This document shows positions 1 to 64,000 of a stretch of 64,000 nucleotides of DNA, piece by piece. A program made the position numbers and the translations under genes. How positions within the stretch are numbered: the first letter of the stretch is position 1; every line of letters begins with the position of its first letter. The notes below the pieces were generated by a model, which was not told the DNA's origin, made no database searches, and saw only the letters and a program-made list of their open reading frames with translations. This DNA is from a plasmid. Location of the stretch: the sequence record NZ_CP119397.1; one strand, written 5' to 3'.

Positions 1-172
1 TAGATGAACAATCCGGGGCGGCAGGAATGGCGGCAGCGGGAGGCTGAAGCTGACGTGATAGATGCCCTGAACGCTGAGAATGACAAAAAACGGCCTGAGC
101 AAACCCAGATCAGAACAGCGCGTTTTTACCGGCGGGGGCATCATTCAACATGACGTTATCGGTAAGAGGGTT

Positions 173-1117
173 TCACGGCCGAGGTAATGCCCCTTTTTGG
201 GCTTTTTCAAAGCCCTGTTTGTTTATTCTCATTGGCGTCACCGGCATACCATAAAAATCAAACGCCTCTCCGGTAATGTCCCCGCCAAGCTGGGTAATAA
301 TCCTGACCGTTGTATCCCGGGCTTCGATGATTATCTCGTTATTGTGCTGGAAGCATTCTTTTAACGAGGTGAGGGCTAACCGTTTGCCTATCCCCATGCC
401 TCTGTATTCCGGCTCAACGGCAAAACGCCCCCAGTGACACTGATCATTTTCCTGCCAGCAGGCTACGGCGCCCAGCAGATATTCTCCCGAACGCGCTACC
501 CACCATTTGCCTGCGTATTCTTCAGGGATGCTGATGAGATGGTCAGGAATTTTCTGTTCATCAAAAAAGGTTTCACGTAAAAGACGGTCAACCTCTGAAC
601 GTTGGTTTTCCCGCAAACGCTCAATCAGGATCCTCTCCGGATTACGCGCACAGTTGCGGCGGAATGCCCCTTTACGGAACGTGCTTAAGCCTTTAACAAG
701 GGCTTCTACTTCATTATTTTCCATGTGCACATTGATAAAGCTCAGGTCTTTATCGGCTATGCTATTGGCTTTTGATAATGTTGCCTGGCCTGCCGTTGTG
801 ATTCGGAAGTGTTTAACCCGTTTGTCTTTTGATATAAAAAGCGACTCAGCATAATCCTTCTCTATCAAAGCCGTTAACATCCGGCTTAGCGAGGCTTTAT
901 CGATAGTTAACTGAATTTGAAGCTCATTGAATGACGTTATTCCGTTTTTGAACAAATAGGTGAGAAGATGAGCCTGCGTCAATGACAGTCCCGTCCCAAA
1001 ACAGTTTTTATCAAGTAACCCCAGCTCTCTGACGAGATAGCGTAATTCAGCCCGGATGTCATGAATATAAGACATAAATTCCCTTATTGTTGATACTATC
1101 AATTTTTTATTTAACAT
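173..1117 (-). CDS. Bifunctional MarR-family HTH regulator fused to a C-terminal GNAT N-acetyltransferase domain. The start may instead be the internal ATG at 1075 (MSYIHD...), which has a GGGA RBS.
   Basis: The N-terminal half has a winged-helix MarR-like pattern (LSLTQAHLLTYLFKNGITSFNELQIQL...SRMLTALIEKDY). The C-terminal half has the GNAT acetyl-CoA motif (FAVEPEYRGMGIGKRL). Two palindromic boxes lie just upstream. Confidence 0.75.
   Translation of the reverse strand: MLNKKLIVSTIREFMSYIHDIRAELRYLVRELGLLDKNCFGTGLSLTQAHLLTYLFKNGITSFNELQIQLTIDKASLSRMLTALIEKDYAESLFISKDKRVKHFRITTAGQATLSKANSIADKDLSFINVHMENNEVEALVKGLSTFRKGAFRRNCARNPERILIERLRENQRSEVDRLLRETFFDEQKIPDHLISIPEEYAGKWWVARSGEYLLGAVACWQENDQCHWGRFAVEPEYRGMGIGKRLALTSLKECFQHNNEIIIEARDTTVRIITQLGGDITGEAFDFYGMPVTPMRINKQGFEKAQKGALPRP
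1090..1102. promoter_or_regulatory. Palindromic box TTGATAcTATCAA (MarR-type operator candidate, copy 1).
   Basis: Perfect 6-bp inverted arms around a central base. With flanks, the sequence TTGATAGTATCAACAA is repeated in the opposite orientation 56 bp away. Confidence 0.45.
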
Positions 1118-1145
1118 GGGGTCGCAATGTTGTCAATAATATTGG

Positions 1146-1158
1146 TTGATAGTATCAA
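1146..1158. promoter_or_regulatory. Palindromic box TTGATAgTATCAA (MarR-type operator candidate, copy 2).
   Basis: Second copy of the same 16-nt palindromic motif, located upstream of the MarR-GNAT gene. Confidence 0.45.
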
Positions 1159-1204
1159 CAAAGTTGAATAACGGGTCTCCTGTGGCGGTGAAGCCTGTCT
1201 CTGC

Positions 1205-2035
1205 CTACATCTTTTGGCGATCTGCGCCGTAGGCCACGGCTTTCAGTGCGTGCAGCGCGTCCAGGCGCATCTGCAATGCCGCGTCAATATTGTCATAGGC
1301 GGTGCTGCCGAGCGGCAGGCGTAACAGGGGGCCGGCAGCATCAGCCGCGGTGATTATCGCCGTAACGCATTTTTGCGCATCCCCCTTAATCGCAAACTCA
1401 CCGCTCATCAGCGCTGCCCGCAGTTTTCCTGCTGCCGTCTCACGGTACACGGGTAAGGCATCAGCGATATCCAGCCCCGCACCAAACTGCGTCGCCGTCG
1501 GCCCCGGCTCTACCAGCAAGAAGTCGATGCCGAACGCCGCCACTTCCTGCCGCACCGCTTCGACAAAACCTTCTATGCCCCATTTAGTGGCGTGATACAC
1601 ACTGAAACCGGGATAAGCGATCTGGCCCCCTTCTGAGGAAACCTGCACGATACGGCCGCCGCCCTGTTGCCGCATAAACGGAATCACTGCGCGAATCAGC
1701 TGGATTGAGCCGGTGAGATTGGTCGCGATCTGCCGTTCAATCTGCCTGTCGTCCAGTTCTTCCGCTGCGCCAAACAGCCCATAAGCCGCGTTGCTCACCA
1801 CCACATCAATCCGCCCCGCCTGAGCAAATGCCGCTTCAACGAGGGGCCTGATGGTGGCCGTCTTACTGATATCAAGCACCACCACCTGCAAATTATCACC
1901 GTATTGCACGCGCATATCCTCTAATGCCGCTTCACGCCGGACACTTGCCACGACCCGATCGCCACGGGCCAGCAGGTTTTCACACATCAGGCGGCCCAGT
2001 CCGCTGGATGCGCCGGTAATCAGCCAGGTTTTCAT
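1205..2035 (-). CDS. SDR-family NAD(P)-dependent oxidoreductase.
   Basis: TGASSGLG Rossmann motif and a YxxxK-type catalytic region (YHATK). GGAG RBS 9 nt upstream of the ATG at 2035. Divergent from a LysR gene. Confidence 0.8.
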   Translation of the reverse strand: MKTWLITGASSGLGRLMCENLLARGDRVVASVRREAALEDMRVQYGDNLQVVVLDISKTATIRPLVEAAFAQAGRIDVVVSNAAYGLFGAAEELDDRQIERQIATNLTGSIQLIRAVIPFMRQQGGGRIVQVSSEGGQIAYPGFSVYHATKWGIEGFVEAVRQEVAAFGIDFLLVEPGPTATQFGAGLDIADALPVYRETAAGKLRAALMSGEFAIKGDAQKCVTAIITAADAAGPLLRLPLGSTAYDNIDAALQMRLDALHALKAVAYGADRQKM

Positions 2036-2135
2036 GATTTTCATCTCCGTTTAGTGAACTGACGTTCAGCTTAAAACAAATGATTGATGGCATAATCTCC
2101 CCAAACCGGCATGAGATGGTGTGAAATATTCAACA

Positions 2136-3038
2136 ATGAGACGCCCTTCCTGGAACGAATTACTGGCAGTAAAAACAGTGGCCGACCAGCGCAGTTTTCG
2201 CCGCGCTGCCGATGTGCTCGGGCTGAAACGTTCAACGCTCAGCCATACGATCAAAGGGCTGGAGACGGCGCTTGGCGTGCGGCTTTTCCACCGGACAACC
2301 CGAAGCGTGGCATTGACCGAAACCGGCGAAATGCTGATTGAACGCCTGGCACCGCTGCTCACCCAGATGGATGAGCTGCTGAACGACGTGACCGCCAGCG
2401 ACCATCAGCCCTATGGGACACTGCGCATCAGCGCCAGTGATGCCGCGATCAGCCTGCTGCTGGAAGCCATATTGCCGGCATTCATCCAGAAATATCCGGG
2501 GATTGAAATGGATGTCGTCGCGCAAGGCCAGTTGGTGGATATTGTGGAGCAGGGGTTTGATGCAGGCATACGGCTGTTTGAAGATGTGCCTAAAGATATG
2601 GTGGCCGTTTCCCTGAGCGGGCCGTTGCGCTTTGTTACGGTGGCCTCGCCTGATTACCTGGCCTCGCGGCCTGAAATTCAGCATCCACAGGATGTCATGC
2701 AGCACACCTGCTTACGGCAGCGCCTGCCGGGCGGGAAACGTTACCATTGGGAATATCAGCAGGATGAGCAACAGTTTGCCCTGGATGTTCCGGGCAGCCT
2801 GACCCTTAACAGCAGCGCGTTAATGGTTGAGGCGGCTGTTGCCGGGATGGGCCTGGCCTATGTGCCGGAGCGCTATGCCCGGCCGTGGCTGTCAACCCAA
2901 CAACTGGTAACGTTGTTAGACGACTGGACGATAGCGTCACAAGGTATGGCGCTCTACTTCCCGCAGAATCGTCATATGCCCGTCGCGTTACGGCTGTTTA
3001 TTGATACGGTAAACGCGACCCTGCGCCCCCGCCATTGA
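2136..3038 (+). CDS. LysR-family transcriptional regulator.
   Basis: N-terminal HTH (FRRAADVLGLKRSTLSHTIKGLE) and a LysR substrate-binding-like C-terminus. Divergent from the SDR gene. The ORF opens at a GTG at 2121; I chose the ATG at 2136. Confidence 0.8.
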   Translation: MRRPSWNELLAVKTVADQRSFRRAADVLGLKRSTLSHTIKGLETALGVRLFHRTTRSVALTETGEMLIERLAPLLTQMDELLNDVTASDHQPYGTLRISASDAAISLLLEAILPAFIQKYPGIEMDVVAQGQLVDIVEQGFDAGIRLFEDVPKDMVAVSLSGPLRFVTVASPDYLASRPEIQHPQDVMQHTCLRQRLPGGKRYHWEYQQDEQQFALDVPGSLTLNSSALMVEAAVAGMGLAYVPERYARPWLSTQQLVTLLDDWTIASQGMALYFPQNRHMPVALRLFIDTVNATLRPRH

Positions 3039-3131
3039 GTTCCGGCCCTGGTCATAAAATCACACGGGTGAAAAGGGATACCAGGCCCTGACAGGGGGCC
3101 GCTTTGTGCCGGAAGCGGACAGCAGGGCGGG

Positions 3132-4028
3132 CTAACGCAACCCAAGTGCCTCAATCACCGCGGCGATCTCCGCGCAATCCTGGGCAGAGAGCGGCTTCAG
3201 CGGGCGCGGTAAGCAGGTGGGGCTAACCAGCCCCAGCACCCCTGCCGCTGCGGCCATTACGCGGAGGCTGCCGCCGTGGCGGCGGAACAACGCCCACAGC
3301 GGTGCCAGGCGCTCAGTAAGGGCAGTAACCTGGGCCTTGTCACCACGGGCAGCGGCATCGGTGATGGCTTTTGCCGTCTGGGGGAACAGCCCGCCACACA
3401 CCGAGTACCAGACTTCGCAGCCCGCGTTCAGCCCCAGGCCCGCAAAGGCATCCCCGCTGATCCCGAGGGTCACCGTGGCCGGGATCTTTTCGCGCAGTTG
3501 CTGTACGCGGGCGTTGGCCGCGGCCGCTTCCGCAGGCACGCCGGGGATCTTGATGGAGCCAATGCGCGGCAGTGCGGCGATGCGGCCGTGCAGCTCATCA
3601 GAGAAGGTGAAATGGGTGGTGCCGGGGTTGTCATAAACGCAGACCGGCACGGAAACATGGCGCGATACGGTGTCAAACAGCCCGTAAACCTCCTCCTCCG
3701 TCAGCGTCTGGTAAGACATCGCCGGCAACAGCAGACCATCCGCCCCGGCGTGCTGGGCATCATCCGCCAGATCCAACACCTGGCGGGTGCTGACCGCCCC
3801 GATAGAGACCATCATCGGGATCGTCCCGGCCTGCGCTTTCGCCAGCGCCGCTACCCGTTTGCGCTGTTCACGGGTCAGGTAGGCGTAGCTCCCGGTTGAG
3901 CCGAGCACGCCCAGTGAATCCACCCCCGCGCTGACCAGGCGTTCCAGAAGGCGCTGGAACCCGGCATCGTCGATGTCGCCGTCCGGTGTGAACGGCGTCA
4001 GGGGGAAGGCACTTAATCCGTTGAACAT
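3132..4028 (-). CDS. Dihydrodipicolinate synthase/N-acetylneuraminate lyase (DapA) family protein.
   Basis: DapA-family fold signature (FPLTPFTPDG...GVLGSTGSYAYLT). AAGGAG RBS. Confidence 0.8.
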   Translation of the reverse strand: MFNGLSAFPLTPFTPDGDIDDAGFQRLLERLVSAGVDSLGVLGSTGSYAYLTREQRKRVAALAKAQAGTIPMMVSIGAVSTRQVLDLADDAQHAGADGLLLPAMSYQTLTEEEVYGLFDTVSRHVSVPVCVYDNPGTTHFTFSDELHGRIAALPRIGSIKIPGVPAEAAAANARVQQLREKIPATVTLGISGDAFAGLGLNAGCEVWYSVCGGLFPQTAKAITDAAARGDKAQVTALTERLAPLWALFRRHGGSLRVMAAAAGVLGLVSPTCLPRPLKPLSAQDCAEIAAVIEALGLR

Positions 4029-4072
4029 GGCAAACTCCTTCTTTTTTCGTGAGATGGAAAAGCGGGCGCGGG

Positions 4073-4942
4073 TCAGCGCCCTTTTTTCTTGCGGCCGGGC
4101 TGGGTAAAGCGCTTGCGCCCGGCCGGTGCGCCGCCGGATTTGTCCGCGCTTTTCGGCGCGCTGCCGGCGGGCTTTTTCACCTGCGGTTTGGCCTGCGCTT
4201 TTTTCGCCGGTTTATCTTCGGAGGTGGAGTTTTCAAGCAATTTGAAAAGGTCGATCAGCTCATCGTCGGTCAGGTCACGCCATTCGCCCTGCGGCAGCCC
4301 TTTCAGGCTGATGTTCATGATGCGCGTACGTTCCAGCTTGGTGACTTCATAGCCAAAATGCTGGCACATACGGCGGATCTGGCGGTTAAGCCCCTGCACC
4401 AGCGTGATGCGGAACACAAACGGTGCCTCTTTTTTCACTTTGCACTTTTTGGTGACCGTGCCGAGCATCGGCACCCCGGCGCCCATCCCGCGGATAAACT
4501 CGTCGGTGACCGGCTTATTCACCGTGACCACATACTCTTTTTCGTGATCGTTACCGGCTCGCAGGATTTTATTGACCAGGTCGCCGTGGTTGGTCAGCAG
4601 GATCAGCCCTTGTGAGTCTTTATCCAGCCGCCCGATAGGGAACACGCGTTTGCTGTGGTTCACAAAATCAACAATGTTGTCCTGCTCACCCTCTTCGGTG
4701 GTGCTGACGATCCCTACCGGTTTATTCAGCGCGATCAACACCAGATCTTCTTCATTGCGCGCTTCAATCAGCCGGCCGTTCACTTTCACCACATCCCCGG
4801 CCGAGACCTGATCGCCAATCGTTGCGCGTTTGCCGTTAATAAAAACCAGCCCTTGTTCAATGTAACGGTCGGCTTCGCGACGGGAGCAGATACCGCTCTC
4901 GCTGATGTATTTGTTAAGACGGGTGGTTGAATGGCTCAGCAT
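4073..4942 (-). CDS. rluF: 23S rRNA pseudouridine(2604) synthase RluF.
   Basis: S4 domain followed by the pseudouridine synthase core ([21 protein letters not shown]). A lysine-rich C-terminal tail typical of RluF/YjbC. GGAGG RBS. Confidence 0.85.
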
Positions 4943-5050
4943 GGTTCCTCCAAAAAAAACGGACTATACCCTACGCCCGGCAGGTTGCGAAGCCTGGCCG
5001 CGGGAAATCCGCGCAGGCGGCTGAAGCGCATACAGGCCGCAGCCGCCCGG

Positions 5051-5626
5051 CTATTTTTGCTGCTGCCGGAAGCGGGCCACTTTGGCGCGGTTGCCGCACA
5101 GCGCCATGCTGCACCAGCGGCGGCGATGCGCTTTGGTTTGGTCGTAGAACCACAGCGTGCATTCCGGATGCTCGCACTCCCGCACCCGCGCAAAATCCCC
5201 TTCTGCCAGCAAAGACGCCGCCCGTTCCGCCACCGGCCCCAGCAGCGCGGCCGGGGTCTGTTCCGGATAGACGCGCGTGATGTGCAGCGCGCCGTCTTCC
5301 CCGGTGATTAACTGGTTGCAGCCCCCGGCCGCCGCCAGCGCACGGTTCAGCGGCGTGACGTCCGGCGTGCGGCCGGCTTTTTTCTGCGCCACCAGCACCC
5401 GGAGGGTGTCACGCAACTGCCGTGCCTGATGCAGCAGCCCGCCGGGGGCAGCTGCCGCCGCGTGGCCTGCTGCCAGCCCGGCCTGCACCAGCCAGCGAAG
5501 GACATCCTCATCAGATTGCCAGGCGTCATGGGGTTCTCCCCCGGCTTGCGCCACGCTGTTGATGAAATCAAGCGCCGGGTGGTCGGCCAGAAAAAGCGGG
5601 CCGGTGGGGGTGGGGTGAAGAGACAT
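5051..5626 (-). CDS. CGNR zinc-finger (ABATE domain) protein, a putative stress-related regulator.
   Basis: The C-terminus has the CGNR motif (WCSMALCGNRAKVARFR) and a CxxC pair (CEHPEC). Divergent from a hydrolase gene. Confidence 0.7.
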   Translation of the reverse strand: MSLHPTPTGPLFLADHPALDFINSVAQAGGEPHDAWQSDEDVLRWLVQAGLAAGHAAAAAPGGLLHQARQLRDTLRVLVAQKKAGRTPDVTPLNRALAAAGGCNQLITGEDGALHITRVYPEQTPAALLGPVAERAASLLAEGDFARVRECEHPECTLWFYDQTKAHRRRWCSMALCGNRAKVARFRQQQK

Positions 5627-5698
5627 CAGATTCCTCAGGCAGTGTTAACGTCATCTGACTGTAACCGATAAACAGCAGGATGAACAGTTACGCGCGGC

Positions 5699-5790
5699 AA
5701 GTTGTAACCGTTAAAAATAACATTGACAGGTTACAAGATCCCGCCATACTGAAAATGTAACCTGTAAAACGCATTTTAACCGTTACAACC
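5699..5790. promoter_or_regulatory. Divergent promoter region with nested inverted repeats.
   Basis: Outer repeats TTGTAACCGTTAA / TTAACCGTTACAA. Inner perfect inverted repeat ACAGGTTACA / TGTAACCTGT. A TTGACA -35-like hexamer is embedded in the repeats. Confidence 0.4.
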
Positions 5791-5801
5791 CGGAGCCGCT
5801 T

Positions 5802-6689
5802 ATGACCATGTCCCCTGATTTCCCTGTGCGTTACCTGTTTGCTGAGGCCGATGGCGTGCGGGTGTTTTACCGCGAAGCCGGTGACCCGGCTAACCCCACG
5901 CTGTTGCTGCTGCACGGCTACCCCAGTTCCTCGCACCAGTTCCGGCAATTGATCCCGCTGCTGGCAGACCGTTTCCATCTGGTTGCCCCCGATCTGCCCG
6001 GCTTCGGTTTTACTGACGTCCCGGCCGCACGCCATTATCATTACCGGTTCGACACCCTGGCACAGACGCTCACGGCGTTTGTGGATGTGCTGGGGCTGAC
6101 GCGCTATGCGCTGTACGTGTTTGATTACGGTGCGCCGGTGGGGTTGCGGCTGGCGCTGAACTACCCGGAGCGGGTGAGCGGGCTTATCTCGCAGAACGGC
6201 AACGCCTACCTGGAAGGGCTGGGTGAGGCGTGGGCGCCGGTGCGCGCCTACTGGGACGATCCTTCGGCGGAAAACCGGCAAACGGTCAGCGACGCGATGC
6301 TGACCCTGGAAGGCACGACATGGCAGTACCTGCATGGCGTGAAAGACCCCGCCAGTGTGGCCCCGGAGGGGTATTACCTGGATACGCTGCTGATGGAACG
6401 CCCCGGCAACAAAGAGATTCAGCTGGATCTGTGCCTGGATTACGCCAACAACCTGACGCGCTACCCCGACTTCCAGGCGTTTTTCCGCCAGGCCCAACTG
6501 CCTACGCTGGTCATCTGGGGCGAGCACGATCCGTTCTTTATCCCGCCGGGCGCGCACGCCTATCAACGGGACAACCCCAATGCGGTGGTGGAACTGCTGG
6601 ACACCGGCCACTTTGCGCTGGAAACCCATGTGTATCATATCGCTGCCCGCATCCGGGACGTGATCGGCAGCGCGATCACAAACTCGTGA
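5802..6689 (+). CDS. Alpha/beta-fold hydrolase (epoxide hydrolase / haloalkane dehalogenase-like).
   Basis: HGYPSSSHQF motif plus an alpha/beta hydrolase nucleophile-elbow region. GGAG RBS. Confidence 0.8.
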   Translation: MTMSPDFPVRYLFAEADGVRVFYREAGDPANPTLLLLHGYPSSSHQFRQLIPLLADRFHLVAPDLPGFGFTDVPAARHYHYRFDTLAQTLTAFVDVLGLTRYALYVFDYGAPVGLRLALNYPERVSGLISQNGNAYLEGLGEAWAPVRAYWDDPSAENRQTVSDAMLTLEGTTWQYLHGVKDPASVAPEGYYLDTLLMERPGNKEIQLDLCLDYANNLTRYPDFQAFFRQAQLPTLVIWGEHDPFFIPPGAHAYQRDNPNAVVELLDTGHFALETHVYHIAARIRDVIGSAITNS

Positions 6690-6791
6690 ACAGGAATCCA
6701 CAATACGCCGTAATCCGCTATGGTGTGTGAGGGGCAAAAAAACACGCCGCCTCACACCGGGCCGGGTTGCGGCCATTATTGGGGAGAATGA

Positions 6792-7784
6792 GTGTTGAAA
6801 CAGAGAACCTTCGGCAAAACCGCACGCAGTGTGTCGGAAGTCGGCTTTGGGGCCTGGGCAATAGGCGGCACCTGGGGCGACGTCTCCCATGAGGATGCCA
6901 AACAGGCGCTGAATGCCGCGCTGGATGCCGGGATCACCTTTATCGATACCGCGGATGTCTACGGCGATGGCCGCTCAGAGAAGATCATCGCGGAAGTGCT
7001 GCGGGAGCGGGGAGGGGCGGCACCGTTTATCGCCACCAAACTCGGGCGGCGGCTCGACCCGCATGTGGCCGCAGGCTACAACAACGCACAGCGCCTCAAC
7101 GAGTTTGTGGATCGCTCACGTGAAAACCTGGGTATCGAGACGCTGGATCTGGTGCAACTCCACTGCCCGCCGACAGAGGTCTACTACCAGCCGGAGGTGT
7201 TCGGCATCATGGATGAGATGGTCGCCGCCGGGAAAATCCGCGCTTATGGCGTCTCGGTGGAGAAAATAGAGGAGGGGCTGAAGGCGATTGAGTTCCCGAA
7301 CGTCTCTTCGGTACAGATTATTTATAACCTGTTCCGCCAGCGCCCGGCGGAGTTGTTCTTCCGCGAGGCACAGCGGCGCAACGTCGCCATCATTGCACGG
7401 GTGCCGCTGGCTTCCGGCCTGCTGACCGGCAAAATGCGCGCTGACACCGCCTTCGCCGCGGATGACCACCGCGCCTTTAACCGCAACGGCGACGCTTTCG
7501 ATAAAGGCGAAACCTTCTCCGGCGTGCCGTTTGAGGTGGCGCTGGAGGCGGTGGAGGCTGTCCGCCGCTATGTGCCGGGTGACGCCACAATGGCGGAATT
7601 TGCCCTGCGCTGGATCCTGATGGAGCAGGCGGTGACGGTGGTAATCCCCGGCGCGAAAAACGCCCAACAGGCCGGGACCAATGCCCGCGCCAGTGCGCTC
7701 CCGGCGCTGGATGACGCCACCATGACGGCCCTGCGCGAAATCTACCAGACGCAAATCGCCCCCTGGGTGCATCAGCGCTGGTAA
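6792..7784 (+). CDS. Aldo/keto reductase family oxidoreductase.
   Basis: AKR signatures FIDTADVYGDGRSE and IRAYGVS. GGGGAG RBS. Confidence 0.85.
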   Translation: MLKQRTFGKTARSVSEVGFGAWAIGGTWGDVSHEDAKQALNAALDAGITFIDTADVYGDGRSEKIIAEVLRERGGAAPFIATKLGRRLDPHVAAGYNNAQRLNEFVDRSRENLGIETLDLVQLHCPPTEVYYQPEVFGIMDEMVAAGKIRAYGVSVEKIEEGLKAIEFPNVSSVQIIYNLFRQRPAELFFREAQRRNVAIIARVPLASGLLTGKMRADTAFAADDHRAFNRNGDAFDKGETFSGVPFEVALEAVEAVRRYVPGDATMAEFALRWILMEQAVTVVIPGAKNAQQAGTNARASALPALDDATMTALREIYQTQIAPWVHQRW

Positions 7785-7863
7785 GCCGCGCCGCTGTCAC
7801 ACGGCGGGCGCACTCCCGGTATGTCCGGGGCGCGCCCGCGTTATGCCTTTCAGGGGCCGGCGA

Positions 7864-9189
7864 TCAGCCCCGGCGTTTCACGTCCTGAACCTGCACGGCG
7901 GGGCGGTGTTTTACCCGGCCGGCGCAGGCTATCGCCAGGAGGGAAATCGCCACTGTGGCAAGCAGATACCACGCCACCGGTTCCCAGTCCCCGTCATATT
8001 TTGCCAGCAGCCCGGTCGCGATAAGGGGCGCGGTGCCGCCTGCCAGCGCCGCACCCAACTGGTAGCCGAGCGTAATGCCGGTATAGCGGACATTGGCACT
8101 GAAGATTTCAGAGCAGAGCGTACCGAGCACCGCCGTCACCGGCGCCCAGAGAATGCCGAAGGCAATCACCGTCGCCAGGACGATCCCCCAGGTGGTGCCG
8201 GTGTCGAGCAGCATAAACCAGGGCACGATAAACAGGCCGAGCACAAACACACTGACCGCATACATCCGCCGGCGGCCCACTTTATCGGACAGCAGCCCCA
8301 TCAGCGGGATCATGAACGTCGCCACCAGCGCCCCCAGGGTGACCGCCTCCAGCGCCTGCGATTTTTGGTAGGTGAGGGTGGTGGTGGCATAACTCACGAC
8401 AAAGGTTGAGAAAATATAGAATGGCGCGGTTTCCACCACTTTCAGCCCGGCGGCAATCAGCACTTCACGCCAGTGGTGTTTGAGGGTATCGCGCAGGGGC
8501 GCTTTGGCGACGTGGCCCGACTGTTTGATTTTCTTAAAGTCCGGGGTTTCATCAATCCCTTTACGGATCCACAGTCCCAGCAGAACCAGCACGGCACTCA
8601 ACAGGAAAGGAATGCGCCAGCCCCAGGAGAGGAACGCCTCTTCGCTGAACAGGGTCATCAGCGAGACGATGAAGGTGGCCATCAGCATCCCGATGGTCAC
8701 GCCCGCCTGCGGGATGCTGCCGAAAAAGCCTTTACGCTTCTCAGGTGCATACTCATAGGCCAGCAACAGCGCGCCGCCCCATTCACCGCCGATGCCGATC
8801 CCCTGGATTATCCGCATCAGGATCAGCAGGGCGGGCGCCCACATGCCGATCATCTCATAAGTGGGCAACAACCCGATCATCACGGTGGCACCGCCCATCA
8901 ATGACAGCGTCAGCACCAGCGTTTTCTTACGGCCAATCCGGTCGCCGATATGGGCGAAGATCACCCCGCCGATAGGGCGGATAAAGAACGTCAGGGAGAA
9001 GGAGAGATAGGAGAGGATAAGCCCGAGAACCGGGTCGACCATCGGGAAGAAAATCTTGTTAAACACCAGCGCTGCGGCGGTGCCGTACAGGAAATAATCG
9101 AACCATTCGATCGAGCTGCCCGTCAGGCTGGCAATTAATACTTTCTTATTTTTTCGTAGAACCGCCGTGCTGCTTTCTTGGTGTGTCAT
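7864..9189 (-). CDS. MFS transporter, metabolite:H+ symporter (MHS) family (ProP/ShiA/KgtP-like).
   Basis: N-terminal motif SSIEWFDYFLYG and a 12-TM hydrophobic profile. Confidence 0.8.
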   Translation of the reverse strand: MTHQESSTAVLRKNKKVLIASLTGSSIEWFDYFLYGTAAALVFNKIFFPMVDPVLGLILSYLSFSLTFFIRPIGGVIFAHIGDRIGRKKTLVLTLSLMGGATVMIGLLPTYEMIGMWAPALLILMRIIQGIGIGGEWGGALLLAYEYAPEKRKGFFGSIPQAGVTIGMLMATFIVSLMTLFSEEAFLSWGWRIPFLLSAVLVLLGLWIRKGIDETPDFKKIKQSGHVAKAPLRDTLKHHWREVLIAAGLKVVETAPFYIFSTFVVSYATTTLTYQKSQALEAVTLGALVATFMIPLMGLLSDKVGRRRMYAVSVFVLGLFIVPWFMLLDTGTTWGIVLATVIAFGILWAPVTAVLGTLCSEIFSANVRYTGITLGYQLGAALAGGTAPLIATGLLAKYDGDWEPVAWYLLATVAISLLAIACAGRVKHRPAVQVQDVKRRG

Positions 9190-9549
9190 GACCTTTTCCC
9201 CGCCGCAATGATAAGTGAGCAGGTGTCACCCGGCATGTTTCAGGTGCAACCTGTAAGATAAAAAAAGGTTGTTAATTTGTGAAGCAACTTAGGGGGTCTG
9301 GTTATTTTTGACAAGCCGACGCGGCCGCAAACTGGTCAGATCACGCTTAAATTACCAGCAACTTTTGCTTTGGAAGGGGGGTTATACGGAGAAAGATTTT
9401 GTATACCGCTTTACCGGCAGAATAATATGCAGGTGCAACCGCATGATTTTTGGATGTTTCTGGTTATTTCAAATTAATGACAAAAAGGATGCTGCCGGCC
9501 ACACTCTTCGTGGAGGGCAGCGGGGCAGGGCGGAAGGCCGGTAAACGCG

Positions 9550-10437
9550 TCATTCAATGAACCGGGCGAGCTCTTCAGAGGTGCCGTTGGGAAAACTTTT
9601 TTTCAGGTAGGCAAGGAAGACTGACACCCGCGCACTCAATAACCGGCGTGAAGGGTAGAGTATCCAGAGCGCTGCTGCCGGCCCCGCGATGTCACCCCAT
9701 TTCACCAGCCGCCCGGATGCCAGGTCGTTAAACACCAGAGACAGCGGCAGGCAGGCAACGCCCGCATTCAGCCTGACGGCATCGCGCACCATGATCATCG
9801 ATGAAAGCGACAGCACCGGCGTCACGGCCAGGGGGGTTGGCCCCTGCGGCGTGATGATCTCCCAGTGGGATGGCGGCCCGACCGGCCCGCGGATCACCAC
9901 CGGCACAGGCTCCCCCTCCGCAGGCCGCGCCTGCCTGGGGCCGGCCACCACCACCTGCCGGTCATGCAGGAAAGTCCGGCCGATCAGGGTGGCATCCTCT
10001 TTGGGGTTGACCCGGATCACCAGGTCGTACCCCTCTTCGATCATATCGATTTCACGGTCTTCGGTGGTCACTTCCAGTTGTACCCCAGGGTAGTCCCGCA
10101 TAAAGCCTGCGGCGAGTTTCCCCATCGCCACCTGCGCAAACAGCAGGGGCGCACTGATCCGCAACCGGCCCCGCGGGGTACTGCCGCCGGAGGCTATCGC
10201 CGAGGCGGCTTCCTCAAGCTCGGTCAGCAACTGCCCCGTCCGCCCGTACAGCGCCCGGCCCTCTTCCGTCAGCCGGAGCGTGCGCCCGCGCTCAAACAGC
10301 CGCACGCCCAGGCTGGCCTCTAATTCTGCGACGCGCCGTGACAGGGTCGCCTTGGGGCGCCCGGTGGCACGGGCCGCTTTGCCAAACCCGCCATGCCGGG
10401 CGACGAGGTTGAAATCATTCAGTGCCGGAAGGTCCAT
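9550..10437 (-). CDS. LysR-family transcriptional regulator.
   Basis: HTH (FGKAARATGRPKATLSRRVAELE). AGGTGG RBS 5 nt before the ATG at 10437. Confidence 0.8.
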   Translation of the reverse strand: MDLPALNDFNLVARHGGFGKAARATGRPKATLSRRVAELEASLGVRLFERGRTLRLTEEGRALYGRTGQLLTELEEAASAIASGGSTPRGRLRISAPLLFAQVAMGKLAAGFMRDYPGVQLEVTTEDREIDMIEEGYDLVIRVNPKEDATLIGRTFLHDRQVVVAGPRQARPAEGEPVPVVIRGPVGPPSHWEIITPQGPTPLAVTPVLSLSSMIMVRDAVRLNAGVACLPLSLVFNDLASGRLVKWGDIAGPAAALWILYPSRRLLSARVSVFLAYLKKSFPNGTSEELARFIE

Positions 10438-10543
10438 CTGTTCCACCTGTGAGACGTGATGTCTAACTATAGCGGCTATTCGCCTGTTTTTGGATCAGGG
10501 ATACTCAGGGCGTCGATAGAGACAAACCTTCTGGAGAAATGCC

Positions 10544-11413
10544 ATGACTATCCTCGTAACAGGTGCAACAGGCCGCGTCGGCCGCCATGTGGTTGAACAG
10601 CTGATCAAACGCGGCGCGGCTGTCCGGGTACTGACCCGCGACCCCGCGAAAGCCCGCTTCCCGGCAGGGGTGGACGTCGTGCAGGGTGACCTGCTGGACA
10701 TCACCGCGCTGCGTACCGCCTTCACGGGCGTCAGCGCGCTGTTTCTGCTTAATGCGGTCACGGGGGACGAATTCACCCAGGCGATCATCACCCTGAACAT
10801 CGCGCATGAATGCGGCGTCCGGCGGGTCGTTTACCTCTCGGTGCTGCATGCCGATCGTTTCGTGAATGTGCCCCACTTTGCGGTAAAAGCCGGTGCGGAG
10901 CGGATGCTTGCGCAAATGGGGTTCAGCGCCACCGTGCTGCGCCCGGCCTACTACATGGATAACGAGCAGATGATCAAGGACGTCATCCTCCGGCACGGTG
11001 TCTACCCGATGCCCATCGGCATGAAAGGCGTGGCGATGGTGGATGTCCGCGACATCGCGGAGGTGGCGGCGATTGCGCTGACCCGGCGTGCAGAGGCGCA
11101 GGGCGAACTTCCCTCTGAGGTCATTAACCTGGTGGGGCCGGATACCCTGACGGGGCCGGGCGTGGCCGCGATCTGGGCTGCGTTGCTGGGCCGCCCGGTG
11201 GCCTATGGCGGCGATGACCCCAGCGGGTTTGAACAGAATCTGGCGACGTTTATGCCGCCGTGGATGGCCTATGAGATGCGCCTGATGGCCGGACGCTACG
11301 TCAGTGACGGGATGGTCCCGGAGGCGGGCGACGTCACGCGCCTGACCAGCCTGCTGGGCCGCCCGCTGCACAGCTACCGCGAGTATGCCGCCGGCATGGT
11401 GTCGGCGGGGTGA
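10544..11413 (+). CDS. NmrA-family NAD(P)-binding protein (atypical SDR).
   Basis: ILVTGATGRVG Rossmann motif. Divergent from the LysR gene. Confidence 0.8.
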   Translation: MTILVTGATGRVGRHVVEQLIKRGAAVRVLTRDPAKARFPAGVDVVQGDLLDITALRTAFTGVSALFLLNAVTGDEFTQAIITLNIAHECGVRRVVYLSVLHADRFVNVPHFAVKAGAERMLAQMGFSATVLRPAYYMDNEQMIKDVILRHGVYPMPIGMKGVAMVDVRDIAEVAAIALTRRAEAQGELPSEVINLVGPDTLTGPGVAAIWAALLGRPVAYGGDDPSGFEQNLATFMPPWMAYEMRLMAGRYVSDGMVPEAGDVTRLTSLLGRPLHSYREYAAGMVSAG

Positions 11414-11514
11414 GCTGTCAGGGATGCGGCCCGTCAGCGCCATACCGCCGGGCCGCGGGCCGGCGACGTGCCGGTCACGTCTGCCGCGGTGGGGATCACG
11501 CGCGTGGCGCGGCG

Positions 11515-11934
11515 TTACCTTTTTTCCGCCAGCAGGGTCTGCAGCAGCGTGACCAACTCCTGTTGCTGTGATGTGTTAAGCCGGGTAAGAAAGGCCGCAT
11601 CCACCGCGTCCGCCACCGGGCGCGCCTGCTCAAGCACGGCAGCCCCTTTTGGCGTCAGGGTAATCAGGCGGCGACGCCGGTCAGTCTCCCCCGGCGCGCG
11701 GTTGACCAGCCCTTTTTTCTCCATCCTGACCAGCAGCTCGGCCAGCGTGGCTTTGGTCATCAGCGCATCCCCCATTAATTCCATCTGCTCAATCGCCGGT
11801 TTTTCCGCCACCGCACACAGCACCGAATATTGCTGCTTGGTCAGCTCAGGCAGGGATTTTTGCCATAGCGCGGTATGCTCCTGAAAAAGCTGCCGCATCA
11901 GGTGAAAGGGGATATTGCCAAGGTGATTTTTCAT
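11515..11934 (-). CDS. MarR-family transcriptional regulator.
   Basis: wHTH pattern (LTKQQYSVLCAVAE...DRRRRLITLTPKG). Divergent from the decarboxylase genes. Confidence 0.8.
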   Translation of the reverse strand: MKNHLGNIPFHLMRQLFQEHTALWQKSLPELTKQQYSVLCAVAEKPAIEQMELMGDALMTKATLAELLVRMEKKGLVNRAPGETDRRRRLITLTPKGAAVLEQARPVADAVDAAFLTRLNTSQQQELVTLLQTLLAEKR

Positions 11935-12112
11935 GTAGGGATACCGGTGCCGGCCTGTAAAAGCGCAAGAATACCCTATTCCGCCAGCCCACCGGAACTA
12001 CCACGCCCGATACCCGTGCAAACATTCGTGCACGAACTTTTTTAGCGGCCTGATATTGTCAGCGGCGCAATTCGGCGTTAGGTTATTTATATAGTTCGCA
12101 CACGAACATATT

Positions 12113-12150
12113 GGTTCCACGGTTCCACGGTTCCGCACGCGTTGCGCGTG
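12113..12150. repeat. Tandem GGTTCCAC x3, directly followed by the palindrome GCACGCG-TTG-CGCGTGC.
   Basis: ggttccac ggttccac ggttccgcac, then 7-bp perfect inverted arms. Lies in the MarR/decarboxylase intergenic region, likely an operator cluster. CACGAAC-containing repeats also occur at 12020-12110. Confidence 0.5.
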
Positions 12151-12188
12151 CCCCTTTCATCGCCATGCGCCAGACAGGAGGTATCACC

Positions 12189-13616
12189 ATGGCATTTGAT
12201 GATTTACGCAGTTTTCTCAAGGCACTGGACGAGCAAGGGCAGTTGTTGCATATCGATGAAGAAGTCAACGCCGAGCCGGACATCGCCGCCGCCGCCAACG
12301 CCACCGGCCGCATTGGTGAAGGGGCTCCGGCCCTCTCGTTTACCCGCATCAAAGGGTTTCACCATGCCCATGTAGTGATGAACACGCTCGGCTCGTGGCA
12401 AAACCATGCGATTGCGCTTGGTCTGCCGCCCAATACGCCGGTGAAACAGCAGGTGGATGAGTTCATTCGCCGCTGGGATCATTTCCCCGTTGCGCCTGAG
12501 CGCCGCGACAACCCCGGCTGGGCAGAAAACAGCGTAGACGGCGAGGAGATTAACCTGTTCGACATCCTGCCGCTGTTCCGGCTTAACGACGGCGACGGCG
12601 GGTTTTATCTGGATAAGGCCTGTGTGGTGTCCCGCGACCCGCTGGACCCTGACCATTTCGGCAAGCAGAACGTCGGCATTTACCGCATGGAGGTCAAAGG
12701 CAAACGCAAACTTGGCCTGCAACCGGTACCGATGCATGACATCGCGCTGCACCTGCATAAAGCGGAAGAGCGGGGCGAGGATTTGCCAATCGCCATTACG
12801 CTCGGCAACGACCCAATCATTACCCTGATGGGTGCCACGCCGCTGAAATATGATCAGTCAGAATATGAGATGGCCGGTGCGTTGCGTGAAAGTGCCTATC
12901 CGATCGCCACGGCACCGCTGACCGGCTTCGACGTGCCCTGGGGGTCAGAGGTGATTCTGGAAGGGGTGATCGAAGGGCGCAAGCGTGAAATTGAAGGCCC
13001 CTTTGGTGAATTTACCGGCCATTATTCCGGCGGCCGCAATATGACGGTGGTGCGCATCGATAAGGTTTCCTACCGCACCAAACCGATTTTTGAGTCGCTC
13101 TACCTCGGTATGCCCTGGACGGAGATCGACTACCTGATTGGCCCGGCCACGTGTGTGCCGCTCTACCAGCAGCTGAAAGCGGAATTCCCTGAAGTGCAGG
13201 CGGTGAATGCGATGTACACGCATGGCCTGCTGGCGATTATCTCCACCAAAAAACGTTATGGCGGCTTCGCGCGCGCCGTGGGGTTACGCGCGATGACCAC
13301 CCCGCATGGGCTGGGCTACGTGAAAATGGTGATCATGGTGGATGAGGATGTCGACCCGTTCGACCTGCCGCAGGTGATGTGGGCGCTCTCTTCCAAAGTG
13401 AACCCCGCCGGCGATCTGGTGCAGTTGCCCAATATGTCGGTACTGGAACTTGACCCCGGCTCCAGCCCGGCAGGGATTACCGACAAACTGATTATTGATG
13501 CCACTACGCCTGTTTCACCGGATAACCGCGGCCACTACAGCCAGCCGGTCAAAGATCTTCCCGAAACCGCGCAGTGGGCAGAGAAACTCACCGCCATGCT
13601 GGCTAACCGCAAATAA
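12189..13616 (+). CDS. UbiD-family non-oxidative aromatic acid decarboxylase, subunit C (VdcC/BsdC/EcdC-like).
   Basis: UbiD-family length and N-terminus (MAFDDLRSFLKALDEQGQLLHIDEEV). AGGAGG RBS. A D-subunit gene lies immediately downstream. Confidence 0.85.
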   Translation: MAFDDLRSFLKALDEQGQLLHIDEEVNAEPDIAAAANATGRIGEGAPALSFTRIKGFHHAHVVMNTLGSWQNHAIALGLPPNTPVKQQVDEFIRRWDHFPVAPERRDNPGWAENSVDGEEINLFDILPLFRLNDGDGGFYLDKACVVSRDPLDPDHFGKQNVGIYRMEVKGKRKLGLQPVPMHDIALHLHKAEERGEDLPIAITLGNDPIITLMGATPLKYDQSEYEMAGALRESAYPIATAPLTGFDVPWGSEVILEGVIEGRKREIEGPFGEFTGHYSGGRNMTVVRIDKVSYRTKPIFESLYLGMPWTEIDYLIGPATCVPLYQQLKAEFPEVQAVNAMYTHGLLAIISTKKRYGGFARAVGLRAMTTPHGLGYVKMVIMVDEDVDPFDLPQVMWALSSKVNPAGDLVQLPNMSVLELDPGSSPAGITDKLIIDATTPVSPDNRGHYSQPVKDLPETAQWAEKLTAMLANRK

Positions 13617-13626
13617 GGAGACGCAG

Positions 13627-13860
13627 ATGATTTGCCCCCGCTGTGCCGATGCGCACATTGACACCCTGGCCACCTCGCCGGTTAACCATGTCTGGACGGT
13701 GTACCAATGCCAACGCTGCCTCTATACCTGGCGCGACACCGAACCGGCCCGCCGCACAGAGCGCGAACACTATCCCGAGGCCTTCCGCATGACCCAGCAA
13801 GACATCGATGACGCGCCGGAAGTGCCTGCCATCCCGCCGCTGCTGGCCCCCCGCGGGTAA
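13627..13860 (+). CDS. Hydroxyarylic acid decarboxylase small subunit D (VdcD/BsdD-like).
   Basis: ~77-aa protein with four Cys (CPRC...CQRC), typical of the D subunit. GGAG RBS. Lies 10 nt after the C subunit. Confidence 0.75.
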   Translation: MICPRCADAHIDTLATSPVNHVWTVYQCQRCLYTWRDTEPARRTEREHYPEAFRMTQQDIDDAPEVPAIPPLLAPRG

Positions 13861-13867
13861 TGCCGGG

Positions 13868-13889
13868 GGGAACGGGGAGGCTGCCCCAG
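13868..13889. repeat. ACGGGGAGGC...GCCCC hairpin, short member of a repeated terminator-like motif.
   Basis: aacggggaggctgcccca lies between convergent genes. Related copies occur at 29952 and 31271. Confidence 0.35.
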
Positions 13890-13896
13890 CCTGGGC

Positions 13897-14844
13897 TTAG
13901 CTGCCTGGGCTGACGCCAACAGCCTGCCCACTCTGTACCGGCCGGAAAAACCGGGCCAGCGCTTCCGCCAGGGCCTCAGGTTGCTCATCCGGGATGAAAT
14001 GGCCGCTGTGACTGATCGTGATGCCGGTAACGTCATCCGCAAACCGGCGCAGCGGCACGGCCATATCAGGAATGGAGCCCTGATCGGCGCTGACGGCAAG
14101 CAGCGGCAACGTCAGTTTGCCCTGTTCGCACAGTGCCCGGTTTTGCGCCGCGGAGACGCTCACCTCCCGGTAGGGGGCCAGCCCGGCCCGCAGTGCGCCG
14201 TTCTGTTTTAACAACCGCACATACTCTGCCATATCGGCATCACTGAAGGCCATGGGGCTTGCGGTTTTGCGCCGCAGGAACCAGTCCAGATAAAGCTCTT
14301 CCCGCCCCGTGATTAATGCTTCGGGCAGATCCGGCAATAAATGGAACGCGAAATGCCAGGTTTTCCAGGCGTTGTCCGGGGTGGCCGGCAACGCGTCGGG
14401 CAGGGTAATGCCTGGGATGCCTGCATCAAGCAGCGCCAGTTTGATGACCTGCGGGCTATAACGCAGGGCATACGGCCAGGCCACCCAGGCACCCACATCA
14501 TGGGCTGCGAGATAGTAGCGCCCGATCTCCAGTTGTTGCATCAGCCCCTGCACTTTCGCGGCCAGGGCAAGGGTGTCGTAACCGGATTGCGGCTTGTCAG
14601 AGTCGCCCTGGCCGGGCAGGTCTGGCGCAATGATGTGGTAACGATCGGCCAGCCGGGCCATCACTTTATGCCAGGCGTACCCACTTTGCGGGAAGCCTGC
14701 CAGCAGCAGCAAGGTTTCACCCTGCGGGTTGCCGCCTCTGACGTAGTGCAGGCGGACACCCTCTACCGTCGCGTAATAATGGGCAAAACCAGGCAGGCCG
14801 GCCACCGGTTGTGACCAGGGTTGTGTAATGACTGGGTCAGACAT
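13897..14844 (-). CDS. Alpha/beta-fold hydrolase (epoxide hydrolase-like).
   Basis: HGYP-type N-terminal region (LLLLAGFPQSGYAWH), a nucleophile elbow and catalytic-His region. GGAGG RBS before the ATG at 14844. Confidence 0.8.
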   Translation of the reverse strand: MSDPVITQPWSQPVAGLPGFAHYYATVEGVRLHYVRGGNPQGETLLLLAGFPQSGYAWHKVMARLADRYHIIAPDLPGQGDSDKPQSGYDTLALAAKVQGLMQQLEIGRYYLAAHDVGAWVAWPYALRYSPQVIKLALLDAGIPGITLPDALPATPDNAWKTWHFAFHLLPDLPEALITGREELYLDWFLRRKTASPMAFSDADMAEYVRLLKQNGALRAGLAPYREVSVSAAQNRALCEQGKLTLPLLAVSADQGSIPDMAVPLRRFADDVTGITISHSGHFIPDEQPEALAEALARFFRPVQSGQAVGVSPGS

Positions 14845-14855
14845 GTAAACCTCCA

Positions 14856-14887
14856 ATAATTAGGAAATGGTCATTTCCTTATTGAGC
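14856..14887. promoter_or_regulatory. Palindrome AATAATTAGGAAATGgtCATTTCCTTATTGAG, candidate TetR operator.
   Basis: 8-bp perfect arms AGGAAATG / CATTTCCT with extended imperfect arms. Lies between the tetR stop and the hydrolase RBS. Confidence 0.45.
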
Positions 14888-14894
14888 AAAAATT

Positions 14895-15512
14895 TTACCC
14901 GAGCAGGGTGAGGGCAGTGGCGATCAGCTGTTCGTGTGCCGGCAATTCCCCGGTTTTCCCTGCCACACGCATACCCAGTACCAGGCACAACAACACGCCG
15001 CTCAGTGCGTTCGCATCATGGCGCGGATTCACCGATCCATCCTGCCGGCCCTGTTCAATCAGGTGCTGGAGAGAGTGCAGGTTACGTGTCAGGGCAGCCT
15101 GCACCAGCGCTGAAAGTTCGGCATCCAGGTGCTGTAATTCGACGGCACTGCCGACCACCAGGCAGCCGCGCCGCCCTTCGATACCGCTGGCAGACTCCAG
15201 GTAGAAGCGCAGCAGTTCGGCAATTTTTGCCCGGCCATCAGGCTGATGTGCCAGCCGCTCGCTGAGCGCCTTATTGCGCAGCGAGGTATAACGCGCAAAG
15301 ACCTGCAGGAACAGGCCGCGTTTGTCGTGGAACGCTTTGTAGATACTGCCCACCGTGAGCTGCATGGCCGCACTCAGATCGCTGACCGACGCACCGTGAT
15401 AACCCTTTTCGCGGAACACCAGCATGGCAAGGTCCAGCGCGGTCTCGCGATCAAATTCTCGTGGGCGGCCACGTTCACGTGTTCCAGAATGTTTTTCCGG
15501 CATGATGTTCAT
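14895..15512 (-). CDS. TetR/AcrR-family transcriptional regulator.
   Basis: HTH (ALDLAMLVFREKGYHGASVSDLSAAMQLTVGSIYKAF). Confidence 0.8.
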   Translation of the reverse strand: MNIMPEKHSGTRERGRPREFDRETALDLAMLVFREKGYHGASVSDLSAAMQLTVGSIYKAFHDKRGLFLQVFARYTSLRNKALSERLAHQPDGRAKIAELLRFYLESASGIEGRRGCLVVGSAVELQHLDAELSALVQAALTRNLHSLQHLIEQGRQDGSVNPRHDANALSGVLLCLVLGMRVAGKTGELPAHEQLIATALTLLG

Positions 15513-15540
15513 TATTTAGGAAACGATCGATTCCTAAATA
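15513..15540. promoter_or_regulatory. 28-bp near-perfect palindrome TATTTAGGAAacgatcgaTTCCTAAATA, abutting the tetR start codon.
   Basis: 10-bp perfect arms. Shares the TTAGGAAA/TTTCCTAA core with the 14856 palindrome. Confidence 0.45.
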
Positions 15541-15769
15541 CTTACACAGAGTGGCCAAAATGAAAAGGGGGCGTTTCAGGCTGAAGGCAGAAGAAAGGTT
15601 GAAAACGACACCGCAAAACCGCCGGTGAGCCGACCGCAATTCTTTCCAATACCACGGGGGGGCGAGATGGTTTATTGAAAGCCTGGTTACCCACAAAGGA
15701 AGGACACCGCATGTTTACTCCGCTTTTTTGGCCTGTCACCGGCTTATCTCATCTTAACGGTGTCATCCT

Positions 15770-16408
15770 ATGATGCCGTTCTCAAATGGTTTTTTGCTGA
15801 GCCTGTCGCTGTGCCTGGATATTGGGATTGCCAATATTGCCATGATCACGCTTGCCATGCAGCGGGGGTATTTCTATGGGTTCTGGCTGGGGATCGGCAC
15901 GTGCGTCGGTGATTTGGCCTATGCATTACTGGCGTTGGCGGGGATGGCCGTACTGTTGCAGTATGAGGCTGTGCGGTGGATGCTGTGGGTAGGCGGGGGC
16001 GCGCTGCTGGTGTGGTTCGCGGTCAAAATGATCGTTGCGGCGTTCCAAAAAGCCGCTGAGCTGACGATAAACGAACCGCATCATTCCCGCTCATTGTTCC
16101 GTGAGTTCGGGCGCGGGATATTTCTCGCCATGTCATCGCCCAGCGCCATCCTGTGGTTTGCCACGGCAGGCGGGGCCCTCATCTCGCGGATGGGGCAGCA
16201 TAGCATCACGGCGTCGTCCTGGTTTCTGAGCGGCTTTTTCTTTGCCGGCGTGTGCTGGACTTGCGTGATATGCCTGGCAGGCAGCGTTGGCGGTAAGTTT
16301 CTGGGGCCACGCTTACTTCACTATTCGTATATCGCGTCAGCGGTGATCTTCAGCTACTTTGCCGTTTACGTGATTGTGTCCGGGTACCGGGAATTCATTA
16401 TCACCTGA
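15770..16408 (+). CDS. LysE/RhtB-family amino-acid exporter.
   Basis: ~210-aa protein with 6 TM segments and a LysE-type N-terminus. Confidence 0.8.
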   Translation: MMPFSNGFLLSLSLCLDIGIANIAMITLAMQRGYFYGFWLGIGTCVGDLAYALLALAGMAVLLQYEAVRWMLWVGGGALLVWFAVKMIVAAFQKAAELTINEPHHSRSLFREFGRGIFLAMSSPSAILWFATAGGALISRMGQHSITASSWFLSGFFFAGVCWTCVICLAGSVGGKFLGPRLLHYSYIASAVIFSYFAVYVIVSGYREFIIT

Positions 16409-17189
16409 TCTGCGATGCGTAGTGGTGGGGCGTCGTCCCCATCACTTTACGAAACGCGTTGATAAAGTGGCTCTGGTCATAAAATCCCAGTGACATCGCG
16501 GCATCCAGGGGATGAACCTGATTGCGCAACAGGATGCGCGCTTTATGCAGGCGCAGTTGCATATGGTATTGCAGCGGCGGCATTCCCGTATGCTGTGTGA
16601 ACCGGCGGACAAAATGATATTTACTCAGGCCCGCCACCTCGGCCAGCCTGTCAAGTTGGGGCTTAACGCTGAGGTTTTCGCGTAAATAGTCAATGACCCA
16701 TTGGATCCTGTTTTCTTCATCGCGGGTTAACACCGCCTGCGGCTCCAGGAGTTCACCGCAGAGCAACACCAGCTCCTGCTCCTGGCTGCCGCCCGCCTCC
16801 TCACGCGCCGAGTCAGCAAAACGGCAGAGTGCGCCAAACAGCCGCGGATCGTTAAGAATCCCTTCCCGCAACACCGGGGCTTCATGGCCGCTCTGCATAT
16901 TGTGTTCGGCTGCCAGGGTTTTCAACAGACTCTGGGGCAGATGCACGCTGACAAACTCCACGCGCTCGCTGCCAAAGTGTGAAGCCTGGATCGTGGCGGG
17001 GTTATATAAGGTGACCTGGCCACTTTTCACATACCCGGTGTGGCCCGAGAACCAGATTTCCTCCGTGCCGGTGAGGTTGGCGCTGATCACGTACTCATCA
17101 TGCAGATGCCGGGGAAAGCCGGAATCACAGGCAATTACCCTGGAACACTCGATTCCGTTTTGACTGAACCACTCTGCAGAATGCAGCAT
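16401..17189 (-). CDS. AraC-family transcriptional regulator (N-terminal cupin-like sensor, C-terminal dual HTH).
   Basis: C-terminal AraC HTH region (LSVKPQLDRLAEVAGLSKYHFVRRFTQHTGMPPLQY). The start is ambiguous (ATG at 17189 or 17207). Confidence 0.75.
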   Translation of the reverse strand: MLHSAEWFSQNGIECSRVIACDSGFPRHLHDEYVISANLTGTEEIWFSGHTGYVKSGQVTLYNPATIQASHFGSERVEFVSVHLPQSLLKTLAAEHNMQSGHEAPVLREGILNDPRLFGALCRFADSAREEAGGSQEQELVLLCGELLEPQAVLTRDEENRIQWVIDYLRENLSVKPQLDRLAEVAGLSKYHFVRRFTQHTGMPPLQYHMQLRLHKARILLRNQVHPLDAAMSLGFYDQSHFINAFRKVMGTTPHHYASQIR

Positions 17190-17327
17190 CACTCCCGCCC
17201 CAGGCATTACGCAACAATCATGATCAATATATTCATCAAATCATTAACTGTCCGGGATTTCAACGGCCACGGTATGCCCGGTATATTTTTATCGGCAGCC
17301 GCCTGCCAAGGGCGGTGAAATGCGCTT

Positions 17328-17804
17328 TTATTCGGCAAAGTTCAGCAGCGCTTCCCCATCAAGGCGATAGCGTACCCATTCAGATTGCGGCTGCGCGCCG
17401 ATGCTCAGGTAAAAATCAATGGCGGGCTGGTTCCAGTCCAGCACGCTCCATTCAAGGCGGCCGCACCGCCGTTGCACGGCATATTGCGCGATGGTTTTCA
17501 GCATCGCCTTTCCTGCGCCTTTGCCGCGAAAATCCGGGGAAATGTAGAGATCTTCCATATAGATGCCGTTACGCCCAAGCCAGGTGGAGTAACTGGTGAA
17601 GAAAACCGCATATCCGGCGGTTTTACCTTCAATTTCACAGATCAACGCTTCGGTTTTACTGCCGGCGCCAAACAGGGTTTCGCGGATCTCATCGGGGGTG
17701 GTGACGACTTCTTCCGGCGCTTTTTCATACACGGCCAGTTCATAGATCATCGTGTAAATGGCGGTGGCGTCTTCCGGGCGGGCCTGGCGAATGGTGATGC
17801 TCAT
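17328..17804 (-). CDS. GNAT-family N-acetyltransferase.
   Basis: Acetyl-CoA binding motif (RGKGAGKAML). Confidence 0.8.
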   Translation of the reverse strand: MSITIRQARPEDATAIYTMIYELAVYEKAPEEVVTTPDEIRETLFGAGSKTEALICEIEGKTAGYAVFFTSYSTWLGRNGIYMEDLYISPDFRGKGAGKAMLKTIAQYAVQRRCGRLEWSVLDWNQPAIDFYLSIGAQPQSEWVRYRLDGEALLNFAE

Positions 17805-18031
17805 GAATTTTCCTGTGATTTCTGGATGGGTCAGGCATTGGGGGCGTCAAGCATAAGCATTATTGCCGGAAGAGTTAAGTGCAACGAAGTCATTGAATGA
17901 TGAATATTATTCAGCCCGCGCCTGCTCTTTACCTGGCGCGGGCTGGGTAACGATGGCCTGCTCACTATCAGAAACGGGCATCACGCGTTATCTTTCATTC
18001 ACACCCTCATCGGGTAACTGAACGCCATTTA

Positions 18032-18763
18032 TCACACTTGTGTCAGCCCACCATCCACACAGATCTCTGCGCCGGCGATATAGCTGCTTTCATCACTCGC
18101 CAGAAACAGCGCCGCATTCGCCACTTCTTCCGCTTTGCCCATTCTGGCTAAGGGGATGGCGCTGATTATTCCACTGCGTACCTCCTCCGGCGCGGCCAGC
18201 ATCATGCCGGTATCGATAGGGCCGGGGGCGACCACGTTTACACGAATGCCCCTGGCGGAGAGTTCGCGTGTCCAGGTGCGGGCAAAAGAACGCAGTGCCG
18301 CTTTGCTGGCACCATACACGCCATATCCCGGCGTGCCGATGACATCGGCAACCGACCCTATCAACACGACGCTGGCACCCGCTTTCATCAGTGGGAGCGC
18401 CGCCTGGAGGGCAAAAAGCGGGGATCGGACATTCAGGCCGAAAGTCTGATCAAAATGCGCGGGGGTGATGTCATCAAGGGTGGCGTACTCTGACATGCCG
18501 GCGTTAATCACCAAAATATCAATCTGGCCGGACTCCGATGTAATCGTCCCGACGATGCGGGTCAGCTCGCTTAGCTGGCTGACATCAGCGCGCAGCGGCC
18601 TGGCATCGCCAGTGAGGGTGTGGCCGGCGGCATCTAACTCCTCATCCCGGCGCGAGGTAAACCAGGTGGTGGCCCCTTCACCGGCAAACCGTTGGGTAAT
18701 GGCAAGGCCAATGCTTTTGGCACCGCCCAGTATCAGGGCAACTTTGTTGTCTAATCGGCTCAT
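18032..18763 (-). CDS. SDR-family oxidoreductase.
   Basis: Glycine-rich motif (GGAKSIG) and YGASKAAL catalytic motif. AGGAG RBS before the ATG at 18763. Confidence 0.8.
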   Translation of the reverse strand: MSRLDNKVALILGGAKSIGLAITQRFAGEGATTWFTSRRDEELDAAGHTLTGDARPLRADVSQLSELTRIVGTITSESGQIDILVINAGMSEYATLDDITPAHFDQTFGLNVRSPLFALQAALPLMKAGASVVLIGSVADVIGTPGYGVYGASKAALRSFARTWTRELSARGIRVNVVAPGPIDTGMMLAAPEEVRSGIISAIPLARMGKAEEVANAALFLASDESSYIAGAEICVDGGLTQV

Positions 18764-18862
18764 CTGCTGACTCCTGTTCGGATGGAAAACAGATGATATA
18801 TTTTTTATACTTAATAACAATTACGCACTTTGTTTATACCAGGTATCGCGGAGTATATCGCC

Positions 18863-19243
18863 ATGACACAGATTGAGAGCACCAGCCTGAGGGATGTGGG
18901 AAAAACCCGCCCAGTCCTTGAGAACATCACCAACAAGTGGTCGATTTTAATCCTCACCGTGCTGTGTACCGAACCCGCCCGCTTCAATGAACTTCGCCGC
19001 CGGCTGGATGGGATTACGCACAAAGCCTTGTCTGACGCGCTTAAGCGGCTTGAACGCAATGGGCTGGTGCACCGGAAAGTGCTGCCTACATCGCCGGTGA
19101 GTGTGGAGTACAGCCTGACCCCATTGGCAAAGACGCTTCAGGAACCTTTTATTGCGCTGTATGAATGGGCGCTAAAATATGGCCCGGAAATGGAACAGGC
19201 GCAGGCGCGGTATGACACCACGCATCCGGACACGCCTTGTTGA
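18863..19243 (+). CDS. HxlR-family (winged-helix) transcriptional regulator.
   Basis: HxlR signature (NKWSILILTVLCTEPARFNELRRRLDGITHKALSDALKRLERNGLV). Divergent from the SDR gene. Confidence 0.8.
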   Translation: MTQIESTSLRDVGKTRPVLENITNKWSILILTVLCTEPARFNELRRRLDGITHKALSDALKRLERNGLVHRKVLPTSPVSVEYSLTPLAKTLQEPFIALYEWALKYGPEMEQAQARYDTTHPDTPC

Positions 19244-19878
19244 AAATCGTTATGCTGGATATTCGGGCAGGTAATACACCCTATGGGGGTGTTATCCGGG
19301 GGCATCAGATTTTCATTCGCTTAAGATAATCAATCAACAGCCGTTGGCGTAATGAATAACGGTGAGCGTAAGGCCATACCACATAGAGTGGCGTCCCCGC
19401 ATCAGTGAGGTGCTCGTTGAGCACTTCACAAAGCTGCCAACAGGTGCCTCAGATCGCAGGGTCTTAAAAAGAGCGTCACTTTCCTGGGCACTTTGGCCGC
19501 TATGGCGTGGGTTCATAGCTATCCGGCCAGAGTAAAGAACACATCAGGTCTCTGTCCATGTGCCTGACGCTTCTTCTTATGGCCGGCCTCCTCGCCAATG
19601 CTGATCAGCAGTTCCCACACAACGATTCTTTACAACCCGGTGACTGGGGTTTCTCCCGCGCCTGCCGATAGTAATACCCAGGCGTCATCATCTGTGCCCC
19701 TTCCCCTGCCCCTGGCTGTGAGCAGGATGAATGGGCACAGGTGAGTATTCGCATGGCACATTGCCGGGGAGACATTTTCACCGCTTTCTTCATTTTCAGA
19801 GCAACAGGACACCAGACTGTGAACGCCAAATCCGGCACGACCTCCTTGTCACTCACGCATACCCCGCTGGGCAAAAGC

Positions 19879-21369
19879 ATGATGGCGTTTCTGCTGCTGA
19901 CGGCACTCGCTGTCATCGTGATTAATGGGTGGTCCCTGTGGAGCGCCTGGCAGCACAGGCTGAAAGAGAAAGAAGATGATGCCCGGAACCTCTCGGTGTC
20001 GCTGGCCCGTCAGGCCGAGGATACCTTTCTCCAGGTGGATATCTCGCTTGGCGAGGTGGTCAGGCACCTCCGGCAGAACGGCCCGGACTATGCCGCCACG
20101 CCCGCTTTTACCCGCCAGTTGCAGGAGCAGCAGGGCAAACTGACGCAACTGCACTCCCTGTCGGTTTTTGATGCCCACGGAAACCGGGTGGCCTCCTCGG
20201 GGCGTTACGTACCGGCCACATCCAACAACGCCGACCGGGAGTATTTTATCTGGCACCGCACCCACGCGGATACCAACGTGCATATCAGCCATGTCACTTA
20301 CAGCCGCTCCACGTCGGATCTGTTTATTCCGGTATCCGTGCGCCTCAATGACAGCGCGGGCAACTTTGCCGGGATCGCGCTGGCGGCGGTGAAGGTGGAT
20401 TACTTCAAACATTTTTACAGCTATTACACCCTGGGCGAGCGGGATGAACTGGGGCTGATCCTGGCGGATACCTCCATCCTCTACATGCGCCCGTTCCCGG
20501 ATACCTATATTGACAGAAGGCTGACCGCCAGCCCGCTGTTCAAAACGCCGCCAAAAGCGCTGAACAGCGGCAACGAGACGTGGCGCTCCTCGCTGGATGG
20601 CGTAAACCGCATCTTCGGCCATGCCCGCTTCGGGCGATACCCGCTGATCGTGCTGGTGGGCTATGACCGGGACAGATTGCGATCGGAATGGCTGGCCGCC
20701 AACCTGACCTCCGTCACGCTGAATGTGGTGCTGTTGGCGGTGCTGATGGGAATGGGGCTGGTTGTGCTGAGGCAGGTCAGAACCAGCATCAGGAATCAGC
20801 TCGAGCTGACCCAGACCAAAGACGAACTCACCACCCTCAACCGCACTTTACAGTCGCTGGCACTGGTGGACAGCCTGACCGGCCTGGCAAACCGCCGGCA
20901 TTTTGACGCGCTGCTTGCGCAGGGCCTGGCGCGGTCGCAGAAATCCGGTGAGCCGATCTCGCTTATCATGATGGATATCGACTTTTTCAAACACTATAAC
21001 GACACCTACGGGCACGTCGCGGGGGACATGTGCCTGAAAAAGGTAGGTGGCCTGCTCAGCAACATTACATATCGCCATACTGACCTGGTGGCCCGTTACG
21101 GCGGGGAGGAGTTTGCGATTATTCTGCCTTTCGCGAATGCAGCCGACGCGAAACAGTTAGCTGACTGGGCGGTGAGGGCGGTCAATGGGGCGGGCATGGT
21201 ACACGGGGCCACGCTGCTGCCCCATAAAGTGGTCACGATCAGCGCCGGGTGCTGCACGATTATTGCGGATGGGCATGAGGGCGAGGCCACCGAGTTCCGG
21301 GAACGGGCAGACGCGATGCTTTATGAGGCCAAACGCCTTGGCCGCAACCGGGCGCACGCGGAGGGGTAA
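19879..21369 (+). CDS. Membrane-bound diguanylate cyclase (GGDEF) with an N-terminal periplasmic sensor domain.
   Basis: Two TM segments flank a ~280-aa periplasmic region. Intact GGEEF active-site motif and RxxD I-site-like motif. The start is uncertain (the ORF is open from 19741). Confidence 0.8.
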   Translation: MMAFLLLTALAVIVINGWSLWSAWQHRLKEKEDDARNLSVSLARQAEDTFLQVDISLGEVVRHLRQNGPDYAATPAFTRQLQEQQGKLTQLHSLSVFDAHGNRVASSGRYVPATSNNADREYFIWHRTHADTNVHISHVTYSRSTSDLFIPVSVRLNDSAGNFAGIALAAVKVDYFKHFYSYYTLGERDELGLILADTSILYMRPFPDTYIDRRLTASPLFKTPPKALNSGNETWRSSLDGVNRIFGHARFGRYPLIVLVGYDRDRLRSEWLAANLTSVTLNVVLLAVLMGMGLVVLRQVRTSIRNQLELTQTKDELTTLNRTLQSLALVDSLTGLANRRHFDALLAQGLARSQKSGEPISLIMMDIDFFKHYNDTYGHVAGDMCLKKVGGLLSNITYRHTDLVARYGGEEFAIILPFANAADAKQLADWAVRAVNGAGMVHGATLLPHKVVTISAGCCTIIADGHEGEATEFRERADAMLYEAKRLGRNRAHAEG

Positions 21370-21471
21370 GCGCCCTTCGCCGGGGTTACCCTGCCGGCAT
21401 GGTCTCGACAAGCTGGTGCTATAGATAATGGCGAGCACGCACGATTGCCTCAGATACTGCGCTCAGCTAGC

Positions 21472-21485
21472 CTGTACATGTACAG
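21472..21485. promoter_or_regulatory. Perfect 14-bp palindrome CTGTACATGTACAG, 15 bp upstream of the antitoxin start.
   Basis: The sequence is self-complementary. Its position is classic for an autoregulatory toxin-antitoxin operator. Confidence 0.4.
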
Positions 21486-21499
21486 TGATGAGGTGACTT

Positions 21500-21793
21500 A
21501 TGAAAACGATAAGCTATACCAAAATGCGTGATGATCTGGCGAATGTGCTTGAAATGCTGAGAAGTGGTGAACCCGTGACGGTTACTCAACGCGGCGAGCC
21601 GGACATTGTGTTAAATGCAGAGGCCGAGCCTGCTATCAAAGCAGGAAGCTGGAGAACGGCTGGGGAAAACCAACCAAAACAGCTCATCACCTCGCTGACA
21701 AAAAAAATGTCAGAAGGGATGACGTTTGAACAAGCCAAAGCAAAAACGCAAATGAAACACGCACATATTATTAAAGCCCTGGAAGATAAATAA
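21500..21793 (+). CDS. Phd/YefM-family type II antitoxin-like protein.
   Basis: The N-terminus fits the Phd/YefM pattern (MKTISYTKMRDDLANVLEMLRSGEPVTVTQRG). A doc remnant follows immediately. GAGGTGA RBS. Confidence 0.55.
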   Translation: MKTISYTKMRDDLANVLEMLRSGEPVTVTQRGEPDIVLNAEAEPAIKAGSWRTAGENQPKQLITSLTKKMSEGMTFEQAKAKTQMKHAHIIKALEDK

Positions 21794-22034
21794 TGGCTAT
21801 TCAGTTTTTGACAACAGAACAGGTAACGATGCCAATAAGCGCACTGCATTCCAGGCAGCTTCTATCTTCCTGATGATGAATGGCTATGAATTGAGTACCT
21901 CTTTCAGGCTGGTTAAACTCACGGTGTTAGCCGCTGAAGATGATGCAAATCTGCTTGAAACAGCCTTTTCTCTGAAATTGCTTTCAGATTATCGTGATGA
22001 TCTTATGGATGAATATCCCGAAGAATATATCTGA
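21793..22034 (+). pseudogene. Degraded doc (death-on-curing / Fic-family) toxin gene with an internal deletion and frameshift.
   Basis: The frame from the ATG at 21793 gives a Doc-like N-terminus (MAIQFLTTEQV...ISALH), then stops after 26 aa. The frame beginning at 21795 encodes a Doc C-terminal half with the NDANKRTA Fic-motif remnant. About 40 codons are missing between them. Confidence 0.6.
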
Positions 22035-22280
22035 AGAACGGGGTTTTCTCGCAGCCTGAAGGCAGCCCCTTTTATGAGTTGGGGTTAATCGTAAGTTATT
22101 ACAATCGGCTGTTTCTGCTAATGAATAAAGCCTCTGACAGGTATCATTGCATGTACCGTCAATTTCCCCCGTGTTTCCACCCTGCATCCCACCCCCGCTG
22201 AAACCTCATTCACAATTATCCGGCGCGTAATCACACTTTCCTGATAAGGGTATTGTCTGGTGTTTTTTCTGCTGTAGATT

Positions 22281-22296
22281 GCTAACTCGAGTTAGC
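22281..22296. promoter_or_regulatory. Perfect 16-bp palindrome GCTAACTCGAGTTAGC, LacI-type operator candidate (site A).
   Basis: Self-complementary with a central CG. Overlaps a putative -10 (TAGATT), with TTGTCT 16 nt upstream. Near-identical sites occur at 27922 and 28093. Confidence 0.5.
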
Positions 22297-22454
22297 TTGG
22301 CGGAAGAGAGGGAGGATAGGCCGCGTGGGGCGCGGGCAATGGGTCTCCTCTTCGCAGTGGCCGGGCAGACACGGCACAGTGTGCGGCCTGCCGGTGCGGG
22401 ATGGCCGCATGTTCAGCCTGGGACAAGCAGGCTTTTGCGATGAGGAGCTAGACC

Positions 22455-23681
22455 ATGCATCACATGACATCAGGGCTACTGGGGCATTTGACCAAAACCA
22501 GCCAGGCCACCAGCGGGCGCTTTTCCAGCCACGACACCAGCGGGAAAAATCAGGATTACTGGATGATCGGCGCAGGGGACACTGTGCGGCTGGCGGACAT
22601 CCAGGGGCCGGGCTGTATTACCCATCTGTGGATGACGCAGTTCTGCCGCCGCGTGCTCGGGCCGGGGCTGATTGACCCGGCCGCCGGGCAATATGTCGCG
22701 CCCATCAATGAGATCAATAATGCGCTCGGCGTCAGCTGGGAAATCCACGACCCGGACTACTACCGCAAGGTGCTGCTGAAAATCTACTGGGATGACCAGA
22801 CCACGCCCTCGGTGCTGGTGCCGCTGGGGGATTTCTTCTGCGTCGGCCACGGCATCCCGGCCACCTTCACCAGCCTGCCGTTTACCGTCTCTGTCCGGCC
22901 GGAAGAGCAGTACCGCCCCGGCGGCACGGCGGCGCTTAACTGCTACCTGCCGATGCCGTTTAACAGCCGGGCGATCATCGAAGTCGAAAACCAGAACGAC
23001 GTGCCTTACGGGCAATATTTCCACATCGATTACGAGCAGTACCCGCAGGCGCTGGGCACCGATACCGCCTATTTCCACGCCAGCTGGCGGCGCGAAGCGC
23101 CCTGTGCCGGCTGGGCGCCGGAGTTGCAGGTCAACAGCCCCGAGGTGAATATCGCGAACCTGGACGGCGCCAATAACTATGTGATCCTCGACATCGAAGG
23201 CGAGGGGCATTACATCGGTTGCAACCTGTCGGTGGCCCATGCGCAGGGCACCTGGTGGGGCGAAGGGGATGACATGATCTTCGTGGACGATGACACCTGG
23301 CCGCCGACGCTGGTGGGCACCGGCAGCGAAGACTATTTCAACCATGCGTGGGGGATGCAGGAGAACGCCTCGCTGATGAACGGCTGCTCGCTGCATGACG
23401 CGCATGTGCCGGGGCACCAGACCTGCTACCGCTTCCACCTCACCGATCCGGTGCATTTCAAAAAACGTATCCGCGTCACCATGGAACACGGCCACGCCAA
23501 CCACCTGGCGGATGACTGGGCCACCACCGCCTACTGGTATCAGACCTTGCCCTCCCAACCGGTCACCATCCAGCCGGTAGAGGAACGGCTGCCGGGGCAA
23601 CGCACGGGGGAACCGCAGGTGGCGTTAACCCCGGAAATGCAGCAGCAAAAGCGCAGGCGCAGCAGCGTTTCGCGGCGATGA
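22455..23681 (+). CDS. DUF2961 / glycoside hydrolase family 172-like protein (alpha-D-fructo/arabinofuranosidase family).
   Basis: Pattern recalled for DUF2961: DIQGPGCITHLWMT, GTGSEDYF. Sits in a context with a GPH symporter and a LacI regulator. GAGGAG RBS. The C-terminal ~15 aa may be affected by a frameshift. Confidence 0.65.
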   Translation: MHHMTSGLLGHLTKTSQATSGRFSSHDTSGKNQDYWMIGAGDTVRLADIQGPGCITHLWMTQFCRRVLGPGLIDPAAGQYVAPINEINNALGVSWEIHDPDYYRKVLLKIYWDDQTTPSVLVPLGDFFCVGHGIPATFTSLPFTVSVRPEEQYRPGGTAALNCYLPMPFNSRAIIEVENQNDVPYGQYFHIDYEQYPQALGTDTAYFHASWRREAPCAGWAPELQVNSPEVNIANLDGANNYVILDIEGEGHYIGCNLSVAHAQGTWWGEGDDMIFVDDDTWPPTLVGTGSEDYFNHAWGMQENASLMNGCSLHDAHVPGHQTCYRFHLTDPVHFKKRIRVTMEHGHANHLADDWATTAYWYQTLPSQPVTIQPVEERLPGQRTGEPQVALTPEMQQQKRRRSSVSRR

Positions 23682-23826
23682 TGCGCCTGCGCCAGGAGGG
23701 TATTGACCAGAAACTGGCGGCCACGCGGCAAAAATCCGCGCTGAACCGCCGGACAAAATAACCCTTCCCCCTGTCAGGGCAGGGCCAGCCTGCCCTGAAC
23801 CCGTTGACGTGAACCGAGGTACAGTG

Positions 23827-25191
23827 ATGGATAACCGATTATCTGTGCTGGAAAAAAGTGCCTATGGCTCGGGTGACATGGCGCTCACCATCTCCATAAT
23901 TTCAGCCTCTATTTTGATTTACGCTTTCCTGATCCAGGTGGTCGGGTTAACGCCCGTGGACGCCGGCTGGATCCTGATGGCGGTGCGCACCATTGATGCC
24001 ATCTCCGACCCGATGATGGGCTGGCTGACCGGCAAAGTGCGCACGCGCCTCGGCCGTTACCGCCATTGGTTGCTGATTGGCGCGCTGCCGTTCGGCATCT
24101 CCCTTTACCTGCTGTTTACCACGTTCGGCCAGAGCTACGGCGAGAAAATGGCCTGGTCAACCGGGGTTTATATCTTTAACAGCCTGGCATTTACCGTGCT
24201 GGCCATTCCTTATATCTCGCTGATCGGCGTGATGACGCGTGACCCGCAGGAGCGGCTGCTGGCGAACGCGTACCGGTTCCCGATGGCGAAAGTCGCCACG
24301 CTGATTGTCTCCACCTTTGTGCCGTATTGGGTCACCAGCGGCGGGGATGCGCGCAGCAGTTATGCGAATGCGTTTCTGGTGATTGGGCTGGTCAGCGTCG
24401 CGCTGGTGATGTTCTGCGCCTTTAACGTCAAAGAGCGCGTCAAACCGGAAGCGCCGCCCGAACCGCTGGCGCGGCAGATTTCCGGGCTGGTGAAAAACGA
24501 TCAATGGCTGGCGCTGAGCCTGGCGATGGTACTGCTGTTTATCGGCTTGCTGGTGAACGGCAGCATCGCCATCATCTACGGCAAGGAGTTCGCCGGGGCC
24601 ACCGATGGCTGGGGCATCGCATTTTTCATGGGCATGGGATCGGTGGGCGGCATCGTCGGCCCGTTTGTCTCGCTTTGGCTCACGAAACGCTACTGCAAAG
24701 TCGCGGTGTTCCGCTGGTCGATGTATGGCTCGGCGCTGGTGTCGGCGCTGGCCTGGCTGCTGGTGGGGCAGAACGATTTCTACCTGGCGACCGCCTTTTA
24801 CCTGCTCTGTTCGATTGTCTCGCAGATCAACACCCCGATCCTCTGGTCATCAATTACTGAAGCCTCGGATTACGGCCGGATTAAAACCGGCATCGACGCG
24901 GGCGGGCTGTCGATTGGGATGATCTCGTTTTGCCAGAAATTCGGGATGGGATTATCCGGCCCGATCACCGGATACCTGATGACCTGGGTCGGTTACCGCG
25001 CCGGTACTGCGCTACAGCCGGAGGCCATCAGCGGGATAGAGGGGATCATGACGCTGGTGCCCGCCTTCTTCTATATTGTGGTCGGGCTGGTGATGCGCAA
25101 ATACATCATCAACAACAGCTACTACAACGCCATGATGGCGGAAAACAGCCTGCCCGCCGCCGCAATCAAAGAGCACCAATGGGCGGGCTGA
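23827..25191 (+). CDS. MFS transporter, glycoside-pentoside-hexuronide (GPH):cation symporter family.
   Basis: GPH N-terminal signature (LSVLEKSAYGSGDMA...DAISDPMMGWLTGKVRTRLGRYRHW). 12 TM segments. Confidence 0.8.
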   Translation: MDNRLSVLEKSAYGSGDMALTISIISASILIYAFLIQVVGLTPVDAGWILMAVRTIDAISDPMMGWLTGKVRTRLGRYRHWLLIGALPFGISLYLLFTTFGQSYGEKMAWSTGVYIFNSLAFTVLAIPYISLIGVMTRDPQERLLANAYRFPMAKVATLIVSTFVPYWVTSGGDARSSYANAFLVIGLVSVALVMFCAFNVKERVKPEAPPEPLARQISGLVKNDQWLALSLAMVLLFIGLLVNGSIAIIYGKEFAGATDGWGIAFFMGMGSVGGIVGPFVSLWLTKRYCKVAVFRWSMYGSALVSALAWLLVGQNDFYLATAFYLLCSIVSQINTPILWSSITEASDYGRIKTGIDAGGLSIGMISFCQKFGMGLSGPITGYLMTWVGYRAGTALQPEAISGIEGIMTLVPAFFYIVVGLVMRKYIINNSYYNAMMAENSLPAAAIKEHQWAG

Positions 25192-25202
25192 CAGGACGGC
25201 GG

Positions 25203-26195
25203 TCAGCGGTGCCGGGTGATTAACGTCATGTCCACATTCAGCGCGCCCAGCGGGGGCGCGCCGTCTATCCGCTGCTGCATCATCTCAAACGCCTGCTGCG
25301 CCCAGGCATCCTCGTTCTGCTGCATCGACCAGACATTATTCGCCAGGAAACTCAGCATCGGGTGCTCGTCAAAGGTGCCGAGGTTGATAGCGCCCGGCAG
25401 CGCCCCGGCGTGGGCGCGCACGGCCTCAATCGCCCCTTCCAGCACCGGCAGGGAGGAGGCGATAAAGGCGGCGGGCAGCCCGTGCGTGTTGATGACCTGC
25501 GCCATCATCGCGTTGCCGCTTTCGGCGCTGTTGCCGCGGCCGGTCGCCACCCAGGCTGCCGGGTCAAGGCCGTGCGCCGTCAGTACGCGCCGGTAGCCCG
25601 CCAGCCGTTGGCGGATGGAGGGCAGCTCCGGGTCACCGGCCAGGAACCACAACGGCGGCGCGCCCGCCTGCAACATCGCCTGCGTCAGCGTCTCGCCCCC
25701 ATCAATGTTGTTGCTCTCGACCAGCGAATGGTTCATCCCGAGGAAATCACGGTCGAGAAACACCAGCGGTTTTTTTACCCGCTTCAGGTGGTGCTGCTGG
25801 TTCTCACGGCTGGAGGGCACAATAAACAGCCCGTCGGTGTTGCGCGCAATCATCGCCTCCACCCGCTTATTCTCATACTCCGGGTCATCGTAGGTGCAGC
25901 TGATCATCAACTGGTAGCCGAATTTACGGCAGTACAGCTCCAGCTTTTCGGCCAGCGTGGCAAAAAAGACGTTGGAGAGGCAGGGCAGGATCAGCCCGAG
26001 GGTGTAGGTTTTATTGAGTTTCAGGCTGCGGGCAGAGTGGTTGAGGGTATAGCCGTGGTGGCCGACATACTCCATGACCCGCGTCTGGGTTTTCGCGCTG
26101 ATGCGGTACTGTGCTGCTTTGTTCCCCAATACCAGCCGGACGGTGGTCACCGACAGGTTCAGGTCATTCGCTATCTGTTCTACCGTTTTCGCCAT
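25203..26195 (-). CDS. LacI-family transcriptional regulator.
   Basis: N-terminal HTH (TVEQIANDLNLSVTTVRLVLGNKAAQYRISAKTQTRV) and a periplasmic-binding-protein-like effector domain. Confidence 0.85.
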   Translation of the reverse strand: MAKTVEQIANDLNLSVTTVRLVLGNKAAQYRISAKTQTRVMEYVGHHGYTLNHSARSLKLNKTYTLGLILPCLSNVFFATLAEKLELYCRKFGYQLMISCTYDDPEYENKRVEAMIARNTDGLFIVPSSRENQQHHLKRVKKPLVFLDRDFLGMNHSLVESNNIDGGETLTQAMLQAGAPPLWFLAGDPELPSIRQRLAGYRRVLTAHGLDPAAWVATGRGNSAESGNAMMAQVINTHGLPAAFIASSLPVLEGAIEAVRAHAGALPGAINLGTFDEHPMLSFLANNVWSMQQNEDAWAQQAFEMMQQRIDGAPPLGALNVDMTLITRHR

Positions 26196-26252
26196 GCCAT
26201 ACCGCTCCCTTCACGCCGTGACTGGCCGGTAGTATAAAGGCAAAGCGCGTGC

Positions 26253-26280
26253 AGCGCCCCCCTAAACAGGCGGGGGGCTG
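26253..26280 (-). terminator. GC-rich hairpin (CCCCCC/GGGGGG stem) downstream of the FGGY kinase gene.
   Basis: agcgcccccc-taaacagg-cggggggct, followed on the minus strand by a T-rich tract. Confidence 0.4.
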
Positions 26281-26311
26281 CGATAACCTGCGCCGGAACA
26301 GCAAGATAGCC

Positions 26312-27892
26312 TCAGCGCATCAGCGTATTGAGCGCCTGTTGCTGATCGTACATCGCCAGATAGGCGCGGTATTTCTGATCGTGGAACGCTTTTTTCGTCA
26401 CATTGGCCGCGATCACCCGGTCAGGGCGTACCATCGCCGCACAGGCGGCGGTGATGCCCGGCCAGTAACCGCCTGCCGCCGCGCCGGTAATCGCCGCGCC
26501 GAGCGTGACCGGGTCATCGTCACTCACCAGCTGGATATCACAGCCGGTGATGTCGGCGTATTCGCGCAGCCACAGCGGGTTACGCGTCGCCCCGCCGCAC
26601 ATCACCAGCCGCGTGACCCGGTGGCCGGAGGCCGCCATTACCTCCATGATGTGCCGGGTGCCGTAGGCGATCGCCTGTAGCGTGGCGAGGTAAAGCCGTG
26701 CCAGTGCCGGTTCGCCGCGTTCCAGCGTCAGGCCGCTGACGCTGCCGCGCGCGTCCGGTTGGGCACGGGGTGAGCGGTTGCCGTGGTGATCCGCCAGCAC
26801 ATGCAGGTGGCGGGTCGGGAACGGCTCGCGCTGTTCCAGTTGTGCCACCCAACGGTTGACCAGTTCCACCGGGTGGCACTGCTGCGCGGCGGCCTGCTCC
26901 GTGAGGTGCACACTGCCGCCCTGCTGGTGCAGCGTCCAGTCCACCAGCGCGCCCGCCGCGCTCTGCCCGCCCTCCGTCAGCCACCAGCCCGGCAGCATCG
27001 CTGACCAGTACGGCCCCCAGACCCCCGGCGTCATCACCTTTTCGCGGTTCGCCAGCATATGGCAGTTGGAGGTGCCGCTGATCAGCGCCAGCGTGGCGTC
27101 CGGTTGGGTACCCAGCAGCGCCAGCCCGCCCGCATGGGCATCGATCATCCCGGCGGCCACCACCACCTGCGGCGACAGCCCCAGCGCGTCGGCTGCCTGC
27201 GGGGTGAGCGTCCCGGCACGTGCGCCGACCTCCAGCACCGTCGCCGGGAGTTTTTCCGGCAGATCGCCAAGGCCCACCGCCGCTAACAGACTCTCGCTGA
27301 AGCGCTGCTCATGCGCCAGGTAATTCCACTTGCAGGTCAGGGTACAGAGGCTGGCGGCGTCCTGGCCGGTGGCTTTCCATACCAGAAAATCCGCCAGGTC
27401 GAAGAAACGGTGCACCTGCCGGTAGCGTTCCGGCAAATGGGTTTTCAGCCACAGCACCTTGGGCAGTTGCATCTCGAGGCTGACTTCACCGCCGACATAC
27501 TGCAACGCCTCATCACCGGTCTGGTTGATGCAGGCGGCCTCTGCCCCGGCGCGGTGATCCATCCACATGATGGTGTCGTGTGCCGCGTTTCCCTCGGGCG
27601 ACACCGCCACGCCGTGGCCCGCCGCATCCACCGCCACCAGCGAACAGGTGGCGTCAAACCCCAGCGAGCGCACCGCCCGGCGGTCAATACCGGCTTTGTC
27701 CAGCGCGGTATTGACCACCGCGCAGACCTGCTGCCAGATCTCTGACGAGGCGTGTTCCACCCGCTCGCCGCCGGGGCGGAACTGGGTAATGGGTTCTACC
27801 GCAAACGCCAGCCGCGTACCTTGCGCGTCATACACGCCGGCCCGTACGCTGGCTGAGCCGACATCCACCCCTAAAAAGTAATCCTGTGCCAT
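26312..27892 (-). CDS. FGGY-family carbohydrate (pentulose) kinase, D-ribulokinase-like. It is not FucK-like.
   Basis: FGGY N-terminus (YFLGVDVGSASVRAGVYD) and a C-terminal FGGY domain (VMCGGATRNPLWLREYADITGCDIQL). AGGAGGG RBS before the ATG at 27892. Confidence 0.8.
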   Translation of the reverse strand: MAQDYFLGVDVGSASVRAGVYDAQGTRLAFAVEPITQFRPGGERVEHASSEIWQQVCAVVNTALDKAGIDRRAVRSLGFDATCSLVAVDAAGHGVAVSPEGNAAHDTIMWMDHRAGAEAACINQTGDEALQYVGGEVSLEMQLPKVLWLKTHLPERYRQVHRFFDLADFLVWKATGQDAASLCTLTCKWNYLAHEQRFSESLLAAVGLGDLPEKLPATVLEVGARAGTLTPQAADALGLSPQVVVAAGMIDAHAGGLALLGTQPDATLALISGTSNCHMLANREKVMTPGVWGPYWSAMLPGWWLTEGGQSAAGALVDWTLHQQGGSVHLTEQAAAQQCHPVELVNRWVAQLEQREPFPTRHLHVLADHHGNRSPRAQPDARGSVSGLTLERGEPALARLYLATLQAIAYGTRHIMEVMAASGHRVTRLVMCGGATRNPLWLREYADITGCDIQLVSDDDPVTLGAAITGAAAGGYWPGITAACAAMVRPDRVIAANVTKKAFHDQKYRAYLAMYDQQQALNTLMR

Positions 27893-27921
27893 TTTCCCTC
27901 CTGCGGTGATGCGATGAGTCA

Positions 27922-27942
27922 TTGCTGATTCGACGTAGCGTT
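27922..27942. promoter_or_regulatory. Operator-like site TTGCTGATTCGACGTAGCGTT (site C).
   Basis: Matches GCTNNNTCGANNNAGC. Lies 30 bp upstream of the FGGY start. Confidence 0.45.
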
Positions 27943-28092
27943 GGGCAGACCATAATTCACCCGGCATTTTCCCTCAAACAGTTTGGCAGAAGTTTGTGAA
28001 CGGGCGCAGGTCAGCCGCGCTTTTGTGCGCAGGCGTGAAAACCCTCACAGAACGTTCTGAAAGGGGTTGCCGACTTTTTGCTGTTCGCCCTA

Positions 28093-28112
28093 AGCTACGT
28101 CGAGTTAGCAAT
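28093..28112. promoter_or_regulatory. Operator-like site AAGCTACGTCGAGTTAGCAA (site B).
   Basis: Identical to site A at 18 of 20 positions. Lies upstream of fucI and inverted relative to site C. Confidence 0.45.
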
Positions 28113-28165
28113 AATCTGCGCCGGAAATGCGGCGCACCGCGTGATTCTTTTTACAGGGGAACGTT

Positions 28166-29944
28166 ATGACTCACAGCAACCCATTACCCCGTATCGGCAT
28201 CCGCCCGGTGATTGACGGGCGGCGCATGGGCATCCGGGAATCGTTAGAGGCGCAGACCATGGCGATGGCCTGCGCCACCGCACGCCTGCTCAGCGGCACC
28301 TTGCGCCATGCGAACGGCGAGCGCGTAGAGTGTGTGATTGCCGAACAGTGCATTGCCGGGCGGGCAGAGGCCGCCGCCTGTGAAGCGGCCTTCAGCACCC
28401 AACATGTTGGCCTGACCATTACGGTGACGCCCTGCTGGTGCTACGGCAGTGAAACCATCGACATGGACCCGCAGCGGCCGAAAGCGATCTGGGGCTTCAA
28501 CGGCACCGAGCGGCCGGGGGCGGTCTATCTGGCGGCAGCGCTGGCGGCGCATAACCAGAAAGGGCTGCCGGCGTTTTCGATTTACAGCCACGAGGTGCAG
28601 GACGCCGGGGACGAGCGCATTCCGCCTGACGTGCAGGAGAAGCTGCTGCGCTTCGCCCGTGCCGGGCTGGTGGTGGCGACATTGCGCGGCAAAAGTTACC
28701 TGTCGCTGGGCGGGGTATCGATGGGGATCGCCGGGTCGATTGTCGACCATGACTTTTTCGAGTCCTGGCTGGGGATGGCGGTGCAGTGCGTGGACATGAC
28801 CGAGCTGCGCCGCCGGATGGACCACGCTATTTATGATGAAGAGGAGCTTGGCCTTGCGCTGGCGTGGGCGGGGCAGCATTTCCGCTTTGGGGAAGACCGC
28901 AACGCCGCGCACCATCAGCGCAGCGCCGCCGGGAAACAGGCGATGCTGCGCGAATCTCTGCTGATGGCGATCTGCATCCGCGACATGATGCAGGGCAACC
29001 CGGTACTGGCGGAGAAAGGCTGGGGCGAGGAGGCGCTGGGGTACAACGCCATTGCCGCCGGTTTTCAGGGCCAACGCCACTGGACCGATCACTACCCGAA
29101 CGGCGACACCGCGGAAGCCTTGCTCAACAGCGCGTTTGACTGGCACGGCATAGGCGAACCCGGTGTGCTGGCAACAGAAAATGACAGCCTGAATGCGGTG
29201 GCGATGCTGTTCGGCAAACACCTCACCGGCACCGCGCAGATTTTTGCCGATGTCCGCACCTACTGGTCACCGGCCTCGGTGCAGCGGGTCACCGGCCATA
29301 CGCTTACCGGCCGCGCCGCGCAGGGCGTGATCCACCTGATTAACTCCGGCTCGGCGGCGCTGGACGGTACCGGCTGCCAGCAGGCAAGCGACGGCCGGCC
29401 GGCCATCAAGCCGCATTGGGACATCACGCCGCAGGAGGCGGACGCCTGCCTGGCGGCCACCACCTGGCACCCGGCGCTGCATGACTATTTCCGTGGCGGC
29501 GGCTTCTCCTCCTGCTTCCTGACCCGCGGCGGTATTCCTTTCACCATGACGCGCATTAACCTGATCAAAGGGCGTGGGCCGGTGCTGCAAATCGCCGAAG
29601 GCTGGAGTGTGGATCTGCCGCCGGAGGTGCATGACACCCTGAACCAGCGCACTGACCCGACCTGGCCGACCACCTGGTTTGTGCCGCGCCTCACCGGCAG
29701 CGGCCCGTTCAGTGAGGTGTATAACGTGATGGCGAACTGGGGGGCCAACCACGCGGTGCTTACCGCCGGGCACGTCGGGGCGGATTTCATTACCCTGGCG
29801 GCGATGCTGCGCATCCCGGTCTGTATGCATAACGTGCCCGATGCGCAGATCTACCGCCCCAGCGCCTGGGCCGCCTTCGGCATGGACCCCGAAGCACAGG
29901 ATGACCGCGCCTGCCAACACTATGGCCCGGTATATAAACGTTGA
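28166..29944 (+). CDS. fucI: L-fucose isomerase / D-arabinose isomerase FucI.
   Basis: Near-colinear similarity to E. coli FucI along the whole length ([15 protein letters not shown]...[15 protein letters not shown]...[32 protein letters not shown]). Confidence 0.9.
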
Positions 29945-29951
29945 AGGGAAC

Positions 29952-29988
29952 ACGGGGGAGGCGGGGGCCTCTCCCGTTTTAAGGCCCT
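29952..29988. terminator. Hairpin after fucI. Member of the ACGGGGAGGCGG...CCCGTTTTA repeat (copy A).
   Basis: acacgggggaggcgggggcctctcccgtttta. About 85% identical to copy B at 31271. Confidence 0.4.
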
Positions 29989-30083
29989 ATCTCATGCCTG
30001 CCGGCATTGATCTGTAAAAAAACCTGCTATACCATGTGGGAATATAAATTCTTTTAAAACAGCTGGTTGCGATTGTTTTCCCG

Positions 30084-30524
30084 ATGAAAAAAAATGCTAA
30101 AGAAAAACCGGCATCTGCCGATATCTTCCTGACCACGTCTGTCACGTTGACGGGGTTTGATAAGGCTTACAGTGGTTTTGATAACGGCCGGTTTCACCGG
30201 CTGAGTGTCCAGATAAAGCCTTACTATTTTCCGACGGAAAACTGGATAACACGTTTCCATGAAAAATACCCGCATAGCGGCGTGGCATTTACCCTTTCTC
30301 AGCGTGGTATTGGCTATATCACGTTTCATGACATGACAATCAAGGCGGATGAACTCGATGCCTTTGTGTCTTCCCTGCTTGCTGTGATTGAAGGTATTAA
30401 CGAGGCAACGGGGAATGAACCTATTGTCACGGTGATAAGTGCCGGAGAGTGCGCACAGGCTGAGCACCCAGAGATCAATGCCTGTATGAACAGGATTGAT
30501 TTTTCACTGCAAGGAGCAAGATAA
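30084..30524 (+). CDS. Hypothetical protein (146 aa), no recognisable domain.
   Basis: ORF in the low-GC island. Translationally coupled to the next ORF (TAA and ATG 3 nt apart). No strong RBS. Confidence 0.5.
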   Translation: MKKNAKEKPASADIFLTTSVTLTGFDKAYSGFDNGRFHRLSVQIKPYYFPTENWITRFHEKYPHSGVAFTLSQRGIGYITFHDMTIKADELDAFVSSLLAVIEGINEATGNEPIVTVISAGECAQAEHPEINACMNRIDFSLQGAR

Positions 30525-30526
30525 AG

Positions 30527-31207
30527 ATGTTACAAGATGCCTGTGCCGCCTTTTCTCTCTTTAATACCTCGTCTGATCGGTTAAAGGCGCACTCCGCGCA
30601 CTATTTCCCGCGTTTTAATTACGCAGCCTGTGAGCTTTGGTTGTGCAATGAAATTTGCCATCTGGTTAATGCCGGGGAAAATGGTGTGCAGCAGATGTCA
30701 GACGGGGATGTGTTCCTCTATAATGAAGACGCAAAACGTGATTTAACCTTATATACCGCAGGAAGAACAGCCACCCCAGAAATAAAAAAACATATTGAAG
30801 TGAAAGTGGCTTACCCGGTAGAGAAATCAAAGTTCCTGGATTCCATAAGAAATTTGCGCGAAAAACTTACACCCTCGCTTGATGCTGAGTATCGGCTGGA
30901 AGGGTGGGTTTATCTGGTCTGGACGCAACATTATGCTATTTCACCGGACGCATTTTTTGAAACCCGTCTTCACTGGCTAAAAACGGAACTGGCATCCGGG
31001 GAATACCGTGGCGCATCAGGTATCACCTATCAACCCATGTTTTCTACGGTAAAACAGATTGCCGAGGGGAACTTAACCTGGCGCGGGCAGGATAAACACA
31101 TTGTGGTGAAAGCGGTGGCCTTTTCATTTCATAAAGAGTGGAAAGAAATATTCAAGGAAGTAAAAGAAAAGTATGCGGAGACCTTTGAGATTCTCGCCAC
31201 CCGTTAA
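30527..31207 (+). CDS. Hypothetical protein (226 aa) with a C-x4-C-x3-C-H cluster near the N-terminus.
   Basis: Low-GC ORF with an AGGAG RBS-like sequence upstream. Convergent with hcp. Confidence 0.55.
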   Translation: MLQDACAAFSLFNTSSDRLKAHSAHYFPRFNYAACELWLCNEICHLVNAGENGVQQMSDGDVFLYNEDAKRDLTLYTAGRTATPEIKKHIEVKVAYPVEKSKFLDSIRNLREKLTPSLDAEYRLEGWVYLVWTQHYAISPDAFFETRLHWLKTELASGEYRGASGITYQPMFSTVKQIAEGNLTWRGQDKHIVVKAVAFSFHKEWKEIFKEVKEKYAETFEILATR

Positions 31208-31270
31208 TGGGGCGCTGGCAAGGTATTATTGCCTGGAAGTATAGCAGCCTGATGTCGCAATACAGAAAGA

Positions 31271-31303
31271 AAACGGGGAGGCGGAGCGCTGCCCCGTTTT
31301 ATG
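31271..31303. terminator. Bidirectional rho-independent terminator (copy B of the ACGGGGAGGCGG repeat).
   Basis: aaaacgggg-aggcggagcgctg-ccccgtttt forms a perfect 9-bp stem with flanking T runs. Lies between convergent genes. Confidence 0.6.
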
Positions 31304-31309
31304 GCGCCA

Positions 31310-31789
31310 TTAAAAACGAGCCAGGTCGTTCCACTGGTCTGTATGGATAATGTTACCGTCACAATACTTCCAGGTTATTTTCCCATAACGCAGGAGAACG
31401 GTTTCAAGATGGGTTTTCGTGGAGGCGTCGGGATAGAGATCAGGGGTGATAGAGGTAATCTTAACATTTTCCAGCAGGGTGTTAAAATACTCGACTTCCC
31501 TGCCGGCCTCATTGACAGAATATTTTTTTATGACCGCGGATTTAAGGGTGAGATTATTGGTTAATGCTTTATACAGGAACGGTGTCGTCCTGTCCGCTTC
31601 TTTTTGAATCATGATGGGCGAATGGATACGGGTTCCCGTCAGGCGGCCGGTGTTCCCATCGATAGGAATAGTCAGATTGTGCGTAAAAAATTTCAGTTCG
31701 ATAGCGCCTTCTCTTCCAATAACTTCCGAGGCCCCAACAATCGGGGAGCCGTTTTCATCCGTTAACCATAAATAAGAGGGGTTGGACAT
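31310..31789 (-). CDS. hcp: Type VI secretion system tube protein Hcp (TssD), orphan copy.
   Basis: Hcp signatures (PSYLWLTDENGSPI...IPIDGNTGRLTGTRIH...LKSAVIKKYSVNEAGREVEYFNTLLENVKI...RYGKITWKYCDGNIIHTDQWN). AAGGAG RBS. The locus is AT-rich. Confidence 0.85.
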   Translation of the reverse strand: MSNPSYLWLTDENGSPIVGASEVIGREGAIELKFFTHNLTIPIDGNTGRLTGTRIHSPIMIQKEADRTTPFLYKALTNNLTLKSAVIKKYSVNEAGREVEYFNTLLENVKITSITPDLYPDASTKTHLETVLLRYGKITWKYCDGNIIHTDQWNDLARF

Positions 31790-31819
31790 TGATAACTCCT
31801 TTTGGTGTGATGTGTAATC

Positions 31820-32032
31820 CTAGTATTTTTCGAACTTCCCAATGATTTTACAATATAGCCAAAGTACAAAAAAAACAGAGGCGAGCATTAGCCGTCCCCA
31901 GTATTGAGGAAAGAAATGCAACCATAGGGATCCGAAAGCAAACACTAAAAAGGGTATAAACAAGTATTCAATTAATATTATAATAATGCTATTAAACACC
32001 GTGTTTGTCCCCAATAAAAGAAGCCAGATCAT
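31820..32032 (-). CDS. Small hydrophobic membrane protein (~70 aa, possibly 110 aa if it starts at 32152).
   Basis: 2-3 predicted TM helices (IWLLLLGTNTVFNSIIIILIEYLFIPFLVFAFGSLWLHFF). Lies between the 237-aa ORF and hcp. Confidence 0.35.
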   Translation of the reverse strand: MIWLLLLGTNTVFNSIIIILIEYLFIPFLVFAFGSLWLHFFPQYWGRLMLASVFFVLWLYCKIIGKFEKY

Positions 32033-32705
32033 CGAGGTTCCCAAAGGGGTTTTGTTTGACTTCCCTGATAATTTCAGAAAGAACAGGCTCGATAAAGTAA
32101 TAAAGCATTTCCATTTTTGCCTGGTAAAGCATCCAGTAATAGTCTGGGTCAAGCGCTTTCAACCTTCTGGCCGATAATGCCGCTTTTTGTTCAATTCCAA
32201 AGAAATAAAAGGTATAGGCTGCTGCGTGGGTTTTAGCAGCCAGCCTCTGGATTACCGTTTTTTGTATTATCTCTGATTGCGCCAGTGCAGAGGAAATTGA
32301 ATAAGCAAACGCATGGCGTGTCATTTTCGCGGTAAATGTGCTGCCGGCAAGGTAAGTCCCGTTTGCGACGAATTTACGGGCTGCGCCCTCTGGGTTGCCT
32401 TCTTTTATATCATCACAGACTGATTTAAAATAGAGGAAAAGCATCTGCCGGATGACATCATGATGCTTAAAAATAGATTGAATAGAATAGAGTGTCCTTA
32501 ATTCTTCGGAAAGTAATTCGTCACACACAGCATCGTAACCAGGAATAAAACAGGATGAATACCAACTGATGCGCTCCAGGCCGGAATAGAGGGCGGAGGA
32601 GACGTCTTCAGCGGATTGCATAACACGCTCAAACCCATGCTGTAAACTCAGGGCTAAATGCCTATCGTGTTGGAACTTGGCCCTCAGGTAATCAGATGCT
32701 CTCAT
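31992..32705 (-). CDS. Hypothetical protein (237 aa), predicted all-alpha, no recognisable domain.
   Basis: AT-rich ORF with a GGGAGAG RBS. Lies upstream of hcp on the same strand. Confidence 0.55.
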   Translation of the reverse strand: MRASDYLRAKFQHDRHLALSLQHGFERVMQSAEDVSSALYSGLERISWYSSCFIPGYDAVCDELLSEELRTLYSIQSIFKHHDVIRQMLFLYFKSVCDDIKEGNPEGAARKFVANGTYLAGSTFTAKMTRHAFAYSISSALAQSEIIQKTVIQRLAAKTHAAAYTFYFFGIEQKAALSARRLKALDPDYYWMLYQAKMEMLYYFIEPVLSEIIREVKQNPFGNLDDLASFIGDKHGV

Positions 32706-32945
32706 TTATCTCTCCCTATAGCAGGAAATTCGCATCACCCTGCGCACAGTCAATGCAGAAATCAAAATAGAGCGCTGACAAACCGTAAACAATCGCCATG
32801 AGTGGAAGGGTTGATATTAATCAAATTAACCACTGTGCAATTTGGCATTCCCTGATGACCAGGCGGCCTGGCCTGCTTCATCGGTACGGCCGGCGAAATG
32901 GCTGCTATCGTTAAACGGCATGCATTCACCTACAGGGAGAACACG

Positions 32946-33749
32946 ATGACCAACAAACTTGCATTAATCACCGGGGCGTCAAACGGCATTGGGTTTGAAA
33001 TCGCCAGACTGTTTGCTAAACATCATTACGATGTGATTGCGGTCGCCAGGAATCCGGAAAAGCTGGAGGACGCCTGTGAGACGTTGCGCCAATATGGCGG
33101 CCAGGTGCACGCCTTTTCTGCTGATTTGAGTGAGTACGACGAGATTGAGCGCCTGAAACGCCAGATTGATGACGCCGGGTTCGCGCTGGATGCGCTGGTG
33201 ATCAACGCCGGGCAAGGGCTGGGCGGGCGGTTTATCGGCGGGACTGACCTGGCGAAAGAGTTGCAGTTAATCCGGCTGAATGTGGATGCCTATGTGCACA
33301 TCGCCAAGATTTTCCTGCCGGACATGATCAGCCGCGGCGAAGGTAAAGTGCTGATGACATCGTCTGTTTCCGGCACGGCACCGATCCCCTTTGAGGCGAT
33401 TTACGGCGCGACCAAAGCCTTTGTGAACTCCTTCTTCTGGGCGATCCGCAATGAACTGAAGGGCACCGGGTTACAGATGACGCTGCTGATGCCGGGCGCC
33501 ACCGAAACCAATTTCTTCAAGAATGCCGGGCAAGCGGACACTACCGTAGGGGCAACTGAGAAAGCCTCACCTGCGGACGTGGCAGAACGCGCCTGGTATG
33601 CCCTGATGAGCGGCCATGAGTATGTGTACGGGGATGACAAAACCGAATGGGAAGGCGACATCCTTAACCGGATGCAGAGCGAACCGCAGAAAGCCCAGCG
33701 TCACCGTATTATCTCTGAGCCGGGTTCCGCCTCTGGCACCTCATCCTGA
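32946..33749 (+). CDS. SDR-family oxidoreductase.
   Basis: TGASNGIG motif and YGATKAF catalytic motif. GGGAGA RBS before the ATG at 32946. Confidence 0.8.
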   Translation: MTNKLALITGASNGIGFEIARLFAKHHYDVIAVARNPEKLEDACETLRQYGGQVHAFSADLSEYDEIERLKRQIDDAGFALDALVINAGQGLGGRFIGGTDLAKELQLIRLNVDAYVHIAKIFLPDMISRGEGKVLMTSSVSGTAPIPFEAIYGATKAFVNSFFWAIRNELKGTGLQMTLLMPGATETNFFKNAGQADTTVGATEKASPADVAERAWYALMSGHEYVYGDDKTEWEGDILNRMQSEPQKAQRHRIISEPGSASGTSS

Positions 33750-33774
33750 CCCTGGCGCCCAGAAGATGGCGGTG

Positions 33775-33805
33775 CAGCGGGCCACGCCACCGCCGCGGCC
33801 CGCTG
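33775..33805. terminator. GC-rich hairpin between the convergent SDR and glgX genes.
   Basis: cagcgggcc-N13-ggcccgctg forms a perfect 9-bp stem. The T tract is weak. Confidence 0.35.
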
Positions 33806-33814
33806 TGTTACCGG

Positions 33815-35887
33815 TTACGGGCGTCTGAACAGCGCAATGCTGCGCCCTTCCAGCTCGAAATCCTTCTCTTTGGTGATCACAATCCCCGGTTTTGCGGTGT
33901 CTGAGGTGGACAGCTCCAGCACCCAGCCGCCTTCACCGAATTGGGGAATGCGGAACGGCACATTGCCTTCAAACGGGTTGAACAGCATCAGCATGTCGTG
34001 CCAGATGCCCTCTTGCGACTCAAGGTCAGGCCGGTTGATATACACGCCAATGGTTGAGCCTTCATCCCACTGCTCCTCGCGCTGGAAACCGCCCCCGGCA
34101 TTGAACCATTTGATGTCCATGCCGTCGCGCCAGTTCTCGCGGCGCAGCAGCGGCTGTTGGGCGCGCAGGCTGATGACCCGGCGGGTGAACTCGCGCAGTG
34201 CCTGATCGTTGTCTGACAGGTCATCCCAGTGGATCCAGGAGATGTCGCTGTCCTGACAATAGCCGTTGTTGTTGCCTTGCTGGCTGCGGCCGAACTCATC
34301 ACCGGCCAGCAGCATCGGCGTGCCGTGGGAGAAGAACAGCGTGGCGAGGAAGTTGCGTTTCTGGCGCTCGCGCACCGTGGTGATGCCCTGGTCGCGGGTC
34401 GGCCCTTCCTCACCGTAGTTATAAGAGCGGTTATGGTTATGGCCGTCGTTGTTCTCTTCGCCGTTATCCTCGTTGTGCTTGTCGTTGTATGACACCAGAT
34501 CGTTCAGCGTAAAGCCGTCATGGGCGGTGATGAAGTTGACGCTTGCCCACGGGCGGCGGCCGCGCTGGTCGTAGAGGTCACCGGAGCCGAGCAGGCGGGC
34601 GGCGAAATCGGTCGTGACGTTATCGCCTTTCCAGTATTCACGCACCGTGTCGCGGTATTTGTCATTCCACTCGGCCCAGCCCGGCGGGAAGCCGCCGACC
34701 TGATAACCGCCGGGGCCGATGTCCCACGGCTCGCCAATCAGCTTGAGTTTGGACAATACCGGGTCTTGCATCATCGCATCGAAAAAGCCGCTGCGCTGGT
34801 CGAAGCCTTCCGGCTCACGGCCCAGGATGGTGCCGAGGTCAAAGCGGAAGCCGTCAATGTGCATCGTTTCCGCCCAGTAACGCAGCGAATCCATGATCAT
34901 CTGCAACACGCGCGGGTGCGAGGTGTTCACGGTGTTCCCGGTGCCGGTGTCGTTGATGTAGTAACGGTGCTGGTCGGGCAGGGTGCGGTAATAGGAGAAG
35001 TTGTCGATGCCTTTGAACGACAGCGTCGGGCCAAGTTCGTTGCCCTCCGCCGTGTGGTTGTACACCACGTCGAGGATCACCTCGATATTGGCGTCATGGT
35101 AGGCACGCACCATATCGCGGAACCCCTGGATGCCGTTCGGCCCGTAATAGCGCGAGGCAGGGGCGAAGAAGCCCAGGGTGTTATAGCCCCAGAAATTCTT
35201 CAGCCCGCGGTCGAGCAGGTGCTGGTCATCCGGGAACCAGTGCACCGGCAGCAGCTCCACCGAGGTGATGCCGAGGCTTTTGATGTACTCCACCGAGGCC
35301 TTATGGCCCATGCCCTCAAAGGTGCCGCGCAGCTCGCGCGGCAGCGCGCCGTTACGCTGCGTAAACCCTTTGACATGGGTCTCGTAAATCACCGTGTCTG
35401 ACCACGGGATCGCCGGGCGCTGCGTCTCCTGCCGGGCGTTGCCGGGGTCAATCACCCGGCACTTCGGCGTAAAGGGGGCGCTGTCACGGGCATCAAAGGT
35501 CAGGTCTTTATCTTCATGCAACAAATCATAGGCAAAATGCGCTTCATTCCATTCAATGTCCCCGGCCAGCTCACGCGCGTAGGGGTCAATCAACAGCTTG
35601 TTGGGGTTGAAGCGGTGGCCGTTCTCCGGATCGTAAGGGCCATACACGCGGTAACCGTAAAGTGCGCCCGGTTTCAGGCCCGGCACATAGCCGTGCCAGA
35701 CTTCATGCGTATATTCCGGCAGCTCCAGCCGGGCGATTTCGGTTTTTCCGCTGGGATCGTAAAGGCAAAGCTCAACGCGCTCCGCATGGGCTGAGAAGAG
35801 CGCAAAATTAACACCCTGACCATCAAAGTTGGCGCCAAGCACCTGGCCAGACCCTGTTGTGATTTCAAAAGGCTTATTGTTCGACAT
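33815..35887 (-). CDS. glgX: Glycogen debranching enzyme GlgX / TreX-type (GH13 isoamylase).
   Basis: N-terminal CBM48 region (LGANFDGQGVNFALFSAHAERVELCLYD) and GH13 catalytic regions (GFRFDLG, EPWD). GAGGAAAG RBS. Confidence 0.85.
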   Translation of the reverse strand: MSNNKPFEITTGSGQVLGANFDGQGVNFALFSAHAERVELCLYDPSGKTEIARLELPEYTHEVWHGYVPGLKPGALYGYRVYGPYDPENGHRFNPNKLLIDPYARELAGDIEWNEAHFAYDLLHEDKDLTFDARDSAPFTPKCRVIDPGNARQETQRPAIPWSDTVIYETHVKGFTQRNGALPRELRGTFEGMGHKASVEYIKSLGITSVELLPVHWFPDDQHLLDRGLKNFWGYNTLGFFAPASRYYGPNGIQGFRDMVRAYHDANIEVILDVVYNHTAEGNELGPTLSFKGIDNFSYYRTLPDQHRYYINDTGTGNTVNTSHPRVLQMIMDSLRYWAETMHIDGFRFDLGTILGREPEGFDQRSGFFDAMMQDPVLSKLKLIGEPWDIGPGGYQVGGFPPGWAEWNDKYRDTVREYWKGDNVTTDFAARLLGSGDLYDQRGRRPWASVNFITAHDGFTLNDLVSYNDKHNEDNGEENNDGHNHNRSYNYGEEGPTRDQGITTVRERQKRNFLATLFFSHGTPMLLAGDEFGRSQQGNNNGYCQDSDISWIHWDDLSDNDQALREFTRRVISLRAQQPLLRRENWRDGMDIKWFNAGGGFQREEQWDEGSTIGVYINRPDLESQEGIWHDMLMLFNPFEGNVPFRIPQFGEGGWVLELSTSDTAKPGIVITKEKDFELEGRSIALFRRP

Positions 35888-36230
35888 GCTTTCCTCGTTC
35901 TCAAAAGTACGGACTTTTCTGCACTGCAATGATGAGTACGTCAGCGTTTTTACACGACGGCATGAGCGGCATGAAATTTCGGTGTCACCAATCCTTGACT
36001 ATGCTGTAGGTAGGCCGGCAAGTGGTTGATTCTGCGTCGGGATGCTGCGTATGCCAATCAATCATAGACCATGCTGTAAGAAGTGCGGTGACGCTGTCAC
36101 CCCGCGCCGCCCAGACAGTGTGGCTGAAGGGCTGCCGTTCAGGCCGGAACAGGCAGTGAGGGCAGTACAGACGTACTGTGTGAAAGAGGCCGGAAACCAG
36201 GTCTTTTGCCTGACTTTTAAGGATGTACGT

Positions 36231-38117
36231 ATGTTGATGCATCACGATATGGAGACCTTCCGGGACAATGAGGGGTTCTGCGATCTGGGTGACTACGCCG
36301 CCGTGGGCGAGGGGCGCACGGTGGCGCTGCTGGCACCGGATGGCTCGGTAGACTGGTGGTGTGTGCCCGATCTGGATTCACCGCCGCTGTTCGACCGGCT
36401 GCTGGACAGCGGGCACGGCGGCTATTTTCAGATTACGCCGGATGAGCCGTACCGCATGACCCGGCACTACCGCGAAAACAGCAACGTGCTCGAAACCCTG
36501 TATGAAACCGCGAGCGGGCGGATAAAAATCACCGAATCCATCAACAGCACCCTGGCCGGCCCGCTGCCGTGGAATGAGCTGGCCCGCCGTATTGAGGGGC
36601 TGGAAGGGCGCGTCCCGGTGTCATTGCGGCTGAAAATCGGCACCGCCGCCGACACCCGCAGGCCGTGGGCGCACCACACTTCCCAGGGCACCGTCTGGAA
36701 TGTCGGCGCGCTGCTGCTGATGCTGCGCACCAGTGAGGAGATCAGGCACCATGCCGAGTGCGACGATGAAGGGACGCGTGCGGTGTTCACGGTGGCCGCA
36801 GGCGATCGTTACCTGGCGGCGCTGCTGGTCACGAAAGATGAGCCGCTGGCGGTGCCCTGTCTGGAGCGGATTGATGAGCGCATCGACACCAGCGATCTCG
36901 CCTGGCGGAGCTGGGTCGGCGGCTTGTGCTATGAGGGGAAATACCGGGACGCGGTGCGGCGTTCAGCGCTGGCGCTGAAATTCCTCTGGTACTCCCCGAC
37001 CGGGGCGCTGGCGGCGGCCGCGACCCTGGGCCTGCCCGAGGGCGAGGGCAATGACAAGAATTACGACTACCGCTACGCCTGGGTGCGTGATTCCTGCATG
37101 ATCATTAAATCGTTTATCTATATCGGCGCACTGGAGGACTGTAAGGCCGCTTTCTCCTGGCTGGCTGCCGCGCTGAACGCCAACGGCGGCGAGCTGCGTA
37201 CCTGTTTCCGGCTGGACGGCACCAGCGTGCCGGAGGAGCGGTTTGTGCCGGTGCAGGGGTATCGCGGTGCGCAACCGGTGCGGCTGGGGAACAATGCTGC
37301 CGATCAGCTTCAGCTGTGCAACTACGGCGATGTGTTGGACACCGCCGCCCGCTTTACCGAGGCGGGCCACGTGCTGGACCTGCACACCTCGCGGCTGCTG
37401 GGGCATCTGGCAAACCGCTGTGCGGATACCTGGCTGCAAAAGGATTGCGGCATCTGGGAGCTGCCGGAGATGCAGCACTATACCCAGTCCAAAATGGCCT
37501 GCTGGGTGGCGCTGAATCAGGCGGTGCGCCTGGCTGACGGCGGTTATATCGAACCCACCTGGGTAAAACGCTGGGAGCGGGAACGCGATCGCATCCGCGA
37601 CTGGATCGAAACCCATTGCTGGTCAGACGAACGCCAGGCGTACACCTTCTGGCCCGGCACCACGCGGCTGGATGCTTCCGTGGCGCTGATGCACCAGTAC
37701 GGCAAGCAGGTGTCCGAAAGCCGGATGCTCAGCACGCTGGACGCCCTGCGCGAGGAGCTGGGGGCGGACAATATGATGATCTACCGCTACTCCGATGTGC
37801 AAAAAGAGGAAAACACCTTTATTGCCTGTGCGTTCTGGATGGCGGAGGCGCTGGCGGTGCTGGGGCGGCATGACGAGGGGGAACACGCCATGCAGGTGGT
37901 GCTGGAGACGCTGAGCCAGGGGAAAAACGCCGGGATCATGAGCGAGATGTATAACGTCCATAAACAGAAATGCTGCGGGAATATGCCGCAGGGGCTGAGC
38001 CATCTCTCGGTGATCTGCGCATCCCATACCGTCTCGGCAGCCTGCATGGGCGGCGATGACTCTCAGCCGGGCGCCATCAGGGTCGGCTGCCTGGCGAACG
38101 GAAAAGATCACGACTGA
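36231..38117 (+). CDS. Glycoside hydrolase family 15 protein (glucoamylase / glucodextranase / trehalase-like).
   Basis: GH15 N-terminal pattern (GDYAAVGEGRTVALLAPDGSVDWWCVPDLDSP) and an (alpha/alpha)6 catalytic-region motif (YRYAWVRDS). The start was chosen at the AAGGA RBS. Confidence 0.75.
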   Translation: MLMHHDMETFRDNEGFCDLGDYAAVGEGRTVALLAPDGSVDWWCVPDLDSPPLFDRLLDSGHGGYFQITPDEPYRMTRHYRENSNVLETLYETASGRIKITESINSTLAGPLPWNELARRIEGLEGRVPVSLRLKIGTAADTRRPWAHHTSQGTVWNVGALLLMLRTSEEIRHHAECDDEGTRAVFTVAAGDRYLAALLVTKDEPLAVPCLERIDERIDTSDLAWRSWVGGLCYEGKYRDAVRRSALALKFLWYSPTGALAAAATLGLPEGEGNDKNYDYRYAWVRDSCMIIKSFIYIGALEDCKAAFSWLAAALNANGGELRTCFRLDGTSVPEERFVPVQGYRGAQPVRLGNNAADQLQLCNYGDVLDTAARFTEAGHVLDLHTSRLLGHLANRCADTWLQKDCGIWELPEMQHYTQSKMACWVALNQAVRLADGGYIEPTWVKRWERERDRIRDWIETHCWSDERQAYTFWPGTTRLDASVALMHQYGKQVSESRMLSTLDALREELGADNMMIYRYSDVQKEENTFIACAFWMAEALAVLGRHDEGEHAMQVVLETLSQGKNAGIMSEMYNVHKQKCCGNMPQGLSHLSVICASHTVSAACMGGDDSQPGAIRVGCLANGKDHD

Positions 38118-38175
38118 CGCCCGCGGGCGTCACCGTTTCCCCCGCTGCCCAGAGTAGCAGGGGGAAGCGGGGCAT

Positions 38176-39045
38176 TTAACGTTTTACCTGGCCGGTTAAC
38201 CAGAACTTTTTATACCGTGCCGGGGGAATGCCCACCAGGTTATGGAATATCCGGTGGAAATTATTGACGTTATCGTAGCCGACGGCATTCGCCACTTCCG
38301 TCACGCCTAAATCCGTGCTCAATAACAGCGATTGTGCTTCGCCAATACGGCGGCGGGTCTGGTACTGTTTCGGCGAATAACCGGAAAAGGCCTTAAACAC
38401 ATGGGCAAGATAAAACCGGTTCATCTCCAGGGCGGAGGTCATTGCCGTGAAAGAGAGCTCATCCTTGTAATGCTCATCAATAAAGTTTTTAATTTTCTGG
38501 CCTAATGCCAGGGTGGGGCTTTCATACGTCTGGTGGTGTTCAATCCAGAGTCCCCGGCACATAAGAAGTAATGCACTCAACAGGCTGTTTGCTATATCAC
38601 TGGAGTAAGGTTTATTACTGCCGGCGTGATGCCACATCTGATAAAAAATATGCCGGATTTCATCACAATGTTCCCCGCCCGGCATCACAGCCATCTGGCC
38701 GCGTGGTGTCAGCGTATTTAAGGGTAACCCCTCAAATTTCAGCTGTTCGACACCGCAGCTGAATATCAGTAAATCATCGGAAGGATAAGGGTTTTCATCA
38801 TGCAAAATACCGGCATTAAACAGCAGTAAATCCCCCTGTTTTACCGGATAGCTCTGCCCATCGATGTTATACATCCCGCTGCCCTGCGTAATAAACAGCA
38901 GTTCAAAACGCTCGTCATGTTTATGCATCACCCTCGGGGTTGCGGCCTCACGGCCTTCCGCTTTACAGATAAACATCAGCCTGGGTCTGAAGCCATTCTC
39001 ATATCCGCCCGACACAGGATGTTCATTCACGCAGAATGTCAGCAT
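38176..39045 (-). CDS. AraC-family transcriptional regulator (cupin N-terminus).
   Basis: C-terminal AraC HTH (FTAMTSALEMNRFYLAHVFKAFSGYSPKQY). AAGGGAG RBS before the ATG at 39045. Confidence 0.8.
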   Translation of the reverse strand: MLTFCVNEHPVSGGYENGFRPRLMFICKAEGREAATPRVMHKHDERFELLFITQGSGMYNIDGQSYPVKQGDLLLFNAGILHDENPYPSDDLLIFSCGVEQLKFEGLPLNTLTPRGQMAVMPGGEHCDEIRHIFYQMWHHAGSNKPYSSDIANSLLSALLLMCRGLWIEHHQTYESPTLALGQKIKNFIDEHYKDELSFTAMTSALEMNRFYLAHVFKAFSGYSPKQYQTRRRIGEAQSLLLSTDLGVTEVANAVGYDNVNNFHRIFHNLVGIPPARYKKFWLTGQVKR

Positions 39046-39955
39046 GGTTTCTCCCTTAACGTTCAGCGCTATTCTTGCACTGCCACGCCGGGCAGTAGTC
39101 ATCAAATTTGCTTTTTACTAAAATTTAATTAACTGATTTATAACAACTTGGTGAATTTATTTATACCAAAAAGGATGATTTTTGCTTTGCGAAAATCTTG
39201 CTGCCGCTTATTTATGATCTGGGTCACATTTTTACTGCTATGAAAAAACCTTTCCGCTTTTGCCCTCTCTTGCCTGAGAAAAACCACGTTAAAAAATAGG
39301 GGGCAACACCGGGAAAAAAAGGCGCATTAATCGCATGGTTAATGAAGTGGGAAAAGGCGGTTTCTCTTCAAAACAGCATAAAGGGGCCTGTTAGCGTTAC
39401 CGTGGAATAAGAGACTTTCTATTCCAGGCAGGGGAGCGCTCCTGATAGTGATATTTGATAAATCCCCCTGATAAAGCAGGAGTCATTATTTTATATGCTC
39501 AGGCCTGTGCGCCTATAAAAGCGGGACAGGGTGAAGAGAGTGCAGTCACGGGAAATATCTTCATTCTTGCTAAATCAATGATTAACTTCGCGCTTGTGAC
39601 CCACATCACTGAAACCGGCTTTCTTAATAAAAAAAATTGATCTCCTGCACGGTATGAAAATTTCGATCTCAATGAGAATGGTTTTTTATTTTCAATTGGG
39701 GGTAATCTTGTTTCATCCATTGCCGGAGCCGAATAAAAACGGGATTAACCACAGATAAGCCAGACAGGCGTTTTCCCCCGCAAAAGGTTGGCCTGGATGT
39801 TAATGCATTACCTTAAGGGTGGGTTATTTATCATGAGATGAACAGTAGGGTATTGCTTTATTACCTTGTGAAAGGAAAAGCCCACAGGCGTCACCCTGGC
39901 CACATTTATCATGCCTATGCCGGTTAACACCTTAAAAACCAGATGGGGTAGTAAC

Positions 39956-41383
39956 ATGTATAATAAAACTGACCTGCTTAATAGAACCACCCTGAAAAAC
40001 CCTGACCGAATGAAGTTTATTACGCTGGTGTCAACGATCGGCGGACTCTGCTTTGGCTATGATACCGGCGTAATATCCGGCGCGCTTATTTTCATGAAAG
40101 ATGATCTGGGTCTGACGCCGGTTCAGGAAGGGTTCATTACCTCCTTTCTTTTATTTGGTGCGGCATTAGGTTCCTTATTTGGCGGCTATTTGTCTGATAA
40201 GCAGGGGCGTCGCAAGAACCTGCTGTGGGTCGCCGCTATCTTTATTTTTGGTGCCCTCGGCACGGCCTGCGCGTGGGATGTGCCCTCGATGATCGTGGCG
40301 CGCTTTGTACTGGGGCTGGCTGTAGGCTGTGCGTCAGTCACCGTCCCTATTTACATTTCCGAACTGGCCAGGCCTGAACAGCGCGAACGTCTGGTCACCG
40401 TCAATGAGCTGATGATCGTCACCGGCCAGTTTCTGGCCTATACGGTGAATGCCGCTATCGTCAATCTCTATCCTGAAATGTCCCATAACTGGCGGATTAT
40501 GCTGGCAATCCCCGCGCTGCCCGGTGCGCTGTTATGGGTGGGTATGCTGATGATGCCGGAGTCACCCCGCTTCTTTATGCGGCGCGGAGAAACGGAAAAA
40601 GCGGTGAAGGTTCTGGAAACGCTGCGCTCGCCCGGCGAAGTACAGAAGGAAATCAAAGAGATTCAGAAAATCATCCAGATTGATTCCGTCAAGGTGAGTC
40701 TGTTTGAAGAGCTTAAAAAACCCTGGGTGATCCAACTTATCCTGATCGGCCTGATGATTGTGTTGGCGACGCGTGTCACAGGGGTGAATACCATTATGTA
40801 TTACGCGCCGACCGTACTGAAATCCACGGGCTTAGGCGATGCCGCCGCAGTCACCGGGGCGGTCGCTAACGGGGTGGTCTCTATTCTGGCCACGCTGATG
40901 GGTATGCTGTTAATCGGAAAGCACTCGCGCAGGAAAATGTTCTTTACCGGGCAGATCGGGGTGACCCTCAGCCTGATCCTGATTGGCGTTTCTTTTAAGG
41001 TCTTTTTCCATACCGAAACACTAAACGGCATCGAAAGTGTGCACGCTAATTTCGCCGGGGCAAGTTATATCATTCTCGGGTTAATGCTGGTGTTCCTGGT
41101 GTTTATGCAGGGGTGGATCGCCCCGGTATTCTGGTTGATGCTGGCGGAGATATACCCTCTGCGTATGCGTGGCCTGGGCATGGGGATCGCCGTTTTCGGC
41201 CTGTGGATATTCGACTTTATTATTCAGTCTGTTTTCCCCATTCTGTTGAATCATTATGGCGGCGGTATGACCTTCGGGTTCTTTGCGGCAACAAACGTCA
41301 TTATGCTTATTCTGCTGTTTAAATTCCTGCCCGAGACTCGTGGGCTTTCATTAGAACAAATTGAAAATAAATTCCGTTTCTGA
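39956..41383 (+). CDS. MFS sugar porter family transporter (IolT / myo-inositol transporter-like).
   Basis: Sugar-porter signatures (GYDTGVISGA, GRRK, PESPRF, PETRG). Confidence 0.85.
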   Translation: MYNKTDLLNRTTLKNPDRMKFITLVSTIGGLCFGYDTGVISGALIFMKDDLGLTPVQEGFITSFLLFGAALGSLFGGYLSDKQGRRKNLLWVAAIFIFGALGTACAWDVPSMIVARFVLGLAVGCASVTVPIYISELARPEQRERLVTVNELMIVTGQFLAYTVNAAIVNLYPEMSHNWRIMLAIPALPGALLWVGMLMMPESPRFFMRRGETEKAVKVLETLRSPGEVQKEIKEIQKIIQIDSVKVSLFEELKKPWVIQLILIGLMIVLATRVTGVNTIMYYAPTVLKSTGLGDAAAVTGAVANGVVSILATLMGMLLIGKHSRRKMFFTGQIGVTLSLILIGVSFKVFFHTETLNGIESVHANFAGASYIILGLMLVFLVFMQGWIAPVFWLMLAEIYPLRMRGLGMGIAVFGLWIFDFIIQSVFPILLNHYGGGMTFGFFAATNVIMLILLFKFLPETRGLSLEQIENKFRF

Positions 41384-41407
41384 TCCATGATAATGAGGTA
41401 AATAACC

Positions 41408-42433
41408 ATGTCGGTAAATATCGGATTAATTGGTTTAGGCATGATTGGCCGCGATCATTTGCAACGTTTCAAACAGGTCATCAACAATGCTAATGTCACT
41501 GCCATCTGCGATATCAACAGCGGTGTCGCCAATGCGCTGGCGCAGGAATATAACGTCACCCCTTTTTATGATGCCATTGAGATGATCAATTCAGAGTTGG
41601 TTGATGCGGTATTTATCTGTTCCATCGGCCCGGTGCATAAAGAGCAAATCCTGGCGGCCATTAAAGCCGGGAAACCTGTCTTTTGTGAAAAACCGCTCAC
41701 CCCCACCGCGATTGACGCCAGGGAAATTATTGAAGCCGAAGTCAGCTATGGTAAGCGGTTGCTGCAACTTGGCTTTATGCGACGTTTTGACCCAGGTTAC
41801 CAGGCACTGAAACAGAGCATCGGGACGGGCGAGCTAGGCGAGATTTTACTGATGCATTGCGCGCACCGGAACCCGTCGGTGCCGGAAAGCTACACCCTTG
41901 AGATGGCAATAAACGACTCAGCGACCCATGAAATAGACATTATCCATTATCTGCTGAATGAAAATATTGTCTCTGTCCGGGTAGATAAGCCGCGCAAAAA
42001 AACCAGCCGGGCTTTAGGCCATTTGCAAGACCCGCTCATTGTTATTTTTGAAACCGAGTCGGGTGTCCGTATCGATGATGAGCTATTCGTTAACTGCCAC
42101 TATGGGTATGACATCCGCTGTGAAGTGATCGGCGAAAATGCCATCGCGAGCCTGACAGAACAAGCCCTGACCGTGACCCGTTCAGCCAATGGGGTGGGGC
42201 GGCATATCGCACAAAGTTGCATGGAACGCTTTGCCACCGCTTACGATCGCGAAGTACAGAATTTTGTAGATCGCGTAAAGAGCGGCAGCGGCATGACCGG
42301 CCCCTCGTCGTGGGATGGTTACCTGGTGGCGCTGGTGTGTGATGCCGGCATCGCCTCGCTGAACGATGGATTAAAACATGATGTCACCATCCCGGCGCGC
42401 CCGGCGTTATACCAGCCACTCTCAGAGAGTTAA
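41408..42433 (+). CDS. Gfo/Idh/MocA-family oxidoreductase (inositol 2-dehydrogenase IolG-like).
   Basis: Rossmann N-terminus (IGLIGLGMIGRDHL) and the EKP motif (FCEKPLT). Confidence 0.8.
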   Translation: MSVNIGLIGLGMIGRDHLQRFKQVINNANVTAICDINSGVANALAQEYNVTPFYDAIEMINSELVDAVFICSIGPVHKEQILAAIKAGKPVFCEKPLTPTAIDAREIIEAEVSYGKRLLQLGFMRRFDPGYQALKQSIGTGELGEILLMHCAHRNPSVPESYTLEMAINDSATHEIDIIHYLLNENIVSVRVDKPRKKTSRALGHLQDPLIVIFETESGVRIDDELFVNCHYGYDIRCEVIGENAIASLTEQALTVTRSANGVGRHIAQSCMERFATAYDREVQNFVDRVKSGSGMTGPSSWDGYLVALVCDAGIASLNDGLKHDVTIPARPALYQPLSES

Positions 42434-42507
42434 TCGTTTCACTCACGGAGCAGGGCAGGCACGTCGCGAGGGTTCGCCCGCGGCGTGGCATTGCACAGGA
42501 GCGGAAT

Positions 42508-42936
42508 ATGCTGAATTTGTCTGAAGAAAATATTTTTCTTAATTGCCGGGCACCGTCTAAAAAAGAAGCCATAAAAATCGCTGCTGACGCGCTCATTCAG
42601 AGCGGTTTTGCGAAAACGGGCTTTTTCGAGGCGATGATGGCACGTGAAAAGAGTGTATCGACCTATTTAGGGGCAGGCGTTGCATTACCTCACTGTGCGA
42701 AAGAGAACATCGATCTGGTCATTAAAACCGGCTTCCATCTATTCCAATTTCCTCAGGGCGTGAGCTGGGGAGCCGGGAAAGTCGCATTCGTGGTGGTGGC
42801 GGTCGCGGCGAAACATAACGAGCACCTTCAGGTGTTAGCGGATATCGCAGATTTATTGGGTGATGAATTAAAAACGACGCTCCTGGCGCAGGCAACCCGT
42901 AAAAAAGACTTTATTGAACAGTTTGAAAAACAGTGA
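42508..42936 (+). CDS. PTS EIIA component of the fructose/mannitol (PtsN-like) family, stand-alone.
   Basis: EIIA-2 fold pattern with the active-site His (GVALPHC). AGGAG RBS. Confidence 0.75.
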   Translation: MLNLSEENIFLNCRAPSKKEAIKIAADALIQSGFAKTGFFEAMMAREKSVSTYLGAGVALPHCAKENIDLVIKTGFHLFQFPQGVSWGAGKVAFVVVAVAAKHNEHLQVLADIADLLGDELKTTLLAQATRKKDFIEQFEKQ

Positions 42937-42995
42937 CGCCAGCGGCGTTACCCAGGCTGTTTAACAATGTAGACATGACTGATAAAGGATGACAC

Positions 42996-43937
42996 ATGAA
43001 ACTTGCGATCTGTACTGATGTGCTGGCGAACTTATCGTTTCCTGACATGCTGGATAAAGTGAAAAGCTACGGCATTACCGGCGTAGAAATGACCGCCGGG
43101 GGCTGGTCGCCCTGTCCGCACGTGAAAACGGAAGAACTGCTGGCGTCACCTGAAAAACTCACCGCTTTCCGCCAGGAACTGCAAACGCGCGAGATGAACA
43201 TTGTGGCGTTGAACTGTTCGGGTAACCCGCTCGCGCCGGGCGAGCTGGGGGAAAAACATACGCTGAGCAGCTATAAAACCGTAGAACTGGCCGGCAAACT
43301 GGGCGTGAAGAAAATCGTTATGATGAGCGGCCTGCCCGGCGGCGGACCAGGGGACAGCGTCCCGAACTGGATCACTTCTACGGTTTCCTGGCCGGATTAC
43401 ATGCCGGGTGTTATCGACTACCAATGGCACGAGGTGGCCATCCCCTGGTGGAAAGCCTTCACGCAGCACGCCCGGCAGCACGGCGTTGAACAGATTGCGC
43501 TTGAAGCGTTCCCCAGCCAGTTGGTGTACAACGCCGGCACTTTGCTGCGGCTGCGCAACAGCGTTGATGAGATGATCGGGATGAACCTTGACCCTTCCCA
43601 TCTTATCGTCATGGGCGCTGACCCGATTGCGGCGGCGCGCAAACTGGAGGGCGCGGTGTATCACGTGCATGGCAAGGATGCGCGCATTGAACGTGGCCTG
43701 GCGGAGATTGACGGGCTGCTGGAATACCAGCCGGTAACGAACACCAAAACGCGTACCTGGAACTATGTCGCCGTCGGCTGCGGCCAGGATTTGCAGTGGT
43801 GGAAGGAATTTTTCTCCGTGCTGCGTATGACCGGTTATGACGGTGATGTCTCGCTGGAGATGGAGGATTTGACCATGAGCGTGGAGGCAGGGTTGCAGAC
43901 GTCTATTGATGCCCTGAAGGCGAGCATCAGCCGCTGA
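42996..43937 (+). CDS. Sugar phosphate isomerase/epimerase (xylose isomerase-like TIM barrel, IolI-like).
   Basis: TIM-barrel AP-endonuclease-2 family pattern. AAGGA RBS. Confidence 0.8.
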   Translation: MKLAICTDVLANLSFPDMLDKVKSYGITGVEMTAGGWSPCPHVKTEELLASPEKLTAFRQELQTREMNIVALNCSGNPLAPGELGEKHTLSSYKTVELAGKLGVKKIVMMSGLPGGGPGDSVPNWITSTVSWPDYMPGVIDYQWHEVAIPWWKAFTQHARQHGVEQIALEAFPSQLVYNAGTLLRLRNSVDEMIGMNLDPSHLIVMGADPIAAARKLEGAVYHVHGKDARIERGLAEIDGLLEYQPVTNTKTRTWNYVAVGCGQDLQWWKEFFSVLRMTGYDGDVSLEMEDLTMSVEAGLQTSIDALKASISR

Positions 43938-44029
43938 CGGTTTATCCTTCGCCACAGCCTGCGGCTATCAGATATCAGGCTGTGGCGGGCAGGGTTTGTC
44001 TTATCATCTGGTGCAGTGCAGGCCCGTTT

Positions 44030-44458
44030 TCAGGGGGCAGCCAGCGGCTTAACAAACCGTTTCCTGACCTCGTGATAGCCATTGTCCTCATAGAATTTAT
44101 GGGCGCGGGTCCGGCGTTCGCTGCTGGAGAGTTCTATCTGCGTGCACCCCTGCTGGAGCGACAGCCGTTCCGCCTCTGCCAGCAAGGCCTGGCCGAGGCC
44201 TTCACCCCGGCAGGCCTCATCAATGACCAGCGCAGAAATCACAGCCCAGCGCCCCTCTTCATGCACGGGTGTTATAAAATGGATAACCACCACACCGCGC
44301 ACTACGCTTCCTGATTCCGCCACCAGAATGTCATCGCGCCCCTCGGCCTCCTTCAGACGGGCTTCAACGGTTTCCCGTTTCGTGTGATAGCCCAGCTGTA
44401 AGAACAGCGTCTGTAACCTCCCGATATCCTGTATCCCGGCTGATCGGATTAAAAACAT
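44030..44458 (-). CDS. GNAT-family N-acetyltransferase.
   Basis: Acetyl-CoA motif (RGEGLGQALL). GGGAGA RBS. Confidence 0.8.
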   Translation of the reverse strand: MFLIRSAGIQDIGRLQTLFLQLGYHTKRETVEARLKEAEGRDDILVAESGSVVRGVVVIHFITPVHEEGRWAVISALVIDEACRGEGLGQALLAEAERLSLQQGCTQIELSSSERRTRAHKFYEDNGYHEVRKRFVKPLAAP

Positions 44459-44583
44459 GCCTGTCTCCCTGTCTGATTAAAACAGCTTGTTAAACACCCG
44501 CTGCGCCTCATGACACTCTCTGGCCCGTTGGCGAGGCAATCAACCGATGAGCGTGAACCTGAAACGCATCACCTTTTGCTTAA

Positions 44584-44790
44584 CGGCCGGCGCGGCGATT
44601 CACATCGTTATCGGCAATTTTCTCCGCCAGGAAATCGATCAGCACCCGGCATTTCGGCGGCAGGAAACGGTTCGGGTGGTAGAGGATCCATGACATGCCG
44701 TAGTACGAGGTCTGGTAATCCCATTGCGGCAATACCTCGACGATCTGTTGGGCGGCCTGCTGATTGTCGGGGCGTTAGTATGGGCGACGC
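44584..44790 (-). pseudogene. C-terminal remnant of a LysR-family regulator gene.
   Basis: The minus strand encodes ...QWDYQTSYYGMSWILYHPNRFLPPKCRVLIDFLAEK..., a typical LysR C-terminus. No N-terminal HTH is present; an AT-rich islet lies upstream instead. Confidence 0.5.
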
Positions 44791-45205
44791 GCCCCCGCAG
44801 GGTGGCGGGGGCGGTGGTCAGTAATTGAGTGGCGGATTGGTGGGGAATTCAGAGAGATGACGTGCTCATAGTGTTACGCCGTTAAATAGCTGGCAGAGGA
44901 GGCAAAGAGGCACAATAAAAGGAAAGTACGGCCTTTGATATTAATTCGTCAGGGATGGGTGAAAAAATAATAGGGTATGTCTGTTTCTGGATCATTTAAA
45001 ACTAATGCAATAGGGCATGAAATTATTGCCATTATGTAACTTTTTATTAGGGTGAGATAATTATCACACTTTGACAGGGTCAGCGCTGGTATTAACCCCC
45101 TGTTTGGCTGAATAAATTAATTTTCAGGCGGCGAGCAGGTGATGTCTGAATCACCATGTCATTTTAATGAGATTGTTATAATAACTTTTGGAAAAAGGAT
45201 CTGCC

Positions 45206-45451
45206 ATGAGTGCGGTAAAAGCAAAAATCACCTCAATGCACCTGTATTACTCAGGATTTAGCTATGGATGGGTTGATGAGAATGGCGTCCAAAAATGGTC
45301 AACGCTGTCATTCTCTTCCGATCCGTCACCGGCTGATCAAGCGTTATATGCGACGCTCCCGCCTATGATTTCTGCTGCGTATCAAACCCAGCAGTGGGTA
45401 ATGATTGATGATTATGGCTGTGATATCGCGTTTGATCTCGCCATACAATAA
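45206..45451 (+). CDS. Small hypothetical protein (81 aa) in an AT-rich islet.
   Basis: AAAGGA RBS 6 nt upstream. Followed by a strong terminator. No recognisable domain. Confidence 0.4.
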   Translation: MSAVKAKITSMHLYYSGFSYGWVDENGVQKWSTLSFSSDPSPADQALYATLPPMISAAYQTQQWVMIDDYGCDIAFDLAIQ

Positions 45452-45479
45452 TGTGTGTGCCGATATAAGTGTCTGATGC

Positions 45480-45521
45480 GGGCTGTCATCAATTACCTGA
45501 TGACAGCCCGATGTGGTTTTT
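45480..45521. terminator. Rho-independent terminator (bidirectional).
   Basis: gggctgtcatca-attacc-tgatgacagccc forms a perfect 12-bp stem and is followed by gtggttttt. Confidence 0.6.
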
Positions 45522-45527
45522 AATGGG

Positions 45528-46699
45528 CTACATCCCGTGCAGCCTGCCCAGCAGCCCCATTCGCTCCGCGGCCAGGTCAGGGTTCACCAGCAACCCGGCC
45601 TCATCCGCCAGCCGGAACAGCGCGCTGTAGTGCGCCAGGCTGCGGGCGCTCTGCATACCAGCCAGCATCGTGAAGTGGTTCTGATGCCCGTTCAGCCAGG
45701 CGAGGAAGACAATCCCGGCTTTGTAATACTGGGTGGGCGCGGCGAACATATGGCGGGCCAGCGGCAGCGTCGGCGCGAGGATCTGCTGGTAGGTCTCCCG
45801 GTCGCCCTGCGCCAGCGCGTGCAACGCCCCGGCCGCCGCCGGGGCAATCGCGTCCAGAACCCCCAACAGCGCGTGGGAGTAGCCCCGGCTGTCCCCGGCG
45901 ATCAATTCGGGGTAGTTGAAATCGTCACCGGTATACATTTTTACCCGGCCGGGCAGGCGGCGGCGCATCGCGATCTCGCGATCTTTATCCAGCAGCGAAA
46001 TCTTGATGCCGTCGATACGTGCCTCATGGCGTTCAATCACCGACAGGCAAATCTCCATCGCGTCGTTGAGCCTGTCGGTGCCCCAGTAGCCGTGCAGCGC
46101 CGGGTCAAACATGTCACCGAGCCAGTGCAAAATCACCGGCTCCCGCACCTGCCGCAGGATGGCGTCATAGACCTGAAGGTAATCCTCCGGCCCCCTGGCG
46201 ATGGCCGCCAGCGCCCGGCTGGCCATCAGGATAATGCGCCCGCCGCAGGCTTCAATCGCCGCTACCTGCTGCTCATAGGCGTTAATCACCGCCGTCAGGG
46301 TCAGCCCGGTGAAGCCGGTCAGGTGATCGGTGCCTGCGCCGCAGGCGATGGCCACCCCCCGGAAAATCTTTCGCCTGGGCCACGCTGCGCTGGATCAGCA
46401 ACAGGCTGGTGGGCCAGTCCAGCCCCATGCCGCGCTGGGCGGTATCCATCGCTTCCGCCACGCCGAAACCCAGTGACATCAGGTGGCGGCGATAGGCCAG
46501 CGTGGCCTCCCAGTCGAGCGCCATATCGCGCGTCGGGTGCTGCATCTGCCGTGGGTCTGCGACCACATGGGCGGCGGCAAACACCTCACGGTTGAAGCGG
46601 GGCTGGGGCGGCACCTGCCAGCGCGGCGCGCCCTTGACGTCGTAACGGTAAACGTGGCCCTGGCTGTCCAGTAAATGCACGTGATTGCTGAGGGTCATG
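45528..46699 (-). pseudogene. DUF993-family (DapA-like TIM barrel) gene disrupted by a +1 frameshift in a G6 tract.
   Basis: Two overlapping ORFs (46282..46699 and 45528..46355). Deleting one G from the minus-strand GGGGGG at 46355-46360 restores a continuous ...AKDFPGVAIACGAGTDHLTG... reading frame. Confidence 0.65.
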
Positions 46700-46723
46700 A
46701 CAGGCTCCTTGGGGATCTGCGGG

Positions 46724-47962
46724 TTAATGCCGGGCCAGATGCGCACGCGGGTCACGCTCTGCCGGGGGAGAGGCGGCCACGGGCAATTTACGCACGCCGA
46801 ACAGCACCAGGCTGCTGCCCAGGATAACCAGCGCCGCCGCCAGCCAGACCGGTTGCAGGGTGTAATGCTGGGCGAAATAGCCGGCGATAATCGGGGAGAT
46901 GCCGCCCGCCGCCATGCCCATGTTCATCACAAAGCCGATGGCCGAGCCGCGCAGCGAGGGCGGCACCAGCTCAGCGGTGATGGACAGCACAATCGGCGTG
47001 ATGGGGTAACCCAGGAACCCCAGCAGCATCACCAGCATAATCACCACCGGAACTGACAGCGTCAGCACCATCGCGGCCATTAACAGCGCGCTGACCACGG
47101 TGATGGCCATCAGAATGGTGCGGCGGCGCAGGAAATCACCTTTGTCGCAGTAGCGGCCGAGCAGGAAACCGCCGAGTGCGCCGGTCAGCCCCAGCAGGCT
47201 GGCTATCGTCCCGGCGGTGCCGATCGTCAGGTTTTTCACCTGCATCAGGTAGCTCGGCGCCCACAGCAGCACAATCCACCAGCCCGCCAGCAGCACAAAG
47301 TAATAGAGCGCCATCATCATCACCGGCGCATGGCGGAACAGCGTGCGCAACGGCACTTTCTCCGCCGCCTGCCGGGCGATCAGGTCAGCGGGTTTGCGGT
47401 CATTTTTCACCAGCACCGCATACAGCAGCGCCACCACAATCCCCAGCGCCCCGGCGACGTAGAACACCACCCGCCAGCCAAACACCGGGCCGAGCACCGC
47501 ACCCATCCAGGTGCCGAAGAAGCCGCCAATCGGGTAGCCCATCCAGTAAAGGGACATCACCGTGGTGCGCTGTTTCTCGCTGGTGACGTTCGCCACCTCC
47601 AGCGAGGCGGCCGGCCAGAAAATCCCTTCGCCGATGCCGGTCATCACCCGGTAGAAGATCAGGCTGGTCAGGCTGCCTGCAAACCCGGTAAACAGGGTCG
47701 CCAGCGAGAACATCATCAACCCGAGGATCAGCACCGGTTTGCCGCTGAGTTTGTCGGCGATGATGCCGGCCGCAAACAGGAACAGGATAAAACCAAAGAA
47801 GAAAGAGGAGAGCAGGATGCCGCTTTCGCCTTTGCCGAGGCCAAATTCCGTGGCAATCAGCCCAATCGCCGACGACACCGTCATGCGATCAACCGAATAC
47901 ATCATGTAGCCCAGTCCGCACAGGACGGTAACCAGAACCATTTTCCGGGTATCGGTAGTCAT
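46724..47962 (-). CDS. MFS transporter.
   Basis: 12 TM segments and an MFS N-terminal motif. GAGGAAAAT RBS. Confidence 0.8.
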   Translation of the reverse strand: MTTDTRKMVLVTVLCGLGYMMYSVDRMTVSSAIGLIATEFGLGKGESGILLSSFFFGFILFLFAAGIIADKLSGKPVLILGLMMFSLATLFTGFAGSLTSLIFYRVMTGIGEGIFWPAASLEVANVTSEKQRTTVMSLYWMGYPIGGFFGTWMGAVLGPVFGWRVVFYVAGALGIVVALLYAVLVKNDRKPADLIARQAAEKVPLRTLFRHAPVMMMALYYFVLLAGWWIVLLWAPSYLMQVKNLTIGTAGTIASLLGLTGALGGFLLGRYCDKGDFLRRRTILMAITVVSALLMAAMVLTLSVPVVIMLVMLLGFLGYPITPIVLSITAELVPPSLRGSAIGFVMNMGMAAGGISPIIAGYFAQHYTLQPVWLAAALVILGSSLVLFGVRKLPVAASPPAERDPRAHLARH

Positions 47963-48030
47963 ATTTTCCTCGCCATGCCTGTTGACCGACGAAAACCGCT
48001 GTTCAGCGCTGTCAGAGACTCATTGGAATA

Positions 48031-48864
48031 TTAACCGTGCTGCAAATGCCGCATTTTGCAGGTGCGTAACACCTCATCAGGATCTTTCTCCCACCAGGTG
48101 AGGCGGGAAAAAATCTCCACTTCGTGATAGCCGCGGTAGCCCTGCGCCTCCACCGCCTGCCGGAAACCGCGGATATCAATCACCCCGTCGCCCATCATGC
48201 CGCGGTCTTCCAGCATGTCCTGCGTGGGGTTAAGCCAGTCACAGATATGGAACGCCAGCAGCCTTTGAGGCCCGGCGCGGGCAATTTCGCGGTGGAAATC
48301 GGCGTCCCACCAGGTGTGGTAGAGGTCAACCGCGATGCCCAGCCCGTTATCGCCCAGTTCATCACAGAGATCGTTGGCCTGTTTCAGGCTGTTGACGCAG
48401 GCGCGGTCGGCGGCATACATCGGGTGCAGCGGCTCAATCGCCAGCGGCATCCCACGCGGCCGGGCGTAGTCCAGCAGCGCGCCCAGCCCGTCGCGTACCT
48501 GTTGGCGTGCACCGGCCAGATCTTTTGAGCCGTCGGGCAGCCCGCCGACCACCAGCACCAGGCAGGACGCGCCGAGGGTCAGCGCCTCCTCCACGGCGCG
48601 GTAGTTGTCCTCCAGGGCTTTCCGGCGTGCCTCCGGGCCGGCGGCCGGGAACATGCCGCCGCGGCAGTAGCCGGTCACCGCCAGGTTATGCAGGCGGATC
48701 AGCCGGGCGGTTTCCTGCAACCCGAGCGCGGCGACCTGATCGCGCCACGGCGAGATACCGCGGATGTCATGGCGCGCGCAGCCTTCAATGATCTGGCGCA
48801 GATCCCACTGGCGGCGCACCGTGGCGGTATTTAACGAGAGTTTTCCGGGGTCGGGTGTGTGCAT
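48031..48864 (-). CDS. Sugar phosphate isomerase/epimerase (TIM barrel).
   Basis: Xylose-isomerase-like TIM pattern. GAGGAGG RBS before the ATG at 48864. Confidence 0.8.
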   Translation of the reverse strand: MHTPDPGKLSLNTATVRRQWDLRQIIEGCARHDIRGISPWRDQVAALGLQETARLIRLHNLAVTGYCRGGMFPAAGPEARRKALEDNYRAVEEALTLGASCLVLVVGGLPDGSKDLAGARQQVRDGLGALLDYARPRGMPLAIEPLHPMYAADRACVNSLKQANDLCDELGDNGLGIAVDLYHTWWDADFHREIARAGPQRLLAFHICDWLNPTQDMLEDRGMMGDGVIDIRGFRQAVEAQGYRGYHEVEIFSRLTWWEKDPDEVLRTCKMRHLQHG

Positions 48865-48874
48865 TTTCTCCTCC

Positions 48875-50026
48875 TCACCCTTCCAGCGCGGGCACATCGA
48901 CCCAGCGGCGCTCTTGCCAGCTTTTCAGCGCCAGATCCACCAGTTGCAGGCCCTTCGCCCCTTCCAGCAGGTTCCAGCGGTAGTCGCCTTCGCCCCAGAC
49001 ATGGCGCAAAAAGAGTTCCCACTGCACTTTAAAGGCGTTGTCATACACCTGGGTGTCGGGCACGGTGGCCCAGTCATTGAAGAAGTTGTGGGTCTGGCGC
49101 ACATCCGGGTTCCAGACCGGTTTCGGGGTATTGACCGCCGCCTGGGTGTAGCAGTCGGTCAGCCCGGCGACGGCCGACCCGTTGACGCCATCCACCTGGA
49201 ACGTCACCAGGTCGTCACGCCGCACGCGCACGCACCAGGAGCTGTTGATCTGCACGATCGCGCCGTTATGCAGTTCAAAGGTGGCGTACACCGCATCATC
49301 CGCCGTGGCCTGATAGGGTTTTTGCTGTTCATCCCAGCGCGTCGGGATATGCGTTGCGCCGATGCAGCTCAGGCTTTTGATCTCGCCAAACAGGTTGTCG
49401 ATGACATAGCGCCAGTGGCAGATCATGTCGAGGATGATGCCGCCGCCCTCTTCGCTGCGGTAGTTCCAGGAGGGGCGCTGGGTCGGTTGCAGGTTGCCCT
49501 CAAACACCCAGTAGCCAAATTCACCGCGCACCGACAGCACCTTGCCGAAGAAGCCCGCCTCATTCAGCAGGCGCAGCTTTTGCAGGCCGGGCAACCAGAG
49601 TTTGTCCTGCACCACGCCGTGGCAGACCCCTTTTTCGCGCGCGGCGCGGTAGAGATCGAGCGCGTCTTCCAGCCCCAGCGCGACCGGTTTTTCGCTGTAA
49701 ACGTGTTTGCCCAGGGCGATCGCTTTTTTCAGCAGGGCAGGGCGCGCCTGGGTGGTGGCTGCATCAAAGAAGAGGATGTCATCAGGGTTGGCCAGCGCCT
49801 CATCGACGTTGGTGCCCCAGCGGGCAATGCCGTGCGCCTGCGCCAGTGCGGCGATTTTCTCTTCATTGCGGCCAATCAGAATCGGGTCGGGCATCAGGCG
49901 ATCGCCGTTTGCCAGCAGCACGCCGCCCTGTTCACGGATTTGCACGATCGACCGGATCAGGTGCTGGTTTTTGCCCATCCGTCCGGTTACGCCATGCATG
50001 ATGATGCCAACGGGGATCTGCGCCAT
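48875..50026 (-). CDS. Gfo/Idh/MocA-family oxidoreductase.
   Basis: Rossmann N-terminus (VGIIMHGVTGRMG) and EKP motif (YSEKPVA). Confidence 0.8.
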   Translation of the reverse strand: MAQIPVGIIMHGVTGRMGKNQHLIRSIVQIREQGGVLLANGDRLMPDPILIGRNEEKIAALAQAHGIARWGTNVDEALANPDDILFFDAATTQARPALLKKAIALGKHVYSEKPVALGLEDALDLYRAAREKGVCHGVVQDKLWLPGLQKLRLLNEAGFFGKVLSVRGEFGYWVFEGNLQPTQRPSWNYRSEEGGGIILDMICHWRYVIDNLFGEIKSLSCIGATHIPTRWDEQQKPYQATADDAVYATFELHNGAIVQINSSWCVRVRRDDLVTFQVDGVNGSAVAGLTDCYTQAAVNTPKPVWNPDVRQTHNFFNDWATVPDTQVYDNAFKVQWELFLRHVWGEGDYRWNLLEGAKGLQLVDLALKSWQERRWVDVPALEG

Positions 50027-50132
50027 TCATTCACCTCGGGGTAGAAGATGTCAGGCCACTGCGCGGGGTGTGATGCAGGCGTCATCACGCTGTGTTCGCC
50101 CGTGCCGGCGGCGGGGGATACGCCATACTCAT

Positions 50133-50153
50133 TCAACCAACCGGTTGACAACC
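50133..50153. promoter_or_regulatory. Palindromic site TCAACCAACCGGTTGACAACC, TetR operator candidate.
   Basis: Contains the perfect palindrome CAACCGGTTG. Lies between the divergent tetR gene and the oxidoreductase operon. Confidence 0.4.
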
Positions 50154-50197
50154 ACACTATAGAAGCTGGCAAACCGCGCCGTGGTGATCCGTTTCAC

Positions 50198-50220
50198 ATA
50201 ACCAACCAGTTGGTTGAAAA
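50198..50220. promoter_or_regulatory. Palindromic site AACCAAC-ca-GTTGGTT, second TetR operator candidate.
   Basis: 7-bp perfect arms. Shares AACCAACC.GTTG with the first site. Adjacent to a perfect TATAAT at 50250-50255. Confidence 0.4.
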
Positions 50221-50260
50221 AGAGCGCAGGCTTGTTTTAGCGGGTAAATAGGGCACTATA

Positions 50261-50932
50261 ATGCTGAAACCTGTCGAGAAGAGTGAGGGAAACGGAGTGG
50301 TTATCAGGCGCGTTACGGAGAAACATGATGCGGCAGACAAGCAGCAGCGCATCCTTCAGGCGGCCCGCGCGGAGTTTGCCGAGAAAGGGTTTGACGGCGC
50401 GCGGGTTGACAGCATCGCCGCCAGGGCCTGCGCCAATAAGCAGCTGATCTATTACTATTTCACCAATAAAGATGTGCTGTTTACCCATGTGCTGGAAGCG
50501 GCTTACCGCGACATCCGCGAACAGGAGGCGGCGCTCTCACTGGAGGCATTGCCCGCCAACGAGGCGATTTTGATGCTGGTGGAGTTCACCTGGCACTATT
50601 ACCTGAAAAACCCGGAGTTTATCCGCCTGCTCAACAGTGAAAACCAGCTGAAAGCACGCCACCTCAAAACCTCCGGGGTGGCGGTGGAGGTAAACCAAAG
50701 CTGGATCACCATCACCGAGGCGCTGCTGGCGCGCGGCCGGGCTGAAGGCACGGTACGGAGCGGCATCGACGTGATGCAACTCAACATCAACATTTCCGCC
50801 CTCGGCTTCTTCTACCTGATTAACCAGTCCACGCTGTCGATTCTCTACCAGAAAGATCTCAGCGAAAAAGCCGCGCTTGATGAACGGTTGCGGGTGATGA
50901 AAGAGTGCATCGCCGCCTGGATCGCGCCATGA
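50261..50932 (+). CDS. TetR-family transcriptional regulator.
   Basis: HTH (RILQAARAEFAEKGFDGARVDSIAARACANKQLIYYYF). Confidence 0.8.
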   Translation: MLKPVEKSEGNGVVIRRVTEKHDAADKQQRILQAARAEFAEKGFDGARVDSIAARACANKQLIYYYFTNKDVLFTHVLEAAYRDIREQEAALSLEALPANEAILMLVEFTWHYYLKNPEFIRLLNSENQLKARHLKTSGVAVEVNQSWITITEALLARGRAEGTVRSGIDVMQLNINISALGFFYLINQSTLSILYQKDLSEKAALDERLRVMKECIAAWIAP

Positions 50933-50954
50933 GCCTGGTCAGCAAGGAGAACGT

Positions 50955-51890
50955 ATGATCCGGCTTGACGATGTGGCGCTGTTTGTCCGGTCTGCCGCGC
51001 TCGGCAGCTTTTCCCGCGCGGCCCGTGAAGGGGATCTGCTGCCGGGGCAGGTCAGTGCCGCGGTGCAGCGGCTGGAGCGCGATCTGGATAAGCGCTTGTT
51101 TGTGCGCTCCACGCGCAGCCTGCGGCTGACGGCCGAAGGCGAAACCTATTTGCCCTATGCCCAGGAGTTGCTGGCACTGGTGCAGGCGGGCGCAGAGAGC
51201 CTGCAAGGCAATGAGGAGGCGTTGCAGGGCGAGCTTAAAGTCGCGCTGCCTTCTGATATCGGCCGCAATATCCTGTTGCCGGTAATGACGGCCTTTTTCA
51301 AGGCGCACCCCGGCCTCTCCCTGCGGCTGTCGCTGTCTGACCAGCGCAGTGATATGTTCCGCGATCCGGTGGATGTGGCTGTCCGCTACGGCGCGCTGGA
51401 CAACAGCCGCTACGTTGCGCTGCCGCTGGCGGCGGATAACCGGCGGGTGCTGGCTGCCTCACCGGGTTACCTGCAACAGCATGGCGAGCCGCAACAGTTG
51501 GATGACATTCCCCGCCACGCCTGCCTGCTTTACACCCTGAACGGCCAGGCGTATGACAAATGGCTGTTTCCGGGGCAGGGCGCGCCGCGCCAGCTGACGG
51601 TGAACAGCCGGATGCTGTGTGACGATGCCGACATCGCCCGCCGCTGGGCGGTGGATGGCATGGGGATTGTCTATAAATCCTGGATTGATCTCAGTGATGA
51701 CGTGCTGGCCGGGCGTTTAAAGGTGCTGCTGCCGGACCACCCCGGCGAAATCACGCCGCTGCACCTGATCTGCCCGCACCGCAAGCAGTTCTCCCCCGCC
51801 ATACGGCAACTGCACCAATGCCTCAGCGATCACCTGAAAGGGATTATGGCGCAGATGCCCACACCTGCCCTGCCGGACTATGGGGGGTAA
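50955..51890 (+). CDS. LysR-family transcriptional regulator.
   Basis: HTH (FSRAAREGDLLPGQVSAAVQRLE). AAGGAG RBS. Confidence 0.8.
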   Translation: MIRLDDVALFVRSAALGSFSRAAREGDLLPGQVSAAVQRLERDLDKRLFVRSTRSLRLTAEGETYLPYAQELLALVQAGAESLQGNEEALQGELKVALPSDIGRNILLPVMTAFFKAHPGLSLRLSLSDQRSDMFRDPVDVAVRYGALDNSRYVALPLAADNRRVLAASPGYLQQHGEPQQLDDIPRHACLLYTLNGQAYDKWLFPGQGAPRQLTVNSRMLCDDADIARRWAVDGMGIVYKSWIDLSDDVLAGRLKVLLPDHPGEITPLHLICPHRKQFSPAIRQLHQCLSDHLKGIMAQMPTPALPDYGG

Positions 51891-51945
51891 TCGCGTTTTT
51901 AATGCGAACAGGGAAAAGAAACGAGATAACTGTTTTAGAAAGGAA

Positions 51946-51968
51946 AAGCCCCGTAAAGGGGCTTTTTG
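51946..51968. terminator. Bidirectional rho-independent terminator.
   Basis: aaaagcccc-gtaaa-ggggctttttg. Confidence 0.55.
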
Positions 51969-51978
51969 TTCTGTCTGG

Positions 51979-52305
51979 TTATTGTGCAAAAACGCTGAGG
52001 CCTTTGCGGCGGAGAATGTCCAGCATTCGCAGGGCTGCGCCATTGGGCTTTTTCTCACCACGCTCCCACTTTGAAACGCTCTCAACAGACATATTCAAGG
52101 TATAAGCCAGCATGGACTGGCTAATATGAAGCTGGTCACGCAACGCACGGATTGCTGTGCCGTCCATTTCTTCCGGCTTGGGCATTTTTTCACGCAATTG
52201 CTGCGCTTTTAAGCGGGAACCAATAAATTCAACGGTTTCATCAGAGACAGTGCCTGACTTGTTGAATGCTTGTGCCATTTCATGTAGTTGTTTCAGTCTG
52301 CTCAT
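51979..52305 (-). CDS. HigA-2-like XRE-family HTH antitoxin.
   Basis: C-terminal HTH (LRDQLHISQSMLAYTLNMSVESVSKWERGEKKPNGAALRMLDIL). Lies immediately downstream of, and overlapping, the toxin gene. The start may be the internal ATG near 52278. Confidence 0.65.
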   Translation of the reverse strand: MSRLKQLHEMAQAFNKSGTVSDETVEFIGSRLKAQQLREKMPKPEEMDGTAIRALRDQLHISQSMLAYTLNMSVESVSKWERGEKKPNGAALRMLDILRRKGLSVFAQ

Positions 52306-52687
52306 GACATTTAACCTCTCTCAATCTCTTTTCAGCAATATCTTTGCTGATACTTTCATCAGACGCTGCCAACAAATCCCGCGCTAAGCGCCGGTAGACT
52401 TCCAGCTCATCATCCGGGATTTCCTTTGTTCCATCATCTGGCACGTCCGCTTTTGTCCATCCATCTATAAAGAACAAATGGCTTTCATGGTGAAAAGCAA
52501 TAACTGTACGTGCGCCGCCCCGCTTACCGCTATTGCCAAGTGGAATACGTTTTTTATAAACATGCCCACCCAATTGGGCATCCACCAATCCATTTTTAAT
52601 TTCACCTGCAATCTCGCACAGGATTTCATCTTTAATTTTTTGTTTTTTTAAGCTCTTATCAAAGAGAAAGGTCGTATAAATTTTCAT
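52280..52687 (-). CDS. RelE/ParE-superfamily toxin, HigB-2-like (COG4737-type).
   Basis: GKRGGARTVIAF motif resembles the Vibrio HigB-2 KGKRGGSRIIYY. Toxin-first gene order with an XRE antitoxin downstream. The islet is AT-rich. Confidence 0.65.
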   Translation of the reverse strand: MKIYTTFLFDKSLKKQKIKDEILCEIAGEIKNGLVDAQLGGHVYKKRIPLGNSGKRGGARTVIAFHHESHLFFIDGWTKADVPDDGTKEIPDDELEVYRRLARDLLAASDESISKDIAEKRLREVKCHEQTETTT

Positions 52688-53005
52688 CTTTAATTCCCTG
52701 TTATTATTATCACTTTCCCTGACATTTGACGCTGATTACTGCTCAAAATATAGTACTTAGTACGGTATTTTTCAATGGTCCATTTCACTTTTTAAAAGGC
52801 TGGAAAACAGGAAATAAGCTGGGATCGGGATAATGTTGTGATCCCGCCCTGCCCACATACCGTGCTCAGGTGAAAAATTGACCACCTGAGCGCTGTTTAT
52901 TACGCTCATAGTATTGCCACAGGCCCATGTTCAATGGGTTGCCGCTGAACGCGGCGCGATGTTCATTCCACCCTAAACAGAAATAACCACACAGACGAGG
53001 TCGTT

Positions 53006-53752
53006 ATGGCGAAGCTGGAAGGAAAAGTGGCACTGGTTACCGGCGCATCAAAAGGCATCGGGGCTGCGATCGCGAAAGCGCTGGCGGCACAGGGGGCGGC
53101 CGTGGCGGTGGCCTATGCCAACAGCCGGGACGCGGCAGACGCAGTGGTGGCTTCGATCCACGCCGCCGGCGGGAAGGCGGTGGCGGTGGGCGGCGATGTC
53201 TCCCAGGCGGCGGCCGCCGCCGCATTGGTCGATGCCACGATCGACGCGTTTGGGCACCTCGACATTCTGGTGAACAATTCGGGGGTCTACGCCTTCGCGC
53301 CGATTGAAGAGATTACCGAAGAGGATTTCCATTACCAGTTCAACATCAACGTGCTGGGGGTGCTGCTGGTGACGCAGGCGGCGGTGCCGCATCTGAAAGA
53401 AGGGGCCAGCATCATTAATATTGGCTCCGGCACCACGGAGCTGACGCCGCCGATGACGGCCGTCTACAGCGGCACCAAGGGCGCGCTGGATGCCATCACC
53501 GGCGTGCTGGCGCGTGAACTGGGGCCGCGCGGCATCCGGGTGAACTCGCTTAACCCCGGTTACACCGAAACTGAGGGCACCCACACCGCAGGGATCACCG
53601 GTTCCGACATGGAAAAAAACCTGGTGACGCTGACCCCGCTCGGCCGCGGCGGGAAGCCGGAAGATATCGCGGATATCGCCGTGTTCCTGGCCTCAAGCGA
53701 TGCCCGCTGGCTGACCGGCGAGCGGCTGGTGGCCTCCGGCGGGTTGCGCTGA
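53006..53752 (+). CDS. SDR-family oxidoreductase (FabG-like 3-oxoacyl reductase).
   Basis: TGASKGIG motif, NNSG, and YSGTKGAL catalytic motif. Confidence 0.85.
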   Translation: MAKLEGKVALVTGASKGIGAAIAKALAAQGAAVAVAYANSRDAADAVVASIHAAGGKAVAVGGDVSQAAAAAALVDATIDAFGHLDILVNNSGVYAFAPIEEITEEDFHYQFNINVLGVLLVTQAAVPHLKEGASIINIGSGTTELTPPMTAVYSGTKGALDAITGVLARELGPRGIRVNSLNPGYTETEGTHTAGITGSDMEKNLVTLTPLGRGGKPEDIADIAVFLASSDARWLTGERLVASGGLR

Positions 53753-53784
53753 CAATATCGCCCCCGTGCCGCACGGCAGGGGGG

Positions 53785-54669
53785 TTATTGCCAGTGTTCA
53801 GACAGAAAATCGATGAAGCAGCGAATGCGGGGGGAAAGGTACCGGCTGGCCGGCCACAATGCCGAAAAGTGGCTCCGGCGGTCGCAATAGCCCGGCAGAA
53901 TCTGGATCAGTTGCCCTTGCTTCAATGCCTCCCTGACAACGAAATCCGGCACATAACAGATGCCCAGCCCAGAAAGGGCGGCCCCCACCATGGCTTCAAT
54001 ATTGTTCAGCGTCAGCAGGGAGAGGGCGCTGAACTCGCCGGTGACGCGGTACGCGTTCAGATCCCATGCCTGGATCAGACCGGTGGAGGGAAAGCGGAAC
54101 AGAATGCATTTGTGTGAGGGTAAATCGTGCGGGGTGCGGGGTTCCCCATACGCCTGAAGGTACGCGGGGCTGGCACAAAGCACAAAACGGAAATGCCCCA
54201 GCGTTTTTGCCGTGAGCCGTGAATCACCGATCTCCCCGCTGCGGATGGCCACATCAAACCCTTCATCAATCACATTGACCAGCCGGTCGCTGAAATCCAG
54301 ATCCAGGTCAATCCCTGGGTAACGCTGCGTAAACGCCGGCAGCAGCGGCAGCATCAAGCGATAGCCGATCGCCGGAAATGAGACCCTGAGGGTGCCGGTG
54401 GGGTGGCTCACGGCGGTGGTGAGTTCCGCTTCAGCCTCACGCAACTGCTCAAGGATAGACTGGCAGCGAGCCAGGAGCGTCGCCCCTTCCGCCGTCAGGC
54501 TGACGCTGCGGGTGCTGCGGTTAAAGAGCCGCACGCCGAGTTTTTTCTCAAGCCTCGCCACATTTTTCCCAACCGCAGAGGCTGAAATGCCTAATGTCCG
54601 CGCAGCCTGAACAAAGCTGAGCGTTTCTGCGGTGCGGACAAAGGAAGTCAGTGAAGTGAAGCTGTCCAT
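53785..54669 (-). CDS. LysR-family transcriptional regulator.
   Basis: HTH (FVQAARTLGISASAVGKNVARLE). Divergent from the MFS gene. Confidence 0.8.
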   Translation of the reverse strand: MDSFTSLTSFVRTAETLSFVQAARTLGISASAVGKNVARLEKKLGVRLFNRSTRSVSLTAEGATLLARCQSILEQLREAEAELTTAVSHPTGTLRVSFPAIGYRLMLPLLPAFTQRYPGIDLDLDFSDRLVNVIDEGFDVAIRSGEIGDSRLTAKTLGHFRFVLCASPAYLQAYGEPRTPHDLPSHKCILFRFPSTGLIQAWDLNAYRVTGEFSALSLLTLNNIEAMVGAALSGLGICYVPDFVVREALKQGQLIQILPGYCDRRSHFSALWPASRYLSPRIRCFIDFLSEHWQ

Positions 54670-54780
54670 GGATTATAAACTTTTTGTCTTTAAAGAAGGG
54701 ATCCCCAGTCTATTTATCCCGCCTGACCTCTGCAATAGCATGGCCGCTATCTGCTCCCTTTTTCAGGCAAAGGCACCCCC

Positions 54781-56286
54781 ATGATACGATTTCGCTTTTC
54801 TTCCCCGCACATTGCCGCCGCCCCGGTATTTTTAGCGGCAATGCTGTTACCGCTGAGCTTTACCGGTGGGGTGGTCACGACCCCTGCAATCGGCCATGAA
54901 CTGGGAGGAAGCCCCGCTTCTCTGGCGTGGCTGACCAATGGGTTTATGCTGACGTTCGGCAGTTTCCTGCTGGCGGCCGGTGTGGCGGCCGATCTCACCG
55001 GCAGAAAACGGGTGCTGATCGGCGGGCTGGCCCTGTTTACCCTGAGCTGCCTGCTGATTTATCCGGCGGGCAGCACCCCCATGGCCGGTGCGCTCAGGGC
55101 GGTGCAGGGTATGGCGGCCGCCATGACCTTGGCCGGCGGCAGTGCGGCACTGGCCCGGCTGTATGACGGCCCCGCCCGGGCCCAGGCGTTCAGTCTGCTC
55201 GGCACCCTGTTCGGGGCGGGGCTGGCCTTCGGGCCGCTGGTCACCGGCACCATCACCGATCTGTCTGGCTGGCGCGGGGTATACCTGATGCTGGCGCTGC
55301 TGTCAGGAATCGCTTTGCTGACCGGGGCGCTTTTTCTGCCGGGTTCGGCAAAACCGCCCCGGCAAAAAACCGACATCGCCGGGATTGTCCTGTTTAGTAC
55401 GGCCCTGATCCTGTTCACCCTGGGGATCATGCTTATCCCGGATCAGGGGCTTTTCTCCCCTGGAGTGATCGGCGTGTTTACCGCGTTTATGCTATTTACC
55501 GCAGGGTTTGTTATACGCTGCCAACGCGCAGAGCATCCTGTGTTTGAGCTTTCCCTTTTACGCCATCCACGTTTTGCCGGGGTGTTGCTGCTGCCGGTGG
55601 CCACCTGCTACTGCTACGTGGTGCTGCTGATTATTCTTCCCCTGCGTTTCATGGGCGGTGAGGCCTTCAGTGAAACAAAAAGTGCGCTCTTTCTGCTGGC
55701 GCTGACGGGGCCGATGCTGGTCTTGCCTTCATTGGCTGCGTTTCTGACCCGGTGGCATACGCCCGGCGTTATTTCTGTCATCGGGTTGGGGGTCTCCACG
55801 GTGGGGCTGCTGTTGCTGAGCCAGGTCATGCAAAGCGATAACAGCGCCATGCTTATTCTGGCGATGTTTATCACCGGTGCAGGCGCGGCGCTGCCCTGGG
55901 GGCTGATGGATGGGCTGGCCGTCTCTGCCGTGCCTGTTGAGAAGGCCGGCATGGCTGCGGGGTTATTTAATACGGTGCGGGTCGCGGGGGAAGGCATTGC
56001 GCTGGCCGTCGTCATGGCATTTCTGGCGATGGTTAATCAGCAGGAGCTGATGGGGGACGTCACCGGCTATCCGCCGGGGGCCATCAAACACGCGGCCACC
56101 TGGCTGGGCGGCGGCAATATTGAACAGGCTGCCCGGCTGCTGCCGGCGGTGCCCCGACAGGTACTGATGGCCACGTATAACCACGCCTATAGCCTGCTGT
56201 TTTATGGCCTGTCGGTGATTACTTTGCTCTCTGCGTGGGGCGTGTGGAAGACTCTGATCCAGCAGAAAGAGCAACCCATGATGTAA
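54781..56286 (+). CDS. MFS transporter, DHA2-like (14-TM drug/metabolite:H+ antiporter).
   Basis: ~500 aa, about 14 hydrophobic segments, and an MFS motif (GRKRVLIGG). Confidence 0.75.
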   Translation: MIRFRFSSPHIAAAPVFLAAMLLPLSFTGGVVTTPAIGHELGGSPASLAWLTNGFMLTFGSFLLAAGVAADLTGRKRVLIGGLALFTLSCLLIYPAGSTPMAGALRAVQGMAAAMTLAGGSAALARLYDGPARAQAFSLLGTLFGAGLAFGPLVTGTITDLSGWRGVYLMLALLSGIALLTGALFLPGSAKPPRQKTDIAGIVLFSTALILFTLGIMLIPDQGLFSPGVIGVFTAFMLFTAGFVIRCQRAEHPVFELSLLRHPRFAGVLLLPVATCYCYVVLLIILPLRFMGGEAFSETKSALFLLALTGPMLVLPSLAAFLTRWHTPGVISVIGLGVSTVGLLLLSQVMQSDNSAMLILAMFITGAGAALPWGLMDGLAVSAVPVEKAGMAAGLFNTVRVAGEGIALAVVMAFLAMVNQQELMGDVTGYPPGAIKHAATWLGGGNIEQAARLLPAVPRQVLMATYNHAYSLLFYGLSVITLLSAWGVWKTLIQQKEQPMM

Positions 56287-56549
56287 CAATCAGCCCCCGG
56301 CATCACCCTGCCGCCGGCTGGCAGAAAAATTTGCGTTAATGAAAAATAGTCACGCAGTGTGCACAACTTAAGCCAAATATGACAATAAATGAGCATCTTT
56401 GTGTGAAAGTAATTCCAAATACATATTTAGTTAACTTTTAAATCATCAAAACATCCATTTCAGGCTGAGTAGATCGATTTACTGTCACAATTCTCACGGT
56501 ATTATCTGCCCGCAAAACACAGAGCAATTTTAAACAGGGCTATATCATA

Positions 56550-57701
56550 ATGTTAACAACTAAGCGCAAACTCTCCCTGGCCGTTGGCCTGGGGCTGTTA
56601 ATGGGCAGTACTTCTTTTGTGACGCACGCTGAAGTCACCTTAATCAAACAAGACCCACAGGCCGGTGACCCGTTAAGCCGCCTGAACTTCACCGTGGGCG
56701 GCAGTATCCGTCCGCAATTCAATAACATGACCGGCGGCGGCGATAACGGCTCCTACAAGCGTAACGGCTTTGACGGCGGCACCCGTTTCCGTTTCCTGGC
56801 AGATTACTATCTGTTTGATGATGTCAGCTGGGTCGGTTATTACGAACTGGGCGTGAACATCCCTAAACTGTTCGACTGGGAAAACCACTACGCTGACAAC
56901 GCGCATGACACCAGCCGCCGTATGCTTTACACCGGTTTCCAGAGCAAAACCTGGGGTAAACTCACCTTTGGTCAGCAAAACAGCGTTTATTACGATGTGG
57001 TCGGCTCTAAGACCGATATCTGGGACTATGACATGCTGGCCCAGGCACCGGGCAACGGCATCAACGGTGACTACGACGGCTCCTACCGTTCACGCCAGAT
57101 GCTGAAATACAAAAACACCTTCGGCAGCACCGATGTGTATGCTTCCTACCTGTTTGAAGATGACGAATACCTGCCGGGCAACGGCCTGCGCTACAAGCGC
57201 AAAGGCGGCGGCTCACTGGGGGCGGAATACCACTTCACCAAAGACCTGAGCTGGGGCGCGGCCTGGAACTACACCCGTGCCGACATGCGTGACCACGGCA
57301 CCGGCGAGTCGAAAACTTACGACCAGAACATCTACGGCACCTCCCTGAGCTGGAAACCGGACAACTGGACCTTCGTGTTCGGCGGCGGTTACTACCAGAA
57401 CTTCCTGACCACCAAACAGGTGGACGTGGACAACTACTTCGCCGGTGATGCCTGGGGTATCGAATACCTGGCGGGTTACACCTTCCCGGTGGCGCAGTAC
57501 GGGCTGAAGTCTGTGATGCCGTACGCGATGGGTGACCGTCTGGAGTACGTGAACGGCCGTGATTACCAGCGCATCGACAACGGCGTGGGGATCACCTTCC
57601 AGCTCGACTACGGCTTCCGCGTGGATTACGAGCACGTCTTCACGTCCAGCACCGACAACCTCGGCGATATGAACGTGGTGCGCCTGCGCTACGACTTCTG
57701 A
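56550..57701 (+). CDS. Outer-membrane porin (Gram-negative porin superfamily).
   Basis: Signal peptide ending ...THA/EV. Gly/Tyr/Asp-rich beta-barrel composition. C-terminal aromatic residue (…RLRYDF). Confidence 0.65.
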   Translation: MLTTKRKLSLAVGLGLLMGSTSFVTHAEVTLIKQDPQAGDPLSRLNFTVGGSIRPQFNNMTGGGDNGSYKRNGFDGGTRFRFLADYYLFDDVSWVGYYELGVNIPKLFDWENHYADNAHDTSRRMLYTGFQSKTWGKLTFGQQNSVYYDVVGSKTDIWDYDMLAQAPGNGINGDYDGSYRSRQMLKYKNTFGSTDVYASYLFEDDEYLPGNGLRYKRKGGGSLGAEYHFTKDLSWGAAWNYTRADMRDHGTGESKTYDQNIYGTSLSWKPDNWTFVFGGGYYQNFLTTKQVDVDNYFAGDAWGIEYLAGYTFPVAQYGLKSVMPYAMGDRLEYVNGRDYQRIDNGVGITFQLDYGFRVDYEHVFTSSTDNLGDMNVVRLRYDF

Positions 57702-57733
57702 TGCCTGTTCCCCGGTGCCTGCCGGGGAATACC

Positions 57734-57761
57734 AAAAGCGCGCGCCCTGCGCGCTTTTTTT
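57734..57761 (+). terminator. Rho-independent terminator after the porin gene.
   Basis: aaaagcgcgcgccctgcgcgcttttttt. Confidence 0.6.
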
Positions 57762-57872
57762 GAGCAATGCCGACTTCCCCGCAGTTTCTTAACCCGATCA
57801 GCAAAATCGTCTGTAGCTTTTTCACGCCGGGCCGATATTAACCTCGATCATTAATCACACCGGTAAATCACC

Positions 57873-59417
57873 ATGAAAATCTCAACACGCCTTGCGGCTG
57901 GATTCGGCCTGTTGGCCCTGCTGCTGGTGCTCTGCGCCGGGGTAGCTGTCAACGCCCTGAACCACGCCCAGGACGGCATGAACGACGTGGTTAACGTCAA
58001 AATGAAAAAGTACAAACTGGCGCTGGATATGCGGGACAGCGTGCGGGACATCTCGATTGCCGTGCGTAACCTGGCGCTGCTGACCGACCCGAAAGAGATG
58101 GCGCCGGAATGGGAACGGGTGCAGACCCAGAAGCGCCTGTTTATCAAAAACCGGGAGGAGATGGCCCGGATGATGGAAATTGACTCCGTGCCCGCCGGGC
58201 GCGAAGCCTTCCGCAAGATCCTGGAAGCCGAAGGCCCGGCGATGGCCGGCTTTGAGAAAGCGGGGCAGCTTGGGCTGCAAAACCTTCAGGAGGAAACCAC
58301 CACCTACCTGATGAACGTCTCCCGACCGGCGCAGCGGACGCTGCAAAATGCGCTTAACGCCATGACGGAAGTCCAGCTGAAAAACGCCCAGCGTGCCGTG
58401 GCAGAGAGCAGTGATGAGAGCCGCCAGGCCAGTCTCTTCCTGGCGGTGATGGCCGTGGTCTCGTTACTGCTGGCTGCCGGTGTCGGGTACATGACCGTGC
58501 GGGTGCTGACGCGCCAGCTGGGCGGTGAACCGGCGCAGGCACAGGCGCTGGCCGCCGCGATTGCCGACGGCGACCTGACCTCCACCGTCGTGCTGCGCCC
58601 CGATGACAGCAGCAGTATGCTGGCCTCGCTGGCCCTGATGCAGACCCGGCTGGGTGAGATTGTGTCGCAGATTAAAGAGACCTCCGCCTCAGTGGCGCTG
58701 GCCTCAGATGAAATCGCCCGCGGGAACACCGAGCTTTCTGCCCGTACCGAGCAGCAGGCCGCCGCCTTGCAGGAGACGGCCGCCAGCATGGAGCAGCTCA
58801 CCGCGACGGTGAAAAGCAATACTGCCGGTGCCACCCACACCGCCGGTGCCGCGCGTGAAACCGCCTCCCTGGCGAGCCACGGCGAGGAGAGTGTGCGCAA
58901 GATGACCCAGACGATGGCGGACATCTCCCTCAGCGCCGCGAAAGTGCAGGACATCACCAGCACTATCGAGGGCATCGCCTTCCAGACCAACATCCTGGCG
59001 CTGAACGCCGCGGTGGAAGCGGCCCGTGCCGGTGAGCAGGGCCGCGGCTTTGCGGTGGTGGCAGGCGAGGTACGCACGCTGGCACAACGCAGCGCCACTG
59101 CCGCCCGTGACATCAAAGGGCTGATTGAGGAAGCCACCGTGTTGGTGCAGGAGGGGGTGAACGTCGCTGACGGCACCGCCACCAGCATCATGAACGTGGT
59201 AGGCCGGGTGAACGAGTTGGCCGACTCGATGGATGAGATCGCGCTGGCGTCGAACGAGCAGATGCAGGGCATCTCTCAGGTTAACGTGGCGGTCAGCCAG
59301 ATGGACGGCGTCACGCAGAGCAACGCCACGCTGGTGGAAGAGTCCACAACGGCCTCCCAGTCCCTGGCGGAGCAGGTGCACGCCCTGCGCGGCATGGTCG
59401 AGACCTTCCGCGTATAA
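57873..59417 (+). CDS. Methyl-accepting chemotaxis protein with an N-terminal four-helix-bundle sensor.
   Basis: TM1, periplasmic domain, TM2, HAMP, and the MCP signalling domain with the highly conserved region (IAFQTNILALNAAVEAARAGEQGRGFAVVAGEVR). Confidence 0.85.
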   Translation: MKISTRLAAGFGLLALLLVLCAGVAVNALNHAQDGMNDVVNVKMKKYKLALDMRDSVRDISIAVRNLALLTDPKEMAPEWERVQTQKRLFIKNREEMARMMEIDSVPAGREAFRKILEAEGPAMAGFEKAGQLGLQNLQEETTTYLMNVSRPAQRTLQNALNAMTEVQLKNAQRAVAESSDESRQASLFLAVMAVVSLLLAAGVGYMTVRVLTRQLGGEPAQAQALAAAIADGDLTSTVVLRPDDSSSMLASLALMQTRLGEIVSQIKETSASVALASDEIARGNTELSARTEQQAAALQETAASMEQLTATVKSNTAGATHTAGAARETASLASHGEESVRKMTQTMADISLSAAKVQDITSTIEGIAFQTNILALNAAVEAARAGEQGRGFAVVAGEVRTLAQRSATAARDIKGLIEEATVLVQEGVNVADGTATSIMNVVGRVNELADSMDEIALASNEQMQGISQVNVAVSQMDGVTQSNATLVEESTTASQSLAEQVHALRGMVETFRV

Positions 59418-59440
59418 AGCGACTTTCTGCGTATCAATCA

Positions 59441-59472
59441 AAAAGCGGTGGCGATCCCACCGCTTTTTTTAT
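59441..59472 (+). terminator. Rho-independent terminator after the MCP gene.
   Basis: aaaagcggtgg-cgatc-ccaccgcttttttt. Confidence 0.7.
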
Positions 59473-59582
59473 TTCCCCGCTTTGCCCCTTTTACGATCGC
59501 CTCACTAAAACGCACCCCATGCTGGCATTCACGCGCTGAATAGGGTAGTCATTACTGGCACCAGCAACCAAGGGAGAGAGCG

Positions 59583-59996
59583 ATGCATTCACATCCGATA
59601 CGGCAGATCATCGAAGCCTGTGACCAGGCGATCTCTGCGAAAGCGTTTGATGCGCTGATGGCGCACTACGCAGAAGACGCCGCGCTGGTGGTGAAGCCGG
59701 GCATGGTTGTACGGGGGAAAGAGAACATCCGGAACGCGTTTATCGCTATCTCAGACTACTTTCAGGGGCAGCTAGTGGTGGAACAGGGCGGGATGCAGGT
59801 CATTGAGGGCGCGGACAATGCCCTGGTGATTATGGAAACCCTGCTGCGCTTTCCGGACGGGCAGGGCGGCACGGTGGAAACCACCCGGCGTGCGACCTAC
59901 GTCTTCCGGCAGGAGCATGACGGCCGCTGGCTATGCACAATCGATAACTCTTACGGGACATCCCTGCTGGACGCTGCGCCGGGCGGCGCGTTATAG
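59583..59996 (+). CDS. NTF2-like / SnoaL-like (DUF4440-type) protein.
   Basis: ~135 aa with a cone-shaped alpha+beta NTF2 fold pattern. GGGAGA RBS. Confidence 0.55.
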
Positions 59997-60413
59997 CAAT
60001 TCCGGCTTGGTCAGGTAGTGCCGCTGGATGCCCGGTTCAGGGAAATCGGGCAAAGACATCTGCAGCAGATAACCCTGTTTCACATAGAAGGGCAGGGCCT
60101 GAAAGCTGAAGGTATCCACCAGCGCATGGCGGCACCCTGTGCGCACGCCTTCCTGTTCCGCCAGCGCGACCAGCTGACTGCCCAGGCCGGTGCCTCTGAG
60201 GTGTTCGCTCACCCAGAGGTAATCGATACAGAGCCAGACCCCTTTTCTTGACGCAATCAGGCCGCCCGTCATGTCACCGGCGTCATTCCTGGCATAAACA
60301 CCAAATTGCCCCCAATCGCGGGTGTCAATGAATTGGCGGTTGTAGCCCCGTAGCCCGCTAAAAAGTGCTTCCCTGTCGGTGTCTGTGACCTCAGGGACGA
60401 CGGTCAGTTTCAT
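59991..60413 (-). CDS. GNAT-family N-acetyltransferase.
   Basis: Acetyl-CoA motif ([10 protein letters not shown]). Confidence 0.75.
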
Positions 60414-60582
60414 GCTTTATGCCTTTTTCTGAGAGTAATGATTTAATATCAAAGCGTTAAGCAGGTTTGTCAATGTGCCGGGCAGGGATAACCGGGGTTA
60501 TCCGGCACACTTAGGTTACAAGGCATCCCGGCTTGAGGTTGAACATAGCGCCAACATCTCCACTTAATGCGGAAAAAATGTC

Positions 60583-61311
60583 ATGACATGGTTCAGTCAG
60601 CAGGGGTTTGAGGTGCGTCTGGAGTGGGGCTTACCGGCGGTGGAGTATCTCGCCGGTGAGGCGGACTGCGCGGTGGTCGTGGATGTGATGTCATTTTCAA
60701 CCTGCGTCAGCCTGGCGGTGGATAACGGTGCCCGGATTTACCCTTACCCGTGGAAAGACGCTTCTGCGCGGGAGTATGGGCTGAAGATCGGGGTGAATAC
60801 CGCCGGCGTTGACCGGCGGTTCAGCGGCAAAGGGTATAGCCTGTCACCGGCGTCGATCCGCTCGATAAGCGCCGGTGAAAGCCTGATCCTCCCTTCTCCG
60901 AATGGGTCGGCCATTTCATTCAGGGCAAGGGACAAGGGGATCGCGGTGTTCAGCGGCTGCTTCAGGAACCTCGTTGTGACGGCGGAGGCCTGCGGCCACT
61001 ATAAACGCATCCTGCTGATCCCGTGCGGGGAGCGCTGGCCGGACGGCAGCCTGCGCCCCTCGGTGGAGGACTACGTGGCCGCCGGCGGCATTATTACCGC
61101 GTTGGGGCGCGAACAGACCTCGCCGGAAGCGCAGGCGGCGGCAATGGCTTACCAGCATTACCGGAAACAGGGGCCTGCCCTGTTGCAGGCGTGTGCATCC
61201 GCTGCCGAGCTTCGCCAACGGGGCTTTGAAGAGGATGTCGCGCTGTGCCTGGAACTGGATGCAGGCAAACACGCGTGCCGCCTGCACGGGGATTTTTACA
61301 CAGCTGCTTAA
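60583..61311 (+). CDS. 2-phosphosulfolactate phosphatase (ComB) family protein.
   Basis: ComB-like N-terminus (AVVVDVMSFSTCVSLAVDNGARIYP). Confidence 0.6.
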   Translation: MTWFSQQGFEVRLEWGLPAVEYLAGEADCAVVVDVMSFSTCVSLAVDNGARIYPYPWKDASAREYGLKIGVNTAGVDRRFSGKGYSLSPASIRSISAGESLILPSPNGSAISFRARDKGIAVFSGCFRNLVVTAEACGHYKRILLIPCGERWPDGSLRPSVEDYVAAGGIITALGREQTSPEAQAAAMAYQHYRKQGPALLQACASAAELRQRGFEEDVALCLELDAGKHACRLHGDFYTAA

Positions 61312-61344
61312 AGCAGCCATTTCCCTTTATTGCCTGTGCTTTCC

Positions 61345-62145
61345 TCAGCCGTTATCCCGGAAGGCCGGGTAAAGGCTCATGCCGCCATCCACAAACAGGG
61401 TGGTGCCGTGCACATAATCTGACAGATCGCTCGCCAGCCAGACCACCGCATTCGCCACATCCTCCGGCGCGCCGACGCGGCCGTAAGGGATCAGCTCCAG
61501 CACTTTCTCCCCGGCCTCGCCTTGCAGCGTCTCTTCATTGATCGCTGTTTTGATCGCGCCGGGGGCGACGGCGTTCACCCGGATGTGCTCCTCGCCCACT
61601 TCCTGCGCGATGCTTCTCATCAGCAAATCAATGCCGCCTTTCGACGCGGCATAATTGACATGCCCCGCCCAGGGGATCACCTGATGCACTGAGCTCATGT
61701 GGATGATTTTCCCCCTGGCACGGCTCAGCGCAGCATTGGCCTCCTGTCGGCGGAACTGGCGCAGCGCGGCGCGCGCGCAGAGAAATTGCCCGGTCAGGTT
61801 GACGTCAATCACCTTATTCCAGTCCGCCAGCGTCATCTCACCGACAGGCGCATCTTTTTGCAGCCCGGAGTTGGCCACCAGAATATCCAGCCTGCCGAAG
61901 GCATTAATCGTCTGGTCAAAGAGCGCCTCCACGTCCGCCTCGCGGGAGACGTCGCCTCCTACGGCGATGGCCTGCCCACCGCGCTCGCGAAGGCGGGCAG
62001 CCAGTGACTCTGCGGGTTCCTGCTGGCTGTGGTAGTTAATCACCACCGCCGCCCCGGCCTGTGCCAACGCCTCAGCGCAGGCGTAACCCAGGCCGGAACT
62101 GGCCCCGGTGACTAACGCCACCTGTTTTTCAAGTGATACGATCAT
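61345..62145 (-). CDS. SDR-family oxidoreductase (glucose 1-dehydrogenase-like).
   Basis: TGASSGLG motif, NSG, and YAASKGG catalytic motif. AGGAG RBS. Confidence 0.85.
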   Translation of the reverse strand: MIVSLEKQVALVTGASSGLGYACAEALAQAGAAVVINYHSQQEPAESLAARLRERGGQAIAVGGDVSREADVEALFDQTINAFGRLDILVANSGLQKDAPVGEMTLADWNKVIDVNLTGQFLCARAALRQFRRQEANAALSRARGKIIHMSSVHQVIPWAGHVNYAASKGGIDLLMRSIAQEVGEEHIRVNAVAPGAIKTAINEETLQGEAGEKVLELIPYGRVGAPEDVANAVVWLASDLSDYVHGTTLFVDGGMSLYPAFRDNG

Positions 62146-62399
62146 GTACGCTCCTTCCGGTTTCAGGTTCTGCTGACCCTCGCTTTTCAGGCCACCTGTT
62201 TATGATAGTGGGCTTCGTTAACCTTACGCGCTGAAATGGCGTAAATCTGGCTGCCTGCCGCCGCGCAATGGTTGCTTAGCCTATTATTAATTACAACATA
62301 CTTTAGCCTGCTCATTATTCCACTTCAGCAATAGCGTCATCAGCAGGTACAAAGCCAGGCACGGCCACAGGGCAGCCTGGCCGTGCCTTTTTGCCGGGA

Positions 62400-63167
62400 T
62401 TATAAAAACATACCGCCGGATGCCTCGATGCGCTGGGCATTGACCCAGCGGCCTGCCTCAGAGAGCAGGGCGGCGATCAGCGGCCCGATGTCCTCAGGCA
62501 CGCCCGCCCGGCCCAGCGCGGTGGCCCCGGCCACAAACGCGTTAACCTCCGGGTTGTCGCGTACCCGCCCGTTACTGAAATCGGTCTGGATTGCGCCCGG
62601 TGCCACCGTGTTTACCGTGATGCGCCTCGGCCCCAGCTCTTGCGCCTGATAACGCGTCAACACCTCCAGTGCGCCTTTCAACGCGGCATAGGGGCCGCTT
62701 TGCGGCACGCAGAAACGCGTCAGGCCGCTGGAAATGTTCACAATCCGCCCGCCGTCGTTGAGAAGCGGCAGCAGGGTTTGCGTCAGGAAAAACACGCCTT
62801 TGAAATTCACTGCAAACAGCCGGTCCAGCGCCTGTTCCGTGGTCTGTGCCAGCGTAGAGTGGTGCGCAATACCGGCATTGTTCACCAGATAATCAAGGCG
62901 ATCCGCGCCCCAGCCGGTAAGCGCCTGTTGCACCGAGACGGCAAACGCGCCGAAGGTGTCACAGGCCCCGGTGTCCAGCGGCAGGGCGAGGGCGTCGGCA
63001 CCCGCCTGCCGGGCGGCGTCAATGACGTGGCGCGCCTCATCATACCGGGTGTGGTAGGTAAAAAGGCTCGACACGCCACGGGCAGCCAGCGCCAGTACGG
63101 TGCTGCGGCCGAGGCCCCGGCTGCCGCCGGTGACCAGTGCGATAGGGGAATGGGGGGGGTTGTGCAT
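62400..63167 (-). CDS. SDR-family oxidoreductase.
   Basis: TGGSRGLG motif, NNAG, and YAALKGAL catalytic motif. GGAGA RBS. Confidence 0.85.
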   Translation of the reverse strand: MHNPPHSPIALVTGGSRGLGRSTVLALAARGVSSLFTYHTRYDEARHVIDAARQAGADALALPLDTGACDTFGAFAVSVQQALTGWGADRLDYLVNNAGIAHHSTLAQTTEQALDRLFAVNFKGVFFLTQTLLPLLNDGGRIVNISSGLTRFCVPQSGPYAALKGALEVLTRYQAQELGPRRITVNTVAPGAIQTDFSNGRVRDNPEVNAFVAGATALGRAGVPEDIGPLIAALLSEAGRWVNAQRIEASGGMFL

Positions 63168-63324
63168 GATTGTTCTCCGAATCAGGGGGAAGGCTTACTC
63201 TATGCCCGGCTGCCGGGCAGCGTAATACCTGAACCTGCCTGGTTCTTGCCTGATCCTGCCCGGCGTGGTACTTCCTGTCAGGGCAGCGCAACAGGCGTTT
63301 TATGGCACCGCAACAGGAGTGAGA

Positions 63325-64000
63325 ATGCAGGCACTGGATGAATTACGGGCAAGGGTGTGCAAACAGATTGCCCGGCTGGGCGGCGCCAGCCCGTTTTATA
63401 CCGCCGTTGAGGGGATGATCATGTTGCAGGCAAAAACCGAACGGCACCCCACGCACCTGATCCACAAACCGGCGCTGTGCATAGTGGTGCAGGGGGAAAA
63501 GTGGACGGCGTTTGGTGAGCGGAAGCTGACGTACCGCGCCGGGCAGGCGATGGTGGTGAGCCTGGAGATGCCGGGCATGAGCCAGGTGGTGGAGGGCGAT
63601 GCCGGAACGCCCTATTTAAGCCTGGTGCTGACGCTGGATCAGGCCATCATGCGCGAGGTCTGTGAAACCCTGCCTGCGCTGCCCCCGCCACCGCAGGACA
63701 ACGGTGCCTTTGTGGTCGACCTTGATGCGCCGCTGCTGGCGTGCGCGGCCCGCGCGGTAAGCCTGCTGGAGACCCCCGACGCCATACCGCTGCTTTATCC
63801 GGGCATCATGCGGGAGATAGGTTACTGGCTGCTGACCGGGCCGCAGGGCGGCATGCTGGCGCAGCGGATCACCGGCACCGGGATGCAGCGCCGGATGGCC
63901 GGGGTGCTGCACGCCCTGCGGGCGCAGTTTAGCGAGCCGGTACGCATCAGCGATTTGGCGGCCATCGCCGGCCTCAGCCCGTCGGCGTTCCATCGCCATT
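63325..64000 (+). CDS. AraC-family transcriptional regulator (5' part; the 3' end lies beyond the window).
   Basis: AGGAG RBS. AraC-binding-like N-terminal domain. The AraC HTH begins at the window end (VRISDLAAIAGLSPSAFHRH). The frame is open to 64000. Confidence 0.7.
   Translation, partial: MQALDELRARVCKQIARLGGASPFYTAVEGMIMLQAKTERHPTHLIHKPALCIVVQGEKWTAFGERKLTYRAGQAMVVSLEMPGMSQVVEGDAGTPYLSLVLTLDQAIMREVCETLPALPPPPQDNGAFVVDLDAPLLACAARAVSLLETPDAIPLLYPGIMREIGYWLLTGPQGGMLAQRITGTGMQRRMAGVLHALRAQFSEPVRISDLAAIAGLSPSAFHRH

Follow-up and report, generated by a model that had tools for sequence, protein, structure and literature searches.

A LacI-family regulator and its candidate operators in a putative D-arabinoside utilisation cassette of Chimaeribacter arupi

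The stretch of DNA analysed here, a 64-kb window from Chimaeribacter arupi, encodes an L-fucose isomerase (FucI) next to an FGGY kinase, a LacI-family regulator, a GPH symporter and a GH172 glycoside hydrolase. This raises the question of what FucI does in such company, and whether these genes are controlled together. The first-pass annotation, made from the sequence alone, had read them as an undescribed D-arabinose regulon held together by shared operators. We put the probability at about 0.6 that one LacI-family repressor, a Cra/FruR-like paralogue, controls the GH172-GPH operon, the kinase-repressor operon and fucI for the use of D-arabinosides.

Proteins encoded by the locus

FucI exceeds the cut-offs of both equivalog models (NF008220, 1088 bits versus 775; TIGR01089, 1078 bits versus 850), in agreement with the original fucI call. 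No homologue of fucA, fucO, fucU, fucR, fucP, GH32 or GH29 was found in the 64-kb window by tblastn. The window also contains no fucK, and fucI stands alone; the absence of fucA, fucK and fucP noted at first reading thus holds within the window. In Pfam scans of 43 of the 48 largest window ORFs the only GH families were GH172, GH13/CBM48 and GH15, the Pfam accessions of GH183, GH116 and GH142 not having been consulted.

The kinase passes TIGR01315 (510.6 bits, cut-off 408.7) and fails the AraB, XylB, GlpK and FucK equivalogs, all other FGGY equivalogs being far under their cut-offs. Its score of 64 bits against the fuculokinase model (cut-off 471) upholds its description as a non-FucK pentulose kinase. 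Over its full length it shares 66-67% identity with its counterpart in the Escherichia coli darK island and, judged by this homology, is an orthologue of the D-ribulokinase of that island in E. coli B. The true start would be ATG 27892, with an AGGAGGG ribosome-binding site upstream; homology argues against the longest-ORF start at 27967.

The GPH symporter call is borne out by TIGR00792 (253.5 bits, cut-off 231.35) and by PF13347 (E = 5e-72). Translation likely starts at ATG 23827, behind GAGGT, although the longest ORF runs from GTG 23809. The MFS transporter found in a Klebsiella GH172-GH32 locus shares 57% identity with it.

An HMM search with PF11175 established the DUF2961/GH172 identity of the ORF at 22455, which has no signal peptide. 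Its closest characterised relative is Bifidobacterium dentium alphaFFase1 (PDB 7V1V; 55% identity across 397 aa, E = 3e-163), a cytoplasmic, retaining enzyme. The window protein shares its catalytic Glu pair and has every catalytic and -1 subsite residue conserved; it also keeps E85, which alphaFFase1 requires for inulobiose turnover. AlphaFFase1 hydrolyses both alpha-D-arabinofuranosides and alpha-D-fructofuranosides; it cleaves pNP-alpha-D-Araf with a kcat of 127 s-1 and frees D-arabinose from methyl alpha-D-Araf (PMC8605356). Since the nearest relative is bifunctional, the substrate of the window enzyme has to be deduced. The two proteins differ near the +1 subsite, where the GH172 proteins of the cassette group carry K147R, H87N, F263A/R, S266T and F154P; F263 is invariant in 11 of 11 GH32-linked sequences.

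Close GH172 relatives outside the cassette are mostly linked to a GH32 fructosidase, as in Klebsiella (L012), Rhizobium (L097) and about 10 metagenome loci, all of which lack the operator described below as well as FucI and DarK. FucI or DarK was found in 0 of 80 GH172 metagenome loci. Because most members of the alphaFFase1 clade are GH32-linked, an arabinofuranoside substrate is suggested by gene context and not by sequence.

Table 1. Features of the locus, with positions in the window.
Feature	Position	Strand	Description
Putative sigma-70 promoter, GH172-GPH operon	22253..22280	+	-35 TTGTCT 22253-22258, 16-nt spacer, -10 TAGATT 22275-22280
Operator A	22281..22296		GCTAACTCGAGTTAGC, perfect 16-bp palindrome
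GH172 (DUF2961) glycoside hydrolase, alphaFFase1 clade	22455..23681	+	PF11175, E = 9e-85
GC-rich 8-bp hairpin, GH172-GPH spacer	23775..23797	+	CAGGGCAG ... CTGCCCTG
GPH (glycoside-pentoside-hexuronide):cation symporter	23827..25191	+	TIGR00792, PF13347
LacI-family, Cra/FruR-like repressor, provisionally "DarR-type"	25203..26195	-	Pfam, NCBIfam
FGGY pentulose kinase, 526 aa	26312..27892	-	TIGR01315
Operator B	27924..27939		GCTGATTCGACGTAGC
Putative kinase-regulator promoter	27949..27977	-	-35 TTGAGG 27977-27972, 17-nt spacer, -10 TATGGT 27954-27949
CRP-like box	28034..28049		CGTGAAAACCCTCACA, one mismatch to TGTGA-N6-TCACA
Putative fucI promoter	28067..28096	+	-35 TTGCCG 28067-28072, 18-nt spacer, -10 TAAGCT 28091-28096
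Operator C	28094..28109		GCTACGTCGAGTTAGC
L-fucose/D-arabinose isomerase FucI	28166..29944	+	NF008220, TIGR01089

Palindromes and promoters

The pattern GCTNNNTCGANNNAGC has three exact matches in the 64-kb window, one each in the promoter regions of GH172-GPH, of the FGGY kinase-LacI operon and of fucI, and none elsewhere. In 100 dinucleotide-preserving shuffles of the window the mean was 0.04 and the maximum 1; three matches were never reached. Scored with a position weight matrix derived from the operator sites themselves, these sites reach 21.6 to 25.4, and nothing else in the window reaches 12. The proposal that shared operators join GH172-GPH to the kinase/fucI divergon is well supported by these counts.

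The perfect palindrome upstream of GH172-GPH was correctly described at first reading, as were the two near-identical sites between the kinase and fucI, but two details need correction. The -10-like element at site A exists, but it abuts the palindrome and does not strictly overlap it; and the third site, placed at 28095-28110, lies one base further 5'. The reported match of sites C and A at 18 of 20 positions is right for the reverse strand of C with flanks (ttGCTAACTCGACGTAGCtt versus ttGCTAACTCGAGTTAGCtt).

All three promoters are putative readings of the DNA, and none of them, that of the kinase-regulator operon included, passed a strict consensus scan; the GH172-GPH promoter went unlisted because it agrees with the consensus at 8 of 12 positions. 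Operator A lies directly 3' of the -10-like hexamer and would span the predicted transcription start. Its counterparts lie 78-94 nt 5' of the GH172 start in three other loci (L008, L010 and L096). Operator B lies 32 nt before the kinase start codon, is intergenic only if that codon is ATG 27892, and would occupy about +3 to +18 of the putative kinase promoter; it is retained in C. californicus and L008. Operator C begins 72 nt before the start codon of fucI, and its first three bases are covered by the putative -10. The GH172-GPH spacer hairpin has no T tract beside it.

In each of the six fucI-bearing loci compared, those of the window, C. californicus, L008, L010, E. coli BL21 and Citrobacter, a CRP-like box begins exactly 60 nt 5' of the operator nearest to fucI. 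In the window it would be centred at about -61.5 relative to the putative fucI promoter.

The regulator, its motif and the E. coli darK island

The HMM search confirmed the LacI-family regulator between the two units, with Pfam matches to Peripla_BP_1/3/4 and a weak LacI HTH. Its best NCBIfam model is TIGR02417 (233 bits, under the cut-off of 390), named as the "D-fructose-responsive transcription factor" subfamily. This places it nearest the Cra/FruR-ScrR branch, as does its closest PDB entry (Cra 7X7H, E = 3e-38). The regulator shares with that branch a GKAxQYRIS insertion after the recognition helix and a 16-bp palindromic operator that is centred on CG and bounded by GCT...AGC. The recognition helix itself reads LSVTTVRLV, in contrast to VSKTTASYV in the Cra branch, and the half-site is TAACTC, unlike that of Cra, which is TGAAAC/TGAATC. 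The DNA-binding domain (residues 1-60) is nearly invariant among orthologues and distinct from that of Cra, and the regulon is local, with three sites, whereas that of Cra is global. The regulator and kinase genes probably form one transcript, and the regulator would thus control its own synthesis through operator B.

A high-scoring palindrome is present at every locus fetched that encodes an orthologue of the regulator (58-94% identical; L002, L003/4, L005, L006, L007, L008/9, L010/11, L015 from BL21, L098 and L099). The consensus is GCTAACTCGAGTTAGC, and the pair occurs in nine other genera; the loci include those of C. californicus, a Nissabacter-type and an Enterobacter-type contig, E. coli, Citrobacter, Atlantibacter, Yokenella, Dickeya and Serratia, while the adjoining genes vary from locus to locus. 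By contrast, no site scoring at least 17 was found in about 790 kb of control DNA, comprising 736 kb of other GH172 loci, 49 kb flanking the BL21 island and the fuc locus of K-12, where the regulator is missing. This phylogenetic footprint strongly supports the three sites as operators of the intervening LacI-family regulator. In Yokenella (L006) a GH29 alpha-L-fucosidase operon adjoins the same operator and a regulator of 67% identity, and in Dickeya and Serratia the orthologue accompanies a BNR_2/DHDPS/isomerase-like operon; the effector may therefore differ from D-arabinose in some lineages.

The most informative relative is the D-arabinose (darK) island of E. coli B and BL21(DE3), which lies inside the fucose locus. 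Its kinase (66%), regulator (65%) and FucI (76%) are orthologous to those of the window, and its operator, present in two copies, is identical to the window consensus. The fucI promoter layout is also common to both, with the CRP-like box 60 nt 5' of the operator and shared flanks, cctaaGCT...TTAGCaa(a)taat. D-arabinose supports growth of BL21(DE3) but not of K-12 (PMC6150544). The pathway in E. coli B consists of FucI and DarK, and since BL21 grows on D-arabinose with a fucA broken by IS1, these two must suffice without the aldolase. Orthology of the kinase and regulator to those of this aldolase-deficient strain speaks for the D-arabinose reading of the window. The E. coli island, set among fucK, fucU, fucR, fucA and fucO, imports the free sugar through a three-gene ABC transporter, whereas the Chimaeribacter locus lacks other fuc genes and has GH172 and GPH in place of the transporter; it thus appears to be built for a glycoside, not a free pentose. 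No description of the island's regulator or operator was found in the accessible literature on the island.

The cassette, its proposed function and alternatives

The gene order GH172-GPH, LacI-kinase and divergent fucI recurs at three different chromosomal sites in Enterobacterales. Clusters of GH172 proteins 71-77% identical to that of the window contain sequences named from Nissabacter, Enterobacter sp. SA187/PGRG2, Huaxiibacter, Lelliottia and Superficieibacter, among others, and FucI and the D-ribulokinase are invariable members of the cassette. A small, horizontally mobile catabolic unit of Enterobacterales is the best explanation.

Without inducer, repressor dimers would occupy the three palindromes, on or just 3' of the -10 elements of the three promoters; we infer that control is by repression. 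At fucI, a CRP site near -61.5 would make cAMP-CRP necessary besides derepression. Upon induction, a small alpha-D-arabinofuranoside would be imported by the GPH symporter and D-arabinose released from it by the cytoplasmic, retaining GH172. FucI would convert this to D-ribulose, and the DarK-type kinase would then presumably yield D-ribulose-5-phosphate for the pentose phosphate pathway, no aldolase being required. Candidate inducers are D-arabinose, D-ribulose and their phosphate esters. That GH172 and GPH handle an arabinofuranoside and not a fructofuranoside is the most tentative part of this scheme.

Two of five C. arupi isolates ferment D-arabinose, while all five are negative for L-fucose and inulin (PMC10587679). 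Strain 2016-Iso3 (L001) is D-arabinose-negative in API 50CH, together with two other isolates (PMC10587679), despite an apparently intact cassette. This fits the lack of a free-sugar transporter, but is not positive support.

It might instead be that GH172-GPH acts on alpha-D-fructofuranosides (difructose dianhydride I, inulobiose and caramel- or fructan-derived sugars), as in B. dentium, with the shared operator coupling two unrelated routes or responding to an effector common to D-arabino-configured furanoses. The kinship with alphaFFase1 including E85, the GH32 linkage of most close homologues, the resemblance of the symporter to the Klebsiella transporter and the family name of the regulator favour this. 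We regard it as doubtful, since the window has no GH32 or other fructosidase, so that inulobiose could not be used further unless some enzyme from outside the window split it. Moreover, the GH32-linked loci lack the operator, the cassette group departs from them near the +1 subsite, including the otherwise invariant F263, and the C. arupi isolates are inulin-negative. Fructose catabolism has no use for FucI or the D-ribulokinase, yet neither is ever missing from the cassette. A regulon for L-fucose or another L-galacto-configured sugar, with an atypical fuculokinase and a GH172 acting on an L-fucofuranoside or L-galactofuranoside, appears very improbable. FucI is indeed an L-fucose isomerase equivalog, the Yokenella regulator and operator adjoin a GH29 gene and the E. 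coli island lies in the fucose locus, but the window lacks a class II aldolase, fucK, fucP, fucU and fucO, the kinase falls far below the fuculokinase cut-off, the isolates are L-fucose-negative and the GH172 literature consulted reports no activity on L-sugars.

Binding of the palindromes by another LacI-family protein such as Cra, or their origin as chance or structural repeats, is scarcely credible given their number against 0.04 expected, their spacing to the -10 elements and the CRP box, their absence from the regulator-less K-12 fuc locus and their tracking of the regulator over ten genera regardless of neighbours; the left half of operator B, GCTGATTCGA, we nevertheless take to resemble a Cra half-site. 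Decay of the cassette in this strain, with the glycoside arm dead and the FucI-kinase arm alone perhaps working, is compatible with the D-arabinoside reading for intact cassettes elsewhere. The run at 23647-23650 has four A residues, compared with five in strain 2016-Iso3, a 1-nt deletion that shifts the reading frame of the GH172 gene; with one A restored, the protein would comprise 435 aa and end at 23761, whereas the 408-aa product read here is missing most of the C-terminal helix, so that the hydrolase may be impaired. This helix forms the trimer-trimer interface of related GH172 hexamers, and D-arabinose fermentation varies between isolates. However, a miscounted homopolymer in the assembly would explain the difference just as simply, the minimal catalytic unit has been described as a trimer and not a hexamer, and neither the remainder of the gene nor any of the three operators is damaged; decay seems unlikely.

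Regarding the D-arabinoside reading, parallels exist in other phyla. The D-arabinan locus of Microbacterium arabinogalactanolyticum, for which a route through GH172, isomerase and kinase to D-ribulose-5-phosphate was proposed (PMC10509167), and Dysgonomonas gadei PUL42 (PMC10115798) likewise combine an intracellular GH172 exo-alpha-D-arabinofuranosidase with an isomerase and a kinase, and fucose isomerase is strongly expressed on D-arabinan. These loci also have endo-D-arabinanases (GH183), exo-beta-D-arabinofuranosidases (GH116/GH142) and ABC or Sus-type uptake; the cassette could use pre-cut small arabinosides only. Their GH172 enzymes are distant from that of the window (8IC8, E = 6e-33; 8AH3, E = 6e-49; compared with 3e-163 for alphaFFase1). 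The alphaFFase1 locus consists of a LacI regulator, GH32, GH172 and an ABC transporter (PMC8605356), and the enzyme, partnered by the GH32 beta-fructofuranosidase, was assigned to difructose dianhydride I, where the window has FucI and DarK instead. The Rbl locus of Citrobacter rodentium also feeds the pentose phosphate pathway through a dedicated FGGY D-ribulokinase, but takes up D-ribulose itself through an ABC transporter, encodes a KpsF-like isomerase and lacks both FucI and a glycosidase (PMC12307932); DarK-type kinases form a clade apart from the Rbl type (Cottam et al.).

The pathway logic has thus already been published for D-arabinan loci of other phyla, and the suggestion of an undescribed D-arabinose regulon does not extend to the route itself. 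The regulator, the operator and the enterobacterial cassette do appear to be undescribed: the parts are known, but their combination, and the repressor, are apparently new.

Operators and their regulator

The first-pass annotation had connected the GH172-GPH pair with the kinase-fucI divergon through a shared palindrome, and this connection is borne out. A pattern search for GCTNNNTCGANNNAGC gives exactly three matches in the 64-kb window, whereas dinucleotide-preserving shuffles of the same DNA contain a mean of 0.04 and a maximum of 1. The matches lie upstream of GH172-GPH (operator A), of the kinase-regulator operon (operator B) and of fucI (operator C). Operator C had initially been placed at 28095-28110, which is one base off, and its agreement with operator A at 18 of 20 positions is correct once it is read on the opposite strand. 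A weight matrix built from the sites revealed no additional candidate within the 64-kb window, and all three sites are kept in the sister species C. californicus. In sequence they have the form of LacI/GalR operators (a 16-20-bp palindrome centred on CG and close to both promoters and the regulator gene), and they very probably serve as operators of the local LacI-family protein.

Positions of the regulated genes and of elements in their control regions (window coordinates)
Feature	Position	Strand	Remarks
GH172 -10-like hexamer TAGATT	22275-22280		abuts operator A; hand-read, sub-consensus
Operator A	22281-22296		
DUF2961/GH172	22455-23681	+	PF11175 E = 9.1e-85, full profile covered
LacI-family regulator	25203-26195	-	HMM
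Operator B	27924-27939		
Kinase -10-like hexamer TATGGT	27954-27949		nine bases before operator B; hand-read, sub-consensus
fucI -10-like hexamer TAAGCT	28091-28096		overlaps operator C; hand-read, sub-consensus
Operator C	28094-28109		
FucI	28166-29944	+	equivalog

A protein search recovered regulator orthologues of 58-67% identity across the Enterobacterales. At every orthologue locus fetched, high-scoring copies of the palindrome are found in the promoter regions adjacent to the regulator, with neighbouring genes that vary. Two sites occupy the interval between fucI and an ABC transporter operon in E. coli 2014C-3075, E. coli BL21(DE3), Citrobacter and Atlantibacter. The same five genes as in the window (GH172, GPH symporter, regulator, kinase and fucI) accompany three sites on a Nissabacter-type contig and two on an Enterobacter-type contig. 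The consensus across loci, GCTAACTCGAGTTAGC, is a perfect palindrome. True sites reach weight-matrix scores of at least 20. Three controls contain no site that scores 17 or more: unrelated loci with a GH172 gene (736 kb), BL21 DNA adjoining the locus (49 kb), and the fuc locus of K-12, which is without the regulator.

The LacI-family regulator proposed to lie between the two units was confirmed by HMM. Its effector domain is above the cut-offs for PF13407 (E = 5.5e-15), PF13377 (E = 1.6e-12) and PF00532 (E = 3.8e-8). The helix-turn-helix match to PF00356 is weak (20.5 bits, under the gathering cut-off of 27); TIGR02417 and Cra structures align with the protein from residue 4, SARSLKLNKT matches the hinge position, and we regard the helix-turn-helix as divergent. 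The best family match is TIGR02417 (Cra/FruR-ScrR, D-fructose-responsive transcription factor) at 233.1 bits, under its cut-off of 389.55, and the cut-off of the Cra equivalog NF008452 is not reached (202 bits, cut-off 385). Among solved structures, Cra proteins come nearest (E = 3e-38), and the GKAxQYRIS insertion of the Cra/FruR-ScrR subfamily is common to the regulator too. Residues 1-60, including the recognition helix LSVTTVRLV and the hinge, are unlike Cra and almost invariant across orthologues, in agreement with a conserved and distinct operator. That the sites are bound by another regulator, or are due to chance, is extremely improbable. The regulator is best placed in a distinct orthologous group that is related to Cra and is not Cra, FruR or ScrR. 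A regulator-based contig search, covering close relatives only, gave matches just in the two Chimaeribacter species.

Orthologues also occur next to other genes. In Dickeya fangzhongdai (locus L005, 3031-11005) and Serratia fonticola (locus L099, 3424-10020), regulators of 58-61% identity and the same operator accompany an operon for a 550-aa isomerase-like protein with a weak Fucose_iso_C match, DHDPS-family and BNR_2 beta-propeller proteins, and an MFS sugar transporter; the Dickeya operon additionally includes a gene for a DarK-like kinase. Possibly this operon serves a further glycoside or pentose route controlled by a repressor of the same kind. In Yokenella regensburgei (locus L006, 6917-10996), a regulator of 67% identity and a consensus operator are found with an operon for a Na+/H+-antiporter-family transporter and a GH29 alpha-L-fucosidase, with neither FucI nor the kinase nearby. 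Given the stereochemical analogy between alpha-L-fucopyranosides and beta-D-arabinopyranosides, either type of sugar could be the effector in Yokenella.

Neither control region yielded a promoter in a strict sigma-70 scan, which did not list the hand-read hexamers. Stronger promoter evidence is provided by a CRP-like box, CGTGA-N6-TCACA: in each of the six fucI-bearing loci compared, from Chimaeribacter to BL21, it starts exactly 60 nt upstream of the operator nearest fucI. With this arrangement, CRP would lie near -61.5, and the operator would cover the -10/+1 region of a single conserved fucI promoter. The distance between operators B and C is 170 bp in the window and in C. californicus, 217 bp in another cassette-type locus (L008), and 239-240 bp in E. 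coli, Citrobacter and Atlantibacter. Because these spacings have no common helical phase, DNA looping between B and C was dropped, and independent repressor dimers are assumed to act at each operator, on or beside the -10 of the three predicted promoters. We infer repression rather than activation from the position of the operators. The regulator gene begins 116 bp after the kinase gene, without an operator of its own, and is probably co-transcribed with the kinase and hence autoregulated.

The GH172 leader (22297-22454) is very GC-rich and 158 nt long, compared with 78-94 nt in other cassettes; Rfam at gathering thresholds gave no match in the window, which excludes a known riboswitch in this leader. 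Between operator C and the fucI start codon, two overlapping GC-rich inverted repeats (TGCGCCGGAAATGCGGCGCA) followed by a T-rich stretch are found at 28117-28142. These repeats register as terminator-like in the scan and are conserved in part in C. californicus; they could represent a leader structure or an attenuator. A GC-rich 8-bp hairpin without a T tract (23775-23797) lies in the 145-nt GH172-GPH spacer.

The catabolic core and its E. coli counterpart

FucI is confirmed as the equivalog (NF008220, 1088 against a cut-off of 775; TIGR01089, 1078 against 850), with PF07881, PF07882 and PF02952 all found. The kinase, described at first as an FGGY pentulose kinase other than FucK, indeed exceeds the curated cut-off of TIGR01315 ('FGGY family pentulose kinase'; 510.6 bits, cut-off 408.7) and stays far below those for L-ribulokinase (AraB, 234 vs 583), xylulokinase (XylB, 157 vs 380), glycerol kinase (GlpK, 92 vs 498) and fuculokinase (FucK, 64 vs 471). 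It is 66-67% identical, ungapped over all 526 residues, to the E. coli kinase encoded between fucA and fucI in BL21(DE3) and 2014C-3075. This end-to-end alignment holds with a start at ATG 27892, the longest ORF starting at 27967, and with the start at ATG 27892 operator B is intergenic and not coding.

The E. coli kinase is part of the darK island, a D-arabinose insertion in the fuc locus of E. coli B/BL21 that consists of an orthologous regulator, the kinase and a three-gene ABC transporter between fucI and fucA, with fucP replaced. Identities between the window and BL21 are 66% for the kinase, 65% for the regulator and 76% for FucI. The kinase of the insertion is DarK, the D-ribulokinase on which E. 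coli B depends for metabolising D-arabinose (Cottam et al. 2025, PMC12307932, where Elsinghorst and Mortlock 1994 are cited for DarK in this strain). Kim et al. (2018, PMC6150544) assigned the BL21 kinase gene between fucA and fucI to D-arabinose catabolism, and reported growth on D-arabinose for BL21(DE3) but not for K-12; that BL21 has a variant fuc locus with an ABC transporter was independently noted (PMC10221146). In BL21(DE3), fucA is split by IS1A (locus L015, NC_012971 2765631-2767055). Since this strain nevertheless grows on D-arabinose, the aldolase is not needed, which argues for a route from D-arabinose to D-ribulose by FucI, and from there to D-ribulose-5-phosphate by DarK. On the same two observations, a DarK-type kinase would phosphorylate D-ribulose at C5. 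It is likely that FucI and the kinase of the window form this route from D-arabinose to D-ribulose-5-phosphate.

The darK island of BL21(DE3) has two perfect operators, at positions 15528 and 15767 of locus L015, which appear never to have been noted before. In the literature on the BL21 D-arabinose/fuc locus we found no description of a regulator or operator of the island, and the LacI-family regulon survey of Ravcheev et al. (2014) has neither fucose nor D-arabinose in its text.

The reported absence of fucA, fucK and fucP stands: tblastn with E. coli FucA, FucO, FucK, FucU, FucR and FucP revealed no such gene within the 64-kb window, the only match being that of FucK to the FGGY kinase itself (23% identity). 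In API 50CH tests, all five C. arupi isolates were negative for L-fucose, as they were for inulin (PMC10587679), and the negative L-fucose tests speak against a role of the window FucI in fucose use. A canonical L-fucose regulon (fucPIKUR-fucAO) within the window is rejected on both counts, and an L-fucose-type role for this FucI equivalog is very unlikely given the L-fucose-negative isolates. With D-arabinose, the same tests were positive for 2013-Iso5, weakly positive for DSM115072, and negative for 2016-Iso1, 2016-Iso2 and 2016-Iso3 (PMC10587679). The cassette of 2016-Iso3 is apparently intact, yet this isolate is D-arabinose-negative. Such a result is expected if free D-arabinose is not imported, which fits a cassette equipped with a glycoside symporter instead of the ABC system of E. 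coli; it is a gap in the argument all the same.

The GH172-GPH pair and its substrate

The ORF at 22455 was verified as DUF2961 by HMM search. It is closest to alphaFFase1 of Bifidobacterium dentium (7V1V; E = 3e-163, 55% identity by BLASTP), the D-arabinan exo-arabinofuranosidases 8AH3 and 8IC8 being much more distant. alphaFFase1 has a kcat of 127 s-1 on pNP-alpha-D-Araf and was assigned to difructose dianhydride I (DFA I) because of an adjoining GH32 (PMC8605356). The catalytic nucleophile, the acid/base Glu and the -1 subsite residues listed in that study (E291, E270, D292, W267, W298 and Y187, alphaFFase1 numbering) are all conserved in the window and in three other cassette-type sequences. 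At the +1 subsite, E85, needed in alphaFFase1 for inulobiose and DFA I turnover, is conserved in the window enzyme. K147, a +1 residue that inulobiose requires and pNP-Araf does not, is replaced by Arg in each of the four cassette-type enzymes, but also in 2 of 11 GH32-linked ones. F263 is invariant in these 11 and is Ala or Arg in the cassette type. The substitutions common to the four cassette-type sequences relative to the eleven GH32-linked ones (H87N, F154P, F263A/R, S266T and E314D) suggest an altered leaving-group site, without proving a substrate.

The transporter is a GPH:cation symporter (TIGR00792, 253.5 bits, cut-off 231.35; likely start ATG 23827), and no equivalog (MelB, UidB, YagG) reaches its cut-off. 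With the transporter encoded at the Klebsiella GH172-GH32 locus it shares 57% identity, so the GH172-transporter pair probably came from a fructoside locus and was added to the D-arabinose core. Pairings of GH172 with GH32 occur in Klebsiella michiganensis, Rhizobium and about ten metagenome loci, all without the operator and without FucI/DarK, and tblastn with the Klebsiella GH32 and the Yokenella GH29 gave no match within the 64-kb window. That the pair, with its resemblance to alphaFFase1, its conserved E85 and its fructoside-type transporter, still acts on alpha-D-fructofuranosides is the main rival reading and is unlikely. With a leaving-group site that may be altered, and next to FucI and a DarK-type kinase, it has on slightly better than even odds an alpha-D-arabinofuranoside as its substrate.

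The window copy of GH172 carries a 1-nt deletion in an A run (23647-23650), which is A4 in the window vs A5 in 2016-Iso3 and in the 435-aa NCBI protein. The frameshift leaves 408 residues instead of 435: the last 36 are replaced by 9 unrelated ones, and most of the C-terminal helix is lost. The GH172 active site lies between protomers. In related hexameric GH172 enzymes, the C-terminal helix forms the trimer-trimer interface, and the trimer is described as the minimal catalytic unit. The intact hexamer-building helix of the alphaFFase1 type is therefore missing from the window strain and present in 2016-Iso3. The A4 run may be an assembly (homopolymer) error, or a real mutation impairing the enzyme; a glycoside arm that is dead in the window strain, which would be compatible with the main model, is quite unlikely.

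Enterobacter sp. PGRG2 has, besides its full cassette, a second, stand-alone GH172-GPH pair adjoining ffh (locus L096, 8891-11549), in which GH172 is truncated to 390 aa. A half-degenerate operator (GCTCTCTCGAGTTAGC) lies upstream at the usual distance, suggesting in-trans control by the regulator of the full cassette.

The cassette, its surroundings and its meaning

The arrangement of GH172-GPH, regulator-kinase and divergent fucI recurs in the Nissabacter-type and Enterobacter-type contigs, with three different chromosomal sites, and the operator is found upstream of GH172 in each of the three cassette occurrences. Among the clusters of GH172 sequences at 71-77% identity to the window protein are entries that bear the names of Nissabacter sp. 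SGAir0207, Enterobacter sp. SA187/PGRG2, Huaxiibacter, Lelliottia and Superficieibacter. As a negative control, a metagenome scan of 80 GH172-relative loci revealed no further FucI/DarK-linked copy. The window belongs to Chimaeribacter arupi; it is 98.3% identical to strain 2016-Iso3 and represents a distinct strain. Megablast of the 8-kb region matched only fucI (77% identity) among PLSDB plasmids and nothing among complete E. coli genomes, ruling out a segment of a known plasmid or of E. coli.

In 43 of the 48 largest window ORFs, Pfam analysis recognised a GH13/GH15 pair and an Hcp gene besides regulators, transporters and oxidoreductases, and nothing tied to fucose, fructan or arabinan breakdown. 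The glycoside hydrolase families seen in these ORFs are GH172, GH13/CBM48 and GH15 only. On this basis the window does not appear to have the make-up of a D-arabinan polysaccharide utilisation locus, which needs a GH183/DUF4185 endo-D-arabinanase and an exo-beta-D-arabinofuranosidase beside GH172. Further regulon members, fucA or GH32 may be present elsewhere in the genome, beyond the 64-kb window.

The cassette has 60-68% G+C, and its flanks are AT-richer. In an AT-rich gap to the left, a 97-aa ORF (21500-21793) has a Phd/YefM antitoxin N-terminal domain (E = 1.4e-7), with no obvious toxin partner identified. To the right, a block at 30000-32700 has 42-46% G+C compared with about 60% in the cassette, and includes an orphan T6SS Hcp gene (31310-31789) and three ORFs without a Pfam match (30084-30524, 30527-31207 and 31992-32705); this block, at the border of the cassette, resembles DNA acquired in a separate event. 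Beyond it is a divergent pair of glucan enzymes (33815-38117), one of the CBM48/alpha-amylase family (GH13, debranching-like) and one GH15 glucoamylase/trehalase-like. A further cluster (38176-43937), without an operator copy, combines a GFO/IDH/MocA oxidoreductase and a xylose-isomerase-like TIM-barrel protein with an AraC-type regulator and a sugar transporter, and is reminiscent of loci for the catabolism of inositol or rare sugars.

With a probability of about 0.6, we favour a model in which one repressor, through these operators, controls the import and hydrolysis of D-arabinofuranosides and the FucI-DarK route. Such a route is not new in kind. The catabolic core of the E. coli B darK island is alike in its working and orthologous to that of the window, but the island has a three-gene ABC transporter, whereas the window cassette has a GPH glycoside symporter and no other fuc gene. 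A D-arabinan locus of Microbacterium follows the same drawn logic (intracellular GH172, isomerase and kinase leading to the pentose phosphate pathway), and in Dysgonomonas a fucose isomerase is induced on D-arabinan, consistent with the route in the window. The regulon had been put forward as undescribed, which does not apply to the route itself; in the literature we found no description of the LacI-family orthologous group and its operator (BL21 included), of the shared CRP-operator fucI promoter, or of an enterobacterial cassette that joins an alphaFFase1-clade GH172 and a GPH symporter with D-arabinose catabolism.

A wider interpretation, which we put forward tentatively and at somewhat less than even odds, is that of a mobile cassette with a repurposed GH172, whose repressor is a sensor of the D-arabinose pathway. 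An alphaFFase1-type enzyme with a remodelled +1 subsite would have shifted from caramel/fructan disaccharides to small alpha-D-arabinofuranosides, shed by actinobacterial arabinogalactan, lipoarabinomannan or other D-Araf glycoconjugates. The same repressor would also be behind expression in BL21, and would explain why fucI and darK are expressed on D-arabinose in E. coli B/BL21 without mutation.

D-arabinose is rare in nature, being found mainly in mycobacterial and corynebacterial cell walls and in a few glycoconjugates. To our knowledge, D-arabinose-releasing enzymes were identified only in 2021-2023, in Actinobacteria and Bacteroidota. The interest of the cassette and its regulator is moderate. 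Should the substrate reading be wrong, a new LacI-family orthologous group with a defined operator would remain, and appears well supported. If it is right, several enterobacterial genera, clinical and plant-associated ones included, would have a compact route for scavenging D-arabinofuranosides, and D-arabinose metabolism would be a physiological role for the alphaFFase1 branch of GH172. The classic D-arabinose phenotype of E. coli B would have its repressor and operator identified, which is testable in a standard laboratory strain, BL21(DE3), and a switch with a perfect 16-bp operator would be a candidate orthogonal inducible promoter or biosensor for D-arabinose-type sugars.

Follow-up and report, generated by a model that had tools for sequence, protein, structure and literature searches.

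A low-GC island beside fucI in Chimaeribacter arupi combines a probable Ssp6-like effector–immunity–hcp operon with an unrelated gene pair

The window, the whole 64,000-nucleotide stretch of record NZ_CP119397.1 that was analysed, carries five ORFs between fucI and an SDR gene, among them an orphan hcp. A sequence-only reading had treated this interval as one hcp-linked island and proposed its four other genes as candidates for new type VI secretion system (T6SS) cargo, adaptor or immunity families. This raises the question of whether the five genes form a single unit and whether any of them founds a new family.

Base composition supported the description of the interval. Computed in 400-nt windows, GC content was 0.64–0.71 at 26.4–29.9 kb, 0.38–0.48 at 30.0–32.8 kb and again 0.57–0.60 past 33.0 kb; the reported sharp drop after fucI, from ~0.65 to ~0.45 across the fucI-to-SDR interval, was reproduced. 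All five ORFs were found intact in their expected places (Table 1). Synteny with relatives upheld the one-unit reading for the 237-aa protein (E), the 59-aa protein (I) and hcp, but not for the convergent pair A–B. As judged from gene order, the island is two unrelated insertions, an E–I–hcp cassette and a mobile A–B pair, and a single acquisition was ruled out on the same grounds. We consider it probable that E–I–hcp is an Ssp6-like T6SS effector, immunity and Hcp-carrier operon, and that A–B is an unrelated later insertion.

Table 1. Features of the island, in window coordinates
Feature	Position	Strand	Description
fucI terminator hairpin	29955..29990	+	First copy of direct repeat D2
Module 2 (A–B)	30084-31207	+	146-aa and 226-aa proteins
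A	30084..30524	+	146 aa; first gene of separate mobile two-gene module
B	30527..31207	+	226 aa; second gene; ATG 2 nt past A stop
Bidirectional terminator hairpin, convergent B/hcp junction	31270..31300	.	Terminator-like matches on both strands; inverted repeat I4
Module 1 (E–I–hcp)	31310-32705	-	237-aa protein, 59-aa two-TM protein and Hcp
hcp/tssD	31310..31789	-	159 aa; orphan Hcp tube protein
I	31820..31999	-	59 aa; two TM; predicted immunity protein
E	31992..32705	-	237 aa; all-alpha; signal peptide absent; divergent-clade Ssp6-like T6SS effector
Non-coding region upstream of E–I–hcp operon	32706..32945	-	Shared with divergent SDR gene; from gene order

E as a divergent relative of Ssp6

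E matched no Pfam, NCBIfam or PADLOC model, carries neither a signal peptide nor a PAAR, VgrG or Rhs domain, and a profile search of PDB sequences was equally without match. A PHROG family was matched, despite which tblastn found no copy of E in 50,697 phage records. The family numbers 218 representatives at 50% identity, with 29 close clusters, and its members are single-domain proteins of ~230 aa throughout. AlphaFold2 gave an unusable model (pLDDT 47) with the 29 close homologues alone and reached pLDDT 86 after HMM-derived distant relatives were added; the resulting nine helices bear out, as a prediction, the all-alpha character assigned to this protein. A colicin-type pore-forming domain (PF01024) was also considered and ruled out, as neither sequence nor fold matched.

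Ssp6 of Serratia marcescens Db10 is an Hcp-dependent, cation-selective pore-forming T6SS effector with the immunity protein Sip6 (Mariano et al. 2019, Nat Commun; PMC6889166). An Ssp6 orthologue (L092:11798-12445) was retrieved by the published primer junction; nine of the ten published primers map onto it, and its genes of 648 and 204 bp with a 4-nt overlap match the published description (PMC6889166). The E-family profile aligned with this orthologue over 137 columns (hhalign 96.6%, E value 6e-10), and the profile of the close clade alone at 60.8% probability. Pairwise BLASTP gave 2e-5 across the region that holds the common motif (L/M)(D/E)(L/M)LY(F/Y)(L/F)(V/I)EP. The profile-level likeness to Ssp6 is significant and includes the C-terminal LYFLxEP motif region. 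The alignable core is only ~25% identical (25% over 63 residues). E is longer than Ssp6 (237 vs 215 aa), and its N-terminal ~65 residues are unalignable.

The published survey points the same way. NZ_CP022431.1:12855-13547, which stands in the HMMER list of Ssp6 homologues in Supplementary Data 1 of PMC6889166, was a clear homologue of E in our own comparison, and the same list contains 717-bp Klebsiella genes, the size of the gene upstream of tssD in locus L011. Clade members score just 20–36 bits with the authors' Ssp6 HMM (PMC6889166). On these comparisons, E is a new, divergent member of an already known Ssp6-like effector family; PMC6889166 already lists members of the E clade and notes a link to orphan hcp. 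The proposal that E and I represent a new T6SS family was therefore abandoned.

Like the Ssp6–Sip6 system, E is small, all-alpha, restricted to Enterobacterales and devoid of recognisable domains. By homology with Ssp6, it may be a periplasm-acting, cation-selective pore-former that depolarises the inner membrane. The best 19-residue hydropathy in the central region was 0.66 for the window E versus ~1.5 for Ssp6 and the Klebsiella homologue; because the centre of E is the less hydrophobic, pore formation is here an extrapolation from the characterised relative.

The predicted immunity protein and its linked alleles

The ORF following E had been read as a small membrane protein with two to three TM segments. 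Its membrane character stood, with two hydrophobic helices rather than three; the best start is a GTG that yields 59 aa and overlaps the E stop by 8 nt (GTGTTTAA), and a 59-aa gene is called in the sister genome GCA_002858805.1. This architecture is observed family-wide: a two-TM ORF of 46–79 aa comes just past the E stop in about 80 of the 92 homologues, mostly starting within −8 to +7 nt, and the GTG/overlap start is conserved. The Ssp6–Sip6 system shares this layout, with an immunity ORF of ~60–70 aa, two TM helices and an overlap with the effector stop.

Unlike in size and topology, I could not be related to Sip6 in sequence: the I-family profile gave 0.1% in hhalign and a negative HMM score, with no significant similarity, and I matched no Pfam, NCBIfam or PADLOC model. 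Only "some" ORFs downstream of Ssp6 homologues resemble Sip6 in the published survey (PMC6889166), and Sip6 homology is for this reason not strictly defining for the family. We predict that I is the cognate immunity protein of E.

Comparison of closely related strains provided evidence on the E–I pair as a unit. Aligned with a sister strain over 19.6 kb, the sequence shows 284 differences, of which 137 (48%) fall inside 31800-32600. Among near-identical strains, only the I gene and the last 77 residues of E are exchanged, and jointly so, and across six loci the identity of I tracks E residues 161–237 and not residues 1–160. In locus L003, the I gene is present in tandem duplicate. Joint allele replacement points to selection on the pair, and polymorphism of the E C-terminus and I, together with duplication of I, is typical of a toxin–immunity arms race rather than of structural accessories. 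The exchanges map the presumed specificity of immunity to the final 77 residues of E and the first helix of I. The effector/immunity layout suspected around hcp was supported for E–I, which behaves as such a pair, being translationally coupled, hcp-adjoining in dozens of genomes and co-swapped in its alleles, and was not supported for A–B.

Hcp linkage, delivery and distribution of the cassette

The assignment of the 159-aa product to Hcp/TssD was secure, with scores above the curated cut-offs of both Pfam T6SS_HCP PF05638 (93.6 bits, cut-off 23.5; 1.5e-26; profile positions 1–129 of 129) and TIGR03344 TssD (119.5 bits, cut-off 58.9; 1.3e-34); the closest solved structure is 4hkh_A (7.7e-49). 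Its ATG lies 30 nt past the I stop and is preceded by an AAGGAG ribosome-binding site. Besides hcp, no T6SS core family was found by Pfam in the window, where the 30 largest ORFs outside 22–42 kb were searched and 22–42 kb was covered via the Pfam table of a syntenic locus, in agreement with the sequence-only reading. That reading had named the lack of any T6SS core in the genome as a point against it, and this point does not apply: C. arupi (synonym "Nissabacter archeti") has, as a species, a published complete T6SS cluster (PMC10587679).

To place the cassette in a wider context, relatives of E were collected; 231 were confirmed and 80 retained for a census. All 80 are from Enterobacterales except one MAG contig labelled Clostridium, a restriction that agrees with PMC12669606. 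In 38 of the 80 species-level loci, E is followed on its own strand by an hcp at a distance of 113–511 nt, the product of which is 50–74% identical to the window Hcp; in three more an hcp lies directly upstream, giving linkage in 41/80. The expected conservation of E and I next to hcp in other genomes was thereby confirmed in 38 of the 80 sampled relatives. Among sampled species genomes, 16 of the 17 clade members at 41% identity or more are linked to a single conserved Hcp lineage. The cassette occupies many unrelated chromosomal sites across Enterobacterales and, like the Ssp6-like family, uses variable, horizontally acquired sites, at times beside orphan hcp. It differs from ssp6, to which no T6SS gene is linked, in that hcp follows E–I in the same operon. 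A parallel in layout is the orphan locus of Klebsiella pneumoniae/variicola (for instance CP125156.1 2422761-2424177), with a 238-aa gene, a 64-aa gene and tssD on one strand in the same order, spacing and sizes, although E is 26% and Hcp 57% identical and the chromosomal site is different. Listed Ssp6 homologues include genes of that size in K. variicola 342 and K. pneumoniae KPN1481, and an orphan-hcp linkage in Klebsiella is mentioned (PMC6889166). A colicin-domain protein was observed near a cassette array in Dryocola.

Taken by homology with Ssp6, these features suggest how the operon may work. E, as a soluble all-alpha protein, would be taken up inside the Hcp hexamer, in its lumen, with the adjoining hcp, presumed to encode the dedicated carrier of E, supplying a carrier/chaperone copy of the tube protein. 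The complete T6SS, whose genes lie at another place in the genome, would fire E into neighbouring Enterobacterales. There E would insert from the periplasmic side into the inner membrane, and its ion-selective pores would dissipate the membrane potential. I, the two-helix membrane protein whose translation is coupled to that of E, would bind incoming E directly and neutralise it, with specificity set by E residues 161–237 and the first TM helix of I.

Comparable arrangements are known. Tse4 is an Hcp-dependent, ion-selective pore-forming T6SS effector with a membrane immunity protein. The scheme proposed for E resembles that of Tse4 and the Ssp4 family in Hcp-lumen delivery, membrane depolarisation and an integral-membrane immunity protein (Ssp4: PMC12669606). 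No sequence relationship of E to either was detected, and Ssp4-like proteins, unlike the E family, occur well beyond Enterobacterales (PMC12669606). Pore-forming colicins (PF01024) likewise pair an all-helical toxin with a small, helical inner-membrane immunity protein.

An improbable alternative, though the strongest of the rivals, is that E–I–hcp is a silent or decaying relic, intact but unexpressed or unused, that serves only as orphan immunity against the Ssp6-like toxins of competitors. The Ssp6 paralogue SMDB11_0810/0809 offers a precedent, being undetectable in proteomes and without killing activity while its immunity gene works (PMC6889166); since SMDB11_0810 is silent in Serratia, the window copy could also be unexpressed. 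The operon promoter presumably lies in the non-coding region upstream of E (Table 1), and a simple sigma-70 scan of its minus strand found no sigma-70-like promoter. Frameshifted or truncated hcp genes occur in cassettes elsewhere (L002, L014, L021, L075 and L090). Against decay, E, I and hcp are intact, both in the window and in its relatives (five strains or contigs), translational coupling is kept family-wide, and the joint replacement of toxin and immunity alleles described above points to selection on the pair.

It is a good deal less probable that E–I acts on its own, as a toxin/immunity module independent of a T6SS, as in plasmid addiction or in a bacteriocin-like role, with hcp only a secondary neighbour. 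Roughly half of the chromosomal relatives lack an hcp within 6 kb, and hcp-free plasmids also carry family members, a 4.4-kb Mob plasmid among them. E homologues followed by a two-TM ORF lie on a conjugative Pantoea plasmid, and an E homologue is the sole cargo of the ColE1-type plasmid pEAR4.3, neither plasmid having hcp; the PHROG match would also fit such a module. The plasmid copies indicate that delivery may not always need a linked Hcp. On the other hand, hcp linkage in 41/80 loci is far above chance, the phage records hold no copy of E, E lacks a signal peptide, a lysis gene and receptor/translocation domains, and secretion and killing by Ssp6 are T6SS-dependent (PMC6889166). A T6SS-delivered E–I–hcp operon remains the preferred reading, and the census describes a large, divergent Ssp6-like branch that travels as a fixed effector–immunity–hcp operon with its own Hcp lineage. 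Three "hypothetical" genes of Chimaeribacter/Nissabacter become nameable on this basis, as do the cassettes in Buttiauxella, Leclercia, Atlantibacter, Pantoea, Erwinia, Klebsiella and other genera; current understanding is not overturned by these findings.

The A–B pair as a separate mobile module

A and B matched no Pfam, NCBIfam or PADLOC model (for PADLOC, none at E ≤ 1) and no PHROG, and B was without match in a profile search of PDB sequences and absent from phage records. A Pfam hit of B to STK_08120-like (E 0.018) fell below the cut-off and was dismissed as noise. Homologues of B form 16 clusters, all from Enterobacterales, and the family alignment shows an invariant E36...D72...E91-x-K93 motif together with C35/C40/C44/H45. 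The case for a nuclease is the PD-(D/E)xK-like motif only, as profile searches of Pfam, NCBIfam and PDB sequences were without match. Homologues of A, 31–38% identical, always stand directly upstream of a B homologue (L006, L007, L008 and L097), and where the pair occurs elsewhere it is joined by a third gene, which is divergent.

The sequence-only reading had made A–B a partner of hcp, and the corresponding alternative makes the entire 3 kb a single unit centred on hcp, with A–B too serving as T6SS cargo/immunity or as an Hcp adaptor. The pair lies 100 nt from hcp with a common terminator, its GC content is low like that of the cassette, and the E...D...ExK motif of B is, at motif level, of a nuclease-like kind common in T6SS toxins. 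Synteny nevertheless speaks against it. Loci L095 and L096 carry glgX–E–I–hcp–fucI with A–B absent at the same site, a finding that argues for two independent modules. A–B occurs at the four other places named above, three chromosomes and the conjugative-element region of a Pantoea plasmid, with no hcp within 7–8 kb, and neither A nor B was found in the 80 genome loci retrieved with E or in the other E-family loci outside this lineage. A small protein followed by a putative enzyme, with a third gene elsewhere, fits a toxin–antitoxin or defence module better than an hcp unit. The hcp-centred reading is largely refuted by these comparisons, and we give it very little weight; the pair should be struck from lists of T6SS cargo candidates.

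Weaker still, to the point of being barely credible, is the idea that E is no toxin but an accessory of the orphan Hcp (a chaperone, plug or regulator) anchored to the membrane by I, for although the window E lacks strongly hydrophobic helices and no structural match to known pore-formers was found, E is homologous to the demonstrated toxin Ssp6, and the polymorphism is focused in its C-terminus and in I, which is duplicated in L003.

Under the preferred reading, of an Ssp6-like operon and an unrelated pair, the island would have been built by separate insertions into the glgX–fucI interval of the C. arupi/"Nissabacter archeti" chromosome, with A–B the later one. A 36-nt imperfect direct repeat, D2 (78% identical), brackets the A–B insertion: one copy is the fucI terminator and the second is the hairpin at the B/hcp junction, and relatives without A–B have one copy only.

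Two further readings, taken jointly, seem unlikely but worth keeping in view: that the E clade, an Ssp6 relative with an additional unalignable N-terminal region and a hydrophilic centre, has diverged in activity or loading, and that A–B, with the third gene, is an undescribed, nuclease-like mobile toxin–antitoxin or defence module. If the clade has so diverged, the allele pairs of the E C-terminus and the first TM helix of I would offer a natural system for mapping pore-former recognition and Hcp cargo selection. The SDR gene that flanks the island is likewise variable.

Composition and composite structure of the island

GC content measured in 400-nt windows was 0.64–0.71 across the FGGY-kinase and fucI genes, 0.38–0.48 between 30.0 and 32.8 kb, and 0.57–0.60 past 33.0 kb. 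This bears out the drop that the sequence-only reading had placed after fucI, and all the ORFs that it named were recovered intact. The Hcp/TssD assignment also held: the protein matched both Pfam T6SS_HCP and TIGR03344/TssD along its entire length, with scores above the curated cut-offs, and its closest solved structure was the Hcp chain 4hkh_A (E-value 7.7e-49). As that reading had stated, no other T6SS core family was found in the window when the 30 largest ORFs outside 22–42 kb were scanned with Pfam and the syntenic contig's Pfam table was consulted for 22–42 kb. A, B, I and E had no match in Pfam, NCBIfam or PADLOC.

Coordinates of features in the window and in comparison loci
Feature	Location	Coordinates	Strand	Size
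A	Window	30084-30524	+	146 aa
B	Window	30527-31207	+	226 aa
Hcp	Window	31310-31789	-	159 aa
I, small hydrophobic ORF	Window	31820-31999	-	59 aa
E	Window	31992-32705	-	237 aa
fucI terminator hairpin	Window	29955-29990		36 nt
fucI terminator hairpin	Window	31275-31310		36 nt
SDR gene	Window	32898-33749		
Second GC dip	Window	38200-39100		
Pfam-negative long ORF	Window	5688-6890	-	
Pfam-negative long ORF	Window	7116-7772	-	
Pfam-negative long ORF	Window	10505-11443	-	
Pfam-negative long ORF	Window	45513-46595	+	
Three-gene A-B module	L006	7079-8684		
Three-gene A-B module	L008	7105-8684		
Three-gene A-B module	L097	6063-7654		
Tandem double cassette with the ORFs and IS element beyond it	L002	7672-15360		
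Two tandem immunity-like ORFs	L003	10707-11127		60 and 61 aa
Ssp6-like gene	L009	1091-1783		
Hydrophobic ORF	L009	780-1016	opposite to Ssp6-like gene	78 aa

The small membrane protein proposed 5′ of hcp is real, but its count of two to three transmembrane (TM) helices was corrected to two hydrophobic helices in 59 residues. Its gene, I, starts with a GTG codon overlapping the E stop (GTGTTTAA); the same start is called in the sister genome and kept in relatives. E, I and hcp form one operon, since the E and I codons overlap, an AAGGAG site precedes hcp and a bidirectional terminator follows it.

Comparison with related contigs demonstrated that the island is composite. In L095 and L096, where E is 81% identical, the genes run glgX–E–I–hcp–fucI, and both the A-B pair and the SDR gene are absent from the site. 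These two contigs carry a single copy of the fucI terminator hairpin; the window has two copies, 78% identical, on either side of A-B, and this duplication may be a footprint of the mode of A-B insertion. The SDR gene more likely starts at 32946; L093 and L095 lack it in the glgX–E interval, so the variable region reaches beyond the reported island (29945-32940).

Two observations concern the rest of the window. The second GC dip (approximately 0.47–0.49) lies at an AraC-family regulator gene adjoining a GH15 glycoside hydrolase gene. At E ≤ 1e-5, Pfam returned nothing for four long ORFs, some of which may be spurious given the GC-rich DNA and the alternative ORFs overlapping them on the opposite strand.

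The A-B module

The A stop and the B ATG are 2 nt apart. The sequence-only reading counted this pair among its candidates for hcp-linked T6SS cargo, adaptor or immunity proteins, a view contradicted by its absence at the same site in L095 and L096 and its recurrence without hcp in four loci: Enterobacter sp. BIGb0383, Acerihabitans sp. TG2, one metagenome contig, and the Pantoea piersonii plasmid pGABEKP28_3, where it lies amid ICE-type conjugation genes. Neither A nor B occurs in the other fetched E-family loci outside the window's lineage. Taken together, these distributions identify A-B as an independent mobile module beside hcp. In three of the four non-hcp loci, a conserved divergent gene of 129–141 aa, 58–75% identical between loci and absent from the window, lies upstream of the pair. 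With its small protein first, this extra gene elsewhere and carriage on a conjugative element, A-B might be guessed to be a toxin-antitoxin or defence-like cargo module.

The B family comprises 16 clusters, Enterobacterales throughout. Its alignment is invariant at E36, D68/D72 and H89-I-E91-x-K93, a motif that resembles PD-(D/E)xK nucleases; profile and PDB-sequence searches back no family assignment. B is also invariant at C35/C40/C44/H45.

E and I as a predicted Ssp6-like effector–immunity pair

The small T6SS effector Ssp6, from Serratia marcescens, depends on Hcp and makes pores selective for cations (Mariano et al. 2019, PMC6889166). The ORF of its immunity protein Sip6 is 204 bp long, encodes two TM helices and overlaps ssp6 by 4 nt (PMC6889166). 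Ssp6-like genes are limited to Enterobacteriaceae and occupy variable sites, some Klebsiella pneumoniae copies lying beside an 'orphan' hcp (PMC6889166). Supplementary Data 1 of that study includes NZ_CP022431.1:12855-13547 (Pantoea ananatis YJ76), which is an E homologue by tblastn (E-value 2e-18 in the plasmid collection and 5e-26 in the fetched loci). The list also holds 717-bp Klebsiella genes, equal in size to the gene upstream of tssD in the K. pneumoniae locus L011, where the same trio consists of genes for 238 aa and 64 aa together with an annotated tssD. The Pantoea and 717-bp Klebsiella entries scored just 20–36 bits with the authors' Ssp6 HMM (PMC6889166), and the E clade therefore stands at the edge of the Ssp6-like family.

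For direct comparison, an Ssp6 orthologue was located through the ssp6/sip6 junction derived from published primers, which had one exact match, the metagenome contig L092. On this contig, paired genes of 648 bp and 204 bp overlap by 4 nt. Of the ten published primers, nine fall on it where they should: five match exactly, and four show only single-base homopolymer-length differences that are probably a PDF machine-reading artefact. BLASTP aligned the orthologue with E 146–207 at 25% identity (E-value 2e-5). A 66-sequence family profile matched it with 96.6% probability in hhalign (E-value 6e-10; E 66–217, Ssp6 55–193), and a shallower close-clade profile at 60.8%; approximately 65 N-terminal residues of E are unalignable with Ssp6. 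The I-family profile had no significant similarity to Sip6, which is compatible with the authors' remark that Sip6-like downstream ORFs occur in some cases only (PMC6889166).

E and I belong to the already described Ssp6-like family, of which E is a new divergent member. The proposal that the hcp neighbours represent new families does not stand for E and I, as both the family and its orphan-hcp linkage are in PMC6889166; an effector/immunity pair flanking hcp, proposed in the same reading, was the right call for these two genes, given the Ssp6 homology and the allelic covariation described below.

The GCA_002858805.1 contig encodes an identical Hcp in unchanged gene order. Its 19.6-kb alignment with the window contains 284 differences, 137 of them inside 31800–32600; A and B are 99–100% identical, E 84% and I approximately 70%. 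Between the window and the sister contig, E residues 1–160 are far closer than residues 161–237 (94% versus 64%). Across six loci, the identity of I varies with that of the E C-terminal segment rather than the N-terminal one, and the I differences are located in the first TM helix.

Percentage identity of E segments and I between pairs of loci
Pair	E 1-160	E 161-237	I
Window – L001	94	64	69
Window – L095	82	78	86
L001 – L093	85	91	92

Two allele types, each an E C-terminus with its I, have thus been recombined onto different E N-termini; the window type is marked by YTFYFFGIEQ and the L001 type by VQALQLYGFQQ. A recombination pattern of this kind is expected where diversifying selection acts on the interface between a toxin and its cognate immunity protein, and it agrees with the Ssp6–Sip6 co-immunoprecipitation (PMC6889166).

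E shares 76% identity with a protein of Chimaeribacter californicus and 98% with one from 'Nissabacter archeti', a heterotypic synonym of Chimaeribacter arupi (PMC10587679); the window is accordingly assigned to C. arupi. C. arupi encodes a complete T6SS (PMC10587679), and Ssp6 action is restricted to Enterobacterales (PMC12669606). By homology with Ssp6, E would be loaded into Hcp rings, the adjacent hcp serving as its putative matched carrier, and would be fired by the complete C. arupi T6SS encoded elsewhere (PMC10587679). Acting from the periplasm, it may then depolarise the inner membrane of related Enterobacterales, and I would protect sister cells. Secretion, toxicity and pore formation by E, and protection by I, are all predicted by homology.

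Recurrence of the E-I-hcp cassette

With one genome scanned for each species, 231 E relatives were recovered and the best 80 of them retained; these are from Enterobacterales, bar one MAG contig labelled Clostridium. Among these best 80 of 231, hcp lies 113–511 nt downstream on the same strand in 38 loci. These 38 include all but one of the 17 in which E is at least 41% identical, which makes 16. In three loci from Buttiauxella, a divergent hcp stands directly upstream of E. An ORF of 46–79 aa with two hydrophobic helices follows E in approximately 80 of 92 homologues, most beginning −8 to +7 nt from the E stop. The cassette sits between LysR genes in L004, adjoins a two-component system in L003, and forms a tandem double cassette with a frameshifted second hcp in L002 (Dryocola sp. 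LX212, CP167917.1); these neighbourhoods and that of L011 are unrelated and chromosomal. Of the block around hcp, E-I-hcp recurs across Enterobacterales; A and B do not accompany it in the fetched loci outside the window's lineage.

Cassette Hcps are 50–74% identical to the window Hcp, with E identity down to 25–55%; for the non-cassette hcp copies of those loci the figure is only 24–52%. Because cassette Hcps stay closer than E and than the other local copies, these identities suggest that a dedicated Hcp lineage moves together with the E effector family. The value added to the published family is modest and lies in the fixed E-I-hcp operon, which has an Hcp lineage of its own, and in a natural mapping of the specificity region.

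Several loci carried further features. The tandem immunity-like ORFs of L003, paralogous and located between E and hcp, recall the immunity-gene expansion of other toxin systems. L002 contains a 166-aa ORF with an Hcp-like N-terminus. Further along it has an IS element, and a pore-forming colicin domain occurs in a 479-aa protein encoded there beside an opposite-strand membrane ORF. E matches the PHROG family phrog_26461 (E-value 3e-39); tblastn found no E copies in 50,697 deposited phage genomes, and that family probably originates from prophage-adjacent chromosomal DNA. In L009 (Erwinia amylovora pEAR4.3, NC_018977.1), an Ssp6-like gene is the sole non-mobilisation cargo of a 4.4-kb ColE1-type mobilisable plasmid. 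No same-strand two-TM ORF was found after this gene, and a hydrophobic ORF lies upstream of it on the opposite strand.
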